Shown here: positions 1 to 64,000 of the stretch, in pieces | Numbering within the stretch: position 1 is the first letter of the stretch | Layout of the letters: every line of letters starts with the position of its first letter | Origin: Fibrobacter sp. UBA4297 | GTDB lineage: Bacteria > Fibrobacterota > Fibrobacteria > Fibrobacterales > Fibrobacteraceae | Assembly: GCF_002394865.1 (NCBI RefSeq) | Contig: NZ_DGUZ01000012.1 | Span: 94,021 to 158,020, forward strand | DNA length: 64,000 nucleotides | Direction of reading: 5' to 3' | Position numbers and translations under genes: made by a program | The notes under the pieces: generated by a model | What the model saw: the letters and a program-made list of their open reading frames with translations, nothing else | The model's database searches: none | What the model was told of the DNA's origin: nothing

Positions 1-37
1 CATCATGAGACTTTTTTATACCCCTGTGGCGGAAAGT

Positions 38-69
38 AAAAACGACCAGCCTTTCGGTTGGTCGTTTTT
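38..69 (-). terminator. Hairpin terminator 3' of tRNA-Glu (bidirectional shape)
   Basis: Perfect 10-bp inverted repeat AAAACGACCA (38-47) / TGGTCGTTTT (59-68) with A/T runs on both sides. Confidence 0.6.
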
Positions 70-71
70 AG

Positions 72-144
72 TACCCCCAAGCGGACTCGAACCGCTGTTG
101 CGGGAATGAGAATCCCGAGTCCTAGGCCACTAGACGATGGGGGC
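72..144 (-). tRNA. tRNA-Glu (anticodon CUC)
   Basis: The 73-nt minus-strand sequence GCCCCCATCGTCTAGTGGCCTAGGACTCGGGATTCTCATTCCCGCAACAGCGGTTCGAGTCCGCTTGGGGGTA folds by hand into a cloverleaf. The anticodon loop is TTCTCAT and the T-loop is TTCGAGT. No CCA is encoded. Confidence 0.9.
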
Positions 145-242
145 GAGTGCGGCATATTATAGCAATTTAAGCTTTATCCGTCAAGCAATAATTGAGTTTA
201 TTTGCTGAGGGTCGCTCTGCCGCATTTACAAGAATTCGTCCG

Positions 243-284
243 TAGTTATTAATAGTTAGTCATTAGCAGATTAATTTTAGAAAT
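243..284 (+). repeat. Heptad-phased stop array
   Basis: Reads TAGTTAT TAATAGT TAGTCAT TAGCAGA TTAATTT TAGAAAT. Confidence 0.7.
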
Positions 285-285
285 C

Positions 286-327
286 ATCTCTAATGACTAC
301 TGACCAATAACCATTAACTAAAGACTA
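286..327 (-). repeat. Heptad-phased stop array beginning with the ppiD stop codon
   Basis: The minus strand reads TAGTCTT TAGTTAA TGGTTAT TGGTCAG TAGTCAT TAGAGAT. The first TAG (327-325) is the CDS stop. Confidence 0.7.
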
Positions 328-2256
328 GTCTCTATAGAAGAGATCGAGGTTGCTCTGTACCTGTGTAGATGCTTCGAGAGAAGACACATAGTCGTTGAAA
401 GCAGTCATCACACCAAAGCGGTAGGAGTTGTCTACATCCTGCTTGATGGCTTCTTCAACTTCTTCAACCTTCGGAGTCTTCTTGGAAACGACCTTGACCA
501 TCACGGCGCCGTTTTCAGCAACAACCGGAGCGGTCCATTCACCGACCTTAGCCTTCCCTACAACGCGTGCAATCTGAGCAGTGCCATAGCCAAAGCCAGG
601 AACAAAACCATCAACAGAAGCGTTCTTGGTTTCGAGTTCGACCTTTTCAATCTTGGTTGTGGTGTCAGCCGGATTCCAGGCCTTGACCTGAGCGGCAACA
701 GAATTCAAGTAGCTTTCAGCAGCCTTGGCAGCCTTCTGCTTGAGGAGAGTTTCCTTAATGTCATTGTAGTAAAGCGGGAGACTGCGTTCGCCAGCCTTGT
801 AATCACCCACCTTCTTGGCAATCACGACCCATTTGTTGTTTCTGAGCACGCCAGAAATTTCGCTTTCTTCCTTCGGGAGGTTTTCGTTCGGCCAAGCGAA
901 AGAAGCAAGACCCTTGAGGTAACCAAAGGCAGCCATATTGCCATCACGAGAAACCCATTCAGAAGTCTTGACTTCGAGACCGCGAGCCTGAGCTTCCGTG
1001 AGCAAGTCAGAACCGGCATCGACATCCTTCTTGATGTTGGTGAGAATCTTTTCGAGGCTATCAATCGTATTGGATGAAGCTGTAACAGTGAGGAGGATGT
1101 GGCCAACCTTGACCTTTTCGACTTCACCCTTGGCGTTCTTCACGTTACCGTAAGACTTGATGATGTGATAACCGAACTGAGAACGGACCGGTTCTGAAAT
1201 CTTGCCAGAGTCAAGAGCAAATGCAGCGTCTTCGAACGGCTTCACGTAAGTACCACGACCGACAAAGTCTTCGCTCAAGACACCGCCCTTTTCGGCACTA
1301 CCCGGATCTTCAGAAGAAACGCGAGCCATGTCTTCAAACGTCGTCGTAGAAGAGGAGTCGGTGAGCTGGTAGTAAAGCGTCATTGCATATTCGCGGATGC
1401 TAGCATCGTCACCTGCTGTAGCTTCAACCGGGAGAGATACGTACTGGAACTGAGCAACATCCTTCTGGACAAAGAAGCTGTCCATGTGGGCGTTGTAGTA
1501 ACCAGCAACCATAACGCTATCCACAGAATTGCTATCAGCAACAAATGCAGAACTCGGGGCGACCGCCACCTGCAGTTCGTAATCCGTCATGCGACGTTCA
1601 ACAGCCCACTTTGCTTCGAGAGAAGTCGGATGGACCGAAGCATTTACCAAAGTCTGGAGCTGACGAGCCGGAATGGTATTGTTCTTCATTTCGTCTTCGA
1701 GCATAAGCATGGAATTCCAGCGATAGGCAGCCGGAGTTTCAATCCATGCATCATAATCAGCCTTGTTGAACGTCGTGTCCGTGAGGAACTTCGGGAGAGT
1801 ACCGATGAAAGCCTGAGTGCGCTGAATCAAGTCTTCCTGAGAAGAAGCCTGCTGCTGGATGGCATAGAGGCGAGCCTGAGCTTCCTGGACCAGGCGAGCA
1901 CGAACGGCGTCAGAATTGCGCTTGAACTCGTTTTTGAGTTCGGCAACCGAGGCTCTCAGTTCGGCCTTTTCGAACTGTTCGCCAAAGAGAGCCTGACGAA
2001 CGAAGCTTGAGAACACCTGAGCACGGAGCTGAGAGTACTGTTCGTCATCCAAGTGCTGGTTCTGGTACTGATTCTGCACGATCATCTTCACACGAGAATC
2101 GAAGTCCGTGTAAGAAATCTTGGTATCGTTGACAACGCCGATAGGATAGCTACGTCCCTGGTCCGGAACACGGTCCATGGCGAGAAGACCGATAGCGATA
2201 CCGGCGGCAAAGATCACAATTACCCACTTGGCTTTTTCATTAATCCACGTTAACAT
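325..2256 (-). CDS. ppiD: PpiD-like periplasmic chaperone / parvulin-type peptidyl-prolyl isomerase
   Basis: N-terminal TM helix ([18 protein letters not shown]), parvulin motif FGYHIIK and about 640 aa. The start is set at MLTWINE (2256), which has a GGAG upstream. The ORF track extends to 2286. Confidence 0.7.
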
Positions 2257-2360
2257 AGAGACAACTCCATTAAAATTTTGTCGCACCGAAAAATAGCAAA
2301 AAAAAATGTTTGCATTTTATTTTATTGATATTGTACGCCAAATATAATGCCGAAAAGCCC

Positions 2361-2368
2361 TATTTTTT
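2361..2368 (+). promoter_or_regulatory. TAnnTTTG-like box (TATTTTTT) 6 nt upstream of the nadB ATG
   Basis: Position and shape match the other -7-type boxes in this window, but the last base is T rather than G. Confidence 0.3.
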
Positions 2369-2374
2369 CTATTT

Positions 2375-3994
2375 ATGGGATATAAAAATACAACAATTCC
2401 TTTGGAGTATCTCATGTACGATATTTTGGTTCTGGGTGCCGGCATTTCTGGATTGAGCGCAGCTCTCCACGCGGCAGAAAAAGGTTTCCACGTAGTTATC
2501 CTGACCAAAGGAGCAAAGCCGGACGGATCGTCCAACTACGCCCAGGGCGGAATCGCTACTGTTACCGAAAAGTCCGACAAGTTTGAATTCCACATTGCAG
2601 ACACGCTCGAAGCAGGCGCAGGCCTCTGCAAAAAGGAACCGGTCAACATCCTTACCAAGAGCGGTCCTTCGACCATCAAGCAGCTCGTAAAGTGGGGCGT
2701 CCAGTTCACACCGTCGCCCGAGGATAAATCGCAATTTGACCTCCACCTTGAAGGCGGGCACAGCCACCACCGCATTTTGCACGCCGCAGACCTCACCGGT
2801 AAAGAGATTATGCGTGCCCTCCTCTGCGAGCTTCACAAACAAAAGAACATCGACTACCTTGAAAACTGCTATATCAAGGACTTGATTTGCGAAGGCGATG
2901 GCAAGAACAAGCGTTGCGTCGGCGCAAAAATCATCCACCAGAAGACCGGCGAAGTCGAAAGCATCTACGCCAAGGCCACCATCCTTTCGACAGGTGGTGC
3001 AGGCCGCATTTGGCAGTACACCGTCTGCCCGCCCGACAGCTGTGGCGACGGCATGGCGATTGCCGCCCGCGCTGGCGCCGCCCTCCAGGATATCGAGTTC
3101 ATGCAGTTCCACCCGACTAGCTTGTACGCACCGAAGTTCAAGAAGCCGTTCCTCATTTCCGAAGCCGTACGTGGTTTCGGCGGCATCCTCAAGAACGACA
3201 AGGGCGAAGAATTCATGAACCAGGTGCACCCGCTGCACTCCCTCGCCCCGCGTGACATCGTCGCTCGCGCTATCCACAGCGAAATGCAGCGTCTCGGCAA
3301 GGACCACATGTTCATCGACCTTTCTGGCCGCACGCCAAAGGACATCAAGAGCCACTTCCCGCACATTTATTCTAAGTGCATGGATGCAGGCATCGACATC
3401 ACGAAGGAATGGATTCCGGTCGTTCCGGCAGCTCACTACATGTGCGGTGGCGTTCTCGTCGACACCTGGTCCCGTACCGAAATCAAGGGACTCTACGCTT
3501 GCGGCGAAGTTGCTGCAACGGGCGTCCATGGCGCAAACCGTCTCGCCTCTAACTCGCTTTTGGAAAGCGTTGTTTTTGCCATCCGCGCTGTCGATGATAT
3601 CGAAAAGAGCGGCATTACTAAGGATAAATTCACTGCACCTAAGTCCAAGAAAGAAACAGTCAGCTTCACAAAGGCTGCCTACTGGAAGAAGCGCAAGAAG
3701 ATGCTCCAAGACATGATGTGGACGCACTGCGGCATTGTCCGTACCGTCGCTGGCCTCAACCAAGGTCTCAAGGTCATCGAAGAACTCCAGAAGGATGTCG
3801 ATACCGCCATCAAGAACAAAGAAACAGAAAACTTGCACTACCTTGAATTCCTGAACGCCCTTCAGGTTTCCAAGATGATTCTCATTGCCGCCCTCCGTCG
3901 CAAGGAATCTCGCGGGCTCCACTACATCCTCGATTACCCGAATCAGGACCCGAAGACAAAGCACCAGAGCATTTACTTGAGCGACAAGAAATAA
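2375..3994 (+). CDS. nadB: L-aspartate oxidase
   Basis: FAD fold DILVLGAGISGLSAA, the HYMCGGV and RLASNSLLE motifs, and 539 aa. Confidence 0.85.
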   Translation: MGYKNTTIPLEYLMYDILVLGAGISGLSAALHAAEKGFHVVILTKGAKPDGSSNYAQGGIATVTEKSDKFEFHIADTLEAGAGLCKKEPVNILTKSGPSTIKQLVKWGVQFTPSPEDKSQFDLHLEGGHSHHRILHAADLTGKEIMRALLCELHKQKNIDYLENCYIKDLICEGDGKNKRCVGAKIIHQKTGEVESIYAKATILSTGGAGRIWQYTVCPPDSCGDGMAIAARAGAALQDIEFMQFHPTSLYAPKFKKPFLISEAVRGFGGILKNDKGEEFMNQVHPLHSLAPRDIVARAIHSEMQRLGKDHMFIDLSGRTPKDIKSHFPHIYSKCMDAGIDITKEWIPVVPAAHYMCGGVLVDTWSRTEIKGLYACGEVAATGVHGANRLASNSLLESVVFAIRAVDDIEKSGITKDKFTAPKSKKETVSFTKAAYWKKRKKMLQDMMWTHCGIVRTVAGLNQGLKVIEELQKDVDTAIKNKETENLHYLEFLNALQVSKMILIAALRRKESRGLHYILDYPNQDPKTKHQSIYLSDKK

Positions 3995-4016
3995 ATCTTT
4001 TTCTATATAGGGCAGC

Positions 4017-5066
4017 ATGGAAGAGGTCAAGGCAACACAGTCCAGGAAGAAAGTTAAAGATCAGCTTCCGTCTAAAATCGGCGGATACAAGCCAATACAA
4101 GCTCTCAACAGCGGAGCCATGGGTAGCCTGTGGCTTTGCAGGGACCCGTCTCTCGACAGGCTCGTCGTTGCCAAAAGACTCAATACAAACTTGAACCAGC
4201 AGGACATCTACATCAAGAGATTCCTGCAAGAAGGGAGCATCCTCGCCCACCTGAACCATCCAAGCATCATCCAGCCGTACGCCCTCTGGAAGGATAGCGA
4301 CGGCAACTACACGATGTCGATGGAATACGTACAAGGTTCAAGCCTCAAGGATTTACTGCTGAAAAACAAGCGACCGCCCGTCTGGGTTGTCGAGACCATT
4401 TTGTACGAGCTCTTGAGCGCACTTAGCCACGCCCACAGAAACGGCGTGACCCACCGCGACTTGAAACCAGCAAATATGATGATTGACAAGGACGGACGAG
4501 TACGCCTCCTCGACTTTGGCATTGCGCATACAGATACCCCGCTCGAAATCGGCAAGGAACTGACGCAAACTGGTTGCATCATCGGGACTGCCGCCTACAT
4601 GAGCCCAGAACAAATCATGGGTCAAAAAGTCAATTACGCAAGCGACCTCTTTAGCGTAGGCATCATCGCAAGCGAAATGCTTATTGGCGAAAACCTTTTC
4701 CGCGGCAAGGACTTCGAAGAGACTCGCGAAAACATCCTCAAGATGAAGTTCAAGCTCGAAGTATTCCCGAACGATGTTCCAAAGCCGCTCCGCAAGTTCG
4801 TGCTGAAACTTCTCAACAAACGAGCCAGCAAACGCCCCTCTTCGGCATGCGACGCCGCTAATGACCTCGCCAACATCATGAAGGAATACCCGCGCGACAT
4901 GACACCATACATTGCCGACTGGGCAGACACAGTAAACGAAGACCAACCCGTCGATTCAGTCATATCGCCCAAGCCACAAAAAACTACATTTAAGTATGGA
5001 ATAGGATTTATACTTGGAGTGATAGTAACTGCAATGGCGTTTCTCGCTATTCAGTTAGCGGTTTAA
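4017..5066 (+). CDS. Hanks-type Ser/Thr protein kinase with a C-terminal TM anchor
   Basis: HRDLKPANMM, DFGIA and YMSPEQ motifs, with a hydrophobic C-terminus. Confidence 0.85.
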   Translation: MEEVKATQSRKKVKDQLPSKIGGYKPIQALNSGAMGSLWLCRDPSLDRLVVAKRLNTNLNQQDIYIKRFLQEGSILAHLNHPSIIQPYALWKDSDGNYTMSMEYVQGSSLKDLLLKNKRPPVWVVETILYELLSALSHAHRNGVTHRDLKPANMMIDKDGRVRLLDFGIAHTDTPLEIGKELTQTGCIIGTAAYMSPEQIMGQKVNYASDLFSVGIIASEMLIGENLFRGKDFEETRENILKMKFKLEVFPNDVPKPLRKFVLKLLNKRASKRPSSACDAANDLANIMKEYPRDMTPYIADWADTVNEDQPVDSVISPKPQKTTFKYGIGFILGVIVTAMAFLAIQLAV

Positions 5067-5079
5067 AAGGATTTGTCCA

Positions 5080-5844
5080 ATGAATTGGATTGATATAGCA
5101 TGCGCCGCGTGCTTACTGGTGTTCAGCGTCCTTGGTCTGTGGCGCGGACTTTTGAGCAGCGTGTTCAAGCTCTGCGGATGGGTTGCCGCCATTTTGGGAG
5201 CGTACTTCGCCCAAGACCTTTTAGGTGATTTTTTTATCAGAAATTTCGCTTTCGGTGATTTTGCGGCACACCTCATTTGTACCTGCATCGGTTTTTTGGT
5301 ACCGTTTCTTCTATTCTCGTTCATCGGACACATCGTCGGTGATTCCATCAAGAACACTATTGTCGGCAAGACAAACCGCATTCTAGGGCTGTTGTTCGGA
5401 GTTCTCAAAGCTTCACTTATCTGTTTCGTGCTGCTCACAGTCCTGCACTTGCTCCCCGTTGAAGGGTCCCTTAAAGCAATGCGCAACGACGCCGTTTCAT
5501 ACAGCATATACAAGTCTTCAATCGAAGCCATGGGGTACTCCTCTGACGAAGTGAACCTTCGCAAGATGGCCAAGGAAAAAGCAAGCGAGCTTACCAAGAC
5601 AATCACAGACAAGACAATCGACAAAGCCAAAGACACGGCAGAAGAAGCTGCGGATAGCGCTAAGGCAGCAGTCAAGAATGCCGCAGATAGCGTTGCAAAC
5701 AAAGTTAGTGAAACTGCCGAAAAAGCAAAAGATGCAGCCATCGCCGCTAAAGACGCTGCCAAAGACGCCGCCATCAAGGCTTTTGAAAACGACAAGTCAA
5801 ACGCCCCCAAAGATACAAGTAAAGTAAAAACTAATTCTAAATAA
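5080..5844 (+). CDS. cvpA: CvpA-family membrane protein with a Lys/Ala/Asp-rich C-terminal tail
   Basis: Four predicted TM segments, a CvpA-like N-terminus and a low-complexity tail (KDAAIAAKDAAKDAA). Confidence 0.6.
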   Translation: MNWIDIACAACLLVFSVLGLWRGLLSSVFKLCGWVAAILGAYFAQDLLGDFFIRNFAFGDFAAHLICTCIGFLVPFLLFSFIGHIVGDSIKNTIVGKTNRILGLLFGVLKASLICFVLLTVLHLLPVEGSLKAMRNDAVSYSIYKSSIEAMGYSSDEVNLRKMAKEKASELTKTITDKTIDKAKDTAEEAADSAKAAVKNAADSVANKVSETAEKAKDAAIAAKDAAKDAAIKAFENDKSNAPKDTSKVKTNSK

Positions 5845-5851
5845 CCGAATC

Positions 5852-5881
5852 AAAAAAAGAGGCTCTAAGGCCTCTTTTTTA
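5852..5881. terminator. Bidirectional hairpin terminator between convergent genes
   Basis: Reads AAAAAAAGAGGC-tctaag-GCCTCTTTTTT. Confidence 0.7.
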
Positions 5882-5919
5882 TACAACTCAAAATGGAGTG
5901 CAACAATTAACCTCAAATA

Positions 5920-6414
5920 TTAAGCCTTTCCGCTCATTATGGCGGCGAGGTCGGCTCCACTCAAATTCGTCTTTTCGCTTAAGGCGGCGACGATTGCGGT
6001 GAGCGACTTTTGGCAAGCCATCATAAGGTTGTAAACTTGTTCGACGACGTTTGTTTCGGCAAGCTGGTAGTAATAGCAAGCCGCTTGGAAACTCTGGTAA
6101 TCAGGATCGCTCTTGTAAAGTTCCATCGGGAGTTCTTTCATGACAGTGTCGAGGTCGCAAGCAAAATTTTTACGGATTAAAAAGTCCGACATGTGGCCTG
6201 CAATAGCGATGTGAGCGGCCCCGTCGAGCGAGCTTCCGGGCATGCGCGTAACGCTCGGCTTTTCCTTGGAATTGTTGATTCTGACGTAATCAATCTGGCG
6301 TTTGAACAAGAAAGCTATTAAAGCGTGGCCCGCCTCGTGGCGGCAGAGTTTTTCATATTCCTGTTCACCGAAAAATTCAATTAAGTTTTCGCGAGTTAAT
6401 GTTTGTTCTGACAT
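5920..6414 (-). CDS. Stand-alone FtsH-like (M41-type) zinc metallopeptidase domain protein
   Basis: HEAGHAL (an HEXXH motif identical in style to the FtsH protease site). It is 164 aa with no AAA module. Confidence 0.45.
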   Translation of the reverse strand: MSEQTLTRENLIEFFGEQEYEKLCRHEAGHALIAFLFKRQIDYVRINNSKEKPSVTRMPGSSLDGAAHIAIAGHMSDFLIRKNFACDLDTVMKELPMELYKSDPDYQSFQAACYYYQLAETNVVEQVYNLMMACQKSLTAIVAALSEKTNLSGADLAAIMSGKA

Positions 6415-7004
6415 TTTTCAATCCACCTGTCTAAAAAATCCATCTGTTCGTCAGTATGGAACCAATGTTCGCCACCTTGCATAATCGTAAGCGTTGCACC
6501 CACTTTTTCAGCAAAATCTCGCATCGTTTCGAGATCGGTCAAATTGTCATTGGAGCCGTACAAAATATGCGTCGAGATATTCCATTTGATGGGATTTTCT
6601 CGCACGTAGCAAAGGTATTTCCAGGAAAGCGTCTCGCCAAAGTTCGTCGCAATTTCACCTTTTTCGCGGAGTTCATCTTCGGAGACGTTCGCCCAAAGCA
6701 TCATATTGCAAATGAGCTTTTCCAAGTTCACCATCGGCGAAATGAAGAGCGCCTGCTTGATGCGTTTTTCGCCCAAAGCGTTCATCGAGAAGAACGCGCC
6801 AATGCTATTTGCGATAAGCACGACATCGTCGTAGTCTGCAGTAACCGAATCAAAATAGGCAGAGAATTCCTGCTTGGCATCCCACGGGGTTTCTGCCTTG
6901 TAATCAAAACCGACGACATCAAAATCTGGAAAAAGGGTCTTGTAATGATTGGCCTCGTCGGCATTGCCGCTTTTCCCATGAACGTAAATAACAAGCTTTT
7001 TCAT
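6396..7004 (-). CDS. Alpha/beta hydrolase
   Basis: VIYVHG oxyanion-type start and a nucleophile elbow ANSIGA. The start is set at MKKLVIY because 7005-7115 contains a terminator hairpin. Confidence 0.6.
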   Translation of the reverse strand: MKKLVIYVHGKSGNADEANHYKTLFPDFDVVGFDYKAETPWDAKQEFSAYFDSVTADYDDVVLIANSIGAFFSMNALGEKRIKQALFISPMVNLEKLICNMMLWANVSEDELREKGEIATNFGETLSWKYLCYVRENPIKWNISTHILYGSNDNLTDLETMRDFAEKVGATLTIMQGGEHWFHTDEQMDFLDRWIEKCQNKH

Positions 7005-7073
7005 TTCTTTTTCGCTTTTTTCGCCTAGAAAATACAAAAATCTACACCAATCGGCTAGAGATAGGGATTCAGC

Positions 7074-7112
7074 AAAAATCCGCCCCTGCGGTAAAGCAAG
7101 AAGCGGATTTTT
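7074..7112 (-). terminator. purL terminator hairpin
   Basis: 10-bp stem AAAAATCCGC / GCGGATTTTT with an 18-19-nt loop and a T-run on the minus strand. Confidence 0.55.
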
Positions 7113-7128
7113 CAAGCGTATATGCCGA

Positions 7129-7169
7129 CCCCGTCCCGGAACGGAGTCCGGGATGACAGCCGGGGTGAC
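7129..7169 (-). repeat. GTCATCCC-type structured 3'-UTR element
   Basis: The minus strand reads GTCACCCCGGCTGTCATCCCGGACTCCGTTCCGGGACGGGG, with nested stems TCCCGGA/TCCGGGA and CCCCG/CGGGG. Confidence 0.6.
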
Positions 7170-7181
7170 AAGTAAAGGGGA

Positions 7182-10100
7182 TTACCCGACGAAGATTCGG
7201 CCGTTGCGGAACAGCTGCATCCACGGGCCATCTTCACCCCATTCTGCCGGGTGCCAAGAGTATTGGCAGGTGCGGAATACGCGTTCCGGGTGCGGCATCA
7301 TCACAAGCGCACGGCCATCTTCAGAGCAGAGGCCGTTGATGCCAAACGGAGAACCGTTCGGGTTGAGCGGATAGCGTTCGGTGTATTCGTGCTTGCCGTC
7401 GACATAGCGGAGAGCCACGAGACCTGTCTTGAGGCAGGCTTCAGCAGCTTCGCGGCTTGCGAATTCAGCACGGCCTTCACCGTGAGCAACAGCGATCGGG
7501 AGGACAGAACCTGCCATGCCCTTGAGGAGCACAGCCGGCGTATCTTCGACCTTCAAAGAGCAGTAACGAGCTTCGAAGCGTTCGGAGATGTTCTGCACAA
7601 AGCGCGGCCAGTGCTTAGCGCCCGGAATCAAATCCTTGAGGTTCGAGACCATCTGGCAGCCGTTGCAGACGCCGAGCGTAAAGGTATCCTTGCGGTTGAA
7701 GTAAGCTTCAAATTCAGCGCGAGCCTTCGGGTTGAACAAGATGCTCTTGGCCCAGCCTTCACCTGCACCGAGAACGTCACCATAGCTGAAGCCACCGCAA
7801 GCCACGAGACCGTTGAAGTCCTTGAGGCTTACGCGGCCTTCGAGAATGTCGGTCATGTGAACGTCAATGGATTCAAAGCCAGCCTTCTGGAAGGCGGCAG
7901 CCATTTCGAGTTCGCCGTTGACGCCCTGTTCGCGGAGAATCGCCATCTTCGGGCGGCTTGCGTAGTCCTTGATAATCTTGGCGGACGCCGCCACGTCGAA
8001 GGTGACCTTCGGCGTGATACCCGGATCGTCCTGTTCGAGCTTGAGCTTGTATTCGCTTTCGGCACATTCCGGATTGTCACGGAGAGCGGCGATGCGGCGA
8101 GTCGTATCGCTCCAAATGGCGCGCAGGTCAGAGAGGCCTTCGGCGTAGTCGCCAATCACAATGTTGTACGTATCGTTGAGCTTACCGATTTCAGAAACGG
8201 TATCGCCAAGACCAGCGGCTTCGAAAGCAGCCTTCACAGCAGCGAGATCTGCATTTGCGACCTGGAGAACGGCACCGAGTTCTTCGTTGAAGAGAGCGTC
8301 GATGACGTTGCCCTGGAGTGCTGCTGCATCGAGCGTTACACCCACATGACCTGCGAAAGCCATTTCGACAACCGTCGTGTAGAGACCGCCATCGCTCTTG
8401 TCGTGGTAAGCCATAATCTTGCCATCGGCATTGAGCTTCTGGATGGTTTCGAAGAAGGCACGAAGTTCCTTGGCGGAATCGACATCCGGAGCCTTGTCAC
8501 CGAGGTTGTTGTAAACCTGAGCGGCAATGGATGCACCCATACGGTTCTTGCCGCGAGCGAGGTCCACGAGCACAAGCGTCGTGTCCTTCTTCTGCAAGAG
8601 TTGCGGCGTGAGCGTCTTGCGAACGTCAGCGCACGGAGCAAAGGCACTAATCACGAGCGAAATCGGAGCGGTCACGCGGTGGCTACCCTTTTCGTCCTGC
8701 CACACGGTGCTCATGCTCATGGAGTCCTTACCCACCGGAATCGTAATGCCAAGTTCCGGGCAGAGTTCCATACCGATGGACTTCACGGCTTCATAAAGGT
8801 CAGCACCATCGCCTTCGTAGTTCGGCGTGGCCATCCAGTTTGCAGACAAATTCACGCGGCCCATATCCGGCACGCAAGCGGCAGCCATGTTCGTGAGGGA
8901 TTCCGCCACCGTCATGCGGGCAGCGGCAGCCGGAGAAATCAAAGCAATCGGAGCGCGTTCGCCCATGCTCATGACTTCACCTTCGTAAGTGTCGAGCGTA
9001 GCACTCGTCACGGCGCAGTCTGCAACCGGCACCTGCCACGGACCAACCATCTGATCGCGGCAAATCATACCCGTCACGGAACGGTCACCGATAGAAATGA
9101 GGAACGTCTTATCGGCAACGGTCGGGTTTGCAAGCACGCGGTGAGCCACATCCTTCACCGTCACGCCAGCCGGAACCACCGTGGAAGAAAGCGGACGCTT
9201 CTGGGACTTTTCATTGCGGATCATGCGCGGCGGTTTGCCGAGAAGCACACCGAGCGGCATATCAATCGGAGTCGTACCGAAGTACTTGTCGGTAAGGGTC
9301 AAGTGCTTTTCTGGAATCGCTTCGCCCACCACAGCGTACGGGCAACGTTCGCGCTTACAGATTGCATCGAACACGTCGAGCTTGTCGCCGGCGATTGCGA
9401 TCACATAACGTTCCTGGGATTCGTTACTCCAGATTTCAAACGGACTCATGCCCGGTTCGTCGTTCGGCACGTTGCGGAGTTCAAACTTACCGCCGAGGCC
9501 GCCATCGTTCACCAGTTCCGGGAAAGCGTTCGAAAGTCCACCTGCACCCACGTCATGAATAAACGTAATCGGGTTTTCTTCGTTCATCGCCCAGCAGCGG
9601 TCGATGACTTCCTGGCAGCGGCGTTCCATTTCCGGGTTTTCACGTTGCACAGAAGCAAAGTCGAGGGATTCATTACCGGCACCGTTTGCGACAGAGCTTG
9701 CAGCACCGCCACCGAGACCGATGAGCATCGCCGGACCGCCGAGAACGATCAGGTGGTCACCCGGGTCGATGTGACCCTTTTCAATGTGCTGGTGCTTGAT
9801 GTTGCCAAGACCGCCAGCCAACATAATCGGCTTGTGGTAACCGCGAACTTCGGTACCCTTTTCAGAAGAAACTTCCTGTTCAAAAGTACGGAAGTAACCG
9901 AGGATGTTCGGACGGCCATATTCGTTGTTGAATGCTGCGCCGCCGAGCGGACCTTCGATCATAATGTCCAAAGCAGACGCAATGCGGGACGGGCTTCCGA
10001 AGTCCTTTTCCCACGGCTGAACTGCACCCGGAAGCTTGAGGTTTGAAACGCTGAAGCCCGTAAGGCCGGCCTTCGGCTTGGAACCCTTACCCGTGGCACC

Positions 10101-11057
10101 TTCGTCGCGGATTTCGCCACCACTACCCGTAGCGGCACCCGGGAACGGAGAAATGGCCGTCGGGTGGTTGTGGGTTTCGACCTTCATCAAAATATCGACT
10201 TCTTCGTTGTGGAAGTCGTACTTGTTCGTACGCGGATCCGCGTAGAAACGTCCAGCCGTTGCACCTTTCATCACAGCCGCGTTATCCTTATAAGCGCTGA
10301 AGATGTTGGAATTGTGAAGCTGGTAAGTGTTCTTGATCATCTGGAACAAGGACTTGTCCTGCTTCACGCCATCGATGGTCCATTCGGCACCGAACACCTT
10401 GTGACGGCAGTGTTCCGAGTTGGCCTGAGCGAACATGTAAAGTTCAACGTCGGTCGGGTTGCGCTTGAGTTCAGTGAAGTTCTTGACGAGATAATCGATT
10501 TCGTCGGCGGAGAGGGCAAGACCCATTTCCTTGTCAGCCTTCACGAGAGCGTTGCGGCCTTCGGTAAGCACCGGAATCACATTGAGCGGACGCGGTTCTT
10601 CCTTGCTGAAGAGAACTTCGAGAGCGGCAGTGTCGGCAAACACAGCCTGCGTCATGCGGTCGTGAATCTTGGCAGAAATCTTTTCACGGGCGCCAGCTGG
10701 AGCAGCACCTTCAAACTTCACGTAGTAAGCAATAGCACGTTCAATGCGCTTGATAGCCGGGAGGCCGCAGATGTGAGCGATATCGGTCGCTTTGGAGCTC
10801 CACGGGCTAATCGTACCCGGACGCGGGCAGACCACAAAGAGTTCACCTTCGAGCGCCTTGACTTCGCGCATCGGGCCGTAATGAAGGACCTTTTCGAGCG
10901 TTTCCTTTTCGGAATCGGTCAGGTCGGCGGACAAATCCACCACATGGAGGAATTCGGCATACACAGATGCAACCGGAATCCCAGCGGCCTTAAAATCAGA
11001 TGAAAGCTTTTGCAGACGGAAATCCGACAGAGCCGGAGTACCACGAAGAATGAGCAT
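7182..11057 (-). CDS. purL: Phosphoribosylformylglycinamidine synthase (single-chain large PurL)
   Basis: 1291 aa. It starts [18 protein letters not shown] like enterobacterial PurL and has a C-terminal GATase region (GVCNGCQ). Confidence 0.9.
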
Positions 11058-11090
11058 TTTGACCTCTTTTAGCCTAAATATTTTACGCCG

Positions 11091-11098
11091 CAAATATA
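11091..11098 (-). promoter_or_regulatory. -7-type box TATATTTG upstream of purL
   Basis: Exact TAnnTTTG 33 nt before the ATG, with an AGAGG SD in between. Confidence 0.45.
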
Positions 11099-11123
11099 GC
11101 AATTTGAGGATATTTTCAAACGG

Positions 11124-11147
11124 AAAAAGCTCCGCAAAATGCGGAGC
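11124..11147 (-). terminator. hisD terminator
   Basis: GCTCCGC/GCGGAGC stem followed by TTTTT on the minus strand. Confidence 0.6.
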
Positions 11148-11193
11148 CGTTTCATAAAATGAAAATAGAACTGTGTAAGGCGATTCCGGCATA

Positions 11194-11231
11194 CTTCGAC
11201 TGCGCTCAGCACAAGCTCCGGCCGGAATGAC
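11194..11231 (-). repeat. GTCATTCC-type 3'-UTR element
   Basis: The minus strand reads GTCATTCCGGCCGGAGCTTGTGCTGAGCGCAGTCGAAG. It lies directly after the hisD stop. Confidence 0.55.
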
Positions 11232-11240
11232 AATTCACAA

Positions 11241-12530
11241 TTACAGTCTCTTGAGGACTGCGGCGGCGTGGTGGATGAAGCCTTCTTCATTAGCCACGAC
11301 AGCAATTGCCTTTGCGTTCTTCTTGATAGCCTTTTCGGAGTACTTGATGATGCTCATGCGCTTGAGGAAGTCATAGACGCCGAGCGGGCTAAAGAAGCGA
11401 CCCGTGCCGTTCGTGGGGAGAACGTGGTTCGGGCCTGCAAAGTAGTCGCCCACCGGTTCAGAAGACCACGGGCCGATAAACACGGCACCCGCATTTTCAA
11501 TCTGGGCCGCCATGGATTCGGCTTCGTCCGTCATAATTTCCATGTGTTCCGGAGCAATGGCGTTAGCAATGGCCACACCGTCGAACCAATCCTTCACCAC
11601 GAGGATGCGACCGAAGTTATCGAGCACCTTCGTCAAAAGTTCCTTCTTCGGGGAATTTTCGACCTGGATGTCCACACATTCACTAATCATCTGTGCGGTT
11701 TCCATGTTGTCCGTAATGCAGATGGCGGCTTCAAAGCCAGAACCGTGTTCTGCCTGGCTCAAGAGGTCAGCAGCGACAAAGTCCGGATCGCAGGTATTGT
11801 CTGCAAGCACGAGCACTTCGGACGGGCCTGCCACCATGTCGATATCCACAATGCCAAAAACTTCCTTCTTCGCGACAGCGGCAAAAACGTTACCCGGGCC
11901 CACAATCTTGTCGACGCGTTCCACGACAACCTTGCCCTTGCCATCCTTGGCACCGTAAGCGAGCATACCGATAGCCTGAGCGCCACCGATATGGTAAACT
12001 TCGGTAATGCCGAGTTCGCAAAGCACAAAAGCGACCGCGCGGTTGATTTCGCCCTTGATCGGAGTCACGACAACGATGTCCTTGACACCTGCGACAATGG
12101 CCGGGACCGCATTCATGATGACCGTGCTCGGGTAAATGCCAGCACCACCAGGAACATAAAGGCCCACGCGTTTCATCGGGCGGATACGCTGACCGAGAAC
12201 CACGCCGTCCTTGCCTTCCATGAGCCAGGAATCTTCCATCTGGTTCACGTGGAAATCGCGGACGTTCTTGATAGCCTGCTTGAGCGCACGCTGCATTTCA
12301 GGCGGGCACTTGGCAGCAGACTTCTTGATTTCGGCTTCGGACACGCGGAGGTTCTTACCCTTGAGGCCATCGAACTTCTGAGCGTATTCCACAGCCTTGG
12401 CATAACCGCCGTTCTTGATGTCGGCGAGGATGTCCATGACCTTGTCGTGAATTTCCTTGCTCGGAGCTACTTCACGACCACAAATTCTGTCAATCTCTTG
12501 AGACTTCGGAGTGACTTTTACGATTTTCAT
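11241..12530 (-). CDS. hisD: Histidinol dehydrogenase
   Basis: 429 aa with typical HisD blocks (GPGNVFV, QAEHG, APEH). Confidence 0.85.
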   Translation of the reverse strand: MKIVKVTPKSQEIDRICGREVAPSKEIHDKVMDILADIKNGGYAKAVEYAQKFDGLKGKNLRVSEAEIKKSAAKCPPEMQRALKQAIKNVRDFHVNQMEDSWLMEGKDGVVLGQRIRPMKRVGLYVPGGAGIYPSTVIMNAVPAIVAGVKDIVVVTPIKGEINRAVAFVLCELGITEVYHIGGAQAIGMLAYGAKDGKGKVVVERVDKIVGPGNVFAAVAKKEVFGIVDIDMVAGPSEVLVLADNTCDPDFVAADLLSQAEHGSGFEAAICITDNMETAQMISECVDIQVENSPKKELLTKVLDNFGRILVVKDWFDGVAIANAIAPEHMEIMTDEAESMAAQIENAGAVFIGPWSSEPVGDYFAGPNHVLPTNGTGRFFSPLGVYDFLKRMSIIKYSEKAIKKNAKAIAVVANEEGFIHHAAAVLKRL

Positions 12531-12599
12531 TTTAACAGACCTTCTGTTTTTAAACTCTTAAACTCGACTTTTGTGCACTCTTACAAGATTTCACGCAAA

Positions 12600-14243
12600 C
12601 TAAGCGTTTTCGGCGAGCCCTTCGCTTGAGGCGGCCACATCCAAATGCTTGTATGCATTCGGGATAACGTTGTCTTCAAGCAAAATCTTGTATGTAAGGC
12701 CATCGACAAAAGCAGTCCAACAGGCCTCAATGATGTTGCTCGAAACGCCGACCATATTCCAGTAGCCGTGTTCATCGCCAAACGTCGTCCACACGCGAAC
12801 CGTTGCATCGGATGCCACATTGGAACCCAGCACGCGTACCTTGAAATCGTCCAGGCGCACACTTTCCATGCACGGGAAGAACGGCAAAAGCGCCTTGCGG
12901 AGAGCGGCATCGAGTGCGTTCACCGGGCCATCGCCCTCGCTCACCTGATGGCTAATCTTGTCGCCCACCTGGAGCTTGACCGTTGCCTGCGACACGGATA
13001 CACCCTGCGGAGTCTTGTCTTCAATGACGCGATAGTTCAAGACCTTGAACGGTTCCTTGACCATTCCCAAGTGGCGGTACACGAGCAACTTAAAACTCGC
13101 TTCGGCACTATCGAAATGCCAGCCCGCATTTTCGCGTTCCTTGATTTCCTTGAGGAGGCTTGCCACCACCGGATCCTTCTTGTCGATACCCGGCTTGATG
13201 GCCTTGAGCTTTTCGACAACGAGAGAACCACCGGCCTGGTCGCTTGTCACGAACACGCGGTCGTTGCCCACGGAATGCGGGTCGATATGTTCAAAACTGC
13301 GGCTGACCTTCATGACGCCATCGATGTGGGCACCCCCCTTATGGGCAAATGCGGCATCGCCCACGTACGGAGCATGCACGTCACTGGGCAAATTTACAAT
13401 CTGGTCGATATTGCTGCTCAACTGGCGCAAGTGCGAGAGCTTCTTTGCAGCGGTAAAATCGCAGTCCATCTTGAACTTCAAATCAGCAGCAATCGTCGTG
13501 AGGTTGGCGTTACCACAGCGTTCACCGTAACCATTCACCACGCCCTGCACCATGATACAGCCCGCCTTCACAGCGTAAATCGAGTTTGCCACGGCAAGTC
13601 CACTGTCGTTATGCACATGGATGCCCAGCGGCGTCGAAATACGCTTTTGCACTTCCGCAATAATCTGTTCAATCTCCCACGGCATCGTTCCGCCATTCGT
13701 ATCGCAAAGCACGATGCAATCGGCATGGCCAAGTTCGGCTGCCTTGAGCGTTTCGAGCGCATATTCCGGATTCGCCTTGTAGCCATCGAAAAAATGTTCC
13801 GCATCGTAAATCACCTCTTCGGAATGTTCCTTGAGGTATGCGACAGAAGACTCGATCATGTCGAGGTTTTCTTCGAGAGTCGTGCGGATAACGTCCGTCA
13901 CATGCAAATCCCAGCTCTTGCCGAAAATCGTCTTGACCGGAGCTTCGGACTTGATGAGCGCCTGCAAAAGCGGGTCGTTCTCGGGCAAAATACCCGGACG
14001 GCGCGTGCTGCCAAACGCAGCAATCTTTGCATGCTTGAGCTTTACGTCCTTGATGAGCTTGAAAAATTCCTCATCGGTCGGATTGCTGGGGTTCGGCCAA
14101 CCGCCTTCAATATAGTCAAATCCAAAGTGGTCCAAAATTCGAGCGATCTGGACTTTATCAGCTAAGGAGAGACTTATTTTACGGTCTTGGTTACCGTCAC
14201 GGAGCGTTGTATCGTATAAAAGGACTTTTTTAGAAGAATTCAT
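12600..14243 (-). CDS. cimA: Citramalate synthase / 2-isopropylmalate synthase family (LeuA-related)
   Basis: LYDTTLRDGNQ HMGL-like barrel start, 547 aa and a C-terminal LeuA-dimerisation-like region. Confidence 0.6.
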   Translation of the reverse strand: MNSSKKVLLYDTTLRDGNQDRKISLSLADKVQIARILDHFGFDYIEGGWPNPSNPTDEEFFKLIKDVKLKHAKIAAFGSTRRPGILPENDPLLQALIKSEAPVKTIFGKSWDLHVTDVIRTTLEENLDMIESSVAYLKEHSEEVIYDAEHFFDGYKANPEYALETLKAAELGHADCIVLCDTNGGTMPWEIEQIIAEVQKRISTPLGIHVHNDSGLAVANSIYAVKAGCIMVQGVVNGYGERCGNANLTTIAADLKFKMDCDFTAAKKLSHLRQLSSNIDQIVNLPSDVHAPYVGDAAFAHKGGAHIDGVMKVSRSFEHIDPHSVGNDRVFVTSDQAGGSLVVEKLKAIKPGIDKKDPVVASLLKEIKERENAGWHFDSAEASFKLLVYRHLGMVKEPFKVLNYRVIEDKTPQGVSVSQATVKLQVGDKISHQVSEGDGPVNALDAALRKALLPFFPCMESVRLDDFKVRVLGSNVASDATVRVWTTFGDEHGYWNMVGVSSNIIEACWTAFVDGLTYKILLEDNVIPNAYKHLDVAASSEGLAENA

Positions 14244-14245
14244 GG

Positions 14246-14302
14246 TTGTAAAGATAGAAAAAAAGAGTAGACAGTAGGAAGTAGACGGTAGGAAGTTGTT
14301 AG
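14246..14302 (-). promoter_or_regulatory. About 55-nt promoter cassette: box TATCTTTA (14249-14256) plus upstream heptad array (14268-14295)
   Basis: Near-identical to 17826-17881 upstream of slyD. Confidence 0.5.
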
Positions 14303-14441
14303 GTGGGGGAAGTCTCCCCCTGATTTCTGTTTCGTCAGGCTAATGACATAGAAAAGGTTGGTGAGCCTGCCGAACCATCCATCACCCTCTCTAGCGGGCT
14401 TCAGACGCCAGCCCGCAACGCCCGGCTTATCGCAGTAATCG

Positions 14442-15557
14442 CTATTCCCTATCGTCAAAAGCTTCGGCGTCTTCGGGTTCTTCAACCGTCCATTCGCGAA
14501 TGTGCTTTGCAAGTTCTGTTGCACCGGCGCGTTCCACCTCATCCGAAATCGCATTCAGTTCCGACGCATCGAGGCCAGGCAAATCCTTTTCGTAATGATT
14601 GACGTAGCTTTCGAGCAATTCGAATTTCTTCAAGTTTGCAAGGAGCATCATCAAGCTCGTATCGCACTTGCCACTATCGCGGTACTTGATGTGATCGAAC
14701 AAAAGCTTGTCGACACCAGCATCGTCTTTGAGCATACAAAGCCGCGAAAGGTTCATGACCTTCGGATAGCATTCGTACAAACGAGTGGCGTACTTGAGGC
14801 AATCCGTCTTGCGGCCTTCGCTGTCAGCAATGGCGGCCTGCAAATCGAGGAACGCTTCTTCGTCTTCGGCACCCGGATCATTCACATCGCCGAGCCACTG
14901 CTTTGCCATGGAAATGTTGCCAGCAACAAAGTAAGAGTTTGCAATATCGATGAGCGTTGCATTGCTCTTGTCCGGGTCCTTGTAAAGCGAGGCCTTCGCA
15001 AAGTTTTCCGTATCCTTGATGGCATCCGCCATGTCGCAAATGGCATCGAGAACGTCTTCGCGATTTTCAAGTTCCGTCGCATCGATTACGCCTAAGAGCT
15101 CTTCAATCAATGCCTTCGCGCGCTGCACCGGCATGACGTCTTCAATCGAGAGGAACACGACTTCGCGACCTTCCCCACCCACGTGGCGTACAGCCAAATC
15201 GTGAATCAAGTCCGCAATGTAATCCTTGTCGTCATAAGTCTTCGCGACTTCAATAAAGAACGTTCCGGCATCGTAGAACAAGTCGTTCCACGTATCCATA
15301 TCCTCATCATCAGCCTTGAACGCCAAGAAATCGCAGCGAAGCGTCCAGGCCAAAAGTTCAAGCTGGAGCTTCACATCCTTGATTTTTTCAATATCGTCAA
15401 GACCGTTCGCAATAGCCTCGTACAGTTCGTCCGGGCGGTGCAATAAACGGCTTTGTCCGTTCACAATTTCGCAAAGAGTCTTGCGAAGACGGTCTTCTTT
15501 ACCACGAAAAGCCGCCTCAGCAGAAGGCGACTTCCAAAACTTTTTCTTTTTAGCCAT
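14442..15557 (-). CDS. Hypothetical acidic helical protein
   Basis: A long ORF with coding-like composition and a TACATTTA box 4 nt upstream. No motif was recognised. Confidence 0.5.
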   Translation of the reverse strand: MAKKKKFWKSPSAEAAFRGKEDRLRKTLCEIVNGQSRLLHRPDELYEAIANGLDDIEKIKDVKLQLELLAWTLRCDFLAFKADDEDMDTWNDLFYDAGTFFIEVAKTYDDKDYIADLIHDLAVRHVGGEGREVVFLSIEDVMPVQRAKALIEELLGVIDATELENREDVLDAICDMADAIKDTENFAKASLYKDPDKSNATLIDIANSYFVAGNISMAKQWLGDVNDPGAEDEEAFLDLQAAIADSEGRKTDCLKYATRLYECYPKVMNLSRLCMLKDDAGVDKLLFDHIKYRDSGKCDTSLMMLLANLKKFELLESYVNHYEKDLPGLDASELNAISDEVERAGATELAKHIREWTVEEPEDAEAFDDRE

Positions 15558-15561
15558 GTTC

Positions 15562-15569
15562 TAAATGTA
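15562..15569 (-). promoter_or_regulatory. -7-type box TACATTTA, 4 nt from the ATG
   Basis: It lies in the 16-nt gap after the upstream stop codon. Confidence 0.4.
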
Positions 15570-15573
15570 GAAA

Positions 15574-17046
15574 TTACTCAGTCCAACTAAATGCAGGATA
15601 GCCGCCAAATGTAGCCGAACCCGCTTTCCAGACACCGTCAGTCCCGCTCAAAGTAGCAATGAACGTCGCAGCCTTCATTTCTTCAGTTGCAAAACCGCTC
15701 GGGAGTTCCATCCCCATCTGGTTTGCAATCACAAGGCAAGATCCGCCAACAGTCTTGTCGTAATAGACATTCTTGAGCGTCACGGACGAAGCAGCCTTGC
15801 CGGCAACCGTTCCAGATACGTTGTTATCAGGAATTTTACCTGCATTATAGCTAGATTCCATCGTGGTCTCGCCATCAACAACACCAACAAGTCCACCCAT
15901 GTTGGACGCCTTGCCAGAAAGCTCACCAAGATTGAACATGCCCGAACCGTTAACAGACTTCATGCTTCCAATAACACCGCCAGCAGACATAGACCTTACG
16001 ACCGTAATAGGAGCCGTATTAAAGACCTCCTTCACGACGGACTTGCTCGAGGCCACGGCAACAACGCCTCCGACATTGCCAATCTGGCTAGAATCCGCAT
16101 CTACGGCCCCGAAATTTCCGGAGCGTTCCAAACGGGTCGACGAGAGAGTAGCGACAACGCCAGCCACATCCTTTGTCCCCTTTACGGTTCCATAGTTCAT
16201 GGCATCGATAATCACACCATCCGTATTTACACTAGCAAATGAACCGACAACGCCAGCAACAGTCACAGAGCCAGAAACTTTTGCCTTGTTCATCACGGTT
16301 GCTATGGAACCATCTTGCATACGGCCAACAATACCGCCTACAGAATTTGTTCCCTGAACCGTTCCTGACACAACCACGCTCAGAACTTCGACCGTCGAAG
16401 CTTCACCCACCAGGCCACCAACTCGGTCGGTACCCTTGATTTCAACATCCTCCAACGTGCAATTTTCGACTGTAGTCGAATCCATCTTACCCGCAAGGAC
16501 ACCTGCATAGGAACCAACATCCAGTTTAGCGCCTTTAATAACAATGTTAGAGATGTGGGCACCACGAGTCAGCCCGAACAAGCCACTATAGCTTGTGGTA
16601 TCGGTAATGTTCAGCCCCGAAATTGTCTTGAGACCGCCATCAAAAGTACCGCTAAAAGGCCTATTTCCGTAGCCGTAAACGTTCTTGCCAAAAACGCCAA
16701 TTGGGCTCCAGGTCTTGGTGAACGCTATATCAGCAGTTTGCTTAAAAAATTTGTCCTTAAAAGTCATCGACGAGTCGTTCACGTAAAACGCCAGCATAGA
16801 AAGATCCTGTTCGCTTGTAATTTGGAACGGATTTTCAGCTGTTCCCTCGCCTTTCCAGACCAAGGAATAGTCCCTTGTTATGGGCTTAAATTCTTCATTA
16901 GGAATATTTGGGGTAACAGTATCACCAGGTTGTTCCTGCGGTTTTTCGCTCTCAGATTGAGGCGCATTAAATGACGGATTGTCGTCACTACAAGCAAACA
17001 GAAACATGGGCAAAGCGGCCACAGGTAAAATTTTAGCAATACGCAT
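15574..17046 (-). CDS. Surface lipoprotein with GLUG-type repeats
   Basis: Lipobox MRIAKILPVAALPMFLFAC and recurring GGLVG/GGIVG/AGVVG/GGVVA repeats. An SD AAGAGG precedes 17046. Confidence 0.6.
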   Translation of the reverse strand: MRIAKILPVAALPMFLFACSDDNPSFNAPQSESEKPQEQPGDTVTPNIPNEEFKPITRDYSLVWKGEGTAENPFQITSEQDLSMLAFYVNDSSMTFKDKFFKQTADIAFTKTWSPIGVFGKNVYGYGNRPFSGTFDGGLKTISGLNITDTTSYSGLFGLTRGAHISNIVIKGAKLDVGSYAGVLAGKMDSTTVENCTLEDVEIKGTDRVGGLVGEASTVEVLSVVVSGTVQGTNSVGGIVGRMQDGSIATVMNKAKVSGSVTVAGVVGSFASVNTDGVIIDAMNYGTVKGTKDVAGVVATLSSTRLERSGNFGAVDADSSQIGNVGGVVAVASSKSVVKEVFNTAPITVVRSMSAGGVIGSMKSVNGSGMFNLGELSGKASNMGGLVGVVDGETTMESSYNAGKIPDNNVSGTVAGKAASSVTLKNVYYDKTVGGSCLVIANQMGMELPSGFATEEMKAATFIATLSGTDGVWKAGSATFGGYPAFSWTE

Positions 17047-17194
17047 ATCCAACCTCTTGGGTAAAGTACCACACTCCACATTTAAATTAAATAAAAAAAG
17101 ACCAGAACGTACTACCGTTCCAGTCTTTTTTGAAAATTTTCGACATAGCAAGGCCGACCTTTGAAGGACACCTTGATTCTAAGCCTAAGTTACC

Positions 17195-17779
17195 TTATTC
17201 CTTATGGTGTTCGGCGTGGTGTTCGCAACCGCAGCCGCCCTTGCCATCGCAATTTTCCTTATGGCCGTGACCGCCACATTCGCATTCGTGGTCTTCACCA
17301 TCGTGACCACCGCAGCAGCAATGGTGTTCAAACGGCTTGAGGTCATCTTCAGTAGCTTCGCGAACAGAGACAACTTCAATAGCAAAGTTGAGGTTCTTGC
17401 CAGCAAGTTCGTGGTTAGCGTCGATAATAGCCGTCTTTTCACCAACAGACTTGATGCGGATCGGCATCGGACCACCCGGAGTCTGGGCATAGAAAGCCAT
17501 GCCTGCTTCGACCTTGTCGACTCCCTGGAACACGTTCAGCGGAACTTCCTGAGTCATGCGTTCGTCGTATTCGCCGTAGCCTTCTGCCGGAATGACGACA
17601 ACGTCAAACTTGTCGCCCACATCGTGACCGACCATAGCCTTTTCGAGACCCGGAACGATCATGCGCATGCCCTGGATGTACTGGAGCGGTTCGCGACCTT
17701 CGGAGGAATCGATTACAGCACCTTCATCGGACTTCAGGGTGTAGTGCATCTGGACAACTGTTTTTTCTGCAATTTTCAT
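17195..17779 (-). CDS. slyD: SlyD-type FKBP peptidyl-prolyl isomerase with a Cys/His-rich metal-binding tail
   Basis: FKBP plus IF-domain layout. The tail reads HHCCCGGHDGEDHECECGGHGHKENCDGKGGCGCEHHAEHH. Confidence 0.8.
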   Translation of the reverse strand: MKIAEKTVVQMHYTLKSDEGAVIDSSEGREPLQYIQGMRMIVPGLEKAMVGHDVGDKFDVVVIPAEGYGEYDERMTQEVPLNVFQGVDKVEAGMAFYAQTPGGPMPIRIKSVGEKTAIIDANHELAGKNLNFAIEVVSVREATEDDLKPFEHHCCCGGHDGEDHECECGGHGHKENCDGKGGCGCEHHAEHHKE

Positions 17780-17825
17780 AAATATCCTTTAGAATCGCGA
17801 GCGAACCCGCGGTTGAATCTTGAAG

Positions 17826-17881
17826 CCCAAATGTAGAAAAAATAGTAGACAGTAGGAAGTAGACTGTAGGAAGTGGTTAGA
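17826..17881 (-). promoter_or_regulatory. Promoter cassette: box TACATTTG (17828-17835) plus heptad array (17846-17873)
   Basis: Homologous to 14246-14302. Confidence 0.5.
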
Positions 17882-17912
17882 CGAGAGATCGCTTCTCCTC
17901 AAAGAGGATAAC

Positions 17913-17941
17913 TCAACTAAGGCAACAAGTTGCCAAGTTTC
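17913..17941 (+). repeat. 29-nt repeat TCAACTAAGGCAACAAGTTGCCAAGTTTC
   Basis: Identical copy at 44810-44838. It contains the hairpin GGCAAC-aa-GTTGCC. Confidence 0.8.
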
Positions 17942-18023
17942 GTATAGCTGGTAGACGAGAGACGAAAGAGTAATAATCGTGGCTTCGCTACCATATGTTG
18001 ATAAAAAAATGCTTTTTTCACAA

Positions 18024-18069
18024 CCTCTCGTCTTTCGTCTGTAGGACCTTTGGTCCGTTCTTTCGTCTA
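18024..18069 (-). repeat. TAGACGAAAG hairpin module (copy 1)
   Basis: The minus strand reads TAGACGAAAGAACGGACCAAAGGTCCTACAGACGAAAGACGAGAGG. Its first TAG is the nadE stop codon. Confidence 0.8.
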
Positions 18070-19542
18070 ACAAGAAACCTGGCTCTCGCGGTATTCACCG
18101 CCAAAGGCATGCCCACTCACGGAAAGAATCGGCGGGAACTGGATGCGCTTTGCCAAGGCAAGTCCCTTGAACCTACGGTACCAGAAGCGCATGTCTTCGA
18201 GCACAGCTTCGGTCGTTGGCAAATGAGCCTTAAAATAGGCGGCATCCACACCGAGCGTTTCGCAAATCAAGCCTTGCGCTGCAAGCTTTTCGGTAAATTC
18301 AAGACTCACGCCCTTCTCGACCCACATCGCAAAGAGTTTGTCATGGTACGGGTAAAGAATCGGGTCACCCTTGCCTTCATCGACATTCATTGCATCACTG
18401 AGTTCTGCGCTCGCCGGGATGTCAATAGACGCCTTCGGGATGATTTCAGAATCGCGATTGATGTAACGGGCTAGCGCATAGACCTGAGTTTTCCACAAGT
18501 CGCCAAGAGCGCACATCACACCGCAAGTATCGCCGTACAGCGTGCAGTAACCGACCATGGCCTCGCTCTTGTTGCCATTGCAAGTCACGCCGGCCCCCAC
18601 CACAGATGCAACCGTCGAAAGAATCGAAGCAGAGCGCGTCCTCGCCTGCAAGTTCTCGTGATTGATACCTGCAACCTTCATCACCGTATCGTTACGCACA
18701 AAAGAGCAACGTTCCAGCGTATGGCAAACAGATTCAATGATGTCCGAAATCGGGGCGACCATGTACGGCGTTCCAAGGTTCTCGGCCAAGTCACGTGCCG
18801 CATTCTTCGTCGTATCGGAATTGAAGCGCGTGGGCATGTTCACGAGGTAAACATTCTGCGGTCCAATCGCTTCGGCATAAAGAGCGGCAGAAACGGCGCT
18901 ATCGATACCGCCACTTGCCCCAATGACCATGCGCGAGATATGGAACATCTTCAAGTTCTCGCGAATCATGAACACGAGCGCATCGTGAATCTCGGCAATT
19001 TCACTTGTGTAAGGCTTTGAGGATTCCGCATAGACCTGCACCTGGCCATCGACAAATTCAATAACTGCCTCCGCTTCGCTAAAGAGCGGCATTTCAAAAA
19101 CGATTTTGCCATCGCAGTCAAACACGCGGCTACCGCCCGAAAGCGCATAAATATTCTTTCCGGTATTGTCAGTCCCGACGCCATTGAGGCAAACGACAGG
19201 CATGGCACAATCCTGAGCCAAGTGCGAAAGTTCCTTGTTTTCGACTTCGCGACGACCGACCACATAAAAGTCACTGCCATGAGTCACATGCGCCACATTC
19301 AAAAGCGGCGTATCGTCAAGCACGTCCCCGCACAAGAAGAACGGCATGTTGCCCGCATACTTGCGGATCTCGGCCCAGTCTACGGGGAGCGCCCTGTTGC
19401 TTGGCCCAGTAAGTGCATATCGTGGAAACACAACGCAATCTACTTCGGCAGCCTTAGCACGGTCAAAAGCGGCCTTCATCGTTTGCATATTTGCCTGCAC
19501 ATTGCCCGGCAAAATTTTCATCTGTACCACATAAAGTTTCAT
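18067..19542 (-). CDS. nadE: NAD+ synthetase with a short, apparently degenerate N-terminal CN-hydrolase-like domain
   Basis: PP-loop GASGGIDSAV and 491 aa from MKLYVVQ. VVFPRYALTG occurs where glutaminase-active enzymes have PE. Confidence 0.7.
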   Translation of the reverse strand: MKLYVVQMKILPGNVQANMQTMKAAFDRAKAAEVDCVVFPRYALTGPSNRALPVDWAEIRKYAGNMPFFLCGDVLDDTPLLNVAHVTHGSDFYVVGRREVENKELSHLAQDCAMPVVCLNGVGTDNTGKNIYALSGGSRVFDCDGKIVFEMPLFSEAEAVIEFVDGQVQVYAESSKPYTSEIAEIHDALVFMIRENLKMFHISRMVIGASGGIDSAVSAALYAEAIGPQNVYLVNMPTRFNSDTTKNAARDLAENLGTPYMVAPISDIIESVCHTLERCSFVRNDTVMKVAGINHENLQARTRSASILSTVASVVGAGVTCNGNKSEAMVGYCTLYGDTCGVMCALGDLWKTQVYALARYINRDSEIIPKASIDIPASAELSDAMNVDEGKGDPILYPYHDKLFAMWVEKGVSLEFTEKLAAQGLICETLGVDAAYFKAHLPTTEAVLEDMRFWYRRFKGLALAKRIQFPPILSVSGHAFGGEYRESQVSC

Positions 19543-19565
19543 TTCAATATCCTCTGCGCTAGAAA

Positions 19566-19596
19566 ATAAAAAAATGCACCGCCCATGAGCGATGCC
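19566..19596 (-). terminator. Terminator of the 19697-21058 lipoprotein gene
   Basis: GCATCGC/GCGGTGC stem followed by a T-run on the minus strand. Confidence 0.5.
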
Positions 19597-19664
19597 TTTT
19601 TTCAAACGCATTATAAAATGCAAGTTGGCAGAACTTAGTTAGCAGAGCTTAGAGAGACGAGCAA

Positions 19665-19699
19665 TGTTCTAAGTTCTAAGTTCTAAGTTCTAACTACTA
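19665..19699 (-). repeat. Heptad stop array beginning with the CDS stop
   Basis: The minus strand reads TAGTAGT TAGAACT TAGAACT TAGAACT TAGAACA. Confidence 0.8.
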
Positions 19700-21058
19700 C
19701 TCGTACTGCGGAGCTTCGAAAGAGGTCGGGATCTTAGGCGTATCCGGATCATGATGGACGAACGAGAAACCGCTAATCTTGTTGGTATTGCGATCAGTCG
19801 GTCCTGCCTGGAGCTGTCCATGGATGCTCGTTGTGCACTTATCCGGATGCAAGCACCCCTTATTGCGCATCATCAAGTGGTAGCCATAGATTTCCCAGAC
19901 GCCTTCTTTGGATTCAACATTTTTTGTACCATCGAAACCTGAGATTTCATAAGTACCATCGGCCTTGAGTGTAAATTTCCAATCGATATTATCTTTTTTA
20001 GCCTGCCATTCACCGACAAAATCGCTAGCCTTTTCGTATTCATATTCGCTAGCTTCAACATCGCAGCTCATCGTCGTTTTCGTTTCGCCATTAGAAGACG
20101 AGATTTTGTTGTCAGTTCCGACAGAATAGGTGTACATTGAATAAACTGGCTTGTTATAGTATGCCGGGCGCATCAAGAGCGTGCTACGCTGGATGTCATA
20201 ATGACCGCCAATCCAGTAGGCAACCTTTCCGTCAGCCGCATTTTCGACGATATACGAATTATCGAAGAACGTAAATGTTCTCGTCGTATCACCATCGGTG
20301 CATTCGAAAATTTTGTTCTGAATGTCGGCAGCCTTGGAAACTTTGCCCTTCGTCACGGCGACGCTAGTCTTCACCGCTTCGCTATATTCCTTCGAGCCAT
20401 TGACCGCATACTTGACGACGTTATCCTTGTCGACGATGAACGAAAGCGTGAAACCGTCCTTGGCCTTGAGCTGTTCCAGAATCTTTTTAACACCATCCGT
20501 TTCTGCATACTGCTTGCCGACATTGCCATCGACGAATTTCACTTCGCCATTTGCAAAATCCGTATAAGTCACAAGCCACATTTCATCTAGAATGCGGAGA
20601 GCGATAAGGCCCTGCTTACTGCCGGTCGACAGGTAAACTGTCTGGTCAAAAATCTTGAGTTCATAGTTCTTTTCGAGGTCTGCAAGCTTTGCAGCGCGAG
20701 CGCCTTTCGGCGCGTCCGCAGAAGACGAAGAATTCGGAGTTTCAGCACTTGAAGAAGACTTCGCCTCATCCTTAGCGGAAGAAGAGGAGTTCGATTCAGA
20801 CTTGGAATCGGAAGACTTATTATCCTTGGAGTCCGAAGACTTCTTGTCGTCATCTTTTGAATCCGACGACTTCTTATCTTCTGTTTTGGAAGATGAAGAC
20901 TTCACTTCGCATTCATCGGAATCGCAATCATCTTCTTCGGAAGAAGATGATACTTCTTCTTGGTTATTCTTTGGAGAAGAAGGGCTATCGTCATCTCCGC
21001 AAGCAGCGAAGAGGAAAGCCGAGGAAACTAAAAGAGCAAGTAACTTTTTCTTATTCAT
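19697..21058 (-). CDS. Secreted lipoprotein with a Ser/Asp/Lys-rich linker, function unknown
   Basis: Lipobox LLVSSAFLFAAC and a low-complexity SSDSKDD repeat linker. Confidence 0.6.
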   Translation of the reverse strand: MNKKKLLALLVSSAFLFAACGDDDSPSSPKNNQEEVSSSSEEDDCDSDECEVKSSSSKTEDKKSSDSKDDDKKSSDSKDNKSSDSKSESNSSSSAKDEAKSSSSAETPNSSSSADAPKGARAAKLADLEKNYELKIFDQTVYLSTGSKQGLIALRILDEMWLVTYTDFANGEVKFVDGNVGKQYAETDGVKKILEQLKAKDGFTLSFIVDKDNVVKYAVNGSKEYSEAVKTSVAVTKGKVSKAADIQNKIFECTDGDTTRTFTFFDNSYIVENAADGKVAYWIGGHYDIQRSTLLMRPAYYNKPVYSMYTYSVGTDNKISSSNGETKTTMSCDVEASEYEYEKASDFVGEWQAKKDNIDWKFTLKADGTYEISGFDGTKNVESKEGVWEIYGYHLMMRNKGCLHPDKCTTSIHGQLQAGPTDRNTNKISGFSFVHHDPDTPKIPTSFEAPQYE

Positions 21059-21240
21059 GTTATGCAATATAAATTATTTAGTCCAATTTAGACCAAGAAA
21101 AGTTTACAAATCACACAAAAAAGCTGTAAAACAGCCTTGTCCATTCCAAGAATGTATTATATGGATGTTTTTAAGTAGGCAGAACTTAGAGAGAAGAGCA
21201 ATGTTCTAAGTGAGATTATCGCTTCGCTCTAATCTCAACT

Positions 21241-21298
21241 GCTAGGCTCAGAAATAGGCTTGCAAGCAATCCTGCTTCACTCGCCTTACGCAGTTGTC
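21241..21298 (-). repeat. 58-nt conserved 3'-UTR-type element (copy 1)
   Basis: 55 of 58 nt are identical to 35903-35960. It contains the palindrome GCTTGCAAGC. Confidence 0.8.
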
Positions 21299-21312
21299 TA
21301 AGTTCTAAAATC

Positions 21313-22179
21313 CTAGAACGGGCAGCCCGGATAGTAGTCTAGGTCGCGTTCGGCATCCTCGATGGAAGGCGCGGCATCGTACAGAAAACCCGCCAAAGCC
21401 TGCTCGGCAGACACGCGCTCGCCACCAATCCAATTTTTCAGAACCGCAATGCGTTTCGAGATCCACCACGGCAGCGGGACCATCAGGTGGTGCATCCCGG
21501 CGTCAGTCAGCACATGCTTAGCCATTTCCGCCATCGTCATTACGGTTGAACCCGCAAGGGCATAAGTCTTCCCCACGGCACTCGTCATAAGCCCTGCCAC
21601 GGCAATTCCCTTGACCAAATCCACACTGCGGACCGGGCGTTTTAAGCACTTGCCGCCACCCGGCATAAAATAGACAGGGAATCGTTTCACGTAATCGCGG
21701 AACATGTTGAACTCGACACCGCCCCCATCGCCAATCACAAGCGTCGGGCGCACAATCGTCCAGTCAAGTCCGGAGGCTCGCACCAAAGCCTCCCCCTTCT
21801 TTTTGCTTTCGCCATACGGCGTGAGTACCGGGTACGTTACCGAAATGCTAGAAACATAAAGGAAGCGCCGCACACCCGCAAGTTTGCAGGCTTCAACAAC
21901 ATTGCGCGTCCCCCACGTATTCACATGCTCGAACGCCCCGCGTTTTGTAGATAAAAGAATTGCCGCCAAGTGATAGACGACATCGACGTTTTCGAACGCC
22001 CCTCGGATAGAATCAAAATCGGTCACATCGCCGTAACGGACGTCCACCTCGCTCGGTAAGGACTTCGCCAAAGAATCGCCCGGAAGCGTCAAGACGCGGA
22101 CACACACTCCCCGTGCTATTAGTTCCCGGCACAACGCCTTCCCTACGACGCCGGCGCCACCCGTTAAAAGAGCAATCAT
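21313..22179 (-). CDS. NAD-dependent epimerase/dehydratase family (SDR) protein
   Basis: Rossmann motif LLTGGAGVVGKAL. The start lies 2 nt after the dnaA stop. Confidence 0.65.
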   Translation of the reverse strand: MIALLTGGAGVVGKALCRELIARGVCVRVLTLPGDSLAKSLPSEVDVRYGDVTDFDSIRGAFENVDVVYHLAAILLSTKRGAFEHVNTWGTRNVVEACKLAGVRRFLYVSSISVTYPVLTPYGESKKKGEALVRASGLDWTIVRPTLVIGDGGGVEFNMFRDYVKRFPVYFMPGGGKCLKRPVRSVDLVKGIAVAGLMTSAVGKTYALAGSTVMTMAEMAKHVLTDAGMHHLMVPLPWWISKRIAVLKNWIGGERVSAEQALAGFLYDAAPSIEDAERDLDYYPGCPF

Positions 22180-22180
22180 G

Positions 22181-23644
22181 CTAGGCTTCCAGCATATAAC
22201 GGATATCTTGAACGCGCCTTGCGAGGGACGCATCCGTTTCCATCTGCTTTTTCAGGGAATTAATGGCGGCGATTACAGTGGCATAGTCCCTGCAGAACAT
22301 CGCACCGATATTCTGGAGAGAATCGGTCGTGAGTTCGCGGCAAAGGAACATCGCCACCTTGCGGGGCATAGAAATCGCGGCAGCCTGGCGCTTGGACGAG
22401 AGTTCACAGACCTCGACACGGTAATCCATAGCGACCGCTTCAATAATGTTCTTGGCGGTGAGTTCCACATGACCGCCATGTTCCGACGGAGCCACAAGGC
22501 GCTTCACGCCATTCAAGTTCAAATCGGCCTTGCAGAACATGTTCATCGCACCCAGGAAGTTCAAGAGACCTTCAATCAGGCGCACGTTCTTGCGCGGCTG
22601 CATCGAAAGGTAGCGGCAAATTTCTTCGCGGTCGGCCTTCGCAAACGGCAAATCTTCGGACTTCTTGCTAATCAAGTTCATGCGGGTCGCAAGATCCGGT
22701 TCGTCAATGCCCACAGCCACACAGGAGGCAAGCGGAGCAAGAAGCTTCTTGGAAATGCTCGGGATTGAAGACCTCGAAGAACCGCGGGATTCGTTATCCG
22801 TATCGACAACCTTAAACAGGTTCGGGTGGCGGTCGCAAGAAATCACGACCTGCTTGCCTTCGGCGCGCAAATGCTTAATCAGAATCGCAAGGCGGTCCTG
22901 CGTCCAGAGGCCCTTTTCCAAGAGCTGCACATCGTCGAGCAAAAGCACATCGCAAAGTTCATAGCGTTCACGGAACTTTTCTGCAAGCTCACGCACATTG
23001 CCCGTCTTGTTGTGGAGTGCAGACGCCATAGCCGTTGCATCACGCAAAAAGTCATAAGCGTGGCAATAGACAATGGATGCCTCAGGGCGGCTCTTCTGGA
23101 TTTTAGCAGCAATGGACTGCAACAAGTGCGTCTTGCCAAGGCCGCTCTCGCCATAGACAAAAAGCGGATTCAAAGCCGGGTCACCCGGATTTTCGGCCAC
23201 CGCCTGGCACGCACGGAAAGCCGTAGAATTGCACTCCCCTTCAACAAAGTTTTCAAAAGTATAGCGGGCATAAAGAGCCAAAGGCTGCTTCGGGCGCTTA
23301 ACCTCGACTTTCTTTTTCTCGGGACGCGGAATAACAGGCATCGTGAGCTTGATTTCGGGAATCGGGTCCGTCGGTGCAATCTGACGGATGCGATAATCAA
23401 CAAATTCACTACCAAATACAGCCGTAAAGGACTTGCGCAATAAATCGCCATAATGGGAATTCACCCAGTTCTCGCGAAGCTCATCAGGAACAGTGAGCAA
23501 GGCATAGCCATTGCACATTCCCTCATAACCAAGAGCGTCGAGAATTACGGCACCAAAAAAGTCCTTACATTCCGAACGCACGCGGTCGAGCACCTGTTGC
23601 CAGGGCGACTCTGCAATATCCAACAAAGAAACAGTATTTTCCAC
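22181..23644 (-). CDS. dnaA: Chromosomal replication initiator DnaA (GTG start)
   Basis: Walker A GESGLGKTHLL, a C-terminal DNA-binding block (RKVAMFLCRELT) and 487 aa. Confidence 0.9.
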   Translation of the reverse strand: MENTVSLLDIAESPWQQVLDRVRSECKDFFGAVILDALGYEGMCNGYALLTVPDELRENWVNSHYGDLLRKSFTAVFGSEFVDYRIRQIAPTDPIPEIKLTMPVIPRPEKKKVEVKRPKQPLALYARYTFENFVEGECNSTAFRACQAVAENPGDPALNPLFVYGESGLGKTHLLQSIAAKIQKSRPEASIVYCHAYDFLRDATAMASALHNKTGNVRELAEKFRERYELCDVLLLDDVQLLEKGLWTQDRLAILIKHLRAEGKQVVISCDRHPNLFKVVDTDNESRGSSRSSIPSISKKLLAPLASCVAVGIDEPDLATRMNLISKKSEDLPFAKADREEICRYLSMQPRKNVRLIEGLLNFLGAMNMFCKADLNLNGVKRLVAPSEHGGHVELTAKNIIEAVAMDYRVEVCELSSKRQAAAISMPRKVAMFLCRELTTDSLQNIGAMFCRDYATVIAAINSLKKQMETDASLARRVQDIRYMLEA

Positions 23645-24089
23645 GATCTAAAAAACCAATCCAAAGTATAAAAGAGCAAGCAAAAAATAAGAAAGGAAAT
23701 CCGAACCACAAGCACCCCAACTTTTTTTTTTTCGAAATCCCTATTTTTCGCTCAAAAATGGCAAAAAATTTTTAGAAACATTTTTTATCACACTTTTTCC
23801 AGTTTACACCACCCTTACGAACGTATGTGTAACAAAATTATCACTTACTATTAGCACAAGTTATCAACAGGTATTTTTTCAAACATCCCTTGACAAGATT
23901 TTCCTTACTTTAAGCATACAAATTCTTATACAAATGGCGAAATTCGCTCAAAAACGCCACTTTTTAGCATTATAAAAAATGTAACTTGGTGAAAATCAAC
24001 AAGTTACATGCGGTGATTAGTTATTGATTTTTGGTTATTAGTCAATAGTCATTAGTCAGTAGTTTTTTTTGCTAATGACCTATTTAATT
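23645..24089. other. AT-rich dnaA upstream region; candidate dnaA control region or oriC
   Basis: 445 nt that is AT-rich by eye, with a T11 tract. DnaA-box-like 9-mers are TTATCACAC (23785), TTATCACTT (23838) and TTATCAACA (23861). There is no perfect TTATCCACA. Confidence 0.3.
24018..24066 (+). repeat. Longest heptad stop array (7 units)
   Basis: Reads TAGTTAT TGATTTT TGGTTAT TAGTCAA TAGTCAT TAGTCAG TAGTTTT. Confidence 0.8.
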
Positions 24090-24569
24090 CTAGACGTTTT
24101 GCGACTCGTTGCTTGGAGTAGACTGAGGCTCAGCCTTATTCTCACCAAGCTTTTCTTGCTGATGGTCAATCCTATTTTCAAGCAACTTTTCGATTTCAGG
24201 GAGCAGACGATCCTTCACACGATCAAGATACAAGCATTGCAGCTGGATCATGCGGTTGCGATGGCGACCGGCAAATTCCTGAATCCAGTGGCTCACGGCC
24301 TGCTGGCGGTCCTGGATTTTGTCATGCAAAGAACGCTGGATGAAAGTTCTCTGAACTTCCATATAGCGCTGCATATTGAACGGCATGCGGTAGGTTCGAA
24401 TAAACTGCTTCAACAACACCAACAAGCAAAGATGATCATTGCATTGATGATCTTGAATGAACTGCCGTAACTCTTCCAGATGTTTCTGGAAGAACGGCAC
24501 AATCGCTTTATCATCTATCTGATAAAGTTCAAGTTCATCCTGTTCTTTTGTCGCTTTATCGACTGCCAT
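24090..24569 (-). CDS. Hypothetical Gln/His-rich protein
   Basis: 159-aa ORF with an exact TAGATTTG box 4 nt upstream of the ATG. Confidence 0.5.
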   Translation of the reverse strand: MAVDKATKEQDELELYQIDDKAIVPFFQKHLEELRQFIQDHQCNDHLCLLVLLKQFIRTYRMPFNMQRYMEVQRTFIQRSLHDKIQDRQQAVSHWIQEFAGRHRNRMIQLQCLYLDRVKDRLLPEIEKLLENRIDHQQEKLGENKAEPQSTPSNESQNV

Positions 24570-24573
24570 GTTC

Positions 24574-24581
24574 CAAATCTA
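24574..24581 (-). promoter_or_regulatory. -7-type box TAGATTTG, 4 nt from the ATG
   Basis: Exact TAnnTTTG. Confidence 0.45.
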
Positions 24582-24596
24582 TTTTTTTATGGTATA

Positions 24597-25886
24597 TTAT
24601 GAATTTGCACGTTTCACAAGAAAGCCAAATTTGGAGTTTTTTCCGCTATTTAAAGTATTTTTTCCCAGAAAAACGCGTCCTTCAGTTCCCGGATTCAAAC
24701 GATCCGCAGCTGCACCGCGGAAATCCAGCATTTCCTCGACTTCGCACTTCTGCATGCCATCGGGAGTCATGAGTTCCAACGTATCATCCATAGAGAAAGG
24801 ATTTTTCACGTTCACAAGGCAGGCGCCCGTTGCCTCATCAAAGTCCTTAATCTGGGCCGCCACACAACCACCAGCGGCATCCACATGCGTCGCTTCGTAG
24901 TTCTGCGGCAACGGTCCACGCAAGAATCCAGGCATAAAGCCTCGCCCATCGACAAAGGTTATCGCACGGCGGCTTTCTTCGGGCACAGGCATCCCTTCTG
25001 CTACGGCATCAATCGCCATGCGGTAAGCGCGCACGACCTGGCTCAAGTAGTACACAGAGCGTGTACGACCTTCAATCTTGAAGGAATCAAGACCGCCCGC
25101 CACGAGTTCAGGAATCACGTCCAAGGCACAAAGGTCACGACTACTCATAAAGTAGGTGCCCCACGTATCTTCGTCGAGCGCAATCGGGTCAAGTTCCGGG
25201 CGATCGGTGCGCTGAAGCGCAAAAGAGCCTTCATGTTCACGATAGTCCTCGACCTGCGGACCGGAATTTGCATATAAGCGATAAGGCATACGGCAACTGT
25301 TATCGCAGGCGCCCTGGTTTGCATCGCGGTGCGTCACCCAGTTCGAAAGCATGCAACGGCCAGACATGGCCATGCAAACAGCGCCATGGACGAACACTTC
25401 CAGTTCAAGGTCCGGGACCTGTTTCTTTATCTCCAAAATTTCGGATAGGCGAAGTTCACGGCTCAAAATGATACGGCGAACGCCCAAGTTCTTCCAGAAC
25501 GAGGCTGCAAGATAGTTTGTCGTATTCGCCTGCACAGACAAGTGAACTTCCGTTTCGGGATGTTCCTTCAAGAGCCAGCCCACAAAGCCCGGATCTGCGA
25601 CAATCAAGGCATCCGGCTTGAGTTCCAATGCGGCATTCAAAGCTCTCTGGAACGATTCCACCTTCACATTACGCGGAATCACGTTACTCGTGAGGTAGAA
25701 CATCTTGCCATGTTCGTGTGCGTAAGCAATGCCTTCAGCAAGGTCATCGAGATTCTTGAAACCGTTTTCGCGAGCGCGCAACGAGAACGCCGGCTGTCCG
25801 GCATAAACCGCATCTGCACCATAGGCAAATGCATACTTCATTCGTACAAGGTCACCCGCAGGTGCTAAAAGTTCAGGCTTATTCAT
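24597..25886 (-). CDS. Peptidase U32 family protein
   Basis: N-terminus KPELLAPAGDL, a U32-type Cys-rich core and 429 aa. Confidence 0.7.
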   Translation of the reverse strand: MNKPELLAPAGDLVRMKYAFAYGADAVYAGQPAFSLRARENGFKNLDDLAEGIAYAHEHGKMFYLTSNVIPRNVKVESFQRALNAALELKPDALIVADPGFVGWLLKEHPETEVHLSVQANTTNYLAASFWKNLGVRRIILSRELRLSEILEIKKQVPDLELEVFVHGAVCMAMSGRCMLSNWVTHRDANQGACDNSCRMPYRLYANSGPQVEDYREHEGSFALQRTDRPELDPIALDEDTWGTYFMSSRDLCALDVIPELVAGGLDSFKIEGRTRSVYYLSQVVRAYRMAIDAVAEGMPVPEESRRAITFVDGRGFMPGFLRGPLPQNYEATHVDAAGGCVAAQIKDFDEATGACLVNVKNPFSMDDTLELMTPDGMQKCEVEEMLDFRGAAADRLNPGTEGRVFLGKNTLNSGKNSKFGFLVKRANS

Positions 25887-25891
25887 ACACT

Positions 25892-27532
25892 CTACCATTT
25901 AAATCCTGCGCGAATGTAGGCTTTACGGTCATCAATCAATGTCAGCTCTCCCATGAACGAGAATCGCTGTCCCTCGTAGCTAATCGCCGGCGAAAGCAAA
26001 TACTGGAGCTTCGCGCCTTTCAAGAAGCTCTTGTGAATCTTCATGTGGTTCGATGTCGGCGTCGTATCGTTCACAGCGCTACCGTGATCCGTCCCTTTCC
26101 AGAACCACGTCTGGCGAATCGATGCAAAAATATGCCCATCCAGACGAGCAAACACATTCCAGTCAATCGTACGGCTATTGGGGCCGCCCTGATTGCCTAA
26201 TGGAAATCCCAGGTGCGCCACCTGAGCTGTATTTTGCTTAAAGTGTGAATAAACAAAAGGTTCAACACGGGCATATTCAAAAATCATACCCGCCTCAATC
26301 TTGTGTCCCTTGTAGTAAAAGTCGTGTCCAGCCTGGAAACCCGCCATCCACGCCCACTTCGCTTCGATATTGTCGTTTCGGATGAGGCTAATCGGGGATT
26401 CCATGTCGTCCAGGAAGAATTCCGTATAAAAGCGCACCGCATTGAACAAACGATAGTTAAAGTCAAAAGAAATCGAGCCGTTGTTGCTGCTTTCGGAGTA
26501 GTTGCCCTTTTCCATAAACAAGGGTGCAGTCGGAACAAACAACCAAGGCTTCATATTGTCATAGAGAATCGTAAGTTCACTAATACCAAAAGTGGCGTTC
26601 CCGACGGCAAGCTCATAGCGATGGCCAAAGAGATTTCGTGTAAAATCCTTATTCTTATCGCTCATGCTATTGAATATGCGCAAGTCAGCATAAAAACTCA
26701 TTACACGAAGCGGGCCAATCATCAAGTCTAGGCTCATCATGTTGTACGGAAGCGCGAACTGGTTCAAGGACAAGTTATTGTAGTAACCCGGGCCCCAGTG
26801 CATCACATCACGGCCAAAGTCCAAACGCAGCCAGTCGTAGTTAAAAGCGAAATGCGTACGGTAGCGCGCATAGCTCGAGTACTCGACACCGGAATTATTC
26901 TCGCTCTTCTGGTTTTCCAAGAACTCGCCGTCAAAAGACTTCGGATACTTGGCGGAATGCCCTTCGCTATAGATTCGAGCGTCCAACACAAAGTCCACGG
27001 AATCGACAAAGCCACGCAAGTAAAGGCCGCCATCAATCCCCGGCCAAATCGTATCGCCGATGGACGACTTTTTAACACGATAATCACGTCCCGACCAAAC
27101 CTGATCGCCAAGCGATTCTCCACCGCGATAGTCGATGCCACCGACAACACTTGCGGCAATTCCAAAACGCGGAACAGCATTTTCAAGCGCGACAGATTTC
27201 GCGACACAAGCCGAATCGCCGGCTTTGCAATTGAGCTTGAGCCCGTTCCCTAAAATTGCGGCTCCACGCTCGCTATCGTAATAAAGGAGCGCATCGCCTT
27301 CGGTTTTCGTAAAGTTCTTGCGGAAACTCGTATCCCTACGCGGGTATGTGAAATACTGGAGGTCCTCCCCTATAGTCTGGCGATGGTATTCAAACAGCAT
27401 CGGAGCCGTTTCGAGATTGCGTAAGTTGCGGGAATGTTCAGGTTCAATGACCGGAGAGGCAGAAAAAGACTCGCTTACAGCCGCCATGACAAACACGCAA
27501 GAGAGAATAATTGAGTAATTCTTAAAAACCAT
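25892..27532 (-). CDS. Outer-membrane beta-barrel protein (family not recognised)
   Basis: Signal peptide, alternating aromatic beta-strand pattern and a C-terminal ...GFKW. Confidence 0.5.
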   Translation of the reverse strand: MVFKNYSIILSCVFVMAAVSESFSASPVIEPEHSRNLRNLETAPMLFEYHRQTIGEDLQYFTYPRRDTSFRKNFTKTEGDALLYYDSERGAAILGNGLKLNCKAGDSACVAKSVALENAVPRFGIAASVVGGIDYRGGESLGDQVWSGRDYRVKKSSIGDTIWPGIDGGLYLRGFVDSVDFVLDARIYSEGHSAKYPKSFDGEFLENQKSENNSGVEYSSYARYRTHFAFNYDWLRLDFGRDVMHWGPGYYNNLSLNQFALPYNMMSLDLMIGPLRVMSFYADLRIFNSMSDKNKDFTRNLFGHRYELAVGNATFGISELTILYDNMKPWLFVPTAPLFMEKGNYSESSNNGSISFDFNYRLFNAVRFYTEFFLDDMESPISLIRNDNIEAKWAWMAGFQAGHDFYYKGHKIEAGMIFEYARVEPFVYSHFKQNTAQVAHLGFPLGNQGGPNSRTIDWNVFARLDGHIFASIRQTWFWKGTDHGSAVNDTTPTSNHMKIHKSFLKGAKLQYLLSPAISYEGQRFSFMGELTLIDDRKAYIRAGFKW

Positions 27533-27536
27533 TGCC

Positions 27537-27544
27537 CAAATTTA
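27537..27544 (-). promoter_or_regulatory. -7-type box TAAATTTG, 4 nt from the ATG
   Basis: Exact TAnnTTTG. Confidence 0.45.
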
Positions 27545-27682
27545 GCATAATCGTTCAGCGGATTCTCCGAAAAACGAAAAAATGAGCCTAATCGTTCCAT
27601 ACGGAACTTTTCGTTCCACAAAAAAAATATTCCTTGCAAGGATAAAAGCATTATAGGCATTTGGAGAAAGTTTAAAGAAATA

Positions 27683-27690
27683 TAAGTTTG
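27683..27690 (+). promoter_or_regulatory. -7-type box TAAGTTTG
   Basis: Exact TAnnTTTG 26 nt before ATG 27717, with a GGGAG SD in between. Confidence 0.45.
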
Positions 27691-27716
27691 AAACTAGTTG
27701 AATGGGAGATATCATT

Positions 27717-29732
27717 ATGAACAAGAAAATCTTAGCACTGGGCTATACATCCTGCATTTCACTAGCAATACTTACAAGTTGCTCGGATTCTACGTCACCT
27801 TCTGGCGCTTTTTACAATCCAGACAGTGAAATCAATTCCAGCAATTCTGAATTCGCAGAAGAAATACAGTCAAGCAATTCCGAACTCACGCAAACCCCGG
27901 ATATTCCTGAAGGCGCGGGCATTTCAGAATCACCAACAAGCAGCACAACAGCTTCACAGCCGACTCCGGCCTCAAGCAATTCCGACACAAGCTCTGCCCC
28001 AAGTTCCGCAAGCAATCCGGCAAATAGCGTCGAAACCAGCTCGTCAAGCAGCGCCATTGCAACAAATCCAGGCACAGAACCCGCACAAGCCAACGAAAAT
28101 ACGGGAGGTCGCCCCGTCATCACTTACGCAGCAAGTGGCGCCACAGCCACAAATGCCGGAAACTGCATCACCGTTACAGGTGGTAGCGTCACCATCAAAT
28201 GCGGTGGCGAATACGACTTTAGCGGTTCTTACAGCGGTAGCGACGCCCAAATTCTCGTGAACACCGCCAAGACGGACAGTTCCGTTTACTTGAACATGAA
28301 AGGACTCACGCTTACAAACACGGCAGACGCCCCAATTTACATTCAGAAAACAAGCAAGGCTTTTGTCGTCGCGAAGAACGGCACGACCAACACATTCACA
28401 GACGCATCTACAAGAACAAAGACTTACAACTACACCAACGACTCCGGTGAAGCCAAGACTGATACGACGGGCGCATGCATTTACGCGAAGGACGACCTCA
28501 CCATCAAAGGCGAAGGTACGCTTATCGTCAAGGCAAATTACAACAACGGTATCCATACCAGCAATGACTTGAAGGTGAAAAACGGCCTCATCACCGTGAA
28601 CGCAAAGAACAATGGTCTCAAGGGCAAAGGCTCCGTCGAAATCAGCGGCGGCACCATCAACATCACCACAGCCGAAGGCGACGGCATCAAGAGCGATACC
28701 GAGGACGCTGCAGATTTGGCAAACGGCAAGGGTTCCATCGAAATCACGGGCGGCACCATCACCGTGACATCCGCATTTGACGGCATCACAGCAGCAAACG
28801 CAGTCATCGTCGCCAATGGAGAATCCACAGCACCGGCAATCAAGATTACATCTGGCGGCGGACAATCCTGCCTCAGCTTGAACACCAGCACGACCGGCGG
28901 ACGCGGCGGAATGGGCGGTTTTGGCGGGATGGGCGGCAGTTCCTGCTCCACCACCGAAAGCATGAAGGGCATCAAGGGCGATTCAAGCATCACTATTAGC
29001 GGTGGCGTTATCGACATCAACAGCCGTGACGACGGTCTCCACAGTAGCGGAACTATCACACTCAGTGGTGGAACAACGACAATCGCCACAGACGACGACG
29101 GCGTCCACGCCGACAAATCTCTCTACGTCAAGGACAATGCGAACGTGAGCGTGACCATCGCTTATGAAGGCATGGAATCTCCGGACATGAATTTCGAAGG
29201 CGGCATCACAAGCGTCATCACCACGGACGACGGCTGGAATGCAGCCGGCGGCACAAGCACGACCTCCACAGGCAACACAGGTCGCGGCGGCTGGGGCGGA
29301 GCAGGCGGAGGCATGGGCGGTAGCACCGGGAATCTCAAGGTCTCTGGCGGTTACCACTACGTTTACGTGGGCACAGGCGACACGGACGGCATCGACAGCA
29401 ATGGCGGCATCAGCATCACCGGAGGCGTCATCATCGTGGAATGCCGCATGAACGGTGGTATGGGCGGCATGGTCGATTCGGACGGAACGACATCGATTAC
29501 AGGCGGCAAGTTGCTCGGATTCGGCACAAACAACTCCGAAGAAGGCACGCAGTACAGTGTCAGTTTCACGACAGACAACTACTACGGCACAGCGGATATC
29601 GCATTCAAGCCGAGTTTCTCCGGAAGCCGCATGGTTTCTAACGTAGGAAAGCCGAGTGTCGTGAATAGCATAAGCGGCATGACCAAGACTTGCTTCGGGA
29701 ACAGCACCGACCGCTGCGTTTATACAAATTAG
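27717..29732 (+). CDS. Surface lipoprotein, beta-helix carbohydrate-binding (Cthe_2159-like) family
   Basis: Lipobox ILTSC, a Ser/Pro linker, repeated ITGGTITV...DGI(K/H) units and Gly-rich inserts (GGRGGMGGFGGMGG). Confidence 0.5.
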   Translation: MNKKILALGYTSCISLAILTSCSDSTSPSGAFYNPDSEINSSNSEFAEEIQSSNSELTQTPDIPEGAGISESPTSSTTASQPTPASSNSDTSSAPSSASNPANSVETSSSSSAIATNPGTEPAQANENTGGRPVITYAASGATATNAGNCITVTGGSVTIKCGGEYDFSGSYSGSDAQILVNTAKTDSSVYLNMKGLTLTNTADAPIYIQKTSKAFVVAKNGTTNTFTDASTRTKTYNYTNDSGEAKTDTTGACIYAKDDLTIKGEGTLIVKANYNNGIHTSNDLKVKNGLITVNAKNNGLKGKGSVEISGGTINITTAEGDGIKSDTEDAADLANGKGSIEITGGTITVTSAFDGITAANAVIVANGESTAPAIKITSGGGQSCLSLNTSTTGGRGGMGGFGGMGGSSCSTTESMKGIKGDSSITISGGVIDINSRDDGLHSSGTITLSGGTTTIATDDDGVHADKSLYVKDNANVSVTIAYEGMESPDMNFEGGITSVITTDDGWNAAGGTSTTSTGNTGRGGWGGAGGGMGGSTGNLKVSGGYHYVYVGTGDTDGIDSNGGISITGGVIIVECRMNGGMGGMVDSDGTTSITGGKLLGFGTNNSEEGTQYSVSFTTDNYYGTADIAFKPSFSGSRMVSNVGKPSVVNSISGMTKTCFGNSTDRCVYTN

Positions 29733-29764
29733 AACTTAGTTGGTAGAGCTTAGAACTTAGTTGA
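29730..29764 (+). repeat. Heptad stop array beginning with the CDS stop
   Basis: Reads TAGAACT TAGTTGG TAGAGCT TAGAACT TAGTTGA. Confidence 0.85.
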
Positions 29765-29767
29765 AAG

Positions 29768-29799
29768 TAAAAAGACGAGCTATAATGCTCGCCTTTTTC
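29768..29799. terminator. Bidirectional terminator between convergent genes
   Basis: Reads AAAAAGACGAGC-tataat-GCTCGCCTTTTT. Confidence 0.65.
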
Positions 29800-29822
29800 A
29801 AATTTCAATTTTACAGCATTCG

Positions 29823-29865
29823 CCTCTCTCGTCTTTCGTCTACCAGCGAAGCGATCTTTCGTCTA
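29823..29865 (-). repeat. TAGACGAAAG-family module (variant) after pilT
   Basis: The minus strand reads TAGACGAAAGATCGCTTCGCTGGTAGACGAAAGACGAGAGAGG. Confidence 0.65.
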
Positions 29866-29867
29866 AA

Positions 29868-30968
29868 CTACATCCAGCCGCGATCAGATGTACCAGAAAT
29901 ACCACGAATCTTAAGGTCAAAGTCATCGCGGTTCGTCGCTGCATTCATTGCCGTTTCCAGCGAAATCTGCTCGTTCTGGTAAAGTTCGAGGAGCGCCTGA
30001 TCGAACGTCTGGCTATGGTATTGAAGGTGGCCTTCGGCAACAGCTTGTTCCACCATGTCAATCTTGTTCTTATCCTGGATGTATTCCTTGATAGCGCCCG
30101 TATTCACGAGAATTTCGGCAGCCGGGACTCGCCCCTTGCCATCCTTCGTCGGCAAAAGACGGAGCGAAATAATGCCAGCCAAAACTTCGGCAAGCAAAAG
30201 ACGCACTTCATCATGCTGGTGCGGCGGATACATCGAAAGCACACGGTGAATCGTTTCCACAGCATTCGTCGTATGGATAGTCGCAAAGACCATGTGGCCA
30301 GTATCTGCTGCGGTAAGCGCAATCTGCATCGTTTCAAGGTCACGAATTTCGCCCACGAGGAGCACATCCGGATCCTGACGGAGCGCAGCACGGAGTGCAT
30401 TCGCATACGAAAGCGTATCCACGCCGATTTCACGCTGCGAGATAATCGCCACGTTATCACGATAAAGGTATTCAATCGGGTCTTCGACCGTAATGACGTT
30501 CACAGATTCTTTCTGATTGATGTAGTCAATCATCGAAGCAAGCGTTGTGGACTTACCAGAACCCGTCGTACCCGTCACAAGCACAAGACCGCGCTTAGTC
30601 AAAGCCAAGTCACGAATCACTTCGGGCAAGTGCAAATCTTCGAAAGCAGGAATCACAGCCTTGATATGACGAATCACAACCGCAATTGTTCCACGCTGAC
30701 GGAAAACGTTCACACGGAAACGGCCCATATCACGAGCGCCCACGGCAAAGTCGCATTCCTTATTAGCCTCAAAACGCTGCTTCTGGTCGCGATTCATGAT
30801 ATCATCCAAGAAGGAATCCATCATAGCGCTATCGATGCGCACATCAAAAAGTCTTTGCAAAGCACCATTGATACGATAAACCGGCGGAACACCAACTCGC
30901 AGATGCAAGTCAGACGCCTTGCGGTTTACCATTTCACGCAAGAGCTGTTCAATGCGAAGTTCAGCCAT
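29868..30968 (-). CDS. pilT: Type IV pilus retraction ATPase PilT
   Basis: Walker A GTTGSGKST and the GHMVFATIHT block. The start lies 2 nt after the upstream stop. Confidence 0.85.
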   Translation of the reverse strand: MAELRIEQLLREMVNRKASDLHLRVGVPPVYRINGALQRLFDVRIDSAMMDSFLDDIMNRDQKQRFEANKECDFAVGARDMGRFRVNVFRQRGTIAVVIRHIKAVIPAFEDLHLPEVIRDLALTKRGLVLVTGTTGSGKSTTLASMIDYINQKESVNVITVEDPIEYLYRDNVAIISQREIGVDTLSYANALRAALRQDPDVLLVGEIRDLETMQIALTAADTGHMVFATIHTTNAVETIHRVLSMYPPHQHDEVRLLLAEVLAGIISLRLLPTKDGKGRVPAAEILVNTGAIKEYIQDKNKIDMVEQAVAEGHLQYHSQTFDQALLELYQNEQISLETAMNAATNRDDFDLKIRGISGTSDRGWM

Positions 30969-30969
30969 A

Positions 30970-33744
30970 TTAGACTTCTCCAAACTTTTCGCGGCAAAGT
31001 TTCTTTACTTCTTCCAGACGGGATTTGATTTCTTCGTTATCCGGATTTTTCTTGGCCAAATCCGTATAAATGTCAAGAGCCTTGTCGTAAACACCCTGCT
31101 CCATATAAATGTCTGCTAGAGTGCGCGTATTCAGACTATCATCCAAATCGGCAGCACCACGAGAGAGCGGAGCATCCGCATTTTCGACGAGACTTGCAGC
31201 CACTTCGTCATCGGAATCGCCGGACATCAGGTAGTCAACACCGTTGTTGTTCGGTTCATCAGATTCCGGCAAGGAATCGTCTTCGTCAAAGAGGCCCTTA
31301 AAAGCGTTCGAGACTTCAGAATCAATAGAATCGAGTTCTGCAGACGGAGCAACTTCTTCGGCAACCTGTTCAGCAGGTTCTGCGGCAGGCTCTTCTGCGA
31401 CAGGCTCTTCGAGAGTATCAGCCGGAGCAGAGAAGGCGCTTGTCGGTTCTTCGGCGGCAACTTCAGCCGGAACTTCAGCAGCTTCAGTTTTTTCTTCAGG
31501 AAGGTCATCGGCATCAGATCCGAAGATGCTATCAAAAGATTCATCGACACTCTTTTCGACATCTTCCTTGACAACGCTTTCTTCAATTTCTGCGCTCGTC
31601 GCTTCCTGGCTTAAAGGTTCTTCAGCCGATTTTTCTACAACTTCACTTGGCGCGCTATCAGACTTTTCTTCTGGCAGGGCAAGGTCATCATCGTCTCCGA
31701 ACATGGAGGCAAATGCTCCGCCCATTTCCTTTGCGACATCTTCGTCTGGAGCGGATTCCTTCGGCTGTTCTGCAGGAGCTTCATCATCACCAAAGAGAGC
31801 GTCAAAGGCGCCATCGACTTCTTCTGCAACGGGTTCTTCAGCAACAGGTTCTTCGGAAACAACCGATTCTTCTGCAACAGTTTTTTCAGCGACAGATTCT
31901 TCTGTCGGAGCAGTTTCATCCAAATTCAGAACAAAGTCATCATCGGACTTCGGCAAGTCTTCTTCGTCAGAAAAGTCCATGTGAGTTGTCGGGACAAAGC
32001 CTTCTACCGGTGCAATCTTTTCTTCCGATTCCGTCGGATTAAATTCCGGAGACTTTTCAATAGCGCTTTCTACATTGTCCGAAATTTCAGCATTTTCTTC
32101 GACGTCGGTCAAGGCGCTTGTCAAAGATTCTGCAGGCTCTTCTACAGCCGGAGCATCGGACGAAGCATCGTCATTCATGCTAAAGTCGGCATCAGCGGAC
32201 TTTTCAAACAAGCTGCCAAATGAATCTTCCACAGATTCTTCAAGAGACTTTTCAGAAGGTTCCGCAAGGGTTTCGGCTTCTGTATTTTCTTCTATTTCAG
32301 CCGGTTTTTCTTCTGTTCCAGCAGTTGCACTTGTTGCAAATTGCGCAGGTTCTTCTACAGCCGGAGCATCGGACGAAGCATCGTCATTCATGCTAAAGTC
32401 GGCATCAGCGGACTTTTCGAACAAGCTGCCAAAAGAATCTTCTACAGATTCTTCAAGAGGCTTTTCTTCAACAGATTCGGCAGGAGCTTCGTTTTCTACA
32501 GGCTTTTCTTCAGGGAGTTCATCATCGCCAAGCAAAGAAGAGAAAGCATCATCAACAGTCGTCGCCTGAGCTTCAGACTTTGATTCTTCAGCAGCCGGAG
32601 TTTCATCCAAATTAAGCACATCCGGTTCACCCGCATCTTCCTCATCCGAGAAATCCATGTGCGTTGTCGGAACAAGACCTTCAGAATGTAAACCAACAAG
32701 GTTATCCTGTTCCGTCGGTTCTTCATCAGGGGCACCGAGATTTTCCTCGGCGACTTCAGCAGCAGGTTCTGCCGATGAAGTTTCTTCCGGAAGTTCATCA
32801 TCGCCCAAAAGCGAAGAGAACGCGTCATCGACATTCGTCGCCTTTTCATCCGCTTCTAGCGGTTCGTCCAGACTGTCGAGGCTAAATTCAGTATCATCGG
32901 ACTTTTCTTCCACGACATCTTCAGACTTCGGTTCGTCGATTGTTTCGGCCTTTTCGCTTTCATCAGAGAAATGCGAGAAGAGCGAAGATGTTGCAAGTTC
33001 TTCTGCAGCCGGCGCCTTGTCCGCGTCAGAATCGGCCACATCAAGATCATCATCGCCGCCCAAGATTCCAGAAATAGCAGAAGAAACTTCAGACGAGTTC
33101 AGCACATGGCCGTCAAAGTCCGAAATTTCCGATTTCTGGGAATCCTCGACATTACCATCCGACACAGAATCCAGAGAATTGCGCAAGGCTTCCATCGAGG
33201 AATTGTCCTCTTCATCCGTATTCGGGAGCGATGCCGCCAAATTCGCAAAGATATTATCTTCTTCTGTCGCATCGCCATTTTCGGCATCCATATCCATCGT
33301 GAACGAACTATCGTCCATCGGCGGTGCGGCAAGCATCTGGTCTTCTTCGGGGAGAACATCGTACTCGTCCTTCCAGAACGGATCCAGCGGGTCCATATCA
33401 TGAACGCGGCGGAAACAGGCATTGCGCTCCGCTTCCTTGCCAAGCTTATCGTAGGATTCTCCCATCCGCTTATGGGCAGAAAGGCAGAACGGGTCCTTGG
33501 CGAGCACCTTCTTGTATTCCATAATACTTCCGGCGAAATCCTGCTGCCCCGCCAAAATTTTTGCACGGACCAACATTGCAGGAACATCGGAGGGAGATGC
33601 AGCTAGAGCGGCATCCACCGTCTTGAGAGCGGCTTCATAATCCCCCGAAGCACGCTCCATATCGGCAAGCCAGGCCAAAGCCTGAGAACGCCCCTTACTT
33701 TTTTTTACAGCCTTTCTGAGAGAATCCAACGTTACAGCCATCAT
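30970..33744 (-). CDS. TPR-capped, extremely acidic repeat protein (FimV-like organisation)
   Basis: TPR-like N- and C-termini. The central region of about 700 aa is D/E-rich and carries about 9 copies of an (A/S)Fxx(L/M/I)(F/L)G.DD..LPEE motif. Confidence 0.6.
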   Translation of the reverse strand: MMAVTLDSLRKAVKKSKGRSQALAWLADMERASGDYEAALKTVDAALAASPSDVPAMLVRAKILAGQQDFAGSIMEYKKVLAKDPFCLSAHKRMGESYDKLGKEAERNACFRRVHDMDPLDPFWKDEYDVLPEEDQMLAAPPMDDSSFTMDMDAENGDATEEDNIFANLAASLPNTDEEDNSSMEALRNSLDSVSDGNVEDSQKSEISDFDGHVLNSSEVSSAISGILGGDDDLDVADSDADKAPAAEELATSSLFSHFSDESEKAETIDEPKSEDVVEEKSDDTEFSLDSLDEPLEADEKATNVDDAFSSLLGDDELPEETSSAEPAAEVAEENLGAPDEEPTEQDNLVGLHSEGLVPTTHMDFSDEEDAGEPDVLNLDETPAAEESKSEAQATTVDDAFSSLLGDDELPEEKPVENEAPAESVEEKPLEESVEDSFGSLFEKSADADFSMNDDASSDAPAVEEPAQFATSATAGTEEKPAEIEENTEAETLAEPSEKSLEESVEDSFGSLFEKSADADFSMNDDASSDAPAVEEPAESLTSALTDVEENAEISDNVESAIEKSPEFNPTESEEKIAPVEGFVPTTHMDFSDEEDLPKSDDDFVLNLDETAPTEESVAEKTVAEESVVSEEPVAEEPVAEEVDGAFDALFGDDEAPAEQPKESAPDEDVAKEMGGAFASMFGDDDDLALPEEKSDSAPSEVVEKSAEEPLSQEATSAEIEESVVKEDVEKSVDESFDSIFGSDADDLPEEKTEAAEVPAEVAAEEPTSAFSAPADTLEEPVAEEPAAEPAEQVAEEVAPSAELDSIDSEVSNAFKGLFDEDDSLPESDEPNNNGVDYLMSGDSDDEVAASLVENADAPLSRGAADLDDSLNTRTLADIYMEQGVYDKALDIYTDLAKKNPDNEEIKSRLEEVKKLCREKFGEV
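32133..32459 (-). repeat. Two 114-nt near-identical copies (32133-32246, 32346-32459) inside the acidic protein gene
   Basis: 4 mismatches in 114 nt. Each copy encodes LEESVEDSFGSLFEKSADADFSMNDDASSDAPAVEEPA. Confidence 0.85.
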
Positions 33745-33998
33745 TTCTCCAATGGAAGAAGAATAGCTTCATCCGCTAAAAGTACAGGAATGCCTTCGCG
33801 AACCAGATAGACACGAGAACCATCAGGTGTCGTGAGCGCTTCGGTCAAAGGTTCAGTAATAGCTTCGCCAGCAACATTCTTGAGCGAACCCGCATTAATC
33901 GCATTGTTCAAAAGCGCAATGCAATCCTCGCCTGCCTGGGCGAGCGGTTGACGGGTTTCCGGACAGCAAAGAATACTTAACAATTTAGAATCGAGCAT
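33741..33998 (-). CDS. Trm112/YcaR-family small protein
   Basis: LLSILCCPETRQPL zinc-ribbon-like motif and 85 aa. Confidence 0.6.
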   Translation of the reverse strand: MLDSKLLSILCCPETRQPLAQAGEDCIALLNNAINAGSLKNVAGEAITEPLTEALTTPDGSRVYLVREGIPVLLADEAILLPLEK

Positions 33999-34012
33999 AA
34001 TACCTTTTAAAT

Positions 34013-34038
34013 GTGTTATTTCATCAAAAAAATAACAC
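34013..34038 (-). terminator. Hairpin after the GT2-membrane fusion gene
   Basis: 9-bp stem GTGTTATTT/AAATAACAC. Confidence 0.4.
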
Positions 34039-34061
34039 AATTTTTACAAAAAAGAACGATT

Positions 34062-35708
34062 TTAACGAAGATATTTAAGGTCTACGAGGGCAAAATTGCC
34101 ATTTTTCCCGTTTCCGATGAGCAAATAGACCCTGAGGCCAAGGCTATCCAGCCAGTTAATGTTGAAATCCTCACGATAGCCCGAGAAATTGGACACCACC
34201 AACAGTTCACGGCAGCCGGTGCGGTTGCAGATGTTTTCCATCTGAGAAAGGGGCCCGAGCAGGTGCTTGCGGTTCTCTTCGGAGAGCTTTTCGGGTTCGC
34301 CGCTCACGCAGCCAAGGATCTCGATGCCGGGAATCACGTTGTAGCTATCGAACCAGTTGTTCAGGGAATCTTCGCGACCGCCGAGCAGAATGGAGCGGTG
34401 GCGTTTTTTTGCAAAAATACGGTAGAAATAGTTTATCCAGAACGCAACGCGGCGCCAAGCAAGGAGAACCAGCGGGATAAAGAGACTGGAACAGACAGCA
34501 TAGACGCACCACCCAATACTGGGATAGATTGTAGACTTGTCTCCCGGGACATAAGAAAATTGGGCAAAGTAACGGAATACCTCATACCCACCAACAGCAA
34601 GAAGGTTCAGTGGCACAAGGTACTGCAAGAACTTTTCGCCCTTGAGGCTGGATTCCGTGTATTCCCCACGGAAAATAAGAAAGACCATATTAACAATGGC
34701 GACCAAGCCAACAAGCCACCAGTCATCAAAAGTCGTTATCACCCCGATGGATTCCTTAATGGATGTAAAAATGCATCCGTCATTTCCCAAACCGGGCAAA
34801 AATACAAGTGCCCACAGCGCCACAACGCCCAAATCGAGGAACATCTTCCAGAACTTTGGAATCAGGCGCGAGAACATGCCCACGAATGCAGCAAATAAAA
34901 TACCGAAAGACACGAGGAAATTTGGGACAAAATAAAGATCCTTGTGCTTTTTCACGAAGATAAGCATAGCCTTGTAGAAGTCCACGTAGGAACCCCAACG
35001 GCGCGTGCGGCAGCTTTGCCCCTTAAAATGCAGAATGTTCGTGACCGGCGTGTAATAGTTCTTGAGGCCCATCTGCTTTGTACGGAAGCAGAGGTCCAGG
35101 TCTTCGCCGTACATGAAGTAGTCTTCGTCAAAGCCGTTCAGCTTTTCATAGACATCTCGACGGATGCAGAAGAACGAGCCGCTAATGGCATCGACTTCAA
35201 TCATCTCGTCCGGGTCGGCGTACGTCATGTTGTAGCTGGCAAGCGTTTTGCTCTTCGGGAACATCGCCGCAAGACCAATCGTCTTTGAGACGGCAGACAC
35301 AATCGTCGGGAACGAACGGCGGCAAGCCCACTGTAGCGTTCCGTCTTCGTTCAAGATGCGGCAGCCGACCGTACCCGCTTCCGGGTGTTCTTCCATGAAC
35401 TTGAGCATTTCGCAGAAGGCGTTCTTCGAGATAATCGTATCAGGATTGATGAAGAACAGGTACGGCTTGGTCGCATGCTTTTCAGCCAAGTTGCAGCCCT
35501 TACCAAAACCCAAGTTTTCATTGGAGTCAATCCATTCCACTTCGGGGAAGAAGTTCTTGATTTCGGGAATAATCGGCTCGTTGGAACCGTTATCCAGAAC
35601 AATAATCTGCGAATCGATACCCTCGCAGGCGTCGCGCACAGACTTGAGGCATGCCGGAATGAAGTCGCAAGAGTTATAAGCAATGATAATGACAGAACAG
35701 GAAAGCAT
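34062..35708 (-). CDS. GT2 glycosyltransferase fused to a multi-TM domain and a C-terminal Rossmann-like module
   Basis: N-terminus SVIIIAYNS...VLDNGSNE (GT-A DxD context), at least 6 hydrophobic helices and 548 aa. Confidence 0.6.
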   Translation of the reverse strand: MLSCSVIIIAYNSCDFIPACLKSVRDACEGIDSQIIVLDNGSNEPIIPEIKNFFPEVEWIDSNENLGFGKGCNLAEKHATKPYLFFINPDTIISKNAFCEMLKFMEEHPEAGTVGCRILNEDGTLQWACRRSFPTIVSAVSKTIGLAAMFPKSKTLASYNMTYADPDEMIEVDAISGSFFCIRRDVYEKLNGFDEDYFMYGEDLDLCFRTKQMGLKNYYTPVTNILHFKGQSCRTRRWGSYVDFYKAMLIFVKKHKDLYFVPNFLVSFGILFAAFVGMFSRLIPKFWKMFLDLGVVALWALVFLPGLGNDGCIFTSIKESIGVITTFDDWWLVGLVAIVNMVFLIFRGEYTESSLKGEKFLQYLVPLNLLAVGGYEVFRYFAQFSYVPGDKSTIYPSIGWCVYAVCSSLFIPLVLLAWRRVAFWINYFYRIFAKKRHRSILLGGREDSLNNWFDSYNVIPGIEILGCVSGEPEKLSEENRKHLLGPLSQMENICNRTGCRELLVVSNFSGYREDFNINWLDSLGLRVYLLIGNGKNGNFALVDLKYLR

Positions 35709-35710
35709 AT

Positions 35711-35756
35711 TAGACGAAAGAACGGCGCTTTGCGCCTACAGACGAAAGACGAGAGG
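35711..35756 (+). repeat. TAGACGAAAG hairpin module (copy 2, opposite orientation)
   Basis: Reads TAGACGAAAGAACGGCGCTTTGCGCCTACAGACGAAAGACGAGAGG. The flanks are identical to copy 1 and the stem is changed compensatorily. Confidence 0.8.
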
Positions 35757-35825
35757 AAAAAATACAATGGGGCTGTTCACAGACACATTGTTGAGCCAAG
35801 AATTTTTGACTCATAAAACTTATAT

Positions 35826-35833
35826 CAAATCTA
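35826..35833 (-). promoter_or_regulatory. -7-type box TAGATTTG
   Basis: Exact TAnnTTTG about 118 nt upstream of ATG 35708. Confidence 0.3.
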
Positions 35834-35902
35834 TAAACCATACAAATAACCTTCATATTTTGTGCGAAGCACCATTATAAAACCGTTGCACAAGTGCCAA
35901 AT

Positions 35903-35960
35903 GCTAGGCTCAGAAATAGGCTTGCAAGCAATCCTGCATCATTCGCCTTACGCATTTGTC
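35903..35960 (-). repeat. 58-nt conserved element (copy 2)
   Basis: See 21241-21298. Confidence 0.8.
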
Positions 35961-36000
35961 GTCTCTCGTCTAAAGGACCGTAGGTCCGTTCTTTCGTCTA
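35959..36000 (-). repeat. TAGACGAAAG hairpin module (copy 3)
   Basis: The minus strand reads TAGACGAAAGAACGGACCTACGGTCCTTTAGACGAGAGACGA. Its first TAG is the stop codon of the 35998-36711 CDS. Confidence 0.8.
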
Positions 36001-36711
36001 AGCCAGGCCCAGTCGCAGTTTCAGCACGAGGAAGAAAGCTTCGGAGATGATTCCGCCGCTCATCTTGGAGGTGCCACGGGTGCGGTCCGTAAAGATGATG
36101 GGGATTTCCTTGACTCGGAGGCCCTTCTTCCAAATCTTGAAGGTCGTCTCGATCTGGAAGCAGTAACCGTCACTCTTCATCTTGTCGAGGTTCAACGCCT
36201 GCAATGCTTCACGGCGGAAGCACTTGAAGCCGCCAGTCGCATCGCTAATCGGAAGGCCCGTCACAAGTCGCGTATAGACATTTGCGCCATAGCTGAGGAT
36301 TAAGCGGCGGAGGTCCCAGTTCACAACGCTAATGCGGTGGTCCTGGTAGCGGCTGCCAAGCACGAGGTCGGCATCTTCGGCAGTTTCCAAAAAGCGGTTC
36401 AAGTCCGTCGGAGAATGGCTAAAGTCAGCATCCATTTCAAACACGCGTTCGTAATCGCGTTCAAGCGCCCACTTGAAGCCCATCACGTAAGCTGAGCCAA
36501 GGCCCATCTTGCCTTTACGGCGAATCAAGTGGATTCGAGGATTCTTGTCGGCCTCGGCCTGAACGAGGTCACCCGTTCCATCCGGGGAGCCATCGTCCAC
36601 GACCAAAATTTCTAGACACTTATTCTGTTCCAAAATTGCCGACATGATGAGGAGGATATTCTCCTTCTCATTGTAGGTAGGAACAATCACCAAACTCTTA
36701 GGGAACTCCAT
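35998..36711 (-). CDS. Polyprenol-phosphate mannose/glucose synthase-like GT2 (Dpm1-like)
   Basis: Motifs VIVPTYNEKENI and VVDDGSPDGT, with 237 aa. Confidence 0.7.
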   Translation of the reverse strand: MEFPKSLVIVPTYNEKENILLIMSAILEQNKCLEILVVDDGSPDGTGDLVQAEADKNPRIHLIRRKGKMGLGSAYVMGFKWALERDYERVFEMDADFSHSPTDLNRFLETAEDADLVLGSRYQDHRISVVNWDLRRLILSYGANVYTRLVTGLPISDATGGFKCFRREALQALNLDKMKSDGYCFQIETTFKIWKKGLRVKEIPIIFTDRTRGTSKMSGGIISEAFFLVLKLRLGLA

Positions 36712-36729
36712 TAAATACCTCTCTAAACA

Positions 36730-36737
36730 CAAATCTA
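36730..36737 (-). promoter_or_regulatory. -7-type box TAGATTTG
   Basis: Exact TAnnTTTG 18 nt before ATG 36711, with a GAGAGG SD in between. Confidence 0.4.
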
Positions 36738-36744
36738 TACAAAA

Positions 36745-37683
36745 TTACAGTTGGCCAATGACATCGGAAACCGGATACGTGCGTTTTTTATTGCCGTTCA
36801 TCATCTCGCCAAGAAGCCCAAGCGAGAAGAACTGGACACTCATGACAAGCGAGAATGCGCCAGCCAGCAAAAGCGGACGCACATGCATGGCCCCCGTCTG
36901 GATCCATTCATAGCCAAAATAACCGCAAGTGCCAAGACCGAAAAGCATCAATATAAGCCCGATCAGCCCAAAGAAATGGAGCGGTTTCGAAGAGAAGCTG
37001 CGCATGAACATGAGGGAAACCAGGTCAAGGAACCCGCTCACCAAGCGCGAAACGCCGTACTTCGAGACGCCATGCACGCGAGCGCGGTGTGCGACGGGCA
37101 TTTCAGTAATGCGGAAGCCCTGCCACTTGGCCATTACCGGGATAAAGCGGTGGTAGTCGCCATAAAGCTGGATGTAGCGAACCACGGAACTGCGGTATGC
37201 CTTGATGCCGCAGTTGAAATCGTGAAGGCGCTTGCCACAGACCATCGACACGGTCAAGTTGAAAAGCTTGGAAGGCATCGTCTTGTGCCACGGATCGAGG
37301 CGGCGGATTTTCCAGCCAGAGACGAGGTCATAGCCGGATTCAAGAATCTTGATCATCTTCGGGATTTCGAGCGGGTCATCCTGCAGGTCGCCATCGAGCG
37401 TGGCGACGTACTTGCCGCAAGCCTTGGAGAAACCAAGAGCGAGCGCCGCCGCCTTGCCGCAGTTAAACTGGAAACGGAATGCGCTTACCGAGGAACCCGG
37501 CTTGGCATTGTATTCCTTAGCCAAGCCCTCCACCACTTCCCAGGTATTGTCGCGGCTACCGTCATCGATAACGATAACCTCGAATTCCATACCAGTCGGT
37601 TGAATGGCAGCCCAAATTTCCTTAAACAACTGGGGAAGATTTTCACTTTCTTCCTTAACAGGGATAACCAAGCTCAAATCCAT
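36745..37683 (-). CDS. GT2 polyprenyl-phosphate sugar transferase with two C-terminal TM helices (ArnC/GtrB-like)
   Basis: Motifs LVIPVKEESENL and VIVIDDGSRDNT, with C-terminal hydrophobic helices. Confidence 0.7.
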   Translation of the reverse strand: MDLSLVIPVKEESENLPQLFKEIWAAIQPTGMEFEVIVIDDGSRDNTWEVVEGLAKEYNAKPGSSVSAFRFQFNCGKAAALALGFSKACGKYVATLDGDLQDDPLEIPKMIKILESGYDLVSGWKIRRLDPWHKTMPSKLFNLTVSMVCGKRLHDFNCGIKAYRSSVVRYIQLYGDYHRFIPVMAKWQGFRITEMPVAHRARVHGVSKYGVSRLVSGFLDLVSLMFMRSFSSKPLHFFGLIGLILMLFGLGTCGYFGYEWIQTGAMHVRPLLLAGAFSLVMSVQFFSLGLLGEMMNGNKKRTYPVSDVIGQL

Positions 37684-37698
37684 GACAATACCTCGAAA

Positions 37699-40600
37699 CT
37701 ATTTTGCAGAGTCCGCAGCCGGCGCCACTGCCGTTTCTTCATCGACCTTGAGCGACTCGTCCGTAATCGCTTCGATTTGCTGGAGGCTCATCGCAAGGCG
37801 GCTTTGGCCCGGAGCATCGTAAGCCGGAATACTGTTCAAACCGCGCTTCACGACATCAATAGCCTTCTCCTTCATGCCTGCAGATGCATACACGTAAGAA
37901 GCGGCCCAGTAGTTACGCCATTCTCTCGGGAACTGGTAAATGCCAAGTTCCAGGTACTTGGCGGCATCCGTAGCGATGCGTTCAACTTCGGCCTTGTCGG
38001 CACTCGTAAACGGTTTCTTGGAGATAAGTGCTGCAATCTTTTCGCGGGCGTCGAACGAAATTTGCAGATAGAGCGAGACATAGCTACTGAGCAAGCGTTC
38101 GGTTTCGGAATTGATGTAAGCTGAACCGTCACCGAGACCGCGGAACTTGTACACGGTGTCGATCATAGCTGCAGTAACCTTGGCATCAAAAGCGTTCTGC
38201 TTCGGCGTGAGGTCGCCTTTCACAAAGTTGTAGACCATGCCTTCCTGGACCATGTACTTTTCGAGGCCCATGAAGTTAGACGTACCCACAGTCGTCGAGA
38301 TTTCGATTGGGCGGTCCATGTTCTGGAGAGCAAGGTCAATCACGAGCTTGTACTGCGTGAGCATCATGCCTGCCCGAGTTCTCTTAGCCCAATCCAGGAA
38401 CGCATCCCAAACCTGGTAATTCACCTTGAACTGGAGAAGCTTTGCGGAATCGGCTTCAGAGAGATAGCCCTTAGCTTCCAACTGGTCGATTCGTTCCTTG
38501 AGCTTCGGCTTCAAGTTTTCGGCACGGCGGACCCATGTAGACACCTGGTGGTTCGGGTTGTTCGCGCTACTATTGTCAAGGACCATATCATTATCGATCG
38601 TTTCCTTGTTGTACGAAAGCTTGAGGATTGGTTCGTTGGTAAGCATCTGCTTGATGTACCAGTCCGTATTGCCCAAGGAGAGGTTCACCACGCGCACATC
38701 CTTACGGATACCGGCAACTTCCTGAGCAAACCACAGCGGGAACGTGTCGTTATCGCCATTCGTGAAGAGGATGGCGTTCGGGCGGCAGCTGTTGAGGAGG
38801 TTGTAAGCGTAATCCCAAGGAACCCAGAGGCCGGAACGGTCATGTTCCTTGTAGTTCGAAATGCAGGGCACAAGGAACGAGACAAGCACGAGGGCGGCTG
38901 CAATCGGAGATGCAAAAGCCATAGTCGATGCGGATGTCGCCGCAAGCAACACGAGAATGCCCGCACCGATACCGTAAATCATGCTCATGAAAATGAATGC
39001 CGGCGTGTAGAAGTAATCACGTTCGCGGACTTCCATGTGGACAGCTTCTGGGAACGGGGCGCGCTGGCCAAAACGGGCAAAGCTTTCCTCAATCTTCTGC
39101 CAGTTTCTCCATGCGGCGGTATTTTCGGCAGCGCTAATCTTCCTTTCGAATTCAACAATCTGCGATGCCGGCGCATTACGCATGCGGAGACGTTCAATCC
39201 TGTACTTGGCAGTCTCAATCTCCTGGCGGAGGTCAATGAGTTCGTTCGGGTCCGGGAGAGACGTAATGCCCGCACCGGCGTTGTTCAGGTCGGCCACATT
39301 GCGCGTCATAGCGCTCACCCAGTAGTCGCGGTCGCGCTGTTCCATGCGGGTGCCATCGGCAAAGTTGATGTAGAACAGGAGGCCAAAAGAGCAAAGCGCA
39401 TAAAGCGCCGAAATAAAGATACCCACATGCTTGTTGCGCTTGTAAACGTACACGCAAGTTGCAACCAGGAGGCCGTTAAACAGCAAGAAGAAAAAGAGCT
39501 GCATAAAGGTATTGTCGCCCATGAACGACATCTGCGTCGGGAACTTGATTCCCAAACGTTCAATCGGTTCATTTTCGGAAGCATCAAAAGAGTAAACACC
39601 ATTAGCGTAATTCACCCCGCCCACCTTAGTCGGCAGATACTGGGCCATCTGGTAACCACCATAGCTCATGCTCGGGAAAGAGAGCACCTGGTGAGCAATC
39701 TGGGAACGACGGTAGAAAGCACGGGTAATCATGCTTTCGGAACCGTACTGCTTACGTTCGATAAACGCATTGAAGGCGTTCCAGTTCTTGCCGTCAAAGA
39801 GGTTACCAAGCTGGAGGTTGCCCTGTTCGTCGCGGATGTTCAGTTCCGGGTCGTTTTCGTCAATCGTCGGGTTGAGTTCCGAACGGATCGGGATGTAGAG
39901 GTGCGTGCTGTAGCCGACCAAAGCAAAGAACGCAAAAGCAAGCGAAAGCTTGAACGCATGGTTCACGCGAGCCGGGAAAACGCTACGGATAGCTGGCACA
40001 AAGACCACAAGAGAAAGTACGACAAGGCAGAAAAGCGAGATTTCAATGAAAGCAGAGACCATGTAAATCACGGAGCAGAGGAGCGTACCCGTAATCCAGA
40101 TAGGAATGCGTTCGACAATCTTTTTCGGCTGAGCCACGAGAAGCAAGGCAAACACAGCCGGCACCGTAAGCATCGTATAAAGGTGAGCGCCCACGCCAAG
40201 GAATGCGATATAGCAAATGAAGATGAGAATACGGTCGCTACCCGCCTCGTCACGCTTGTTGTACCACACCAAGCCGAGATAAGAGACAAGCATGAGGATG
40301 AACATGGCGACGCCATAGACTTCGGCTTCGACCGCATTGAACCAGAACGTATCGGAGAACGTGAGGAGGAAGCCAGCAACGAGAGCGGCCGTGCCAAGCA
40401 CAAACGTGCGCATCTTTTCCGAAATCTTTTCGGCAAGGGAATCCGTCTTGAGGACCGTCGCCAAAAGTTCCCAGGCAAAAAGCGCCGTCACATAGACCGT
40501 CGCGGCAGAACTCACCACGGAGATGTAGTTCACGCGCTTTGCAATCTCGCCCACGAACGGCAAAAGGAGAATGACCGCACGGGCAAGGAACACAAAGAAC

Positions 40601-40767
40601 GGCGTTCCAGGAGGGTGCGGAATGCCAAGCGTGTTAGCGCAAGCGACGAATTCACCGCAGTCCCAGAAAGAGACCGTCGGGGCCATCGTCATCATGTAAA
40701 CGATCAAAGCAATAAAGCCAGCGATACCGGCAAAGATGTGCTTATGCCACTTCTCGTTAATCTTCAT
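37699..40767 (-). CDS. DUF2723 / TMEM260-like GT-C-type membrane glycosyltransferase
   Basis: N-terminal signature APTVSFWDCGEFVACANTLGIPHPPGTPFF, about 11 or more TM helices, a large soluble C-terminal part and 1022 aa. Confidence 0.7.
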   Translation of the reverse strand: MKINEKWHKHIFAGIAGFIALIVYMMTMAPTVSFWDCGEFVACANTLGIPHPPGTPFFVFLARAVILLLPFVGEIAKRVNYISVVSSAATVYVTALFAWELLATVLKTDSLAEKISEKMRTFVLGTAALVAGFLLTFSDTFWFNAVEAEVYGVAMFILMLVSYLGLVWYNKRDEAGSDRILIFICYIAFLGVGAHLYTMLTVPAVFALLLVAQPKKIVERIPIWITGTLLCSVIYMVSAFIEISLFCLVVLSLVVFVPAIRSVFPARVNHAFKLSLAFAFFALVGYSTHLYIPIRSELNPTIDENDPELNIRDEQGNLQLGNLFDGKNWNAFNAFIERKQYGSESMITRAFYRRSQIAHQVLSFPSMSYGGYQMAQYLPTKVGGVNYANGVYSFDASENEPIERLGIKFPTQMSFMGDNTFMQLFFFLLFNGLLVATCVYVYKRNKHVGIFISALYALCSFGLLFYINFADGTRMEQRDRDYWVSAMTRNVADLNNAGAGITSLPDPNELIDLRQEIETAKYRIERLRMRNAPASQIVEFERKISAAENTAAWRNWQKIEESFARFGQRAPFPEAVHMEVRERDYFYTPAFIFMSMIYGIGAGILVLLAATSASTMAFASPIAAALVLVSFLVPCISNYKEHDRSGLWVPWDYAYNLLNSCRPNAILFTNGDNDTFPLWFAQEVAGIRKDVRVVNLSLGNTDWYIKQMLTNEPILKLSYNKETIDNDMVLDNSSANNPNHQVSTWVRRAENLKPKLKERIDQLEAKGYLSEADSAKLLQFKVNYQVWDAFLDWAKRTRAGMMLTQYKLVIDLALQNMDRPIEISTTVGTSNFMGLEKYMVQEGMVYNFVKGDLTPKQNAFDAKVTAAMIDTVYKFRGLGDGSAYINSETERLLSSYVSLYLQISFDAREKIAALISKKPFTSADKAEVERIATDAAKYLELGIYQFPREWRNYWAASYVYASAGMKEKAIDVVKRGLNSIPAYDAPGQSRLAMSLQQIEAITDESLKVDEETAVAPAADSAK

Positions 40768-40772
40768 AAAAA

Positions 40773-41213
40773 TTAAGCATCCTTCTTAGTATTGTTTGCA
40801 ACCATGCCACGCTTCTGCAAGAATCCGGCGAGGAGTCCGTTCACGAACGTGCCCGAAGAATCCGTACTGAACTTGGCGGCAATCTGAACGGCTTCAGAGA
40901 TGACCACCTTCATCGGGATTTCAGGAACATACAAAAGTTCAACCATCGCGATGCGCAGCACAATCCTGTCGAGAGTCGCCATGCGCTCAATTCCCCAATG
41001 AGCGGAGCAGGCTTCGATTTCGGAATCGAGTTCGGCCTTGTGAGCAAGGACCAAGTCGACAAGCTTCATGCCGTACTTTTTCATGTTGTCCTGAAGCGGC
41101 TGTGCTTCCAGAACGCCCGGGAGCGCATCGGCAACCGTACCGCCAGAAATTTCCATTGCATAAAGGAGCTGCATCGCAAAAACGCGAGCAGGTCTAAAAC
41201 TAATCTGAGCCAT
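40773..41213 (-). CDS. nusB: Transcription antitermination factor NusB
   Basis: 146 aa in the canonical position downstream of ribH. Confidence 0.8.
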   Translation of the reverse strand: MAQISFRPARVFAMQLLYAMEISGGTVADALPGVLEAQPLQDNMKKYGMKLVDLVLAHKAELDSEIEACSAHWGIERMATLDRIVLRIAMVELLYVPEIPMKVVISEAVQIAAKFSTDSSGTFVNGLLAGFLQKRGMVANNTKKDA

Positions 41214-41215
41214 AA

Positions 41216-41683
41216 TTACTTTCCAACCTGTTTGTAAAGATTTACCATTTCGACGGCAGTTCTTGCCCAGTTGCAGCCGAGGTTTCCAGCCTTGAGGCCA
41301 GCGCGGTTCATCGCCTGGTCGACCGTGTCGGTCGTTAAGATTCCGAGAATCACCGGGACCTTGCCTTCGGCAGCGAGCGATGCGATTCCGCCCGTAGAAT
41401 TGTTCACGACAACGTCATAGTGTCCCGTTTCGCCACGGATAACGGCACCGAGAGCAATCACGGCATCGTACTTGCCAGAATCCACAAACCTGCGGCAGAG
41501 GCCCGGCAGTTCAAAAGCACCCGGCACATGAGCCACAGCGATATCGTCGCTATCGATGCCGAGCGTTTCTAGTTCACGGACTGCGCCTTCGAGGAGGCGG
41601 TCGGTTACCACTTCGTTAAAACGGGCAACGGCAATCGCGACCTTCAAACCAGAACCATTGAGGGAATTTTTGAATTCTTTCAT
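41216..41683 (-). CDS. ribH: 6,7-dimethyl-8-ribityllumazine synthase
   Basis: KVAIAVARFN start block. It is 155 aa from MKEFKNS; the ORF track alternative starts at 41698. Confidence 0.85.
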   Translation of the reverse strand: MKEFKNSLNGSGLKVAIAVARFNEVVTDRLLEGAVRELETLGIDSDDIAVAHVPGAFELPGLCRRFVDSGKYDAVIALGAVIRGETGHYDVVVNNSTGGIASLAAEGKVPVILGILTTDTVDQAMNRAGLKAGNLGCNWARTAVEMVNLYKQVGK

Positions 41684-41684
41684 C

Positions 41685-42932
41685 TTATTTTCCTTCATCT
41701 AAAACTTCGGCTGCGCCATGATCGGCATTGTCGAGATGGAGCTCGTGGCCCATCTTTTCTTTCTTGGTGCGCAGGTAAAAACGGTTGATGTTGTTGGGCT
41801 TGACTTCGATAGGCACGCGTTCCACGATCTTGAGACCGTAGGCGGAAATACCAGAAATCTTGCTCGGATTGTTCGTGAGGAGTCGCATTTCCTTCACGCC
41901 GAGGTCTGCCAAAATTTGGGCACCCGTACCATACTGGCGCAAATCGGACTTGAACCCAAGGTGGAGGTTCGCCTCGACCGTATCCAAGCCCTTTTCTTGC
42001 AATTCGTACGCGCGGAGCTTGTTGCAAAGACCAATGCCACGGCCTTCCTGACCGCGCATGTAGAGGAACACGCCACCATGTTCGCCAATGAACTTCATGG
42101 CTGCGGCAAGCTGGTCACCGCAATCGCAACGGAGGCTACCGAAAATATCGCCCGTGAGGCATTCGCTGTGGACGCGCACATAAACCGGCTTACTGAAGTC
42201 CGGATTACCGGCAACCCAGGCCACATGTTCAACGCCATCAGTCTTGCTGCGGTAGGCATAAGCCGTGAAATCGCCGTACTTGGTCGAAACGTGCGGAGCG
42301 GCTACGCGCTGCACCAGCTTTTCCGTTTTCAGGCGGTAGTCAATCAAGTCGCGGATGGAGATAATCTTGAGGTCGAACTTCTTGGCGACTTCCTGGAGCT
42401 GCGGCATACGGGCCATCGTGCCGTCTTCGTTCATGATTTCGATGAGGGCGGCAGCCGGGCGGAGACCGGCGAGCTTTGTAAGGTCCACTGCAGCTTCGGT
42501 GTGGCCTGCACGGCGCAAAACGCCTTCTTCCTGGGCGTAAAGCGGAGAAATGTGCCCCGGGCGGCCAAAGTCGCTAGGCTTGGAATTCGGGTCGGCGAGA
42601 GCCTGGATCGTTGCGGCACGGTCATGGGCAGAAACGCCTGTAGTGCATCCTTCGAGTTTATCGACCATGACGGTGAACGGAGTGCCGAGCATGGAAGTGT
42701 TTTCGGCAGTCTGACGCGTGAGATTCAATTCACGGCAACGAGAAATAGGAAGCGGGCAGCAAAGCACGCCACGCCCCTCGTGGAGCATAAAGTTCACCTT
42801 TTCGGGAGTGATTTTTTCGGCGGCGATAATGAAATCGCCCTCATTTTCACGGTCTTCGTCATCAACCACGACCAAGAACTTACCGTTCTTGAAATCTTCA
42901 ATGGCCTCTTCAATCGTATTAAGCAAGGTCAC
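41685..42932 (-). CDS. ribBA: Bifunctional DHBP synthase / GTP cyclohydrolase II
   Basis: ENEGD and HTEA blocks (RibB) plus the CxCG cluster [10 protein letters not shown] (RibA), with 415 aa. Confidence 0.9.
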
Positions 42933-43518
42933 GTTCCTTTAGATAGTTTTCAATATATTTGCCGAGCATATCGACTTCCACATTCACTATGGTGCCAGGC
43001 ACCCAGTTCCTGAGATTCGTGCGGGCTAAAGTATCGGGAATAATGCAAACGCGGATGAAATCCTCCCCCTTTTCGGCCACCGTAAGGCTAATGCCGTTCA
43101 AGGAGATGGAACCGCGACGGATGACATAGCGGCGCAGGTCTTTTGGCAGAGCCAAGTCGACCTCCACACCCGTTTCGCGCGGAGTGACGCGCAAGACTTC
43201 CGTAGTCGAGTCCACATGCCCCATTACAAAGTGACCGCCCATAAAGCTATCGGCACGGCAAGGATACTCGAGATTCACGAGATCCCCGACTTTCGCCTGC
43301 TTAAAGGACGTATTCACGACAGTCTGGTGCATGAGACAGAACGTAGCCTCGTCTGCGCTGCAACTTTCAATAGATAGACAGACACCGTTATTCGCGATGC
43401 TGTCGCCCAGTTTGCTGTTTTTGAAGAATCCAGGCGATTTCATGCGCATGGTAAGCGCATCACCCCTGTTTTCAAGGGAAACGATTTCGCCGGTTGCTTG
43501 AATTATACCCGTAAACAT
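42919..43518 (-). CDS. ribE: Riboflavin synthase alpha chain
   Basis: Canonical [12 protein letters not shown] start and 199 aa. Confidence 0.85.
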
Positions 43519-43524
43519 ACGCGA

Positions 43525-43532
43525 CAAATGTA
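43525..43532 (-). promoter_or_regulatory. -7-type box TACATTTG, 6 nt from the ribE ATG
   Basis: Exact TAnnTTTG. The 15-nt TTTTTTCTACATTTG is shared with the slyD cassette. Confidence 0.45.
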
Positions 43533-43588
43533 GAAAAAAACTTACCCGTCCATTTTTTCCCATTCGCCGACAAAGCGCTTTTAGGAAT

Positions 43589-44773
43589 CTAGAACTTTCG
43601 CCACACCATCTTGTTGACGATGCCAGTGTAGCTCTGGATGATCTTTACGACCTTGGTCGAGACGTTTTCTTCGATGTAGTCGGGCACGGGGATGCCGTAG
43701 TCGCCGTTGGCATTCATCGTGACGGCGGTATCGACGGCCTGGAGCAAAGACTTTTCGTCAATTCCCGCGATAAAGAAGCAGGCCTTGTCAAGCGCTTCGG
43801 GACGTTCCGTGCTGGTGCGAATGCAGATTGCCGGGAACGGGTGACCGACGCTTGTGAAGAAGGAGCTTTCTTCAGGGAGTGTGCCACTGTCACTCACGAC
43901 GGCGAAAGCGTTCATCTGCAAGCAGTTGTAATCGTGGAATCCGAGCGGTTCGTGCTGAATCACGCGTTTGTCAAGCTTGAAGCCCGAGGCGGCGAGGCGG
44001 TTACGGCTGCGCGGGTGGCAGCTGTAAAGAATCGGCATGTCGTACTTTTCGGCCATTTTGTTGATGGCGGTAAAGAGGCTCGTGAAGTTCTTTTCGGTGT
44101 CGATGTTTTCTTCGCGGTGGGCGCTGAGCAGAATGTACTTACCTTTTTCGAGGCCAAGACGTTTGTGAATGTCACTAGCCTCGATTGCAGACAAGTTCTT
44201 GTGCAAGACTTCGGCCATGGGGCTGCCGGTTACGTATGTGCGTTCCTTGGGCAGGCCGCAGTCGGCCAGGTAGCGGCGAGCATGTTCGGAATAGGCCATG
44301 TTCACGTCGCTGATGATGTCCACGATGCGGCGGTTGGTCTCTTCGGGCAGGCACTCGTCCTTGCAGCGGTTGCCAGCTTCCATGTGGAAAATTGGGATGT
44401 GCAGGCGTTTAGCGGCAATCGCCGAAAGGCAACTGTTGGTGTCGCCGAGAATCAGCAATGCGTCCGGCTTGCAAGCGACCATGAGCTTGTAGCTGCAATT
44501 GATGATGTTACCCACGGTTGCACCGAGATCGTCACCGACGGCATCCATGTAGACTTCGGGATCCTTGAGGCTCAAGTCCTTGAAGAAAACGCCGTTCAGG
44601 TTGTAATCGTAGTTTTGACCGGTATGTGCCAAAACGCAGTCAAAGTACTTGCGGCACTTGTCAATAACTGCTGCGAGGCGGATGATTTCCGGGCGCGTAC
44701 CCACGATAATCAAAAGTTTCAGCTTGCCGTTGTCGGCAAATTTCACGTCGGTGTAGTCTGTTTTTATCTGCAT
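43589..44773 (-). CDS. fnlC: UDP-N-acetylglucosamine 2-epimerase family (FnlC/Cap5G-like)
   Basis: WecB-family block IVGTRPEIIRL and the synteny with fnlA/B-like genes. Confidence 0.7.
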   Translation of the reverse strand: MQIKTDYTDVKFADNGKLKLLIIVGTRPEIIRLAAVIDKCRKYFDCVLAHTGQNYDYNLNGVFFKDLSLKDPEVYMDAVGDDLGATVGNIINCSYKLMVACKPDALLILGDTNSCLSAIAAKRLHIPIFHMEAGNRCKDECLPEETNRRIVDIISDVNMAYSEHARRYLADCGLPKERTYVTGSPMAEVLHKNLSAIEASDIHKRLGLEKGKYILLSAHREENIDTEKNFTSLFTAINKMAEKYDMPILYSCHPRSRNRLAASGFKLDKRVIQHEPLGFHDYNCLQMNAFAVVSDSGTLPEESSFFTSVGHPFPAICIRTSTERPEALDKACFFIAGIDEKSLLQAVDTAVTMNANGDYGIPVPDYIEENVSTKVVKIIQSYTGIVNKMVWRKF

Positions 44774-44809
44774 AATATTTTTCCTAGATCCTGCTCCTTC
44801 GAACCTAAT

Positions 44810-44838
44810 TCAACTAAGGCAACAAGTTGCCAAGTTTC
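44810..44838 (+). repeat. 29-nt repeat (second copy)
   Basis: Identical to 17913-17941. Confidence 0.8.
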
Positions 44839-44844
44839 ATATAT

Positions 44845-44890
44845 CGACTCCGGCCCTTCGACAAGCTCAGGGACCTTCGCTCAGGATGAC
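44845..44890 (-). repeat. GTCATCCTGAGCGAAGG-type 3'-UTR element
   Basis: The minus strand reads GTCATCCTGAGCGAAGGTCCCTGAGCTTGTCGAAGGGCCGGAGTCG. It lies directly after the fnlB stop. Confidence 0.6.
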
Positions 44891-44895
44891 ACGCG

Positions 44896-46125
44896 CTATT
44901 TTACCACTTTCTCCCCGAAGGTATCCGGGTGGTTCGGGTCAAACTGCTCGTTAGCCCACATGACGGTCACCAGATTTTCGGTATCAGACAAATTAATAAT
45001 ATTGTGGGTGTAGCCGGGCAACATGTGCACAGCTTCGATCTTGTCGCCGCTCACTTCGAATTCCATAATTTCATCCGTGCCGATCTTGCGTTCCTGAATC
45101 AAGGCGCGACCGCTCACGACAATGAAGAATTCCCACTTGCTGTGGTGCCAATGTTCACCCTTGGTGATTCCCGGCTTGGACACGTTCACGCTGAACTGGC
45201 CACAATTCACAGTCTTCAAAAGTTCGGTAAAACTACCGCGAGCATCCACGTTCATCTTGAGCGGGAACGAGACCTTTTCCTTGGGCAAGTAGCTCAAGTA
45301 GGTGGAGTAAAGCTTTTTTTCGAAACTGTTGTTCGGGATTTCCGGCATTACAAGCGTATTCGGCTGGTCGTGGAACTTGTTCAGCAAATCCACGATGGCT
45401 CCGAGCTTAATCTTGTGAACCGTCGGGACATGGCAATAGATTGCTTCGTCGCTACGCTCCCCGCAATGACGAGAGCAAGGCACTACATTGATTCCGTCAA
45501 AGGTACAGTAATGTTCCCCGCCCTTCAAGGCGGCAATCATTTCTTCGACGAGGTCGTCAATGTAGAGGAGTTCCATATCCACGTTCGGGTCGTTCACCTG
45601 AATCGGCAAGTCATTTGCGATGTTGTTGCAGAACGTCGCCACGGCGCTGTTGTAGTTCGGGCGGCACCACTTTCCGAATAAGTTCGGGAAACGATACACC
45701 AAAACCTTCGCGCCAGTTTCACGGCTGTATTCAAAGAACAGCTCCTCGCCCGCTTTTTTGCTACGGCCATATTCGCTGTTGCCAAAGCGGCCCGCAAGCG
45801 TCGCCTGAATGCTACTGCTGAGCATCACCGGACACAAATTCTTGTGGCGCTTGAGCGTTTCCAGAAGGTCGCTTGCAAAGCCGAAGTTGCCCGCCATGAA
45901 TTCGCTGTTGTCCTTCGGGCGGTTCACGCCAGCAAGGTTGAACACGAAGTCAGCATGCAGGCAGGCATCATCAAGTTCTGCCAAAGTCGAATCGATATCG
46001 TATTCGTAGATATCGCCAATGACCAAATCACCACGAGTGCGGTCCTTGCCATCGCGAATGTTCTTGAGCGCCGCAACCAAGTTGCGGCCTACAAACCCCT
46101 TTGCGCCAGTCACCAATATATTCAT
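44896..46125 (-). CDS. fnlB: FnlB/Cap5F/WbjC-like reductase-epimerase (SDR + cupin) carrying an in-frame insertion
   Basis: Blocks ILVTGAKGFVG, NLFGKWCRPNYNS, YSTYLSYLP and GITKGEHWHH. The ATG at 46125 lies 2 nt after the PIN gene stop. Confidence 0.7.
   Translation of the reverse strand: MNILVTGAKGFVGRNLVAALKNIRDGKDRTRGDLVIGDIYEYDIDSTLAELDDACLHADFVFNLAGVNRPKDNSEFMAGNFGFASDLLETLKRHKNLCPVMLSSSIQATLAGRFGNSEYGRSKKAGEELFFEYSRETGAKVLVYRFPNLFGKWCRPNYNSAVATFCNNIANDLPIQVNDPNVDMELLYIDDLVEEMIAALKGGEHYCTFDGINVVPCSRHCGERSDEAIYCHVPTVHKIKLGAIVDLLNKFHDQPNTLVMPEIPNNSFEKKLYSTYLSYLPKEKVSFPLKMNVDARGSFTELLKTVNCGQFSVNVSKPGITKGEHWHHSKWEFFIVVSGRALIQERKIGTDEIMEFEVSGDKIEAVHMLPGYTHNIINLSDTENLVTVMWANEQFDPNHPDTFGEKVVK
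45439..45470 (-). repeat. GTCATTGCG...GAAGCAATC element embedded in-frame in fnlB
   Basis: The minus strand reads GTCATTGCGGGGAGCGTAGCGACGAAGCAATC and resembles 51805-51830. It is translated as SRHCGERSDEAI. Confidence 0.6.
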
Positions 46126-46127
46126 AT

Positions 46128-46550
46128 TCACGAAACCATAGACAAGGCATCCTTCGCAGAAAGCGCCTTGACCCTAGAAAACTTAAAATCCTTTATATTT
46201 TCTGTTACTATAAAGTCAACACGTTCCCGTGCGGCGCACTCCATCTGCAAGCCATCTTCAAGGTCCTTGCAATTTGGATCTGCTAATACAGCAGAGAACA
46301 TATCAGAACTTTCTTCAACAACATTAAAACGCGACAAAATCAGCTGAAGGAACAGCCGACGTTCCTCCACGGAAAAATGCTTGCGCGTGATATAAAACAA
46401 ATCCGTCAGAGAATGCGAACTGACAAAACCCGCAACATAGCCCATCAGACAACTCTTTATCAGCAGTGAAGATTCGTAGTGGCCGGTATTATCGGCAATA
46501 AGCCAGTTGGCAAAAATATTCGTGTCAACAAAAAGCTTAGTCAAGACCAT
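46128..46550 (-). CDS. vapC: PIN-domain toxin (VapC-like)
   Basis: LFVDTNIF (first acidic residue), DLEDGLQ and DFIVTENIKDF, with about 140 aa. It overlaps the upstream small gene by 14 nt. Confidence 0.7.
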   Translation of the reverse strand: MVLTKLFVDTNIFANWLIADNTGHYESSLLIKSCLMGYVAGFVSSHSLTDLFYITRKHFSVEERRLFLQLILSRFNVVEESSDMFSAVLADPNCKDLEDGLQMECAARERVDFIVTENIKDFKFSRVKALSAKDALSMVS

Positions 46551-46776
46551 ACCTCTCATCAAGGTAATCCAATTTTTCCTTGCGACAATCCATCACCGCG
46601 GCAGATTTGATACAGCCAGTGAACCTGCCGTACAGTTCATTCACCCTAGCATCGCTCATTTCGGGCTTGCGGAAACTGCGGATAGAATCAAGAACTGCAG
46701 CAAGAACACGGAGCTTTTCATCAAAGGAAAGCTCCCCCACTTCGTCTATGAATGTCTGCAGTTCTGTATTTGACAT
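46537..46776 (-). CDS. Putative antitoxin (family not recognised)
   Basis: 79-aa ORF overlapping the PIN gene start. A GGAG SD lies 11 nt upstream of the ATG at 46776. Confidence 0.5.
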   Translation of the reverse strand: MSNTELQTFIDEVGELSFDEKLRVLAAVLDSIRSFRKPEMSDARVNELYGRFTGCIKSAAVMDCRKEKLDYLDERYGLD

Positions 46777-46827
46777 GACACTATTACTCCGACTATAATC
46801 CAATATACATTCATTTTGTTGGTGTAG

Positions 46828-46895
46828 CACTTGACAAGCCTCCATTTTACACTTCACTACACAAATGTATACCATTTTATTTCGTTTGTCAAGTG
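46828..46895 (-). promoter_or_regulatory. TA promoter/operator: 10-bp inverted repeat bracketing a TACATTTG box (46862-46869)
   Basis: Perfect inverted repeat CACTTGACAA (46828-46837) / TTGTCAAGTG (46886-46895). Confidence 0.5.
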
Positions 46896-46919
46896 GTCGG
46901 CGCGTCCCCCGCTTGCAGT

Positions 46920-47972
46920 CTACTTCCCCGCCTTGGCGAGTTCTTCGCGAATGTACTGGAGCGTCAAAAGTTTCTGCTTCACCTGTTCGATATTCAAGAG
47001 CTTGGTATTGCTGGAGTTGAATTCAGTGAGCGTGTTGCGTTCCGTATCGCCCTTGCTAAAATACTTGTCGTAGTTCAGGCCGCGCTTGTCGCAAGGCACA
47101 CGATAGAAGTTACCCAGGTCGATCGCATGGGCGCATTCTTCGTTTGTCAGGAGCGTTTCGTACATCTTTTCGCCGTGACGGATACCGATGACCTTAATGG
47201 CATTCTTGTCGCCACCGAAAAGTTCGCACACGGCTTCAGCCTGAGTCTGGATAGTGCAAGCCGGAGCCTTCTGCACCAGGATATCGCCCGAAACGCCGTT
47301 TTCGAACGCAAACAGCACCAAGTCCACAGCTTCGTCAAGGCTCATGATAAAGCGCGTCATGGAACCTTCGGTAATCGTAATCGGCTGGCCATTGCGAATC
47401 TGGTCAATCCACAGCGGAATCACCGAACCGCGGCTGCACATCACGTTGCCGTAACGCGTGCAGCAAATCTTCGTCTTTTCCGGGCTCACCGTGCGGGACT
47501 TAGCCACGATGACCTTTTCCATCATGGCCTTGCTCGTGCCCATCGCATTCACCGGATAAGCAGCCTTGTCCGTGCTCAAGCAAACCACATTCTTGACACC
47601 TTCTTCGATAGCGGCGGTCAACACGTTGTCCGTACCGAACACGTTGGTCTTGACGGCTTCGAGCGGGAAAAATTCGCAGCTCGGCACCTGCTTGAGGGCG
47701 GCCGCATGGAAAATGTAGTCCACTCCGTGCATCGCATTCTTGACACTCTGGAGGTCGCGCACATCGCCGATGTAAAACTTGATCTTGTCGGCCGCTTCCG
47801 GCATCTTGGCCTGGAATTCGTGGCGCATGTCGTCTTGCTTCTTCTCGTCGCGGCTGAAAATGCGGATTTCACCAATATCGGTCTGGAGGAAGCGGTTGAG
47901 CACAGCATTGCCGAAACTACCCGTACCGCCGGTAATCAAGAGAGTCTTGTCACAGAAAATGGAGCTTGACAT
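46920..47972 (-). CDS. fnlA: UDP-GlcNAc 4,6-dehydratase/5-epimerase (FnlA/Cap5E-like)
   Basis: Blocks KTLLITGGTGSFGNAVLNRFL and YGNVMCSRGSVIPLW, with 350 aa. Confidence 0.75.
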   Translation of the reverse strand: MSSSIFCDKTLLITGGTGSFGNAVLNRFLQTDIGEIRIFSRDEKKQDDMRHEFQAKMPEAADKIKFYIGDVRDLQSVKNAMHGVDYIFHAAALKQVPSCEFFPLEAVKTNVFGTDNVLTAAIEEGVKNVVCLSTDKAAYPVNAMGTSKAMMEKVIVAKSRTVSPEKTKICCTRYGNVMCSRGSVIPLWIDQIRNGQPITITEGSMTRFIMSLDEAVDLVLFAFENGVSGDILVQKAPACTIQTQAEAVCELFGGDKNAIKVIGIRHGEKMYETLLTNEECAHAIDLGNFYRVPCDKRGLNYDKYFSKGDTERNTLTEFNSSNTKLLNIEQVKQKLLTLQYIREELAKAGK

Positions 47973-48049
47973 AAAAAGTCCTTCTTATAATTTTTGCAAG
48001 CAAAATGTAGTAAAAATAAGAGGACTTTTGGGATATTCAAGCAACGGAT

Positions 48050-48212
48050 TTAAGGTTGTTGAGCGCTGCGCTTCTGGATTTCTTCCAAAGGAATACCCGA
48101 AACAACAGAAATTTCTTCATCGGATAATTGTGTCAGCTTTGTAATAAGACACCTGGTCGTTGATTGTTTCGGTTTCACGGGAGTCTGCATTCCTAGTCGC
48201 AAAATACTTCAT
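48050..48212 (-). pseudogene. Possible frameshifted small HTH-like gene
   Basis: A 31-codon ORF (48212-48117) has a TACATTGC box 4 nt upstream. A 46-codon ORF in another frame (48190-48050) ends LSDEEISVVSGIPLEEIQKRSAQQP. Confidence 0.2.
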
Positions 48213-48450
48213 TATAGCAATGTAGCACTTTATTGTTGTGGATAAGTCGCCCGATAAGGAATGGCGAACTGCTCCCGAAATTGGACTTCGTTTAAAATTT
48301 CAAACAAAGGGCGTCCTTTCAACACGAAAGTTCTACATTGCCAACAGACCAGGAAAAAAGAATTTCTGTATTGTTAACGTCTTGTTGACTTGTGTTTTTT
48401 TATATATTCTTGATGAAAATCAACATAAAAGGACCTTTCGTAATACTAAT

Positions 48451-49626
48451 ATGATTCGAGAAATTACAGTAAAGAATTACAAGTCGATTGTTTCTTTGAA
48501 TACGCATTTAAGCAGATTTAATGTGTTTATTGGAGCAAATGGTTGCGGAAAATCCAATATCCTTGAGTCGATTGCATTGGCAGCGGCGTCCAGCGCTAAC
48601 AAACTGGAACAAGAGTATTTTGACAATAGGGGTATTCGTTTTGTCGATCCTCTATTTATGCTACCAGCATTTGAAGATGTCGAAGCAAAAGAAATTGAAA
48701 TTATTGTGAACGGGGAATCTAATCAAACTATACAATCCAATATCTTTTTCAACCAGTCAGCAAAACCACCTCATTGGGAGGATCGGTCTCTTTCTTATAA
48801 TCGAATTATGGAACTTTTGCTTCAAAAAGTTGGAGATCATCCCAAAGTTTCAGATTTGCTGAATGTTTTAGAGGATGTTAAAAAAGCATCGGAGCATAAC
48901 GGCGATGATATTGTGAACATCGATATTCAAGAAAGTAATAGAAATTTTAAAATAACTCCGAGTATTCCTGGTTTCCAAAAATTCATGATTTATTCTCTTG
49001 AGGAGAGTCGCCTTCGCTCAATCGATGATAAAAAACAAATTCGACCCTTGGGAAATCGCGGAGAAGGTTTGCTACCATATCTGAAAGAATTATCTCAGAG
49101 ACCTAATGGAACAGAAATAATCCAGGAAATCAACGAAAATCTCAAGTTGTTGGACTGGTTTGAGGAACTTTCCATTCCATCGGGTCAGTTGTCATCTGAA
49201 GTCAATATTCGACTTCACGATAGTTATTTAAGAGAATCTCTTGAATATTTCGACCAGAGGAGTACAAATGAAGGTTTCCTCTATCTACTGTTTTATTTGA
49301 CTTTGATTATATCTGACGAAACCCCGAGTTTTTTTGCAATTGAAAATATTGACGCATCATTCAATCCAAAGCTATGCAAAGAAGTTACACGAAGACTTAT
49401 AGAACTAGCCAAGAAACATAACAAACAAATTATAGCAACAACCCATAATCCTGCTATTTTAGATGCTCTTGATTTAGATGATGAAGACGAAAAGCTTCTT
49501 GTCGTCCGTCGATCTGTAGATGGGCATACAAAAATTAATCCGATTAAGTATAAACCTGAGGCGAAGATGTCTTTATCTGAAGCTTGGCTTAAAGGTCTAA
49601 TTGGTGGGCTTCCAAACAATTTTTAA
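48451..49626 (+). CDS. AAA_21/ABC-fold ATPase (OLD/AriA/AbiL-type N-terminal ATPase class)
   Basis: MIREITVKNYKSI start, Walker A GANGCGKSN, signature-like STNEGF, Walker-B-like FFAIEN and H-loop ATTHNP, with 391 aa. Confidence 0.75.
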   Translation: MIREITVKNYKSIVSLNTHLSRFNVFIGANGCGKSNILESIALAAASSANKLEQEYFDNRGIRFVDPLFMLPAFEDVEAKEIEIIVNGESNQTIQSNIFFNQSAKPPHWEDRSLSYNRIMELLLQKVGDHPKVSDLLNVLEDVKKASEHNGDDIVNIDIQESNRNFKITPSIPGFQKFMIYSLEESRLRSIDDKKQIRPLGNRGEGLLPYLKELSQRPNGTEIIQEINENLKLLDWFEELSIPSGQLSSEVNIRLHDSYLRESLEYFDQRSTNEGFLYLLFYLTLIISDETPSFFAIENIDASFNPKLCKEVTRRLIELAKKHNKQIIATTHNPAILDALDLDDEDEKLLVVRRSVDGHTKINPIKYKPEAKMSLSEAWLKGLIGGLPNNF

Positions 49627-49635
49627 TATTGAACT

Positions 49636-50331
49636 ATGATAAACATTGCTCTTTTTTGTGAAGGTGCGTCCGAAGTAAATATCCTTACGCATATTATTGA
49701 AAAATATTTAGGCAGTGACAATGTCAATGTAAACGCTTTACAGCCCACACTAAAGGATGGAAAGCAATTGGGATTTGGAGGATGGCACGAAGTTTTATCG
49801 CATTGCAACGACACTGATGTGGAAAAGGCTTTTGAACAGAATGATTGCCTGGTAATTCAGATTGATTCCGATGCCAGCCATCAAAAGGGATATGACGCGA
49901 TCACTGACCAAGAAAAGCGAATGGGCATTGATGATGCAACTCATTATCTCAAAATAGAAGCCCGTCTAAAACAAAATCTTACTTCAAATATTCTTGCCAA
50001 ATACGGTGAAAAAATTTTCTTTGCAATCTGTTTTAACGAAACAGAATGCTGGTTAATTCCGTTGTTTTACGAGCATGACGAAAAGAAATGTTGCTCAACA
50101 ACAAACTGCATTTTTGTACTCAATCAGGGAATCCCTGACAAAATCGGGCATATCCCTGATAAAGACAAAAATTCACCCACAGCAATTGCAACTTATAGAT
50201 CTATTCTTAAAAAACTAAAGGCAAAAAACATCCCTACAGTAGCCAAATACAACTATGGATTTAAAAAATTCATAGAACAACTAGATGTGTTAAAAAAGGC
50301 TTTGCAGCCTAACCAAAATGATGATTCCTGA
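49636..50331 (+). CDS. TOPRIM-like (DUF4276-like) putative nuclease partner
   Basis: Motifs IALFCEGASE (Glu), VIQIDSDAS (DxD) and NETECWLIP. It is 231 aa and starts 9 nt after the ATPase stop. Confidence 0.5.
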   Translation: MINIALFCEGASEVNILTHIIEKYLGSDNVNVNALQPTLKDGKQLGFGGWHEVLSHCNDTDVEKAFEQNDCLVIQIDSDASHQKGYDAITDQEKRMGIDDATHYLKIEARLKQNLTSNILAKYGEKIFFAICFNETECWLIPLFYEHDEKKCCSTTNCIFVLNQGIPDKIGHIPDKDKNSPTAIATYRSILKKLKAKNIPTVAKYNYGFKKFIEQLDVLKKALQPNQNDDS

Positions 50332-50428
50332 TTCCAAGAATAACAATCGCTATGGCAAATGCAGAGAGTGTAAAGTAAAAAAAATCTAAATCGGTTTCGA
50401 CACCAATACATCGTTGCAAAGCTATTAA

Positions 50429-50461
50429 GGACCTGTTTTTCAAAAACATGGTCCGTTTTTT
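50429..50461 (+). terminator. Rho-independent terminator of the two-gene cassette
   Basis: GGACCTGTTTTT/AAAAACATGGTCC stem followed by GTTTTTT. Confidence 0.7.
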
Positions 50462-50470
50462 GTAATCTAG

Positions 50471-50481
50471 CCCCCCCCCCC
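50471..50481 (+). repeat. Homopolymeric C11 tract
   Basis: 11 consecutive C, 31 nt upstream of the aminotransferase ATG. Confidence 0.95.
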
Positions 50482-50508
50482 TACCGCAACTTCACCGAGG
50501 TTGCGGTA
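50482..50508 (+). promoter_or_regulatory. 9-bp perfect hairpin abutting the start codon
   Basis: TACCGCAAC-ttcaccgag-GTTGCGGTA, then atcc-ATG. Confidence 0.5.
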
Positions 50509-50512
50509 ATCC

Positions 50513-51775
50513 ATGACGCGTTTCGAGAAGAAGGTCTGGCTCTCTAGCCCAACGATGCACGGCGACGAAATCAGGTATGTCACCGAGGCTTACGAGACCA
50601 ACTGGATGAGCACCGTCGGCGCGAACATCAACGAGGTCGAACGGATTGCCGCCGAGAAGGTCGGTTGCAAGTACGCCGTCGCACTCTCTGCCGGCACCGC
50701 AGCCCTCCATCTCTGCACAAAACTTGCTGGCGAAGCTCTCTACGGCATGCCCAAGGCGGGCGAAGGTTCGCTCCGCGGACACAAAGTGTTCTGCAGCGAC
50801 ATGACGTTCGACGCTACCGTGAACCCCATCGCTTACGAAAACGGCGAGGCCGTGTTCATCGACACCGAATACAAGACATGGAACATGGACCCGGTCGCCC
50901 TCGAAAAGGCTTTTGAAATTTACCCGGACGTGCGCCTGGTGGTACTCGTACACCTCTACGGAACCCCGGCCCGCGTTGACGAAATCCGCACCATCTGCCA
51001 AAAACGGGGCGCCCTCCTCATCGAAGACGCCGCCGAAAGCTTCGGAGCAAGCTACAAGGGCAAGCAGACCGGCAACTTCGGTGACTACAGTGCCATCAGC
51101 TTCAACGGAAACAAGATTATCACCGGCTCTAGCGGCGGCATGTTCCTTACCGACAGCAAGGAAGACGCCGAAAAGGTGCGCAAGTGGAGCACCCAGAGTC
51201 GCGAGGCCGCCCCGTGGTACCAGCACGAGGAAATCGGCTACAACTACCGCATGAGCAACGTCATCGCTGGTGTGGTACGCGGCCAGATGCCCTACCTCGA
51301 AGAGCACATTGCCCAGAAAAAGGTGATCTACATGCGCTACAAGGAAGGCCTGAAGGGACTCCCGGTGCAGATGAACCCCTACGATGCTGAAAACAGCGAA
51401 CCGAACTTTTGGCTCAGCTGCCTGATCATCGACAAGTGCGCCATGTGCAAGCAGGTGCGCGGCGAAACCGATGCCCTCTACATCCACGAAAAAGGCAAGA
51501 GCTGCCCGACGGAAATCCTCGAGCGCATCGCCGCCATGAACGCCGAGGGTCGCCCTATATGGAAACCCATGCACATGCAGCCCATGTACATGAGCCACGC
51601 ATTCATCACCGCGAATGGCAACGGACGTGCCCGCACGAACGCCTACATCGCAGGCGAAACACGTGACGTGGGCGCCGACATCTTTGCTCGCGGACTCTGC
51701 CTCCCGAGCGACAACAAGATGACCCCCGAACAGCAAGACGCCATCATCCAGACCATCAAGGAATGCTTCGAGTAA
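50513..51775 (+). CDS. DegT/DnrJ/EryC1/StrS-family sugar aminotransferase (PglE/EpsN-like)
   Basis: PLP-lysine context SFNGNKIITGSSGGM and 420 aa. The segment is visibly GC-rich. Confidence 0.8.
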   Translation: MTRFEKKVWLSSPTMHGDEIRYVTEAYETNWMSTVGANINEVERIAAEKVGCKYAVALSAGTAALHLCTKLAGEALYGMPKAGEGSLRGHKVFCSDMTFDATVNPIAYENGEAVFIDTEYKTWNMDPVALEKAFEIYPDVRLVVLVHLYGTPARVDEIRTICQKRGALLIEDAAESFGASYKGKQTGNFGDYSAISFNGNKIITGSSGGMFLTDSKEDAEKVRKWSTQSREAAPWYQHEEIGYNYRMSNVIAGVVRGQMPYLEEHIAQKKVIYMRYKEGLKGLPVQMNPYDAENSEPNFWLSCLIIDKCAMCKQVRGETDALYIHEKGKSCPTEILERIAAMNAEGRPIWKPMHMQPMYMSHAFITANGNGRARTNAYIAGETRDVGADIFARGLCLPSDNKMTPEQQDAIIQTIKECFE

Positions 51776-51804
51776 TATGGATGCCGGCTGCTTGAACACA
51801 ATAC

Positions 51805-51830
51805 GTCATTGCGAGCGATGCGAAGCAATC
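51805..51830 (+). repeat. GTCATTGCGAGCGATGCGAAGCAATC element
   Basis: Lies directly after the aminotransferase stop and is co-oriented with it. Confidence 0.6.
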
Positions 51831-51843
51831 CATGCATCACTCC

Positions 51844-51868
51844 GTCATCCTGAGCGAAGCGAAGGATC
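51844..51868 (+). repeat. GTCATCCTGAGCGAAGCGAAGGATC element
   Basis: Tandem to the previous element. Confidence 0.6.
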
Positions 51869-51884
51869 CAGTCTCATTTAGAAC

Positions 51885-52514
51885 ATGTACGCCCGCTTCT
51901 TTAAACGCCCCCTCGACTTCTTCTGCGCTTTGGCAGCCATCGTCTGCCTGAGCCCGCTCCTCGCGGCACTCACCGTCCTCGGCGCCGTCAAGATGAAGGG
52001 CAACCCTTTCTTCACGCAACTTCGGCCTGGAAAAAATGAAAAAATCTTCAAACTCATAAAATTCCGCTCAATGACTTGCGAGAAAGATGCTGAAGGAAAC
52101 CTCCTTCCTGATGAAAAACGCCTGACAAAGTATGGGAAATTGCTCCGTAGCACCAGTCTCGACGAGCTGCCGGAACTTTTCAATATTTTGAAGGGCGATA
52201 TGTCTGTTATTGGCCCTCGTCCGCTCGTTCCGCAGTATTTACCATATTATACGGAAGAAGAAAAGCATCGTCACGATGTTCGCCCGGGTTTGAGTGGACT
52301 TGCGCAAATAAACGGTCGAAATTCCTTGAATTGGGAAGACCGCTTTGCGTATGACTTAAAATACGTGAAAAATATTAGTTTTATGTTGGATGTTTCGATT
52401 GTCCTTAAAACGCTACTGAAAGTTGTAAAACGCAGCGATATCCAGGTTCGCGGAACAACCAAAATGATGGATTTTGACAAGTACCGCATTAGTCAGGGAA
52501 TGAAAAAATGTTAG
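51885..52514 (+). CDS. Small initiating phosphoglycosyl transferase (PglC/WbaP C-terminal-domain type)
   Basis: KRPLDFFCALAAIVCLSPLL re-entrant helix and the DELPEL...GDMS.IGPRP blocks, with 209 aa. Confidence 0.85.
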   Translation: MYARFFKRPLDFFCALAAIVCLSPLLAALTVLGAVKMKGNPFFTQLRPGKNEKIFKLIKFRSMTCEKDAEGNLLPDEKRLTKYGKLLRSTSLDELPELFNILKGDMSVIGPRPLVPQYLPYYTEEEKHRHDVRPGLSGLAQINGRNSLNWEDRFAYDLKYVKNISFMLDVSIVLKTLLKVVKRSDIQVRGTTKMMDFDKYRISQGMKKC

Positions 52515-53020
52515 AAGGTCAAAACGTTTATTTGCGTCCCATGGAGCGCGAAGACATGAAGGTTTATCAGCAAATGATAAACTCAGCCTACATTTCTGAC
52601 AGGGTTGTCGGTTGGAGTTTTCCTGTTTCTGAGGCAGAACAGAACAAGTGGTTCGATGCAGTCGCTGGTGATCAAAGAAATCGACGGTTTTCGATTTGTA
52701 AAAAGGGAAGCCAAGAAGCGATCGGAATGATCTCGCTTTCGGCGATTGATTTGCATAACCGCAAAGCTACAGTTGGTCTTAAACTTTCAGATAATTGCAA
52801 AAAGGGCATAGGGATAGGAACGGATGCTTTGCGCATAATGATGAAATACGCTATTGATGTGGTTAATTTGCATCGTCTTGAAGCTAGTTGGCTTGAAGAC
52901 AACAAGGCATCTGAAAAGTTGTATTTGAAATGCGGATGGAAAATTGAAGGAACGCGTGAAGCGGCTATATTCCGTAATGGAACGTATGTCAATCTTGTAG
53001 AAGCTGGTTTTGTCCCGTAA
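52508..53020 (+). CDS. GNAT-family N-acetyltransferase
   Basis: RimJ/L-like layout, a (Q/R)xxGxG/A-like segment KKGIGIGTDA and 170 aa. Confidence 0.6.
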   Translation: MLEGQNVYLRPMEREDMKVYQQMINSAYISDRVVGWSFPVSEAEQNKWFDAVAGDQRNRRFSICKKGSQEAIGMISLSAIDLHNRKATVGLKLSDNCKKGIGIGTDALRIMMKYAIDVVNLHRLEASWLEDNKASEKLYLKCGWKIEGTREAAIFRNGTYVNLVEAGFVP

Positions 53021-54089
53021 TTTTATGGTTTGCTGGGAAATTGGAAGCGAATTTGAATATGATTTCAGCGCAGTCATTGATTGTGCTTCGTTTCCATCAT
53101 GGCTTTGTTTTGGTGAAGACCAGCTTTTGACATTCTCTGGCCGCACATCCATTGACTTTGTTTTGGATGATATAAAAATTCCTATAAAAGCGTGTGTTCC
53201 ATCTTATTGTTGTGAATCGATGCTTGCTCCATTTAGAATGCGCGGCATTCCATTATCTTTTTATGCTGTTGATTTTTATGATGTTATATCGTTAGACTTT
53301 TCTGACGCAATCGAAGCCTGCAATGTGTTACTTATAGCGAACTATTTTGGCTACAAATCTTCGCCATTTCCGGCTGAAGTTATCCAAAAGTTCCGTGCCA
53401 ACGGTGGCATCGTAATATATGATGCTACACATTCGTTGTTTATAGATGATTTGCCACTGAATGATTGCGATTACGTTGTCGCCTCTCTTCGGAAATGGGG
53501 GCCTCTGTTAAGTGGAGGACTGTGCTGCAAGATGAAGGGTGTTTTTGTCAATCATAGTCTTCTGCCTGTTGATGATGTTTTTTTGACAAAGAAAAGAAAG
53601 GCTATGCAAGAAAAATTCAATTACTTGCAAGGTGATTTTTCTATTCAGAAAAAGAGCTTTTTGAATTTTTTTGCAGAAACGAACCATCAATTTGAAATGA
53701 ATTATCAACATGTGGGTTTGGATTCTACTTCATTGAGCATCCTAAATTCTTGGAATCGCAAGGCAATACAGCAGAAACGTTGTGAAAATGCTTCGCTATT
53801 GAATGCAGAAATATCTCAAATCTCGAAAGTCCGTCCTTTGCAATGTCTTTCATCGGGTGATTGTCCGTTGTTTTTTCCAATTATAATTGAAAATGGAAAA
53901 CGAGATAAAGTCCGAAAATATCTTGTACAAAACAACATTTATTGTACTGTTCATTGGCCTCACAACAATGAAGACTTTTCTTCGAATATTTTTGCTCAAG
54001 AATTATCACTAACATGTGATCAACGATATGACGCAGATGATATGAACAAAGTTATCCTCTTTTTGAAAAAATCCCTTATGGAGACTTAA
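53010..54089 (+). CDS. Divergent PLP-fold (DegT/WecE-like) enzyme
   Basis: Candidate PLP-lysine context VVASLRKWGP and size. The call is weak. Confidence 0.35.
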   Translation: MSRNFMVCWEIGSEFEYDFSAVIDCASFPSWLCFGEDQLLTFSGRTSIDFVLDDIKIPIKACVPSYCCESMLAPFRMRGIPLSFYAVDFYDVISLDFSDAIEACNVLLIANYFGYKSSPFPAEVIQKFRANGGIVIYDATHSLFIDDLPLNDCDYVVASLRKWGPLLSGGLCCKMKGVFVNHSLLPVDDVFLTKKRKAMQEKFNYLQGDFSIQKKSFLNFFAETNHQFEMNYQHVGLDSTSLSILNSWNRKAIQQKRCENASLLNAEISQISKVRPLQCLSSGDCPLFFPIIIENGKRDKVRKYLVQNNIYCTVHWPHNNEDFSSNIFAQELSLTCDQRYDADDMNKVILFLKKSLMET

Positions 54090-54091
54090 TT

Positions 54092-55156
54092 TTGAAAACG
54101 ATTCTTGTTACCGGTATTGGTGGACTTACACCGCGCTCTATTGCGAAAAATATTCGTAAAAAACACCCTGATTACAAAATTATCGGTATTGATGTAAATA
54201 AAAAAGCCTTAGGCTTCTTTATCAAGGGTATGGTAGACAAACATTATGTTTGCCCTCGCTGCAAAGATCCTGCATATTTCCCATTTTTGGAAGAACTTGT
54301 AAAAAAAGAAAACATTGATTATGCTTTTGTTCAGCCTGAAGCTGAAATCGTGGAATGGGGCGATTATTTTGAAAAAAATGGCCGATACCCGTGTCCTGTA
54401 TTTATGGGCTGCAAGAAACTCTCAGTCTCATTGAAAGATAAGTCTATCATGGCTGAACTTCTTGAAGGCACTGATTTTATTCCGAAGACTATCAAGGTAA
54501 CGCAGTTTAATCCTCGTTTTGATGATGTAGAAAAACTGATTGGGTTCCCTTGCTGGATTCGCGCCACTGAAGGAACTGGCGGATTGGGCTCCTTGAAATT
54601 AGAGGACATTTCTAGCTACAAGTCTTGGTTATTCATTAACAGTCAAATCCCTGAATTTACGGTCAGTGAGTTCCTTACGGGGCGTCATTTGGCAAATCAG
54701 ATGCTGTATTTTGATGATGAATATGTGAAGGGTGCTGCACTTGAATGTGCTGAATACGTTATGGCAAACACAGCACCTTCGCATGTGACGGGTAATACTG
54801 CTTTTGGGCGTTTTTTGAACGAAGATCGGATTAACAAGTTCTGTGACGATTGTATTAAGTACCTCTGTAAAAAGTTGAATGTGAAGGCTCATGGGATACT
54901 TTCGTTTGATTTAAAAGAAGACAAAAATGGGAATCTTAAAGTGACTGAGGTTAACATTCGCCACATGGCATATACGGGCGTGATGGCTGATGTTGGCTGC
55001 GACCTGATTGAAGATTCGATGATTATAACGGAGAATGGAAATGCCAATGCAATCGAAAGGGCTCAGTATTTTCACTACAAAAAGCCTTACATATTCTTAA
55101 GAGATGTTGATGTTGAACCAGTCATTCTTGATAGTGAAGAATATTTTGTAGGGTAG
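54092..55156 (+). CDS. ATP-grasp domain protein (TTG start)
   Basis: Rossmann-like KTILVTGIGG start, and size and layout typical of ATP-grasp ligases in glycan loci. Confidence 0.45.
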   Translation: MKTILVTGIGGLTPRSIAKNIRKKHPDYKIIGIDVNKKALGFFIKGMVDKHYVCPRCKDPAYFPFLEELVKKENIDYAFVQPEAEIVEWGDYFEKNGRYPCPVFMGCKKLSVSLKDKSIMAELLEGTDFIPKTIKVTQFNPRFDDVEKLIGFPCWIRATEGTGGLGSLKLEDISSYKSWLFINSQIPEFTVSEFLTGRHLANQMLYFDDEYVKGAALECAEYVMANTAPSHVTGNTAFGRFLNEDRINKFCDDCIKYLCKKLNVKAHGILSFDLKEDKNGNLKVTEVNIRHMAYTGVMADVGCDLIEDSMIITENGNANAIERAQYFHYKKPYIFLRDVDVEPVILDSEEYFVG

Positions 55157-56356
55157 TTGAATATGAAAGACATTGTTATCGTTGCTAATTTTGTGGGTGG
55201 GTTGCATGGAACGGACAATAATCGGTTTCCGTATTTGGCAAATATGTTATGCAAGGATAACGATGTGGAATTGATTGCGTCTACATTCTGCCATGGTGAA
55301 AAGGCGCGCAGAACCAATATTCTTGATTATCCTTTTAAAGTCACTTTATTGGAAGAACCTGGTTACAAGAAAAATATTTGCCTAAAGCGGTTCTGGAGCC
55401 ATTATGTTTGGGGTAGAAATGTCATTAAATATTTAGATTCGCGCAAGAAGCCTGATGTCGTTTATTGTGCCGTTCCTTCATTAACAGCGCCTGCAAAGGT
55501 TTCAGAATATTGTAAAAAAAATGGTATCCGATTTATCGTGGATATTCAGGATTTGTGGCCAGAAGCATTTCAAATGGTTTTCAGTGTTCCTGGGCTTAAC
55601 AAACTTGTTTTTGCGCCGTTTAAACACCTTGCTAATAAAGTGTATGGCTATGCTGATGAAATTGTTGCCGTATCACAAACCTATGTAGACCTAGCTCTAT
55701 CGGTGAATAAAAAAGGTGCTAAAGGTCTTTCAGCTTTTATAGGGACGAATCTTAAAACATTCGATGAAAATGTTAGGAATAATATTGAGCACATCAAACA
55801 AAAAATTCACAAAAATGATGAAATATGGCTTGGATATTGTGGTACATTAGGTAAAAGTTATGATTTACCAACTGTATTTAATGCATTATCTGTTCTTCGT
55901 TCTCAGGGGAAAAATGTTCCAAAGTTTATTGTAATGGGTGATGGTCCCAAGAGAAATGAATTTGAAACAATTGCATCATCAAAAGAATTAGACGTGCTAT
56001 TTACAGGCCGAATTCCCTATGAAGAAATGTGTGCATTGCTGTTCTTGTGCGATATTGTAGTTAATCCTATTGTTGGAACGTCTGTTGCGAGCATCATAAA
56101 TAAACATGCTGATTATGCTGCTGTCGGTAGGCCTGTTATTAACACTCAAAATAGTGATGAATATCGGAATTTAATTGAATCCTACAATATGGGGTATAAT
56201 TGCAAGAATGGAGACTTTAATGCTATGGCAACCTACATAGAACAATTAGAAAATGATTCTTTGTTAAGATTTTCTATGGGAAAAAATGCTCGTAAGTGCG
56301 CTGAAGAAAAATTCGATCGTAATAATACGTATTGTCAAATAATGGACTTGCTGTGA
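55157..56356 (+). CDS. GT4-family glycosyltransferase
   Basis: GT-B layout with an alternative ATG at 55163. Confidence 0.6.
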   Translation: MNMKDIVIVANFVGGLHGTDNNRFPYLANMLCKDNDVELIASTFCHGEKARRTNILDYPFKVTLLEEPGYKKNICLKRFWSHYVWGRNVIKYLDSRKKPDVVYCAVPSLTAPAKVSEYCKKNGIRFIVDIQDLWPEAFQMVFSVPGLNKLVFAPFKHLANKVYGYADEIVAVSQTYVDLALSVNKKGAKGLSAFIGTNLKTFDENVRNNIEHIKQKIHKNDEIWLGYCGTLGKSYDLPTVFNALSVLRSQGKNVPKFIVMGDGPKRNEFETIASSKELDVLFTGRIPYEEMCALLFLCDIVVNPIVGTSVASIINKHADYAAVGRPVINTQNSDEYRNLIESYNMGYNCKNGDFNAMATYIEQLENDSLLRFSMGKNARKCAEEKFDRNNTYCQIMDLL

Positions 56357-57633
56357 AAATATTGATTATTTCTCATAATTCTTTCTCAACTTTTCAAAGT
56401 ATGGGCAAAACATTTTGCTCGTTATTTTCAGCATTTCAAAGAAGAGAATTATGTCAATTTTACATTTATCCTACAATACCAGATGTTAATGCTTGTAACT
56501 CTTATTATAGGATAACAGATAGAGATGTCCTTCATTTTTTTAAGAAGTTTAAAGTTTATGGGAAGGAAATAAAAATAAATCCTGCAAGTAATCTAAATCA
56601 TAAACTTTTTGAAAATAGGAATGATGAATCGTTTTACAGAAATAAAAAAAATCGTTCAGCATTTAGAAGTCTTGCTCGAGATTTCTTGTGGACGATAACA
56701 CCTTGGTTTAACGGATCTTTAAGGGAATGGTTGCGAAAAGAACAAATAACGCACATTTTTATTGCTCCAGGTGGTTATAAATTTATTTATAATATTGCTT
56801 TAAAATGTAGCCGTTTCCTTAATGTTCCTATTGTCACTTATGTTTGTGATGAGTATTTTTTTACGTCGCCTCAAAAAGGAATTGTTGATAAAATCAAGGA
56901 TATTTTGCTAAAACGAAAAATGAAGCAATTAATGAGTAAAACATCGCTAATTGTAACGATTTCCGAAGAACTTAAAAATATATACGAGCCATATTTTAAG
57001 AAACCTACAAAAGTCATCATGACGGGGACATCATTTCCAATAGCTTCGGTTCCTTTACAAAGGGGAACTATTAAAGAATTGACTTATATGGGAAATATTA
57101 GATGTAATCGCTATATATCCTTGTGCGATATTGGAGATGCCCTTGATGAAATAAATAAAGAATATAATAAAAATTATTCATTGAATATATATAGTGGTGA
57201 GAACGATGAAGGTATACTAAATGAATTGAGAAAACGTAAATCAATTAAATTGAATGGATTTATTTCTGGAGATAAATTTAGACAGGTTTTTTATTCGGCT
57301 CAATGTTTGTTGCATGTGGAAGCGTTTGACAAAAAATCAATTGATCTTGTAAAAAACTCAATTTCTACAAAAATTGCCGATTCTCTAGGTTCCGGAATTT
57401 TACTACTTGCATATGGGCCTTCTCAAATTGCATCTATGGAGCATTTGAGAAGAAATAATTGTGCAGTGCTTGTAGACAATAAGGATAAGTTAAAGAATAC
57501 TCTGTTCAAAATAGTTTCTATGTCAGAAAGCGATCGTTCTGTTATTATAAGTAATGCTCTTGCAACAGCGAATATATACCACGATGCAAACACTAATGGA
57601 ACTGAATTGTTAAACGCAATTGCAGAAATATAA
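56332..57633 (+). CDS. Putative glycosyltransferase-like protein (family uncertain)
   Basis: KILIISHNSFS start typical of GT-B-like capsule proteins. A possible GTG start at 56353 overlaps the upstream TGA. Confidence 0.4.
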   Translation: MSNNGLAVKILIISHNSFSTFQSMGKTFCSLFSAFQRRELCQFYIYPTIPDVNACNSYYRITDRDVLHFFKKFKVYGKEIKINPASNLNHKLFENRNDESFYRNKKNRSAFRSLARDFLWTITPWFNGSLREWLRKEQITHIFIAPGGYKFIYNIALKCSRFLNVPIVTYVCDEYFFTSPQKGIVDKIKDILLKRKMKQLMSKTSLIVTISEELKNIYEPYFKKPTKVIMTGTSFPIASVPLQRGTIKELTYMGNIRCNRYISLCDIGDALDEINKEYNKNYSLNIYSGENDEGILNELRKRKSIKLNGFISGDKFRQVFYSAQCLLHVEAFDKKSIDLVKNSISTKIADSLGSGILLLAYGPSQIASMEHLRRNNCAVLVDNKDKLKNTLFKIVSMSESDRSVIISNALATANIYHDANTNGTELLNAIAEI

Positions 57634-58702
57634 GGCGATTATGGCTATTTACTATCTATTATTTTTAAGTTTTGCTTACTTTTATATCCTTTTTTCTAAA
57701 GTTACAATTTGTGGGAATGATAGGATTATTCGATCTTGTATTTATGGTGGTGCAATCCTTTGTCTTTTAGCATTCCGACACCCATCGATGGGTATTGATT
57801 TAGGATATGGAGGATTTGGAGGATACCTAGGATCCTTTCAGTATATTTCTTCCCTTTCCTTTTCACAAGTTATAGCTTTACCAAGCTTTTTAAACTACGA
57901 AAAAGGGTATGTATTTTTTAATTGGTTTTTGGGCTTCTTTGGTAATAATTATCAGATTTTATTAATTGCTTGTGCGATTGTATCTATTGTGCCTATAATC
58001 ATTCTTTTCTATAAAGAAAGTGAGTCAATCGAATTATCATACATTATTTACTTGTCTCTACAATCTTTTTTAATATGCTTCTCTGGATTAAGACAAGGAA
58101 TTTCAGTTGGCATTTGTATGATAGCTTTTTTATTTATACAAGAACACCGTTATAAAATTTTTGTTATTCTTGTTTTTTTAGCAATGTCATTTCATTCATC
58201 TGCAGTTTTGTTTTTTTTGGCTTATCCATTGTATTACATAAAAATATCAAAAAAAGGTCGCTGGATTTCTGTAGTTGCCATTATTCTAACATTTGCATTA
58301 AAGATTCCTTTGTTTAATGTTCTAAGTAAAGTATTTAAATCCAATGTTCAAATTCAAGAAACGGGTGCATTTACTTTTTTTTGTATTTTTAGTTTAATAT
58401 ATGTTTTTTGTTTTTTATTTGCAGAAGAAAATGAAAAAAATAATGGAATGCTAAACCTTGTGCTTATAGCATGTTTTCTTACTTCTTTTTCAGGAGTTTA
58501 TTCCATAGCTATGAGAACCAGCTATTATTTTATGAATATGATGCCTTTAATATTACCAGCAACATTGAAAAATATTAATAACAAATATTTTTCATTATCC
58601 ACCAAACTTGTTGTTGTTCTTGCTTTTGGCTTATTTGCTTTAAATAGCTATTACTCATCGTCATGGGCAAAATCTTATCCTTATATTTTTTTTTGGAATT
58701 AG
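57620..58702 (+). CDS. EpsG/Wzy-like polysaccharide polymerase
   Basis: About 10 TM helices in a very AT-rich segment, and 360 aa. Confidence 0.55.
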   Translation: MQKYKAIMAIYYLLFLSFAYFYILFSKVTICGNDRIIRSCIYGGAILCLLAFRHPSMGIDLGYGGFGGYLGSFQYISSLSFSQVIALPSFLNYEKGYVFFNWFLGFFGNNYQILLIACAIVSIVPIIILFYKESESIELSYIIYLSLQSFLICFSGLRQGISVGICMIAFLFIQEHRYKIFVILVFLAMSFHSSAVLFFLAYPLYYIKISKKGRWISVVAIILTFALKIPLFNVLSKVFKSNVQIQETGAFTFFCIFSLIYVFCFLFAEENEKNNGMLNLVLIACFLTSFSGVYSIAMRTSYYFMNMMPLILPATLKNINNKYFSLSTKLVVVLAFGLFALNSYYSSSWAKSYPYIFFWN

Positions 58703-58711
58703 GACATTCTA

Positions 58712-59917
58712 ATGCTCATATCCATGATTAATACTGTAGATTACGGTAGCACCGGCAAAATCATGCTACAGCTAAAAAAAGTGGCTGAAAAACACGGATT
58801 CACTGTTGATACCTATTCTCGAAAATGGTTTAATTCAAAAAAGAAAACATCTCACAATTATTTTGGTTTTCTAATCGAAAATGTATTGCACCGTATTTTT
58901 TCGCCATTGTTAGGGTGTGAATCATTGATGTCATTTTTCGGAACAATATTTTTGTGCAGAAAGCTGAAAAAAAATAAGACAGAACTGATTCATTTACATA
59001 ATTTACATGGTCATTTCATTTGTTTACCAATCCTTTTTAGATTTATAAAAAAAAATAGTATTCCTGTAATATGGACTCTGCATGATTGTTGGAGTCTTAC
59101 AGGACGATGCCCACATTTTGTCTTAGCAAAATGCGATAGATGGAAAAAAGGCTGTCACGATTGTCCATACCCCAAGAGAGATTATCCTCAGTCATATATC
59201 GACACGTCTCGCATGATGTGGAATCTGAAAAAGAAATATTTTACTGGAATAAAGCAATGTGTTTTAGTAACACCTTCACAATGGCTTGGTTATTTGACGA
59301 AGCAATCGTATCTCAAAGATTATCCTGTTAAAGTAATAATTAGTGGCATAGATCTTTCCATATTTAAACCCACGGAAAGCGATTTTTGCAAAAAATATGG
59401 ACTGGCGGACAAGAAAATTGTTCTTGGGGTTGCTTTTGGTTGGGGCATCCGCAAAGGTCTTGATGTTTTCATTGAACTTGCAAAACGTTTGCCTGATGAT
59501 TACCGAATCGTATTGGTTGGCACCGATGATAACGTGGATAAAAAGTTACCGTTAAACATTATTTCAATCCATCGTACTCAAAATCAGAAGGAACTTGCTG
59601 AAATTTATACTGCTGCAGATGTTTTTGCAAACCCTACAAGGGAAGAAGTTCTTGGTATGGTGAATGTGGAATCTCTGGCCTGCGGAACACCTGTGGTAAC
59701 ATTTAGAACAGGCGGAAGTCCCGAATGCATTGATGAAACCTGTGGTTCTGTTGTTGATTGCGATGATGTAGATACTATGGAATCTGAAATTTGCAGAATA
59801 TGTGACGAAAAACCATATTCCATGGAAGCATGCATTGCTAGATCAAAAAAGTTTGATATGAACGATCGTTTTGAAGAATATGTGAAATTATATAAAATTA
59901 GTGGAGGTTTCCTATGA
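58712..59917 (+). CDS. GT4-family glycosyltransferase
   Basis: EX7E-type block EEVLGMVNVESLACGTPVV. Confidence 0.75.
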   Translation: MLISMINTVDYGSTGKIMLQLKKVAEKHGFTVDTYSRKWFNSKKKTSHNYFGFLIENVLHRIFSPLLGCESLMSFFGTIFLCRKLKKNKTELIHLHNLHGHFICLPILFRFIKKNSIPVIWTLHDCWSLTGRCPHFVLAKCDRWKKGCHDCPYPKRDYPQSYIDTSRMMWNLKKKYFTGIKQCVLVTPSQWLGYLTKQSYLKDYPVKVIISGIDLSIFKPTESDFCKKYGLADKKIVLGVAFGWGIRKGLDVFIELAKRLPDDYRIVLVGTDDNVDKKLPLNIISIHRTQNQKELAEIYTAADVFANPTREEVLGMVNVESLACGTPVVTFRTGGSPECIDETCGSVVDCDDVDTMESEICRICDEKPYSMEACIARSKKFDMNDRFEEYVKLYKISGGFL

Positions 59918-60801
59918 AATTTGCCTTTGTCATTCTTCATTATAATGTTGTTGCTGAAACCGAGCGCTGTATTAACTCAATTCTAGAAAAATGTGATCAA
60001 AGGAATTTTATTGTTATTGTTGTTGACAATAACAGTCCTAATGGTAGTGGCGTGTTTCTGAAAAGGGAATATGAGAATTTTTCCAATATAGAAGTTCTTT
60101 TAAATGAAAAAAATCTTGGCTTTGCAAGAGGAAACAATGTTGGCATATATTGTGCTCGTGAAAAATACAACGCCGATTTCGTCATTGTTCTAAATAATGA
60201 CACTTATCTCATTCAAGAAAATTTTTGCTCAGTTATCCTAGAAGAGTGGGGAAAAAGTAAGTTCGCCGTAATGGGACCGTACGTTGCAACATATGGTGGT
60301 AAAAATCAGAACCCGATGCATACGGAATTAAACACTATAAAAAAGGTAAATACAACGTTGCGGCGTACGTTTTTCGCCCTTATTCGAGCTTATTGTGGCG
60401 TTGATATTTTATGGAATACAATTAAATCATTTGTAAAAACAATAATAAGGGGTCCCCAGAATGTAACGGTTGACGAAATTAGACAAGAAAATGTAAAACT
60501 ACACGGCTGCTGTTATGTTTTTTCTCCAAAATTCTTTGAGCATTTTAAAGGCTTTGATCCACGAACATTTATGTATGCGGAAGAAGACATTTTATTAGCT
60601 CAAATTAGAAGTAAGCACCTCCTTACAGTCTATAATCCTAATCTAAAAATTTTTCATGCAGAAAAAGCGGCAACCAAGTCAACATTGAAAACAAATCGAA
60701 AAAAGAAAATTTTTGAATGTAAAGAAAGTATTAAATCACTTAAAATATTGCGAATTGTATTGAATGAATGTATAAAAGAACCTGTTAAGGTAAACCAATA
60801 G
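59914..60801 (+). CDS. GT2-family glycosyltransferase
   Basis: Motifs VILHYN...VVDNNSPNGSG and ARGNN. Confidence 0.75.
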   Translation: MKFAFVILHYNVVAETERCINSILEKCDQRNFIVIVVDNNSPNGSGVFLKREYENFSNIEVLLNEKNLGFARGNNVGIYCAREKYNADFVIVLNNDTYLIQENFCSVILEEWGKSKFAVMGPYVATYGGKNQNPMHTELNTIKKVNTTLRRTFFALIRAYCGVDILWNTIKSFVKTIIRGPQNVTVDEIRQENVKLHGCCYVFSPKFFEHFKGFDPRTFMYAEEDILLAQIRSKHLLTVYNPNLKIFHAEKAATKSTLKTNRKKKIFECKESIKSLKILRIVLNECIKEPVKVNQ

Positions 60802-60806
60802 GATTA

Positions 60807-61715
60807 ATGATGAAAATTCAAAGTTGCATTGACGCCATAGAAAAGCAAAATGAAGAAATCGTTCGTTTACAAAATCCATGTAATCGTAAAATTGCATTAA
60901 ACTTTTTATTTTCGTTGTTCAGTTTTAAAAGAATACTTTCTTTTATCCAAAGTCGCAGTCTCTTAAAAAAATTAGCAAAAGGAAAAAAAGAAGATTTAAC
61001 GCCCGTTTTTTACGCCAAAGGTTCATTTCTAGATGTATCAAAAAAAGTCGCTGTTTATACGTGCATTACCAATGGCTACGACAATGTAAACAACCCAATT
61101 TTGATTGACGACGATATGGATTATTTTTGCATTTCCGATTCGTCTAAAAAAACAAAATCCATATGGCAACATTTAGAAATTCCAGCCACAGCATCAAAAT
61201 ATGATTATGCAATGATAAATCGATTTTGCAAATTGAATCCATGGAATATCTTCAATGCATACGATTACGCAATTTATATAGACGGAAATATTGACATTTG
61301 TTCTGACATTCGTTGTCTATGCCCTATTGCTCATAATTCTAAAATAGGCATAGCCATGCATACTCATGATTATCGTGATTGCGTCTACAAAGAAGCAGAA
61401 GCTTGTGAGGTTTTAAAACGAGGGAATTTGGGCGCGATAAAAACTCAAATGACCAAATACCGTCAAGAGGGTTTTCCAGAACATTTTGGAATGATTGAAG
61501 CTACTATTATTGTTGTTGATCTAAAAAACGATATTGCAAAGAAAATCATGACAGCATGGTGGAATGAATTATTGCAGTCTGGTAGCGGACGGGATCAATT
61601 ATCATTCCCATATGTTTTATGGAAAAACGGTTTCAAAATTTCAGATGTCGGATACCTAGGTAATAATAGAAGAAAAAATCCTAAATTTAGAACAAGAAAA
61701 CATTTTAATGAATAG
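60807..61715 (+). CDS. DUF616-like glycosyltransferase-domain protein
   Basis: VAVYTCITNGYDNV block. Confidence 0.45.
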   Translation: MMKIQSCIDAIEKQNEEIVRLQNPCNRKIALNFLFSLFSFKRILSFIQSRSLLKKLAKGKKEDLTPVFYAKGSFLDVSKKVAVYTCITNGYDNVNNPILIDDDMDYFCISDSSKKTKSIWQHLEIPATASKYDYAMINRFCKLNPWNIFNAYDYAIYIDGNIDICSDIRCLCPIAHNSKIGIAMHTHDYRDCVYKEAEACEVLKRGNLGAIKTQMTKYRQEGFPEHFGMIEATIIVVDLKNDIAKKIMTAWWNELLQSGSGRDQLSFPYVLWKNGFKISDVGYLGNNRRKNPKFRTRKHFNE

Positions 61716-61736
61716 AGCAGGAGCAAAGTTTAATAT

Positions 61737-62522
61737 ATGATTGATGTTTCCATTGTTGTTCCAGTTTACAATGCGGAAAAATATCTTGACAATTGTATTC
61801 AAAGTTTAGTCAATCAATCTGTGATTAACATTGAAATCATTCTCGTTAATGACGGCTCAAAAGATAGAAGCTTAGAAATCATGGAGTCGTGGAAGAAAAC
61901 AGATTCACGAATAATTTGTATTGACCAGGAAAATCAAGGCGTCACGCAGGCTAGAAAAAAAGGTGTTGACATCGCAAATGGCGAATGGATAACATTTGTT
62001 GATGCTGATGATGAACTTCCCCCTCAGGCAATTGAGATTTTGTTAAATGCAAGCTATGGTTTTGATCTCGTTATTGGACATATGCAGACTAATCTTAACT
62101 GGACTTTTCCAAAAATTAATACAGAATGGACTCAGAAAGAATACATACATCGCCTTCTAGCAAAGCGTTCCGTTCATTGGGGGCCTGTGGCAAAACTTTT
62201 TCTAAAAAAATTAATGGACGACACGATGTTTGACATTCCGCGGGGTATAACAAATGGAGAAGATTTCATATTTAATTTAAGATATGCAAAAAAAGCAAGG
62301 TCAATAAAAATCATAGATAATGATGTTTATCAATATACTTGGAGAGAGGGGTCGGCAACCTCTAACAATCCGTATAAATCAGTACGATATTGCCTGTTGT
62401 ATGAGAAAGAAGTGTGGAAGTCTTTTAAAGGAGTTCGAATAAGATACCTATACGACTATTGTTGTCGAACTTTAAAAACAATTTACCGTTACTTTAGATT
62501 GATTACGAAAGGTAAAGCATGA
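61737..62522 (+). CDS. GT2-family glycosyltransferase
   Basis: Motifs VSIVVPVYNAEKYL, LVNDGSKD and DADD. Confidence 0.8.
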   Translation: MIDVSIVVPVYNAEKYLDNCIQSLVNQSVINIEIILVNDGSKDRSLEIMESWKKTDSRIICIDQENQGVTQARKKGVDIANGEWITFVDADDELPPQAIEILLNASYGFDLVIGHMQTNLNWTFPKINTEWTQKEYIHRLLAKRSVHWGPVAKLFLKKLMDDTMFDIPRGITNGEDFIFNLRYAKKARSIKIIDNDVYQYTWREGSATSNNPYKSVRYCLLYEKEVWKSFKGVRIRYLYDYCCRTLKTIYRYFRLITKGKA

Positions 62523-63598
62523 ACTATTTTACAATTACATTCTTCAATGCTTTAAATTATGGGGCTTTTTTGCAGTGCTTCGCTTTGCAAAGACAAATTG
62601 TGCACTCTAGAGTTCTTGCAATCAAACAAAATAATTTATTATGTGTTCAAAAACAAACCAAAGAACGCCATCCTGTTCTTTGGCCTTTTATTTTATTTTA
62701 CCATTATACAAAAAAACATTTGCATAGGATAATCAATCCTCTTTTTAAAGACTGGCGAAATATACAATCACTTGAATGTTTGAATATTTCAGAATGTGAA
62801 TCGGTTCTAAAAGCTGGATCAATCATTGTTGTTGGAAGTGACCAGGTGTGGAATCCCGATTTTACGCCTAATTTGGAAGATTTTTATTTCGCTAATTTTT
62901 CAGGAAATCATATTCATAGAATTTCATATGCGGCTTCTTTAGGGAAAAATCGTTGGCCGGAAGAATTTGAAAAAAAGGTAACGCCATTGCTTCAAAAGTT
63001 TGATGCTATAAGTGTTCGAGAAGAATCCTCCGTTTCCTATTTAAACGAATTAGGCGTAAAAGATGTTACTTGTGTTTGTGATCCGACGATTTTGCATAAA
63101 GCAGACTTCTATCGGGAAAATTTCCGTTATAAACGGATTCATGGTAAATACACTTTCGTCTACCGTATACGGGAAAATGTGCCAGATTCAATAAGGTCTA
63201 TTCTTTGTAATCATATAAAAGAGGTGTACCTTAAAGATGAAAAAACAATTGTTTCTGTATCAAAATGGTTGCAGTACATTGATTGTTCAAAGTTTGTTGT
63301 TACAGATTCTTTTCATTGCGTTGTTTTTTGTCTTTTATTCCATAAACCTTTTTTGGTAATTCTTAACCGTGCAAAACAAGTTGGGATGAATGAGCGGTTT
63401 TCAACTTTGTTAGGCAAAGTGGGTCTAGATTATCGATGCTTGTCCGGTAAAGAAAATCCTTCAACCTTGAACAAACTTCTTAATGCTGAAATTGATTGGA
63501 ATAAAGTTGACTTAATTATTGATGCATGGAGGCAATCCTCATTGAATTGGTTAAAAAAGCACTTGATAAACAGTTGTAATTTTTTAAGGAACGTATAA
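62519..63598 (+). CDS. Polysaccharide pyruvyl transferase family protein
   Basis: [12 protein letters not shown]-terminal block and the VVTDSFH block. Confidence 0.65.
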
Positions 63599-64000
63599 TG
63601 CTGCATTTGATCCATAAAATATTTCGGAAAGTATTTCCCTTAAAAAATAATGTCTATTACTTTAAGTCGGGGGGGGGGCGCCTTGGGAAAAATTGTGAAA
63701 TTTTTCCAGATGTGTTTTTTGGATCAGAACCCTATCTTATTGAAATAGGAGATAACGTAAGAATTTCTTACGGCGTAAAATTTGCTACACACGATGGAGG
63801 CGTGTGGACCTTAAGAAAGAATGGTATACTTGTGGATGCCGACGTCTTTGGAATGATAAAGATTGGGGATAATTGTAATATCGGATGGAACGCCATCATT
63901 TTACCGGGTGTTACAATTGGTAAGAACTGTGTTGTCGGAGCAGGAGCTATTGTAACGAAAGATGTTCCTGATAATTCTGTAGTTGCAGGATGCCCAGCAA
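63598..64000 (+). CDS. Hexapeptide-repeat (LbH) O-acetyltransferase, 3'-truncated by the window end
   Basis: My own translation gives [59 protein letters not shown]...[36 protein letters not shown]. The ATG overlaps the upstream TAA (TAATG). The ORF track omits it because no stop lies inside the window. Confidence 0.75.
63669..63678 (+). repeat. Homopolymeric G10 tract inside the acetyltransferase CDS (codons 24-27)
   Basis: 10 consecutive G in an AT-rich gene. The frame is open at this length. Confidence 0.95.

Follow-up and report, generated by a model that had tools for sequence, protein, structure and literature searches.

A 46-nt hairpin module is part of mosaic, palindrome-bearing intergenic repeats in Fibrobacter

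Introduction

In a 64,000-nt stretch of a Fibrobacter genome (hereafter the window), a unit of 46 nt was noticed in two copies that share their flanks but not the hairpin between them. The initial annotation took the difference as a compensatory swap of base pairs and regarded the unit as a selected RNA or DNA structure. This raises the question of what the unit is: a structured RNA, a signal that serves the genes beside it, or a piece of repetitive DNA. The literature that we searched contained no account of an AGACGA heptad-hairpin repeat and no studies of Fibrobacter promoters, terminators or intergenic repeats. The AGACGA repeat string returned unrelated papers only, none of them on bacterial repeats.

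Results

Copies of the module in the window

The copy sequences and coordinates first reported, including those of the variant after pilT and the related unit at 17878, matched the window exactly (Table 1). The 15-nt and 22-nt flanks of copies 1 and 2 are identical and each copy keeps a 5-bp stem (GGACC/GGTCC and GGCGC/GCGCC). The leading TAG closes a reading frame in two of the copies, that of an NAD synthase gene (18067-19623, minus) in copy 1 and that of a GT2 glycosyltransferase gene (35998-36732, minus) in copy 3. Both stop codons had been proposed before and were borne out by Pfam and independent gene calls. Copy 2 is antisense to another GT2 gene (34062-35708, minus) and lies 2 nt upstream of its ATG. 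The stop codon of pilT is a TAG at 29868-29870, followed by TT and then by TAGACGAAAG, so the variant module begins 2 nt past the stop. The module separates this stop codon from a canonical two-way terminator (29769-29798), and it has orthologues in two other loci (L012 and L101).

Table 1. Modules, composite elements and heptad arrays of the window. Positions are counted from the first base of the window; bit scores were obtained with a covariance model built from copies of other genomes.
Feature	Position	Strand	Description	Score (bits)
Copy 1	18024-18069	minus	TAG, ACGAAAGAAC, hairpin GGACC-AAA-GGTCC (18044-18056), TACAGACGAAAGACGAGAGG	58.7
Copy 2	35711-35756	plus	flanks as in copy 1; hairpin GGCGC-TTT-GCGCC (35724-35736)	65.1
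Copy 3	35959-36000	minus	TAG, hairpin GGACC-TAC-GGTCC (35975-35987), TTTAGACGAGAGACGA	57.8
pilT variant module	29823-29865	minus	centre ATCGCTTCGCTGGT with GCTTCGC mini-hairpin core	27.4
Composite palindromic element 1	17877-18069		outer arm TTAGACGAGAG and hairpin TCCTC-AAA-GAGGA (17896-17908)	
Composite element 1, next hairpin	17921-17934		GGCAAC-AAG-TTGCC	
Composite element 1, inner arm	17952-17970		TAGACGAGAGACGAAAGAG	
Composite element 1, further hairpin	17979-17991		GTGGC-TTC-GCTAC; followed by inverted copy 1	
Composite element 2	35709-36000		copies 3 and 2 as inverted arms; core with 63-nt repeat (35898-35960)	
Heptad array, other flavour	17843-17873	plus	TAG TAGACAG TAGGAAG TAGACTG TAGGAAG; direct repeat D8	
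Heptad array	14268-14295	plus	TAGACAG TAGGAAG TAGACGG TAGGAAG; upstream of leuA-like gene	
Heptad array	29733-29767	plus	AACTTAG TTGGTAG AGCTTAG AACTTAG TTGAAAG; other arm of pilT spacer	
Heptad array	19669-19699	plus	CTAAGTT three times, then CTAACTA CTA	
Further array, other flavour	24038-24063			
Further array, other flavour	290-324			

The motif AGACGARAG occurred 15 times in the window against 1.0 expected, a count that none of 100 shuffles reached, and TAGACGAAAGAACGG with at most two mismatches occurred four times against 0.16 expected. Together with the pairing test on 35 copies described below, these counts ruled out a chance repeat.

Copy 1 is part of a larger palindromic element, for which a single long hairpin was predicted (-66 kcal/mol, z = -5.7). 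To the left, the spacer of copy 1 borders a minus-strand FKBP isomerase gene (17195-17779); a slightly longer plus-strand ORF over this gene was dismissed as a shadow ORF. The 287-nt spacer with copy 1 therefore separates two co-oriented genes. The second composite element occupies the entire 289-nt spacer between the two GT2 genes. Its arms (window inverted repeat I2) are 79% complementary across 43 nt, and its predicted folding energy was -106 kcal/mol (z = -7.5).

Other arrays in the window also lie at gene boundaries. Next to the array at 17843, on the minus strand, is TTTTTTCTACATTTG (17828-17842), which resembles a promoter of the FKBP gene. That at 29733 is directly 3′ of the stop codon of a Cthe_2159-domain gene (27702-29732, plus), and other heptads are found in its place in other strains. 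Read on the minus strand, the array at 19669 starts with the TAG stop of an ORF (19697-21067, minus).

Pairing is conserved in the centre of the module

We scanned public genomes, one per species, with a pattern that fixes the flanks only (TAGACGAAAGA, a gap of 8-30 nt, and AGACGARAG). At least 120 loci were found, a set biased toward sites that contain the search pattern; among the matches listed, nearly all were in Fibrobacter and a few in Alistipes, Rikenellaceae and other Bacteroidota. The loci were of two classes. In the first, a TAGACGA heptad opens a plain tandem run of AAGACGA, GAGACGA or TAGACGA units. The second was the hairpin module, consisting of TAGACGAAAGAAC, a centre and TA(C/T)AGACGARAG. 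Its hairpin is 11-21 nt long and set within the tandem heptads; usually the slot holds a G+C stem of 4-6 bp with a 3-nt loop, and the flanks are near-invariant.

Among the matches listed, 56 of the 72 distinct modules formed an end-anchored stem of 4 bp or more, compared with 3.8% of shuffled centres, and the other 16 had no simple hairpin and carried direct repeats (GCTCGC..GCTCGC or GCTTCGC..GCTTCGC). The stems in these listed matches were 4, 5, 6 or 9 bp long and had about 20 sequences, every one of which was G-first and C-last. Thirteen different 5-bp stems were present in the 35 listed copies of equal length, besides the stems of 4, 6 and 9 bp. These 35 aligned copies are paralogues from many genomes, with the same stem types recurring across species, and 98.3% of their pairing cells were paired, against 68.2% after shuffling and 31-51% when the 3′ partners were slid. 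There were 45 double-change cells against 13, and the covariation score was 0.685 against 0.119.

As RNA, the single hairpins of the window were weak (-7.2 to -8.5 kcal/mol, z-scores -0.6 to -1.6). Therefore, the evidence for structure is the comparison across copies and not the folding energy. Because modules selected by their flanks pair far above chance, the hairpin constraint in the centre of the module is real. Stem positions that vary without complementarity would have spoken against the initial annotation, and they were not what we observed: pairing held across the flank-selected copies. That part of the annotation stands. The 46-nt unit is not a structured RNA locus standing alone; it is one type of module in a dispersed intergenic repeat built on tandem heptads.

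Nor does the difference between copies 1 and 2 look like a series of compensatory swaps. The two copies differ at seven of nine central bases and at none of the 37 flank bases, which is unlike stepwise point mutation. Plain inversion of the central palindrome did not account for the change either, since the reverse complement of ACCAAAGGT is ACCTTTGGT and not CGCTTTGCG. We found stem types that are shared by different species, and one orthologous junction at which the entire centre had been exchanged for another. This recurrence and exchange point to subfamilies or cassette replacement as the likely source of the difference between the two copies.

Loops, tags and REP elements

The loops of the hairpins were strongly asymmetric. 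Those read as TTC, TTT, TAC or TGC on the purine-rich strand are GAA, AAA, GTA or GCA closed by C-G on the opposite strand, and the same asymmetry was seen in other 5-bp hairpins of Fibrobacter spacers. C-GNA-G and GCGAAGC are very stable DNA mini-hairpins. The GNA-type loops are a hint, short of proof, that the hairpin acts in single-stranded DNA. Neither of two ways of choosing between the strands was of use: imperfect stems were too few for a comparison of G-T with A-C mismatches, and both strands folded equally well in terms of RNA and DNA folding energies. A UUCG-type tetraloop register for the C-TTC-G centres was discarded because the stem would be broken.

These features recall the REP, BIME and REPIN elements of Proteobacteria. 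Like those, the modules are short G+C-rich extragenic palindromes in many copies (72 distinct modules at the loci found), and a GTAG-like sequence, which may correspond to the REP tag, lies beside the stem; they form head-to-head pairs and mosaics with other short motifs, and lie after genes and inside operons, positions in which the classical effect of REP elements is protection of the upstream mRNA. The modules might even be true REP elements, that is, single-stranded DNA hairpins with a GTAG tag moved by a RAYT or IS200-type Y1 (HUH) enzyme, for which the heptad arrays would be the preferred target. The complementary strand has GTAG before the hairpin in 25 of 35 copies, ATAG in eight and another sequence in two; the stem starts with the final G of the tag. 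The triloops are mainly of the GNA type closed by C-G, the GCGAAGC core recurs, and the extragenic, multi-copy and head-to-head arrangement is among the REP features listed in PMC3733652. However, REP families have one stem sequence each, whereas about 20 stems with invariant flanks were found here; the hairpins are shorter than typical REPs and sit within tandem heptads, which are not a REP feature, and the paired arms often differ in type. Neither a RAYT-like gene nor a recurring transposase-like ORF was found near the copies in about 0.9 Mb of flanking DNA, and the name Fibrobacter is absent from the REP/RAYT papers PMC3733652, PMC6006769 and PMC12306157. We consider a true REP origin very doubtful.

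Elements are gained, lost and exchanged between strains and species

An identical PilT protein of 366 aa was followed by three kinds of spacer. The shortest, of 72 nt, has no array, and the terminator comes straight after the stop codon; the others contain a TAGACAG/TAGGCGG array (118 nt) or the TAGACGA module of the window (135 nt). The array-free alleles (L129, L132, L133 and L135) had junctions without clear target duplication, and three assemblies had scaffold gaps exactly at the array position. Two alleles likewise accompany an identical GT2 protein. One is the 289-nt composite; the other is a spacer of 47 nt, whose CTTCCTA heptads directly adjoin the downstream ATG that both alleles share. 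This junction did not yield a clean TA target duplication, because the alternative allele is not empty and holds another heptad array. In the leuA spacer, L005 and the window have almost identical flanks, and L005 has TAGACGA-AAGACGA x4 plus other units in place of the array.

Identity of the elements was not tied to that of the genes beside them. L012 and L101 agree in about 99-100% of their spacer but in 85% of the flanking genes. L073 carries a copy of the composite at 17877-18069 that is 76% identical, lies between unrelated genes in convergent orientation and has a compensated change in a second hairpin (TCCTC/GAGGA to TCCAC/GTGGA). The architecture of the composite at 35709-36000, including the 63-nt sub-repeat, recurs between unrelated genes in L106.

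In one conserved exbB/exbD/tonB-like operon, the junctions that carry elements vary from species to species. The operon's first junction is one where the upstream stop codon and the downstream start codon overlap (TGATG, TAATG or ATGA). There, in three species, the frame of the downstream gene runs on without a stop from the old start codon to the far end of the element, and in a fourth (L086) the junction has in-frame AATTCGG heptads. Arrays of differing sequence were also seen at one position in different strains or species. The elements behave as unstable, copy-and-replace DNA, present, absent or swapped among strains with identical flanking proteins. A clean empty site with target duplication was not recovered among these junctions; TA at both ends is intrinsic to TAGACGA. 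Carriage by phages was rejected, as the only viral contig with the module had it at the contig end.

Polarity at gene boundaries and the supply of stop codons

The TAG end of AGACGA arrays abuts the gene boundary and the other end points into the spacer. With gene calls that rest on our own crude codon model outside the window and were checked against Pfam and public calls within it, and with 57 arrays overlapping called ORFs excluded, the TAG-outward polarity was found at 60 gene-end and 26 gene-start boundaries (343 of each), and the opposite polarity at three and seven, respectively (86 vs 10). Where the position of a listed match with respect to called genes could be determined, it was extragenic in the large majority of cases. 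Arrays no more than 400 nt apart were convergent in 50 cases and divergent in two, and 42 of the convergent pairs were no more than 100 nt apart. The convergent pairs are often mixed, with a plain array facing a hairpin module, and inverted pairs often enclose a core in which the actual terminator or a promoter may lie.

Hairpin modules followed the end of a same-strand gene in 52 of 82 cases and were beside a gene start in 12. Plain arrays preferred the opposite side (34 at gene ends vs 50 at gene starts). The initial annotation asked whether copies preferentially supply stop codons. TAG very often was one or came directly after one: it was the stop codon in 27 of the 82 hairpin modules, and in 19 more the module started no more than 10 nt past the stop. 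As the element begins with TA-G and abuts gene ends, a role as stop codon follows naturally.

A known RNA family was ruled out by the absence of any match to the module in Rfam 15. The sole match at gathering score in the window was a tRNA, and the best sub-threshold matches were chance hits to eukaryotic families. The view of the initial annotation can still be put in the form of a cis-acting 3′-UTR RNA element, in which purine-rich, U-free heptads and a hairpin behind the terminating ribosome bind a protein or protect the mRNA end, and are selected in place instead of spreading selfishly. The sense-strand bias after stops and the 46 of 82 modules at or within 10 nt of a stop would be expected of such an element; moreover, pairing is conserved, an array or module occupies the same junction in several species despite sequence change, and modules lie upstream of true terminators and so within transcripts. 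Yet an inverted module precedes a start codon at copy 2, plain arrays favour gene-start sides, copies occur within reading frames, and elements are present or absent among strains whose flanking proteins are identical. In addition, there is no conserved sequence beyond the flanks, nor a match in Rfam. On this balance, we regard the 3′-UTR element as an unlikely account.

Relation to transcription terminators

The module resembles an intrinsic terminator in having, on the pyrimidine-rich strand, a G+C stem followed by a T-rich stretch. It differs in that the stems are very short, the T-run is interrupted and the mRNA-sense strand has no U-run, and canonical hairpin-plus-T-run terminators follow the module separately at several loci, pilT among them. 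In the direction in which the upstream gene is transcribed, no stem with a U-run was found in the module, and we rejected the possibility that it is the gene's own intrinsic terminator.

A different role is conceivable for the other strand. There, GUUCUUUCGUCUA comes after the hairpin and the arrays contain much C and little G. The elements could be outward-facing barriers at which a weak intrinsic terminator or Rho stops transcripts that leave the intergenic region, either antisense transcripts into a gene end or read-through toward the next promoter. A lax terminator scan flagged all three window hairpins on exactly this strand, but its background was high (39 matches vs 24 expected). The polarity is symmetric about the intergenic region in all flavours of array, the strand reading into the intergenic region is 67% purine on average, and the loops are mostly GNA on the pyrimidine strand, all of which would suit a barrier. 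However, the stems have just 4-6 bp and the energies given above, plain arrays lack a hairpin altogether, copy 2 would halt the transcript of its own gene 10 nt before the ATG, and any part for Rho is purely conjectural. Such barriers seem to us distinctly improbable.

Heptad periodicity beyond AGACGA

Fibrobacter spacers showed identity peaks at lags of 7, 14 and 21 nt, and the peaks persisted after AGACGA arrays had been masked. We collected 225 heptad arrays. Their commonest units were AGACGAA, AGACGAG and AGACGAT, and the other flavours included TAGGAAG, TAGACAG, TAGTGGT, TAGTTAC, TAGGGTT and AACTTAG. In the non-AGACGA flavours too, the TAG-rich, purine-rich strand runs from the gene into the spacer (39 vs 3). 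A general purine skew at all spacer edges was considered and dismissed, as it was gone once the arrays had been excluded.

At gene-start sides, 16 of 62 arrays had a TAnnTTTn box within a few bases, compared with a background of 6% and with none of 86 arrays at gene ends. The box resembles the -7 promoter element of the Bacteroidetes type. AGACGAR heptads were also found in Alistipes and Rikenellaceae genomes. The arrays might be binding sites for a factor with 7-nt periodicity that marks gene boundaries or takes part in promoters; a ribbon-helix-helix coat on double-stranded DNA, a single-strand binder of the cold-shock or S1 type and a HutP-like reader of UAG-N4 are candidates. The periodicity outside AGACGA arrays, TAG or NAG at 7-nt spacing with fixed polarity in many flavours, the promoter-like boxes and the sharing of heptads with other genera would fit such a factor, and S1, Csp and CsrA have been raised as candidates for another heptamer repeat (PMC4679880). 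But many unrelated flavours demand many specificities or a very loose reader, and the hairpin slot and the rapid gain and loss are left unexplained. We hold this to be quite improbable.

A broader idea, which we hold to be improbable, may be offered tentatively. Tandem TAG-N4 heptads of interchangeable flavours could be a polar punctuation of gene boundaries with a writer or reader of 7-nt period, and the hairpin slot could be the site at which GNA-loop palindromes are inserted or assembled. The system may extend over Fibrobacter and, through the AGACGAR unit, some Alistipes and Rikenellaceae. The factor behind it would be an array-generating enzyme, or an RNA- or DNA-binding reader of heptads.

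Discussion

The 46-nt unit is one module of mosaic, palindrome-bearing intergenic repeats that occur across the genus Fibrobacter. It is not a discrete RNA gene. In our opinion, the best reading, with a probability of roughly 0.55, is a REP/BIME/MITE-like mosaic repeat with a structurally required hairpin. Modular dispersal, inverted arms, polymorphism between strains, identity that is not tied to the flanking genes and in-frame copies match REP/BIME and MITE-like mosaics and are RPE-like as well. What is unusual for mosaic repeats are the invariant heptad flanks, the centre that is free in sequence but almost always paired, and a polarity common to unrelated flavours.

Several known families are similar in part. 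The Correia/NEMIS elements of Neisseria and the ERIC, BOX and RUP elements are likewise composites of 100-300 bp with inverted arms, flanked by TA, near or abutting genes, present or absent between strains and able to form long hairpins, and the modular build recalls BOX. Unlike them, the arms here are arrays of 7-nt units that need not match, and neither a clear target duplication nor a parent insertion sequence was found at the loci studied. Terminal repeats as in MITEs are suggested by the excess of convergent pairs and by the complementary arms of composite element 2, but many pairs are of mixed type. Rickettsia palindromic elements (RPE) are also small palindromic repeats that are tolerated within open reading frames; the present copies are mostly extragenic, have no sequence similarity to RPE and belong to another lineage.

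The arrays have their closest parallels in other heptamers. The TAACTGA heptamers described by MacGregor occur in Beggiatoaceae, Cyanobacteria and a few Bacteroidetes and have no known function; in Beggiatoaceae, the stop-rich strand mostly points to a downstream start codon (PMC4679880). Like these and the STRR of Cyanobacteria, the Fibrobacter arrays are tandem 7-nt direct repeats in intergenic DNA near gene boundaries, with stop codons on one strand and a patchy phylogenetic distribution. They share neither the TAACTGA unit nor its orientation: the units are different, and at either end of a spacer the TAG-rich strand is directed away from the gene beside it. For the earlier repeats, PMC4679880 describes neither hairpin slots nor a coexistence of many flavours.

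How could such a mosaic arise? It would be spread and reshuffled by a process at the DNA level, either non-autonomous transposition or recombination and gene conversion between arrays. Spread or upkeep would require the hairpin but no particular stem sequence. The stop-codon role would then be largely a by-product, because an element that begins with TA-G closes the frame when it lands at or near a gene end. Where a module starts at the stop codon, a stable stem would be formed 13 nt after the first base of that codon, and inverted arms could pair in read-through RNA to form long stems. If REP/BIME, ERIC and Correia elements are a guide, such stems might serve as exonuclease barriers or RNase III-type processing sites, or as insulators between transcription units. 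The predicted folds of the composites and the matches in the terminator scan would agree with the processing or stabilisation of RNA, or with insulation.

Several results weigh against the mosaic-repeat reading. Neither a recurring transposase-like ORF, in the roughly 0.9 Mb of flanking DNA, nor a clean empty site with target duplication was found. Arrays of different sequence at the same position could equally reflect selection for a function that any TAG-N4 heptad can fulfil. The bias of 52 vs 12 for the sense strand after stops would also be expected of a selected 3′-UTR element. The unlike partner arms are not classical terminal inverted repeats. Shared polarity and the persistence of arrays at the same junctions keep a functional reading alive, whether as a 3′-UTR element, an outward terminator or Rho site, or the target of a heptad reader.

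With the repeats described here, the small palindromic and mosaic repeats known from bacteria would gain a new family; in the literature searched, none was found reported for the phylum of Fibrobacter. The combination of invariant heptad flanks, a hairpin of free sequence that is nearly always paired and a strict polarity at gene boundaries is unusual. Fibrobacter is a main degrader of fibre in the rumen. Its elements supply stop codons, occur in promoter-proximal DNA, in signal-peptide coding regions and in frame, and differ between strains whose proteins are identical. For these reasons, they probably influence operon expression, gene annotation (through false ORF extensions and shadow ORFs), metagenome assembly (through gaps at these sites) and strain typing. 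The 7-nt periodicity in many flavours also bears on an old question, the function of heptamer repeats in Cyanobacteria, Beggiatoaceae and Bacteroidetes. If the punctuation idea were true, the 46-nt module would be the visible tip of a genome-wide system and not another selfish repeat.

Heptad arrays in intergenic DNA

A periodicity of 7, 14 and 21 nt was general in Fibrobacter intergenic DNA, both in the window and among the at least 120 loci (L001-L120) obtained by a flank-only pattern scan. Heptad flavours were numerous in these spacers (TAGGAAG, TAGACAG, TAGTGGT, TAGTTAC, TAGGGTT, AACTTAG and others), and the TAG-rich strand nearly always read from the neighbouring gene into the spacer. Arrays of AGACGAA or AGACGAG were also found outside the phylum of Fibrobacter, in Alistipes and Rikenellaceae MAGs (L009, L018, L020, L030, L036, L051, L078 and L079). 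There they lacked the hairpin and were in some cases followed by AATGCAG heptads. At L018, the TAG of the array was the stop codon of a 333-codon ORF.

Immediately outside heptad arrays, on their gene-start sides, we observed a T-run with a CTACATTTG or CTATCTTTAC box. We take these boxes to resemble the Bacteroidetes-type -7 promoter motif TAnnTTTG. Across the loci, a promoter-like box adjoined 16 of the 62 gene-start-side arrays, compared with a background of 6%.

Positions of repeats, boxes and reading frames in the window and in other loci
Feature	Window	Other loci	Remark
Heptad flavours	290-324, 14268-14295, 17843-17873, 19669-19699, 24038-24063, 29733-29767
T-run with box	14248-14264, 17828-17842, 43525-43539		all (-)
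63-nt repeat	21236-21298, 35898-35960	L106 about 985-1047	94% identical
38-nt repeat	17909-17946, 44806-44843	L073 about 4745-4785	95% identical
GTCATTGCGAGC.../GTCATCCTGAGCGAAGCGAAGGATCC-type repeat	51805-51831, 51844-51869		two copies
Element within open downstream frame		L006 about 1570-1740, L112 about 1438-1650, L114 about 945-1090, L086 about 1227-1275	one operon junction
C11 tract	50471-50481		in spacer
G10 tract	63669-63678		in spacer
Shadow ORF pair, FKBP locus	17204-17836 (+) vs 17195-17779 (-)
Shadow ORF pair	2369-4030 (-) vs 2375-3994 (+)
Shadow ORF pair	11241-12530 (-) vs 11268-12629 (+)
Shadow ORF pair	41685-42932 (-) vs 41718-43013 (+)
Shadow ORF pair	46893-47969 (+) vs 46920-47972 (-)
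Shadow ORF pair	50492-51799 (-) vs 50513-51775 (+)

Dispersal and variation of the repeats

The 38-nt repeat, centred on the hairpin GGCAAC-AAG-TTGCC, had no AGACGA arrays in its copy at 44806; therefore, the sub-modules were dispersed independently. The 63-nt repeat contained the palindrome GCTTGCAAGC, and its outer stem showed a compensated change between copies (CAACTGC/GCAGTTG vs CAAATGC/GCATTTG). The heptad flavour behind it differed between its two window sites. In other loci, the GTCATTGCGAGC.../GTCATCCTGAGCGAAGCGAAGGATCC-type repeat was frequently found behind the modules.

The spacer between pilT and the Cthe_2159-domain gene was about 99-100% identical between two genomes carrying orthologues (L012, 5860-6160; L101, reverse, 4600-4900), and the flanking pilT and Cthe_2159 genes were about 85% identical. 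The spacer included a tandem duplication with a unit of about 96 nt. Among the contigs encoding identical PilT, metagenome scaffolds (L127, L131 and L134 at about 2603-2702, and L128) had N runs exactly at the heptad array behind the pilT stop. Such arrays may thus interrupt assembly or be variable inside a population. The C11 and G10 homopolymer tracts, whose spacers adjoin a glycosyltransferase-rich region, may be slippage-prone.

Reading frames through the elements and opposite genes

At the first junction of an exbB/exbD/tonB-like operon (L006, L112, L114 and L086), the downstream frame began at a start codon overlapping the upstream stop and was uninterrupted across the entire inserted element. 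The reading frames thus gave long charged extensions N-terminal to the signal peptide. The open frame in L112 and L114 also took in a GTCATCCTGAG...GAAGGATC-type repeat.

Six ORF pairs in the window comprised full-length shadow ORFs antisense to real genes. A Pfam match was sought for the shadow ORF opposite the FKBP gene and none was found; its stop codon was a TAG supplied by a heptad array. Calling the longest ORF as the gene is therefore unsafe in this genome.

Follow-up and report, generated by a model that had tools for sequence, protein, structure and literature searches.

The gene at 27717-29732, which contains a Cthe_2159 domain (Pfam), ends with a TAG stop codon at 29730-29732, and this codon is also the first unit of an array in which TAG recurs every seven nucleotides. 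The array is located in the 3' UTR and was predicted to be unstructured. On the opposite strand the pilT gene likewise ends with a TAG (29868-29870, minus strand), and the array forms a convergent pair with a module next to pilT, the two flanking a terminator. Positions are those of the window, meaning the whole stretch of 64,000 nucleotides of Fibrobacter sp. UBA4297 DNA that was analysed.

29730-29764, plus strand: strict array of five units, TAGAACT TAGTTGG TAGAGCT TAGAACT TAGTTGA
29770-29800 (stem 29776-29791), plus strand: intrinsic-terminator-like hairpin, CGAGCtataatGCTCG and then a T run, just past the array where the two genes converge
29824-29867, minus strand: TAG-led module variant, TAGACGAAAGATCGCTTCGCTGGTAGACGAAAGACGAGAGA, beginning 2 nt past the pilT stop

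The hairpin was kept in related strains, and the segment between stop codon and hairpin was variable. The module variant was missing from one related locus (L007).

Searching the window for four TAGs at this spacing (TAGN4TAGN4TAGN4TAG) gave seven overlapping matches, which correspond to five loci, as compared to none in 100 dinucleotide-shuffled controls, and the phasing is thus beyond chance, as had been claimed from the sequence alone. When all 64 trinucleotides were scanned at periods from 4 to 15, period 7 with TAG/CTA (or overlapping triplets) was the sole source of arrays of at least four units, and 873 kb of DNA from Fibrobacter gave the same picture. At periods 5 and 6, a TRAP-like spacing, the scan detected no phased runs of TAG. 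Autocorrelation of the intergenic DNA had peaks at 7, 14 and 21 nt, and Tandem Repeats Finder reported periods of 7 and 14, indicating head-to-tail 7-nt units. The sequence-only reading had named seven loci in the window. All of them are real; five are strict, with four to five units, and the two at 243-284 and 286-327 turned out to be degenerate.

243-284, plus strand: degenerate array, TAG in four of six units, TAGTTAT TAATAGT TAGTCAT TAGCAGA TTAATTT TAGAAAT
286-327, minus strand: degenerate array, TAG in four of six units, TAGTCTT TAGTTAA TGGTTAT TGGTCAG TAGTCAT TAGAGAT
14268-14295, plus strand: strict array of four units within a dispersed 35-nt element of five heptads (14268-14302), TAGACAG TAGGAAG TAGACGG TAGGAAG TTGTTAG
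17846-17873, plus strand: strict array of four units within a second copy of the 35-nt element (17846-17880), TAGACAG TAGGAAG TAGACTG TAGGAAG TGGTTAG
19629-19656, plus strand: partner arm in NAG phase, CAGAACT TAGTTAG CAGAGCT TAGAGAG
19665-19699, minus strand: strict array of five units, TAGTAGT, three times TAGAACT, TAGAACA
21293-21315, minus strand: degenerate start of an array, at the stop codon with which the gene at 21313-22233 ends, TAGGATTT TAGAACT TAGACAA
24039-24066, plus strand: strict array of four units; counted from 24018 (24018-24066, seven heptads) TAGTTAT TGATTTT TGGTTAT TAGTCAA TAGTCAT TAGTCAG TAGTTTT, five of seven being TAG

Three arrays had been said to begin on a stop codon, and they do: besides the one at 29730-29732, the first TAG is the stop of the 19697-21067 gene (19697-19699, minus strand) and of the PPIase gene at 325-2286 (325-327, minus strand). 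Degenerate versions had been proposed after two further stops. That of the SDR gene is a fair case, with TAG at 0, +8 and +15 from 21315 (minus strand), but that of slyD is weak, its TAA stop being followed by TAG at +10 and +16. The seven units claimed at 24018-24066 exist as heptads, but the strict run is limited to four. This array is antisense to the genes and belongs to a gap of 445 nt that precedes dnaA; its pairing partner is a short arm located where 24090-24569 stops (predicted fold, z = -2.9). A DnaA-trio or origin element was rejected for the 24039 array, since its period is 7 and not 3 and no GC-skew switch was found at dnaA. Both 35-nt elements are also antisense; the one at 14268-14302 precedes the start codon of citramalate synthase by 24 nt, and the one at 17846-17880 is directly upstream of a promoter-like box of slyD.

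The convergent arms at 19629-19656 and 19665-19699 have an imperfect hairpin between them (region 19615-19702, predicted fold -21.8 kcal/mol, z = -1.9). The two degenerate arrays at 243-284 and 286-327, in which the non-TAG units are TAA/TTA or TGG, were predicted to form a long hairpin (region 236-330, -27.7 kcal/mol, z = -4.4) upstream of tRNA-Glu (71-144). Overall, paired arrays were predicted to form hairpins and solitary arrays folded no better than shuffled sequences (z = -0.03 to -1.7). Rfam at gathering thresholds reported only the tRNA-Glu; the one other match, to mir-27 at E = 0.9, is a chance one. A tRNA-derived origin of AGTTGGTAGAGC in 29730-29764 was not supported, as no tRNA was found there and the spacers of the other arrays are unrelated to it. 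A cyanobacterial origin of the window, a rumen Fibrobacter contig, was rejected: the HIP1 sequence (GCGATCGC) did not occur in it, and its relatives are Fibrobacter.

Of the 14 copies of module X, a hairpin module related to the arrays, 12 were found to begin on a stop codon. Its hairpin is preserved via compensatory changes, and its flanks are invariant. The copies in the window are listed together with a second terminator-like hairpin.

18024-18070, minus strand: module X, TAGACGAAAGAAC-GGACCaaaGGTCC-TACAGACGAAAGACGAGAGG, its TAG being the nadE stop codon
19576-19595, minus strand: terminator-like hairpin, downstream of the 19629-19699 array pair and upstream of nadE
35710-35756, plus strand: inverted copy of module X, its end being 2 nt away from the 34062-35708 start codon
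35959-36001, minus strand: copy of module X, its TAG being the stop codon of 35998-36732

The last two copies flank a whole 289-nt gap and are 79% complementary. The hairpin at 19576-19595 was kept across strains, and the array region next to it varies. We also considered a fixed layout of stop, array and terminator, but a simple terminator scan placed a downstream terminator behind just 5 of 15 sense arrays, so this layout is not a rule.

In about 870 kb of related Fibrobacter DNA 57 distinct arrays were detected, none of them inside called genes, with a density of about 8-12 per 100 kb in two Fibrobacter clades. Among 24 non-Fibrobacter loci the strict test detected no arrays and a relaxed test one. 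In the first 48 kb of the window, about 18% of the bases between genes belonged to TAG-led elements. Given this share and density, the arrays are a major and apparently undescribed non-coding component of a key rumen cellulose degrader; no description of a heptamer, repeat or intergenic family of Fibrobacter was found in the literature searched.

The constant part of the units is a Y-TAG-D core. As many as 71 spacer words occurred among 268 units, in line with the earlier claim that TAG and its phase are conserved and not one repeat word. TAG was changed in about 3% of the units, and adjacent spacers differed at 44% of positions (mean 1.75 of 4). The units of one array are not near-identical copies of one word: the median share of distinct spacers was 67%, as compared to 29% in generic TAG-containing heptamer repeats (p = 3e-7). 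Such heterogeneous spacers are not produced by slippage alone. TAG was preceded by Y in 72% of the units (background 53%), and in 36 of the 57 arrays no frame stays open on either strand. C at +4 was found in 2% of the units, in sense and antisense arrays alike, as compared to 20% at real TAG stops. Termination context was therefore rejected as the cause of the missing C, because antisense arrays avoid C to the same extent and real stops do not avoid it; the Y-TAG-D core and the low +4 C look more like the mark of a sequence-specific reader. Variant units were CAG (5), TGG (4), TAA (4), AAG (3) and TAT (2), which means that TAA is not favoured inside arrays.

Arrays with a TAA or TGA core were essentially absent from the Fibrobacter DNA examined, though TAA is the commonest stop. 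Stop function is thus not what is visibly conserved, an observation that counts against a view of the arrays as tolerated blocks. TAG accounts for 33-41% of Fibrobacter stops, and the arrays were rejected as the cause of this high usage, since TAG also makes up 33% of stops in an array-free Fibrobacter group.

The arrays have a fixed polarity. Their 5' end was at most 9 nt from a gene boundary in 22 of 55 cases and their 3' end in one of 55, and array pairs sharing one gap were convergent in nine cases and divergent in none. The layout is symmetric, the gene-facing end on each strand being a TAG run whose first TAG is often the stop codon of that gene. In gaps between co-directional genes about two thirds of the arrays (31 of 46) were antisense to the flanking genes. 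Among the 21 sense-side arrays, the first TAG was the stop codon in eight, and 16 started between -3 and +5 nt relative to the stop; the null for this anchoring was uniform placement in the present gap, which is generous because the gaps are largely made of inserted blocks. The gene stop was in unit 1, 2 and 3 in eight, one and one cases, respectively. Sense arrays belong to 3' UTRs following stop codons and not to leaders, and within them the next in-frame TAG after the primary stop comes 21 nt downstream. A constant triplet with free spacers, strict period and fixed polarity corresponds neither to ordinary slippage nor to an ordinary REP or MITE.

Comparison of strains revealed rapid turnover at the same gene pairs. 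At the site orthologous to 29730, L007 has another array, five strains have module X, and in more distant strains no similar sequence is present. Upstream of nadE, the content of the gap varied from two TAGs up to ten-unit arrays. In the nadE-slyD gap, L062 has four TAGAACT units and L063 has 13 heptads (11 TAGAACT and two TAGAGCT) between the same flanks, and minimal alleles had the stop directly before the promoter-like box. L009 and L010 differed by one unit. The 17846-17880 element was found in L050 and not in L049 or the minimal alleles, and the junction at 35709-35997 was 3 nt long in L016 and filled with 154-310 nt of such repeats elsewhere. Alignment of empty and filled sites gave clean insertions or deletions of 35-71 nt. 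Presence/absence polymorphism with clean boundaries, as in MITEs, was seen on comparing L049 with L050, L069 with the window, the window with L042, and L016 with the others. Copies of the elements at unrelated loci were 81-95% identical, and the two arms of a block were frequently of different spacer types, for example in L009. Arrays were not retained in orthologous gaps, which the earlier reading had named as evidence against itself together with a collapse of all arrays into one element; such a collapse was not seen, and the occupant of a site after replacement was again TAG-phased.

Annotated genes of the window and the fetched loci included no transposase, and those of the window no RAYT (Y1 transposase) gene. 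Neither an unambiguous target-site duplication nor an excision intermediate was found in the alignments of empty and filled sites. The module X core is flanked by 8-nt imperfect direct repeats, which could equally mediate deletion. Mobility is for these reasons inferred from the presence/absence differences and the dispersed copies.

Our interpretation is based on the following observations: the arrays are intergenic, exist as dispersed near-identical copies and are gained, lost or replaced between close strains; their length changes in 7-base steps, the behaviour expected of replication slippage; and their layout is symmetric. We tentatively propose, with slightly less than even confidence, that the arrays belong to dispersed repeat blocks which are prone to slippage, can be dispensed with and have outer arms in TAG phase, and that such blocks are tolerated and do not act as switches. 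The TAG heptads would be the outer arms of small Fibrobacter-specific repeat blocks that were added to gene gaps that may at first have been very short. As a 7-nt period is not divisible by three, all reading frames are closed after three units, and a Y before TAG, which gives CTAA or CTAG on the other strand, would close the complement frames too. A block could then adjoin a coding region or replace its stop in either orientation and produce no fusion protein, and for that reason blocks would be tolerated and persist in a compact genome. Gene-specific regulation by the blocks would not be expected, though they may have a global role.

Instead of stop codons, the TAG heptads may be sites that are recognised or cut by a block-copying enzyme, for example a transposase, a recombinase or a nuclease of the HUH/RAYT type. 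A block would then be a miniature non-autonomous element with the arms as its terminal or subterminal repeats, and TAG would be kept because the enzyme reads it. We consider this rather unlikely, but it accounts for several observations: the inverted arms at both block ends, seen in the nine convergent pairs and in the module X pair at 35710-35756 and 35959-36001; the identical Y-TAG-D core in both orientations; the conservation of TAG and not of TAA; insertion at an existing TAG, which was far more frequent than at nearby positions; and the module X hairpin, which with its compensatory changes and invariant flanks resembles substrates of the REP type. However, the enzyme gene and a clear target-site duplication are missing from the DNA covered above, the two arms of a block often differ in their spacer dialect, and unit number varies in a slippage-like way.

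Less probable in our opinion is that an undescribed oligomeric factor reads Y-TAG-D every seven nucleotides and that the arrays are genome-wide boundary marks and not selfish repeats. Because the arrays point inward from both genes, the RNA or exposed single strand leaving a gene starts with a TAG tract, and such marks might insulate translation, transcription or RNA decay at gene boundaries.

A related proposal, to which we give slightly lower probability still, is a platform for an oligomeric, HutP-like protein whose target is single-stranded RNA or DNA with (X)AG at 7-nt intervals. A TRAP site consists of 9-11 (G/U)AG triplets with 2-3 nt spacers. HutP is, to our knowledge, a protein of the Bacillus group, which is one point against the platform. 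The geometry of the HutP site had been given correctly in the sequence-only reading: the model RNA is (UUUAGUU)3, with XAG triplets at a 7-nt period and 4-nt separation, and TRAP also binds XAG (PMC2425495). The arrays share with HutP sites the XAG triplets at 7 nt, free spacers and single-stranded RNA (predicted here), and TRAP and HutP sites are characterised by just this combination of an invariant triplet, free spacers and unstructured RNA. The core is constant despite the heterogeneous spacers, and the polarity puts the UAG run first in transcripts entering a gap on either strand; as RNA from either gene would begin there with a UAG tract, a binder could mark or insulate gene boundaries genome-wide. 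However, the natural HutP site has two three-triplet blocks that flank a terminator stem, with a 12-17 nt linker, in a 5' leader (PMC2425495). By contrast, each Fibrobacter array is a single block of 4-13 units; this window alone has arrays at several loci, and they are in 3' UTRs or antisense and are dispensable between close strains. The array at 29730-29764 is a single five-unit block, and no second phased XAG block was found in or after the 29776-29791 hairpin, i.e. the two-block layout across the terminator is missing. A motif scan of about 870 kb of Fibrobacter DNA detected no RRM or cold-shock proteins, and Pfam scans of unannotated window proteins detected no nucleic-acid-binding domains next to arrays. 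These results, with the antisense majority, speak against the HutP- or TRAP-type riboregulator that had been suggested. We conclude that the arrays resemble cyanobacterial heptamer repeats and REP-like elements and not HutP/TRAP-type sites.

We doubt even more that the arrays are plain simple-sequence repeats, founded by slippage that duplicated a TAG stop with the next four bases and followed by neutral drift, the TAG being the founder's stop. According to Mrazek 2007, as reported in two later papers (PMC4679880, PMC4692102), the long simple-sequence repeats of many bacteria most often have a unit of seven nucleotides. The 7-nt steps in length and the stop codon as first TAG would be expected from such an origin, and in unrelated viral contigs TAG-heptamer arrays end a long ORF at unit 1, 2 and 3 in 30, 7 and 12 cases among the matches listed. 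But the commoner TAA stops seed no TAA arrays, many arrays are not at stops or are antisense, TAG is far more constant than the spacers, and the same five-heptad element occurs at several loci.

Least probable of all is a backstop selected by the host, in which UAGs in three frames would catch readthrough or frameshifted ribosomes: all frames are covered by three units, sense arrays begin on a stop or at most 5 nt from it and TAG is a frequent stop in Fibrobacter, but most arrays are antisense or far from stops, Y-TAG-D is found in antisense arrays as well, TAA is neither a core nor a favoured variant, the next in-frame TAG is 21 nt away, the same genes exist without arrays in close strains, the +4 C avoidance is missing at real stops, and a survey (PMC6764699) reports no evidence for bacterial selection of fail-safe additional stops.

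Among the three guesses of the earlier reading a REP-like family comes nearest, because the arrays form a dispersed intergenic family, although their units are not palindromes. REPs have a conserved GTAG head. Like REP, BIME and REPIN elements with their RAYT transposases (PMC3116915), the Fibrobacter elements are short, extragenic and dispersed, are located at operon junctions or in 3' UTRs and evolve fast within a genome. REPs often occur as inverted doublets with a hairpin fold; of the Fibrobacter pairs, which are always convergent, one region folds at z = -4.4 and another at only z = -1.9, and the arms are often of different spacer types. Unlike REPs, the arrays are predicted to be unstructured and have tandem 7-nt phasing and no fixed 16-mer core; a REP-like palindrome was found only in the hairpin of the associated module X, not in array units.

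The period of 7 nt is shared by the cyanobacterial STRR and other long simple sequence repeats, such as GGGAATC and GGGGAYT of Xanthomonas and Nostoc (PMC4692102), which are also strictly intergenic and lineage-specific, are found on either strand, at times in inverted pairs, and vary in length and sequence between close strains at the same gene pair. Those families repeat one word almost perfectly, whereas the Fibrobacter arrays keep a core with varied spacers, are always oriented in the same way relative to gene boundaries and have stop codons as their starting points. The function of heptamer repeats has been a question since STRR were described, and it becomes testable in Fibrobacter because natural alleles of 0, 4 and 13 units exist at the same genes. 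The arrays are also hypervariable strain markers and likely breakpoints in metagenome assembly, and as they supply or abut many stop codons, they matter for gene ends in metagenome-assembled Fibrobacter genomes.

Tandem 7-bp repeats next to promoters or starts, with strain-variable copy number and the ability to modulate expression, are known from the Vibrio cholerae ctxAB promoter (TTTTGAT heptads; bioRxiv 10.1101/2021.05.14.444153) and from Nostoc near the recF and recO promoters (bioRxiv 10.1101/2022.06.06.494920). The arrays at 14268 and 17846 share the position directly upstream of a promoter-like box. However, those repeats consist of a single word and have known or suspected transcription-factor partners at particular genes, and neither a partner nor gene specificity was seen in Fibrobacter.

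The TAACTGA repeats of Beggiatoaceae, Cyanobacteria and some Bacteroidetes (MacGregor 2015, PMC4679880), found also in the Fibrobacteres-Bacteroidetes-Chlorobi group, are likewise stop-carrying intergenic heptamers that abut coding regions, differ between strains in 7-nt indel steps and mix with other heptamers. They are one fixed word that in the best-studied genome is mostly just upstream of start codons in forward orientation, whereas the Fibrobacter arrays are TAG-only with free spacers and follow stop codons when in sense. The commonest Fibrobacter unit is TAGTTAC, the reverse complement of which reads in tandem as TAACTAG, similar to TAACTGA.

The phased TAG triplets described from the window by a sequence-only reading were confirmed: at 29730-29764 (+), TAGAACT TAGTTGG TAGAGCT TAGAACT TAGTTGA, five TAGs stand at exactly 7-nt spacing. 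A search of the window for four TAGs with this spacing gave seven overlapping matches at five loci, and none were found in 100 dinucleotide-preserving shuffles of the window, in agreement with the claim that the phasing is not due to chance. All seven loci proposed as arrays, i.e. (TAGN4)n runs, exist and five are strict, but 243-284 and 286-327 are degenerate. When 64 trinucleotides were scanned at periods 4-15, runs of at least four units occurred in the window exclusively with period 7 and TAG/CTA or overlapping triplets. The observation is thus real, statistically solid and broader in extent than first seen.

Arrays in the window
14268 (+): strict array, four-TAG pattern
17846 (+): strict array, four-TAG pattern
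19665 (-): strict array, four-TAG pattern
24039 (+): strict array, four-TAG pattern
29730 (+): strict array, four-TAG pattern
243-284 (+): degenerate array, TAG in 4/6 units
286-327 (-): degenerate array, TAG in 4/6 units
24018-24066 (+): the 24039 array when counted from 24018, TAG in 5/7 units

Three arrays had been said to start on a stop codon, and they do: the TAG at 29730-29732 ends the 27717-29732 gene (Pfam Cthe_2159), that at 19697-19699 (-) ends gene 19697-21067, and that at 325-327 (-) ends the PPIase gene. The genes next to arrays in the window have ordinary housekeeping roles (citramalate synthase, SlyD, NAD synthetase, DnaA, PilT). The 445-nt gap upstream of dnaA (23645-24089), which holds the 24018-24066 array, is probably not a replication origin because a GC-skew switch is absent there.

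The protein of the 27717-29732 gene has a verbatim match on rumen metagenome contigs, and its nearest relatives in a species-level genome collection are from metagenome-assembled Fibrobacter genomes (68-80% identity). Around orthologues of this gene, 12 Fibrobacter loci contained 13 further arrays with different spacers (GGNNT, GAAG/ACAG, TTAC, TGGT); 24 non-Fibrobacter loci gave no arrays by the strict test and one by the relaxed test. A NAD synthetase scan of metagenomes added 52 loci. The ~870 kb of Fibrobacter DNA covered in total yielded 57 distinct arrays, the longest with 13 units. Strict arrays with a TAG/CTA core at period 7 numbered 67 in this set, with unrelated cores and other periods far behind. 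Independent TAA-cored and TGA-cored arrays were nearly absent from it (one and two weak cases), and TAA is the commonest Fibrobacter stop codon. For intergenic DNA of the window and of L007-L010 (L numbers denote loci fetched from other genomes or contigs), the autocorrelation had maxima at 7, 14 and 21 nt; the 7-nt signal was weaker in L006, L011 and L016 and absent from the other, more distant loci of L012-L017. Array density was ~8-12 per 100 kb in two Fibrobacter clades and zero in 91 kb of a third. Across all Fibrobacter loci, the array-free group included, TAG ends 33-41% of genes and TGA only ~10%. In L077-L092, a Fibrobacter-like lineage with NadE ~58% identical, the array core is the palindrome CTAG (e.g. 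TAGGATC TAGGGGC), which puts phased TAGs on the two strands of a single stretch. L112, an IMG/VR 'viral' contig from an isolate genome, carries 9- and 11-unit TAGAACT/TAGAGCT arrays at 6419 and 10734; it may be a prophage region of Fibrobacter, since its spacer type matches that of the window.

Across 268 units the core was T in 97%, A in 99% and G in 98%, and the next four positions were almost unconstrained, with 71 different spacer words, which bears out the proposal that the phase is kept and the spacer word is not. Neighbouring spacers within an array differed on average at 1.75 of 4 positions. C directly after TAG was avoided (2% vs 20% background), equally in sense and antisense arrays, whereas genuine TAG stop codons had C at the next position in 20%. 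A pyrimidine preceded TAG in 72% of units (53% background), so that the complementary strand reads CTAA or CTAG. The variant units were CAG (5), TGG (4), TAA (4), AAG (3) and TAT (2), with TAA not favoured. Distinct spacers made up 67% in Fibrobacter arrays vs 29% (p = 3e-7) in the TAG-containing heptamer repeats among the matches listed from viral contigs, which were mostly one or two words repeated. All three frames were closed on both strands by 36 of the 57 arrays.

None of the 57 arrays lay inside a gene. Co-directional gene gaps held 15 sense and 31 antisense arrays. Of 55 arrays, 22 had the first TAG at most 9 nt from a gene boundary and one had its last unit that close; the end closer to the boundary was the 5' end in 39 arrays and the 3' end in 15 (p = 0.0015). 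Opposite-strand arrays sharing one gap were convergent in nine cases and divergent in none (p = 0.004); both degenerate pairs of the window are likewise convergent. On the same-strand gene side, the first TAG was the stop codon in 8/21 arrays and the array started -3 to +5 nt from the stop in 16/21, judged against a uniform placement null that is generous because present gaps are largely the inserted repeats themselves. The gene stop lay in unit 1 eight times and in units 2 and 3 once each, and 25 of 183 distinct TAG-stop gene ends had a second TAG at exactly +7. Predicted folding of the solitary arrays at 29730, 14268 and 17846 was no better than that of shuffles. The pair at 236-330 is predicted to form a long hairpin (-27.7 kcal/mol, z = -4.4) and the pair around 19615-19702 a modest fold (z = -1.9). 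At 29776-29791 and 19595-19576, terminator-like hairpins lie downstream of arrays.

A related TAG-led hairpin element, module X, has the layout TAGACGAAAGAAC, a 5-bp GC hairpin, then TAYAGACGARAGA, and is oriented with the polarity found for the arrays. Of 14 distinct copies at Fibrobacter loci, 12 provide with their first TAG the stop codon of a same-strand gene. Four of the five stem pairs vary on both sides with pairing kept (compensatory), and the flanks are invariant.

Module X and dispersed array copies in the window
18024-18070 (-): module X
35959-36001 (-): module X
35710-35756 (+): module X
29824-29867 (-): module X variant
14268 and 17846: dispersed copies of the five-heptad element TAGACAG TAGGAAG TAGACNG TAGGAAG TNGTTAG

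Two other elements also recur in unrelated gaps. A 63-nt element with a closed stem-loop fold (21236-21298 and 35898-35960, 94% identical) appears to be a small insertion element of its own, because module X in the fetched locus L042 contains a copy and that in the window has none. A 38-nt hairpin element with a GGCAACAAGTTGCC core is found at 17909-17946 and 44806-44843 (95% identical).

Orthologous gaps differed strongly between strains. The terminator hairpin that follows the Cthe_2159-family gene is conserved and the stop-to-hairpin segment is variable: a five-unit array in the window, a small hairpin with a different four-unit array in L007, module X in five strains, and nothing similar in more distant ones. 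Among strains whose NadE proteins are 87-98% identical, the gap upstream of nadE ranged from two TAGs up to ten-unit arrays with inverted partners. The nadE-slyD gap has a minimal allele in several strains, in which the stop TAG is directly followed by TTTTTTCTACATTTGG and the slyD leader; the remaining strains carry sense arrays, the antisense element of 35 nt or a mixture of repeats 287 nt long, and L062 has 4 heptad units vs 13 in L063 between identical flanks. Two glycosyltransferase genes (junction 35709-35997) lie 3 nt apart in L016 (18114-18116), and in six other strains repeat blocks of 154-310 nt separate them, bracketed on either side by TAG-led elements that point inwards and differ by strain; the whole 289-nt gap of the window is therefore added material inside an operon. 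Pairwise alignments of orthologous gaps gave clean indels of 35-71 nt, and several modules were repeated at unrelated window loci with 81-95% identity.

In the minimal nadE-slyD alleles the stop codon of nadE is directly followed by a T-run and CTAnnTTTG (TTTTCTACATTTG), which resembles a Bacteroidetes-type -7 promoter box. It occurs at 17828-17840 (-) upstream of slyD and 43525-43537 (-) upstream of another gene; sites to compare are 14244-14262 (-) and 2360-2379 (+). The window has 2 exact matches vs 1.2 expected from shuffles, which is no enrichment.

The arrays are small repeat blocks of intergenic DNA and form a clade-specific family; they are dispensable, with fast turnover, length changes in 7-nt steps, dispersal within the genome and TAG-phased arms pointing inwards from both ends. 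We tentatively prefer the reading that these blocks are harmless, and hence tolerated, by closing reading frames at their outer ends. A block closing all frames on both strands could lie flush against a coding region, or its end might instead supply the stop codon of the neighbouring gene, in either orientation, and would thus be unusually harmless where ancestral gaps were a few bases. Such tolerance does not account for the use of TAG only. A sequence-specific reader is favoured by the variants, among which TAA is not preferred, by the missing TAA and TGA arrays, and by a Y-TAG-D core that is the same in both orientations. This evidence fits an enzyme that copies the blocks, which is possible at a rather low probability, or a binding protein, which we consider unlikely; the suggested HutP/TRAP-like platform is disfavoured, as the arrays lack some defining features of those sites. 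Pure slippage starting from stop codons is a little more doubtful again, with TAA arrays missing and antisense arrays in the majority. A three-frame translational backstop serving the host, also suggested earlier, is very improbable given the antisense arrays and their dispensability.

Heptamer simple-sequence repeats are over-represented in many bacteria, according to the summary of Mrazek (2007) in PMC4679880, and are especially abundant in intergenic DNA of Nostoc and Xanthomonas (PMC4692102). In Beggiatoaceae, Cyanobacteria and some Bacteroidetes, TAACTGA repeats lie between genes and adjoin coding regions; they vary by steps of 7 nt and occur intermixed with other heptamers (PMC4679880). 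Heptamer repeats near promoters can modulate expression in Nostoc (bioRxiv 10.1101/2022.06.06.494920) and Vibrio cholerae (bioRxiv 10.1101/2021.05.14.444153). The Fibrobacter arrays share period, location and instability with such repeats, but differ in that the triplet is constant and the spacers are free, the polarity is fixed and the arrays are anchored on stop codons. HutP binds XAG at a 7-nt period in two three-triplet blocks across the terminator in a leader (PMC2425495), and REPINs consist of two REPs in inverted orientation that RAYT transposases mobilise (PMC3116915). The arrays are best filed with bacterial intergenic heptamer-repeat or REP-like elements, so the suggestion of a REP-like family holds in this broad sense, but some defining features of REPs are lacking. 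In the searchable literature, with most subscription journals outside its scope, no earlier description for Fibrobacter was found, consistent with the claim that the pattern is undescribed.

Long antisense ORFs span nearly the full length of many real genes throughout the window, e.g. 2369-4030 (-) vs 2375-3994 (+) and 7251-10046 (+) vs 7182-11192 (-). They imply that the codons TTA, CTA and TCA are strongly avoided, and make gene calling by length unreliable here. At 52000-64000 lies a low-GC (0.32-0.39) plus-strand gene cluster, probably a horizontally acquired island because its codon usage is unlike that of the remaining window. Just before it are an AAA_21/AbiEii-like ATPase gene (48238-49626) and a PIN-domain gene (46128-46562).

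Follow-up and report, generated by a model that had tools for sequence, protein, structure and literature searches.

Organization of the locus

The window analyzed here, a 64,000-nt stretch of a Fibrobacter sp. UBA4297 contig (NZ_DGUZ01000012.1), carries a glycan-synthesis locus in which a two-gene cassette is placed between FnlABC-type genes and a DegT/Bac_transf/glycosyltransferase operon, in the same orientation as the operon. The genes, their motifs and the adjoining elements are listed below in window coordinates.

48056..50509, no strand: strain-variable segment holding the cassette, from the conserved fnlA region upstream to the junction before the DegT gene
48451..49626, + strand: gene 1, ORF for a 391-aa ABC-type ATPase (PADLOC PDC-M31A), based on the ORF, Pfam, PADLOC and Foldseek
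48532..48555, + strand: Walker A/P-loop GANGCGKS, residues 28-35, based on conservation
49261..49278, + strand: motif STNEGF at the ABC signature position, residues 271-276, some 20 residues N-terminal to Walker B, based on position
49330..49353, + strand: Walker B FFAIENID, residues 294-301, with Glu replacing the Asp, Asn replacing the catalytic Glu, and Asp at +3
49438..49452, + strand: H-loop TTHNP, residues 330-334, based on conservation
49627..49635, + strand: 9-nt spacer from the gene 1 stop to the gene 2 start, operon-like coupling, based on sequence
49636..50331, + strand: gene 2, ORF for a 231-aa partner (PADLOC PDC-M31B), a DUF4276/RloB-like putative Toprim-type nuclease
49654..49674, + strand: gene 2 motif 1, FCEGASE, residues 7-13, directly after strand 1; E9-G10 invariant
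49855..49878, + strand: gene 2 motif 2, IQIDSDAS, residues 74-81, at the end of strand 3; Q75-I76-D77-x-D79 (DxD) invariant
50035..50052, + strand: gene 2 motif 3, NETECW, residues 134-139, after strand 4; E135, E137, C138 and W139 invariant
50429..50461, + strand: terminator-like hairpin and U-tract about 100 nt past the gene 2 stop, based on RNA folding

Both ORFs are as the first-pass annotation gave them, co-directional, with products of 391 and 231 aa and a 9-nt gap. Public gene calls and the mechanical ORF start gene 1 at a GTG at 48238 (462 aa); we place the start at the ATG at 48451 instead, because 120 of 121 gene 1 homologues begin there with an aligned 'MI' N-terminus. As had been described, the cassette is AT-rich between neighbours of higher GC (34-38% against 50-60% in the flanks), with a GC fraction of 0.34-0.38 over 48.2-50.4 kb, compared with 0.52-0.56 in the fnlA-type gene and 0.56-0.60 in the DegT aminotransferase gene. 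The cassette shares its low GC with the glycosyltransferase part downstream (52-64 kb; 0.29-0.43), which is equally or more AT-rich.

The cassette had also been credited with a strong terminator of its own. A hairpin at 50429-50454 followed by GUUUUUU does exist and is a plausible terminator, but its strength is only moderate (-14.3 kcal/mol; z = -2.98; matched in stability by 1 of 200 shuffled sequences), and a simple consensus scan missed it. A sigma-70 promoter scan gave a score no better than shuffles, the Bacteroidetes-type TAnnTTTG motif was not found on the + strand upstream of gene 1, and the direct and inverted repeats of the cassette region are short and at chance level, with no transposon-like ends seen.

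The site of the cassette is a strain-variable hotspot. In contigs encoding an identical FnlA protein, homology to the window stops at about 48047-48055 and other content follows; on the far side, homology to locus L001 stops at 50509, the position at which the 112-kb contig L019 also ends. Beside an identical FnlA elsewhere, the same site holds either a PtuA-like ATPase with a PDDEXK_2 nuclease-family protein or no cassette, which marks this intergenic site between the two arms of the glycan locus as a swap-in/swap-out point for ATPase-nuclease cassettes. Within the window, the neighbours of the cassette are glycan-synthesis genes, with no defence genes other than a PIN toxin-like gene.

Gene 1 is an ABC-type ATPase with Asn at the catalytic-Glu position

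The assignment of gene 1 to the ABC-family ATPases of the AAA_15/AAA_21 group, with an ABC head fold, is supported by sequence and structure comparisons alike, and the ABC-fold ATPase of the first reading is borne out. The protein scores above the Pfam cut-offs for AAA_21 (2e-18, 67.9 bits; cut-off 27) and AAA_15 (4e-17, 63.2 bits; cut-off 32.1), HMMER alignments agree, and its AF2 model, of only moderate confidence (pLDDT 69.6), retrieves ABC ATPase heads in Foldseek (E 3e-9 to 1e-6), with probability 1.0 for the Eco8 retron effector, PtuA, Rad50, SMC, OLD and GajA. The motifs follow one another in ABC order (MIREITVKNYKSI, GANGCGKSN, STNEGF, FFAIEN and TTHNP), and all those quoted previously for the two genes are present and coincide with invariant family columns. 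In Walker A, residues G28, G31, G33 and K34 are invariant among 121 close homologues and S35 is S or T; across the wider family, K34 is kept in 144 of the 145 non-gap representatives. The H-loop H332 is invariant in close homologues and kept in 148/149 non-gap representatives. By its position, STNEGF is the putative ABC signature motif, and its columns S271, N273, E274 and G275 vary little or not at all. The AAA_15/AAA_21 group also includes AriA, PtuA, GajA/OLD and NsnB.

The register of Walker B is given by HMMER alignments that place the 'IENID' of gene 1 on the 'IDEID' of PtuA and the 'EEPE' of Thermus OLD, and the canonical form, hhhhD-E with a catalytic Glu, is not found in gene 1. The non-canonical motif noted at first sight is real, but its two changes differ in reach. 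The Glu-to-Asn change is family-wide, with N299 present in 151/151 family representatives, whereas the Asp-to-Glu change belongs to a close clade only (position 298 is D in 137 representatives and E in 14). Position 301 remains acidic throughout (D in 120, E in 31), and the [DE]N motif recurs in 77/77 genomic loci with a readable motif, as well as in plasmid and viral copies. The same 'EN' in place of the Walker B DE dyad has been published for NsnB, the ABC ATPase of Menshen.

Because the Asn is invariant at the catalytic-Glu position and the Walker A Lys and the H-loop His are retained, the sequence suggests that gene 1 works chiefly as a switch that binds ATP and hydrolyses it slowly or not at all. 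A loss of hydrolysis would be expected by analogy with the behaviour of E-to-Q and E-to-A forms of other ABC ATPases; the kept His and the acidic residue at +3 could allow residual catalysis. It is conceivable, although on balance we doubt it, that PDC-M31-type ATPases are natural 'EQ-like' ABC ATPases, that is, binding switches that need no hydrolysis to arm or release the nuclease. If true, this would bear on the open question of whether ATP binding or hydrolysis drives ABC-ATPase immune sensors, and the family-wide Asn, common to NsnB too, provides a natural experiment on the need for hydrolysis in ATPase sensors.

Gene 2 is a putative Toprim-type partner

The hallmarks of a Toprim domain are an alpha/beta core with a conserved Glu after strand 1 and a DxD after strand 3 (PMC12065111). 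In the AF2 model of gene 2, which is confident (pLDDT 92.3), E9 follows the strand at residues 2-7, D77-x-D79 closes the strand at residues 71-77, and a further strand at residues 127-132 precedes motif 3. The invariant columns of gene 2 are those of an alignment of 24 sequences.

Domain profiles place the protein near DUF4276. Pfam returns sub-threshold matches only (DUF3226, 1e-3; OLD-like_TOPRIM, 0.11), and against DUF4276 (PF14103; gathering threshold 30.2 bits) gene 2 has no match at E <= 1. The homologue P0062, 39% identical, passes that gathering score at 30.6 bits, other family members reach 17-26 bits, distant ones match DUF4276 and RloB below threshold, and a plasmid homologue (26% identical) is annotated as 'DUF4276 family protein'. 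Gene 2 is therefore at best a remote DUF4276 relative.

Structure and profile-profile comparisons gave no significant match to a Toprim domain. Foldseek gave a best E of 0.029 against the PDB, with no Toprim among the top 50, and nothing below E 0.01 against BFVD (best E 0.011); the top matches are generic three-layer alpha/beta folds. The PDB sequence-profile search was empty, NCBIfam yielded nothing significant, PHROGs gave chance-level matches (E 0.013-0.016), and the phage GenBank collection held no gene 2 homologue. The hhalign comparisons of the gene 2 family with P2 Old (E 0.27), the single HEC-01B sequence (E 0.77) and a 121-sequence HEC-01B-type DUF4276 profile (E 0.26) were not significant, and in all three only the first motif was aligned, on residues 394-415 'VLLVEGKTE' in the non-significant P2 Old alignment. 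A comparison by eye places NETECW co-linearly with the 'CRELEAF' stretch of HEC-01B, a DUF4276 protein.

Considering the motifs, the order of secondary-structure elements, the sub-threshold DUF4276, RloB and OLD_TOPRIM matches and the published classification of DUF4276 and RloB as Toprim (PMC12065111), the carboxylates E...DxD...ExE of gene 2 most likely form a Toprim-type metal site. Of the TOPRIM-like partner proposed in the first-pass annotation, the acidic triad stands, invariant after strands 1, 3 and 4, but the fold itself was not confirmed by Foldseek or hhalign. DUF4276 proteins have been described as pairing with ABC ATPases in MADS, HEC-01 and variants of Menshen.

The cassette matches the candidate defence system PDC-M31

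The pair had been described as matching no nameable system, a statement that no longer holds, since PADLOC matches both genes to PDC-M31A/B, a candidate published in 2024. PDC-M31A is the best of the 118 PADLOC matches of gene 1 (E 3.2e-65, 218.8 bits) and covers residues 1-389 of 391 on model positions 1-394 of 395. The best PADLOC matches of gene 2 are to the PDC-M31B models, at 3.7e-11 (residues 1-85) and 8.5e-11 (residues 3-164). The assignment is made from these individual model matches and the adjacency of the genes, as distinct from PADLOC's own system-calling rules, and the reading of the cassette as a further instance of an already catalogued candidate phage-defence pair is well supported. 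The PDC systems are 145 candidates predicted by "guilt-by-embedding", starting from genes that sit inside BREX, DISARM and type I restriction-modification (R-M) systems, and PDC-M31 is cassette CAS_00126, with a count given as 102 (Payne et al., bioRxiv 2024, doi 10.1101/2024.01.29.577857). No mention of PDC-M31 by name was found in the literature searched.

Pairing and genomic contexts of homologous pairs

Pairing of the two genes and their presence in defence contexts had been set in advance as tests of the first-pass proposal, and neither refuted it. At all 78 informative genome loci, the gene 2 homologue is immediately preceded, on the same strand, by a gene 1 homologue. The inter-gene gap is 3-38 nt in 77/78; the apparent gap of 352 nt in the remaining locus (L097) arises because gene 2 is aligned only in part there. 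The same adjacent pair occurs on plasmids and IMG/VR contigs, and its carriers comprise about 260 species-level genomes, mostly Bacteroidota, together with cyanobacteria, Desulfobacterales, small plasmids and some viral contigs. Identical copies of the pair are present on 13 contigs from several samples; judging from the sample names, these are apparently rumen metagenomes. Across 80 loci the pair has no conserved third partner: of the 263 flanking ORFs, 173 are singletons. A 612-aa ORF adjoining the cassette in L001-L004 was considered as a third component and rejected, having no Pfam or PADLOC match and not being conserved with the pair elsewhere.

Searching the 80 loci by tblastn for HsdM/S/R, TIR, AbiEi, UpxY, FnlA, DegT and glycosyltransferases returned almost nothing, and the defence contexts were found by clustering the neighbours and then annotating the recurrent ones. 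The arrangement SspB-SspC-pair-SspD-SspE, or a partial version of it, accounts for 12/80 loci, and a further 6/80 place the pair between an EcoRI-like methyltransferase and a GmrSD_N/HNH restriction enzyme; L031 is a seventh case, with a match to the restriction enzyme only. A 72%-identical pair sits between hsdS and hsdR, beside TIR genes, PDC-M50A and AbiEi. Homologous pairs are thus found within Ssp, type I R-M and type II R-M systems. With the few probes used, only about one quarter of the 80 genomic loci were assigned to defence contexts.

The pair also stands alone, in a biotin/fimbrial region, a polysaccharide-utilisation locus, capsule loci, plasmids and the window itself. It is cargo of mobilizable Acinetobacter plasmids of 10-13 kb and of one cyanobacterial plasmid, and in locus L015 it lies near DUF2442/DUF4160 toxin-antitoxin (TA)-like genes. 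Glycan-synthesis neighbours were seen in about 4 of some 90 loci examined; in another capsule-type locus, a 50%-identical pair directly follows the NusG/UpxY-like gene at its head.

Relation to other ATPase-nuclease systems

With PDC-M31 the cassette shares gene order and adjacency, and some of its homologues lie within R-M type systems, in keeping with the criterion by which the candidate was discovered. It departs from PDC-M31 in that the gene 2 match is limited to the N-terminal 85-164 residues of the B models, and in that the present copy is embedded in a glycan locus rather than in a defence system. HEC-01 of Pseudomonas agarici likewise consists of an ABC ATPase gene and a gene for a small Toprim-like (DUF4276) partner. 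Gene 1 matches HEC-01A at about 1e-25 and gene 2 matches HEC-01B at 3e-4, the latter with E, DxD and ExE motifs that are co-linear by eye. HEC-01A, however, carries a catalytic Glu ('VEEPE') where the gene 1 family has Asn, and the profile-profile comparison of HEC-01B-type proteins with the gene 2 family is not significant. As the nearest assayed relative by architecture, HEC-01 gave no protection against the phage panel used (doi 10.1101/2024.01.29.577857).

Menshen (NsnA-NsnB-NsnC) shares the EN-for-DE change through NsnB, and some NsnC effectors bear DUF4276 or RloB Toprim domains (PMC12065111). The match of gene 1 to the NsnB model (6.6e-23) is far below that to PDC-M31A; no NsnA (ParB/DUF262) gene accompanies the cassette, whose neighbours are FnlA-type and DegT genes; the inactive-PIN domain at the N-terminus of NsnC has no counterpart in gene 2; and Pfam detects no DUF3696 domain in gene 1.

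The first-pass annotation had likened the cassette to PARIS, AbiL and DUF4276-associated pairs, in which an OLD-type ATPase and nuclease are split into two proteins. PARIS (AriA/AriB) also splits an AAA_15/21 ABC ATPase from a Toprim-type effector, and gene 1 matches AriA at 2e-26, far more weakly than it does PDC-M31A. AriB, in contrast, is a DUF4435 Toprim, and gene 2 has no match to DUF4435 (Pfam) or AriB (PADLOC); AriA has a catalytic Glu, E393, whose change to Ala abolishes ATPase activity, where gene 1 has Asn. AbiL (AbiLi/AbiLii) and MAD3-MAD4 of MADS are grouped with PARIS as pairs of ABC ATPase and Toprim nuclease, the partner being RloB-type in AbiL and DUF4276-type in MADS in the published domain set (PMC12065111). 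Gene 1 matches AbiLi at 5.6e-20 and mad3 at 5e-14, and PADLOC gives no AbiLii or mad4 match for gene 2; in NCBIfam, MADS3 scores 47.7 bits where the cut-off is 420, and the other MADS genes are absent nearby. OLD nucleases (classes 1-4) carry ATPase and Toprim in one polypeptide or with a Gabija- or retron-type partner set, unlike the cassette, where two ORFs are separated by a stop codon and a 9-nt gap; the PADLOC Old match of gene 1 reaches only 4.5e-16, its best stretch being residues 2-61.

Interpretation of the cassette

We consider it probable that the two genes form a self-contained module of PDC-M31 type directed against phages or mobile elements. Most likely, gene 1 would serve as an ATP-dependent sensor and regulator and gene 2 as a nuclease effector. 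PARIS, with its ATP-dependent sensor scaffold that releases a nuclease, provides the mechanistic template. By analogy with PARIS, Septu and the predicted NsnB-NsnC complex of Menshen, an oligomer of the ATPase would bind ATP and hold back the nuclease until an infection cue released or activated it; the cue might be a phage inhibitor of restriction- or modification-based systems. Cleavage of nucleic acids would then bring about growth arrest or an abortive infection response. Family membership, conserved motifs, strict pairing, embedding in defence systems and the hotspot location are observed, whereas nuclease activity, its sequestration and release, the trigger and the loss of hydrolysis are inferred. 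Should the assignment hold, the cassette would be one more case of a widespread two-gene candidate immune module, and the strict pairing and the Ssp and R-M embedding lend independent support to PDC-M31 as a defence candidate. All of these points leave current views standing. The cassette is best seen as a fairly ordinary accessory defence module at a strain-variable position of a sugar-coat gene cluster.

Carriage by the mobilizable Acinetobacter and cyanobacterial plasmids, strain-variable islets beside TA-like genes (PIN here, DUF2442/DUF4160 in L015), the Pfam text for AAA_21 ('putative AbiEii toxin, Type IV TA system') and the negative HEC-01 assays would all suit a selfish addiction or TA-like module, in which an ATPase-controlled nuclease toxin stabilises the mobile or variable DNA that carries it and has no dedicated anti-phage role. 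We hold this reading to be unlikely, since the repeated embedding in Ssp, type I and type II R-M operons is the very signature used to predict defence and the relatives of the ATPase (AriA, PtuA, NsnB and MAD3) all belong to defence systems; addiction and abortive-infection defence are, moreover, compatible with each other.

The same embedding could instead mean that the pair supplies accessory subunits, such as an auxiliary nuclease-ATPase, to its host Ssp or R-M systems, the window copy being an orphan remnant. In favour are its place between sspC and sspD in 12 of the 80 loci and, in six, a same-strand position flanked by a methyltransferase gene and that of the cognate restriction enzyme. 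One conserved pair accompanies host systems of three unrelated kinds (Ssp, type I and type II R-M), however, it occurs alone in many unrelated contexts, and the copy in the window is intact and is the one repeated identically on 13 contigs, all of which renders this explanation quite improbable.

A role in the synthesis or regulation of the surface polysaccharide of the locus, for which the position and orientation of the cassette and the 50%-identical pair after the NusG/UpxY-like gene might speak, is highly improbable given that, in strains whose FnlA is identical, the site is without the cassette or holds another ATPase-nuclease pair, that so few loci have glycan-synthesis neighbours, that neither protein resembles glycan-pathway families in Pfam or NCBIfam, and that the GC content of the cassette is unlike that of the flanking fnlA and DegT genes. 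For a PDC-M31-type defence module, a link to the locus could still exist at the level of expression, which, as a weaker possibility, could be coupled to the capsule locus, the pair heading capsule-type operons both here and in L012-L014.

Identity and layout of the cassette

By sequence and by the adjacency of its two genes, the pair fits the PADLOC phage-defence candidate PDC-M31 and can be classed as a member of a catalogued candidate kind, where the first-pass annotation had found no system that it could name. PDC-M31 corresponds to cassette CAS_00126 (count 102), one of 145 predicted candidates (doi 10.1101/2024.01.29.577857). PDC-M31A is by far the top PADLOC-DB match of gene 1 (3.2e-65, full length), followed at 1e-23 to 1e-26 by PDC-M25A, AriA (the ATPase of PARIS), HEC-01A and NsnB (the ATPase of Menshen), while the best PADLOC matches of gene 2 are to PDC-M31B (3.7e-11 and 8.5e-11) and HEC-01B (3e-4). 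Five other systems were rejected as the identity of the pair, a defining feature of each failing: the pair has neither the DUF4435 partner of PARIS nor the NsnA and inactive-PIN domain of Menshen, gene 1 scores 47.7 bits against the 420-bit cut-off of MADS, whose other genes are absent, there is no AbiLii match as AbiL would call for, and the two separate ORFs differ from the single-chain OLD nucleases.

Features of the cassette and of the adjoining locus
48451-49626, + strand: gene 1, ABC-type ATPase, 391 aa from ATG 48451
49636-50331, + strand: gene 2, putative Toprim-type partner, 231 aa
50429-50454: hairpin followed by GUUUUUU, ~100 nt past the gene 2 stop (-14.3 kcal/mol, z -3.0)
46128-46562, - strand: PIN_3-domain toxin-like ORF (Pfam 2e-13), between the FnlA-type and FnlB-type genes
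46537-46875, - strand: small ORF upstream of the PIN_3 ORF and overlapping it, no Pfam match

The two genes are co-directional and separated by a 9-nt spacer. The mechanical ORF of gene 1 opens farther upstream, at GTG 48238; public gene calls start either at this codon (462 aa) or at another upstream one (426 aa). We place the start at 48451, as originally read, because the aligned sequences of 120 of 121 close homologues begin with 'MI' exactly there and because the region upstream of 48347 is absent even from a cassette copy that is 98% identical; the longer calls over 48238-48450 in public assemblies are probable mis-annotations. The AT-richness remarked on earlier is borne out by a GC content of 0.34-0.38 across 48.2-50.4 kb, whereas the FnlA-type gene has 0.52-0.56 and the DegT aminotransferase gene 0.56-0.60; the glycosyltransferase part further downstream is equally AT-rich (0.29-0.43). 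The strong terminator initially proposed for the cassette is present as a hairpin with a U-tract, but its strength is only moderate and it was not in the output of a consensus terminator scan; it is plausibly an intrinsic terminator, not an outstanding one. Promoter scans of the window sequence yielded no assignable promoter for the cassette.

The ATPase and its Walker B motif

Gene 1 scores above the Pfam gathering thresholds of AAA_21 (2e-18) and AAA_15 (4e-17), and its moderately confident AF2 model (pLDDT 69.6) retrieves ABC ATPase heads with Foldseek at probability 1.0, among them the retron Eco8 effector, PtuA (the ATPase of Septu), Rad50, SMC heads, Thermus OLD and GajA, in keeping with the ABC fold first assigned to it.

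The register of the Walker B motif was set with HMMER alignments of the gene 1 family profile to solved structures. The family 'a-I-E-N-I-D' pairs with 'L-I-D-E-I-D' of PtuA ('I-A-A-I-D' in the structure of its Walker B mutant) and also with 'E-E-P-E' of Thermus OLD. These alignments put Glu at the Asp position and Asn at the catalytic-Glu position, the same register that had been reached by hand. FFAIENID is invariant across 121 close homologues. In a wider sample of 150 representatives of 50%-identity clusters, all with E < 1e-62 (counts given out of 151), 151/151 have Asn at the catalytic-Glu position and D or E at +3, the Walker A Lys and the H-loop His are all but invariant, and the Asp position holds D in 137 and E in 14. 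All 77 genomic loci with a readable motif, as well as the plasmid and viral-contig copies, carry [DE]-N. Since Asn is universal whereas the preceding position varies, the change that defines the family is Glu to Asn, and Asp to Glu is a local variant; Glu at the Asp position occurs also in Thermus OLD and in HEC-01A ('VEEPE'). The peculiarity is real and family-wide but previously described for a related ATPase, Menshen NsnB, in which DE is replaced by EN. In other ABC ATPases replacement of this Glu yields proteins that bind ATP but are impaired in its hydrolysis, as in AriA E393A and in the EQ cohesin heads found among the Foldseek matches, so that slow or absent hydrolysis may reasonably be expected of gene 1.

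The partner protein

A word-indexed search detected 65 relatives of gene 2, and in an alignment of 24 of them E9-G10, Q75-I76-D77-x-D79, E135-x-E137-C138-W139, C153 and C158 are invariant. In a confident AF2 model (pLDDT 92.3, pTM 0.90) the acidic motifs follow strands 1 (2-7), 3 (71-77) and 4 (127-132) of an alternating beta/alpha core; E after strand 1 and DxD after strand 3 of such a core is the arrangement described for Toprim domains (PMC12065111). The TOPRIM-like motifs originally noted hold up, but searches aimed at the fold itself came out weak or negative: no Foldseek match in PDB or BFVD fell below E 0.01 and none of the top 50 was a Toprim protein, a PDB profile search was empty, Pfam matched gene 2 itself only to DUF3226 (1e-3) and OLD-like_TOPRIM (0.11), and hhalign against P2 Old and HEC-01B-type DUF4276 profiles aligned motif 1 alone, without significance.

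In favour of a Toprim relationship, a 39%-identical homologue scores 30.6 bits to DUF4276, narrowly over the 30.2 gathering score, distant members have sub-threshold matches to DUF4276 and RloB, and a plasmid-borne homologue of 26% identity carries the annotation 'DUF4276 family protein'. DUF4276 and RloB are classed in the Toprim superfamily, with E/DxD residues present (PMC12065111), and the DUF4276 protein HEC-01B is reported to have a metal site in common with BpOLD (doi 10.1101/2024.01.29.577857). On the strength of these matches, the PADLOC results and the published classification, gene 2 is fairly likely to represent a distinct, putative family at the DUF4276/RloB edge of the superfamily. 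The invariant C138, C153 and C158 (residues 138-158, window 50047-50109) lie directly past the third acidic motif and may bind a metal (zinc) or be linked by a disulfide.

Distribution and defence context

A pattern scan for gene 2 relatives, using one genome per species, identified 261 genomes, most of them Bacteroidota (rumen/gut Bacteroidales, Prevotella, Muribaculaceae, Chitinophagaceae, Flavobacteriaceae) and the remainder Cyanobacteria, Desulfobacterales, Armatimonadota and Ignavibacteria. The expected co-occurrence of the two genes is evident: a gene 1 homologue lies immediately upstream on the same strand in 78 of the 80 loci kept, the other two being cut by contig ends, and the gap is 3-38 nt in 77/78, the exception (L097) having an apparent 352 nt with gene 2 aligned only in part. 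The arrangement recurs on 10-13 kb mobilizable Acinetobacter plasmids, a Pseudanabaena plasmid and 10 IMG/VR contigs. No conserved third gene accompanies the pair, 173/263 flanking ORFs being singletons.

Recurrent neighbours among the ORFs of the 80 loci are defence genes, as had been anticipated for a defence-island resident. The pair sits inside SspB-SspC-[pair]-SspD-SspE, whole or in part, at 12 loci, and between an EcoRI-like methyltransferase and a GmrSD_N/HNH restriction enzyme at 6, with a seventh such locus (L031) where the restriction enzyme alone was matched. A 72%-identical pair lies between hsdM-hsdS and hsdR, in a locus that also holds an AAA_15 ATPase, two TIR proteins, PDC-M50A and AbiEi. 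This embedding is exactly the 'guilt-by-embedding' signal behind the definition of PDC-M31. On contig L005 (5178-8591) a single type I R-M operon houses a densely packed island of several systems: the interval from hsdS to the pair encodes an AAA_15 ATPase of 536 aa, two proteins with TIR domains and a 135-aa protein resembling PDC-M50A.

Proposed function

The best-supported reading pairs a sensor ATPase with an effector nuclease, on the model of PARIS, Septu, Gabija and the predicted NsnB-NsnC complex. Gene 1 would bind ATP and control the gene 2 nuclease, which an infection cue would release or activate; the invariant Asn at the catalytic-Glu position suggests an ATP-binding switch with little hydrolysis. 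Because the pair is embedded in R-M and Ssp systems, we infer a possible back-up role in which inhibitors of these host systems would act as trigger, as Ocr triggers PARIS. Two rival readings, that the pair serves its host R-M or Ssp system as an accessory and that it is an addiction module, have less support than the sensor-effector arrangement.

Insertion site

The cassette is flanked on its left by an FnlA/FnlB/FnlC-type set on the minus strand and on its right by a DegT-Bac_transf-GNAT-glycosyltransferase operon on the plus strand. Among contigs encoding identical FnlA, homology to the window breaks off near 48050, some 80 bp upstream of fnlA, and the content beyond differs: the same cassette, the cassette with an extra 612-aa ORF, an HTH gene with a PtuA-like ATPase, PDDEXK_2 and transposase, or ordinary glycan genes without the cassette. 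On the other side, homology to the sister strain L001 stops at 50509, where the 112-kb contig L019 also ends. Given this variation past ~48050 and the break at 50509, the cassette is an occupant of a strain-variable hotspot, outside the glycan pathway, and a glycan function is less well supported than defence.

Several further observations concern this site. In L104 (1-5907) the hotspot holds a different cassette of the ATPase-nuclease type: a PtuA-like AAA_15 ATPase (PADLOC PtuA 5e-35) and a PDDEXK_2 protein are encoded, along with an HTH_37 protein and a transposase fragment, on the corresponding side of an identical fnlA. In L104 and L107, both with identical FnlA, fnlA directly adjoins fnlB with no PIN_3 ORF between them, and 46128-46875 of the window has the appearance of a TA-like insertion of its own in this locus. 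In L001 (also L002-L004) the 98%-identical cassette is accompanied, at 3384-5682 of L001, by the extra 612-aa ORF on the opposite strand, which has no Pfam or PADLOC match and matches only phrog_36744 (3e-10), and by an 86-aa ORF that is intact and separates fnlA from the ATPase gene. In the window (48130-48346) 130 unrelated bp, holding a 22-nt inverted repeat (48217-48238 / 48320-48341), stand in for the 612-aa segment, and the 86-aa ORF is broken by a 98-bp deletion.

Downstream, a run of 11 C (50471-50481) lies directly 5' of a 12-bp hairpin (50482-50508; -18 kcal/mol, z -4.8), both preceding the DegT start codon at 50513; 50471-50512 may mark a site of recombination, may be prone to slippage with effects on the downstream operon, or may be no more than an assembly breakpoint. 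In L018 the caller took a 435-aa antisense ORF (window 50492-51799, - strand) in place of the + strand DegT aminotransferase (Pfam 1e-71), a probable mis-annotation. In L012 (6483-10708; also L013, L014) a 50%-identical pair lies directly 3' of a NusG/UpxY-like gene and a 142-aa ORF, adjoins a divergent resolvase and heads a capsule-type locus (acyltransferases, sulfatase, glycosyltransferase). The window pair is likewise at the 5' end of a plus-strand glycan operon in the same orientation, and co-transcription with a capsule-type operon is possible.
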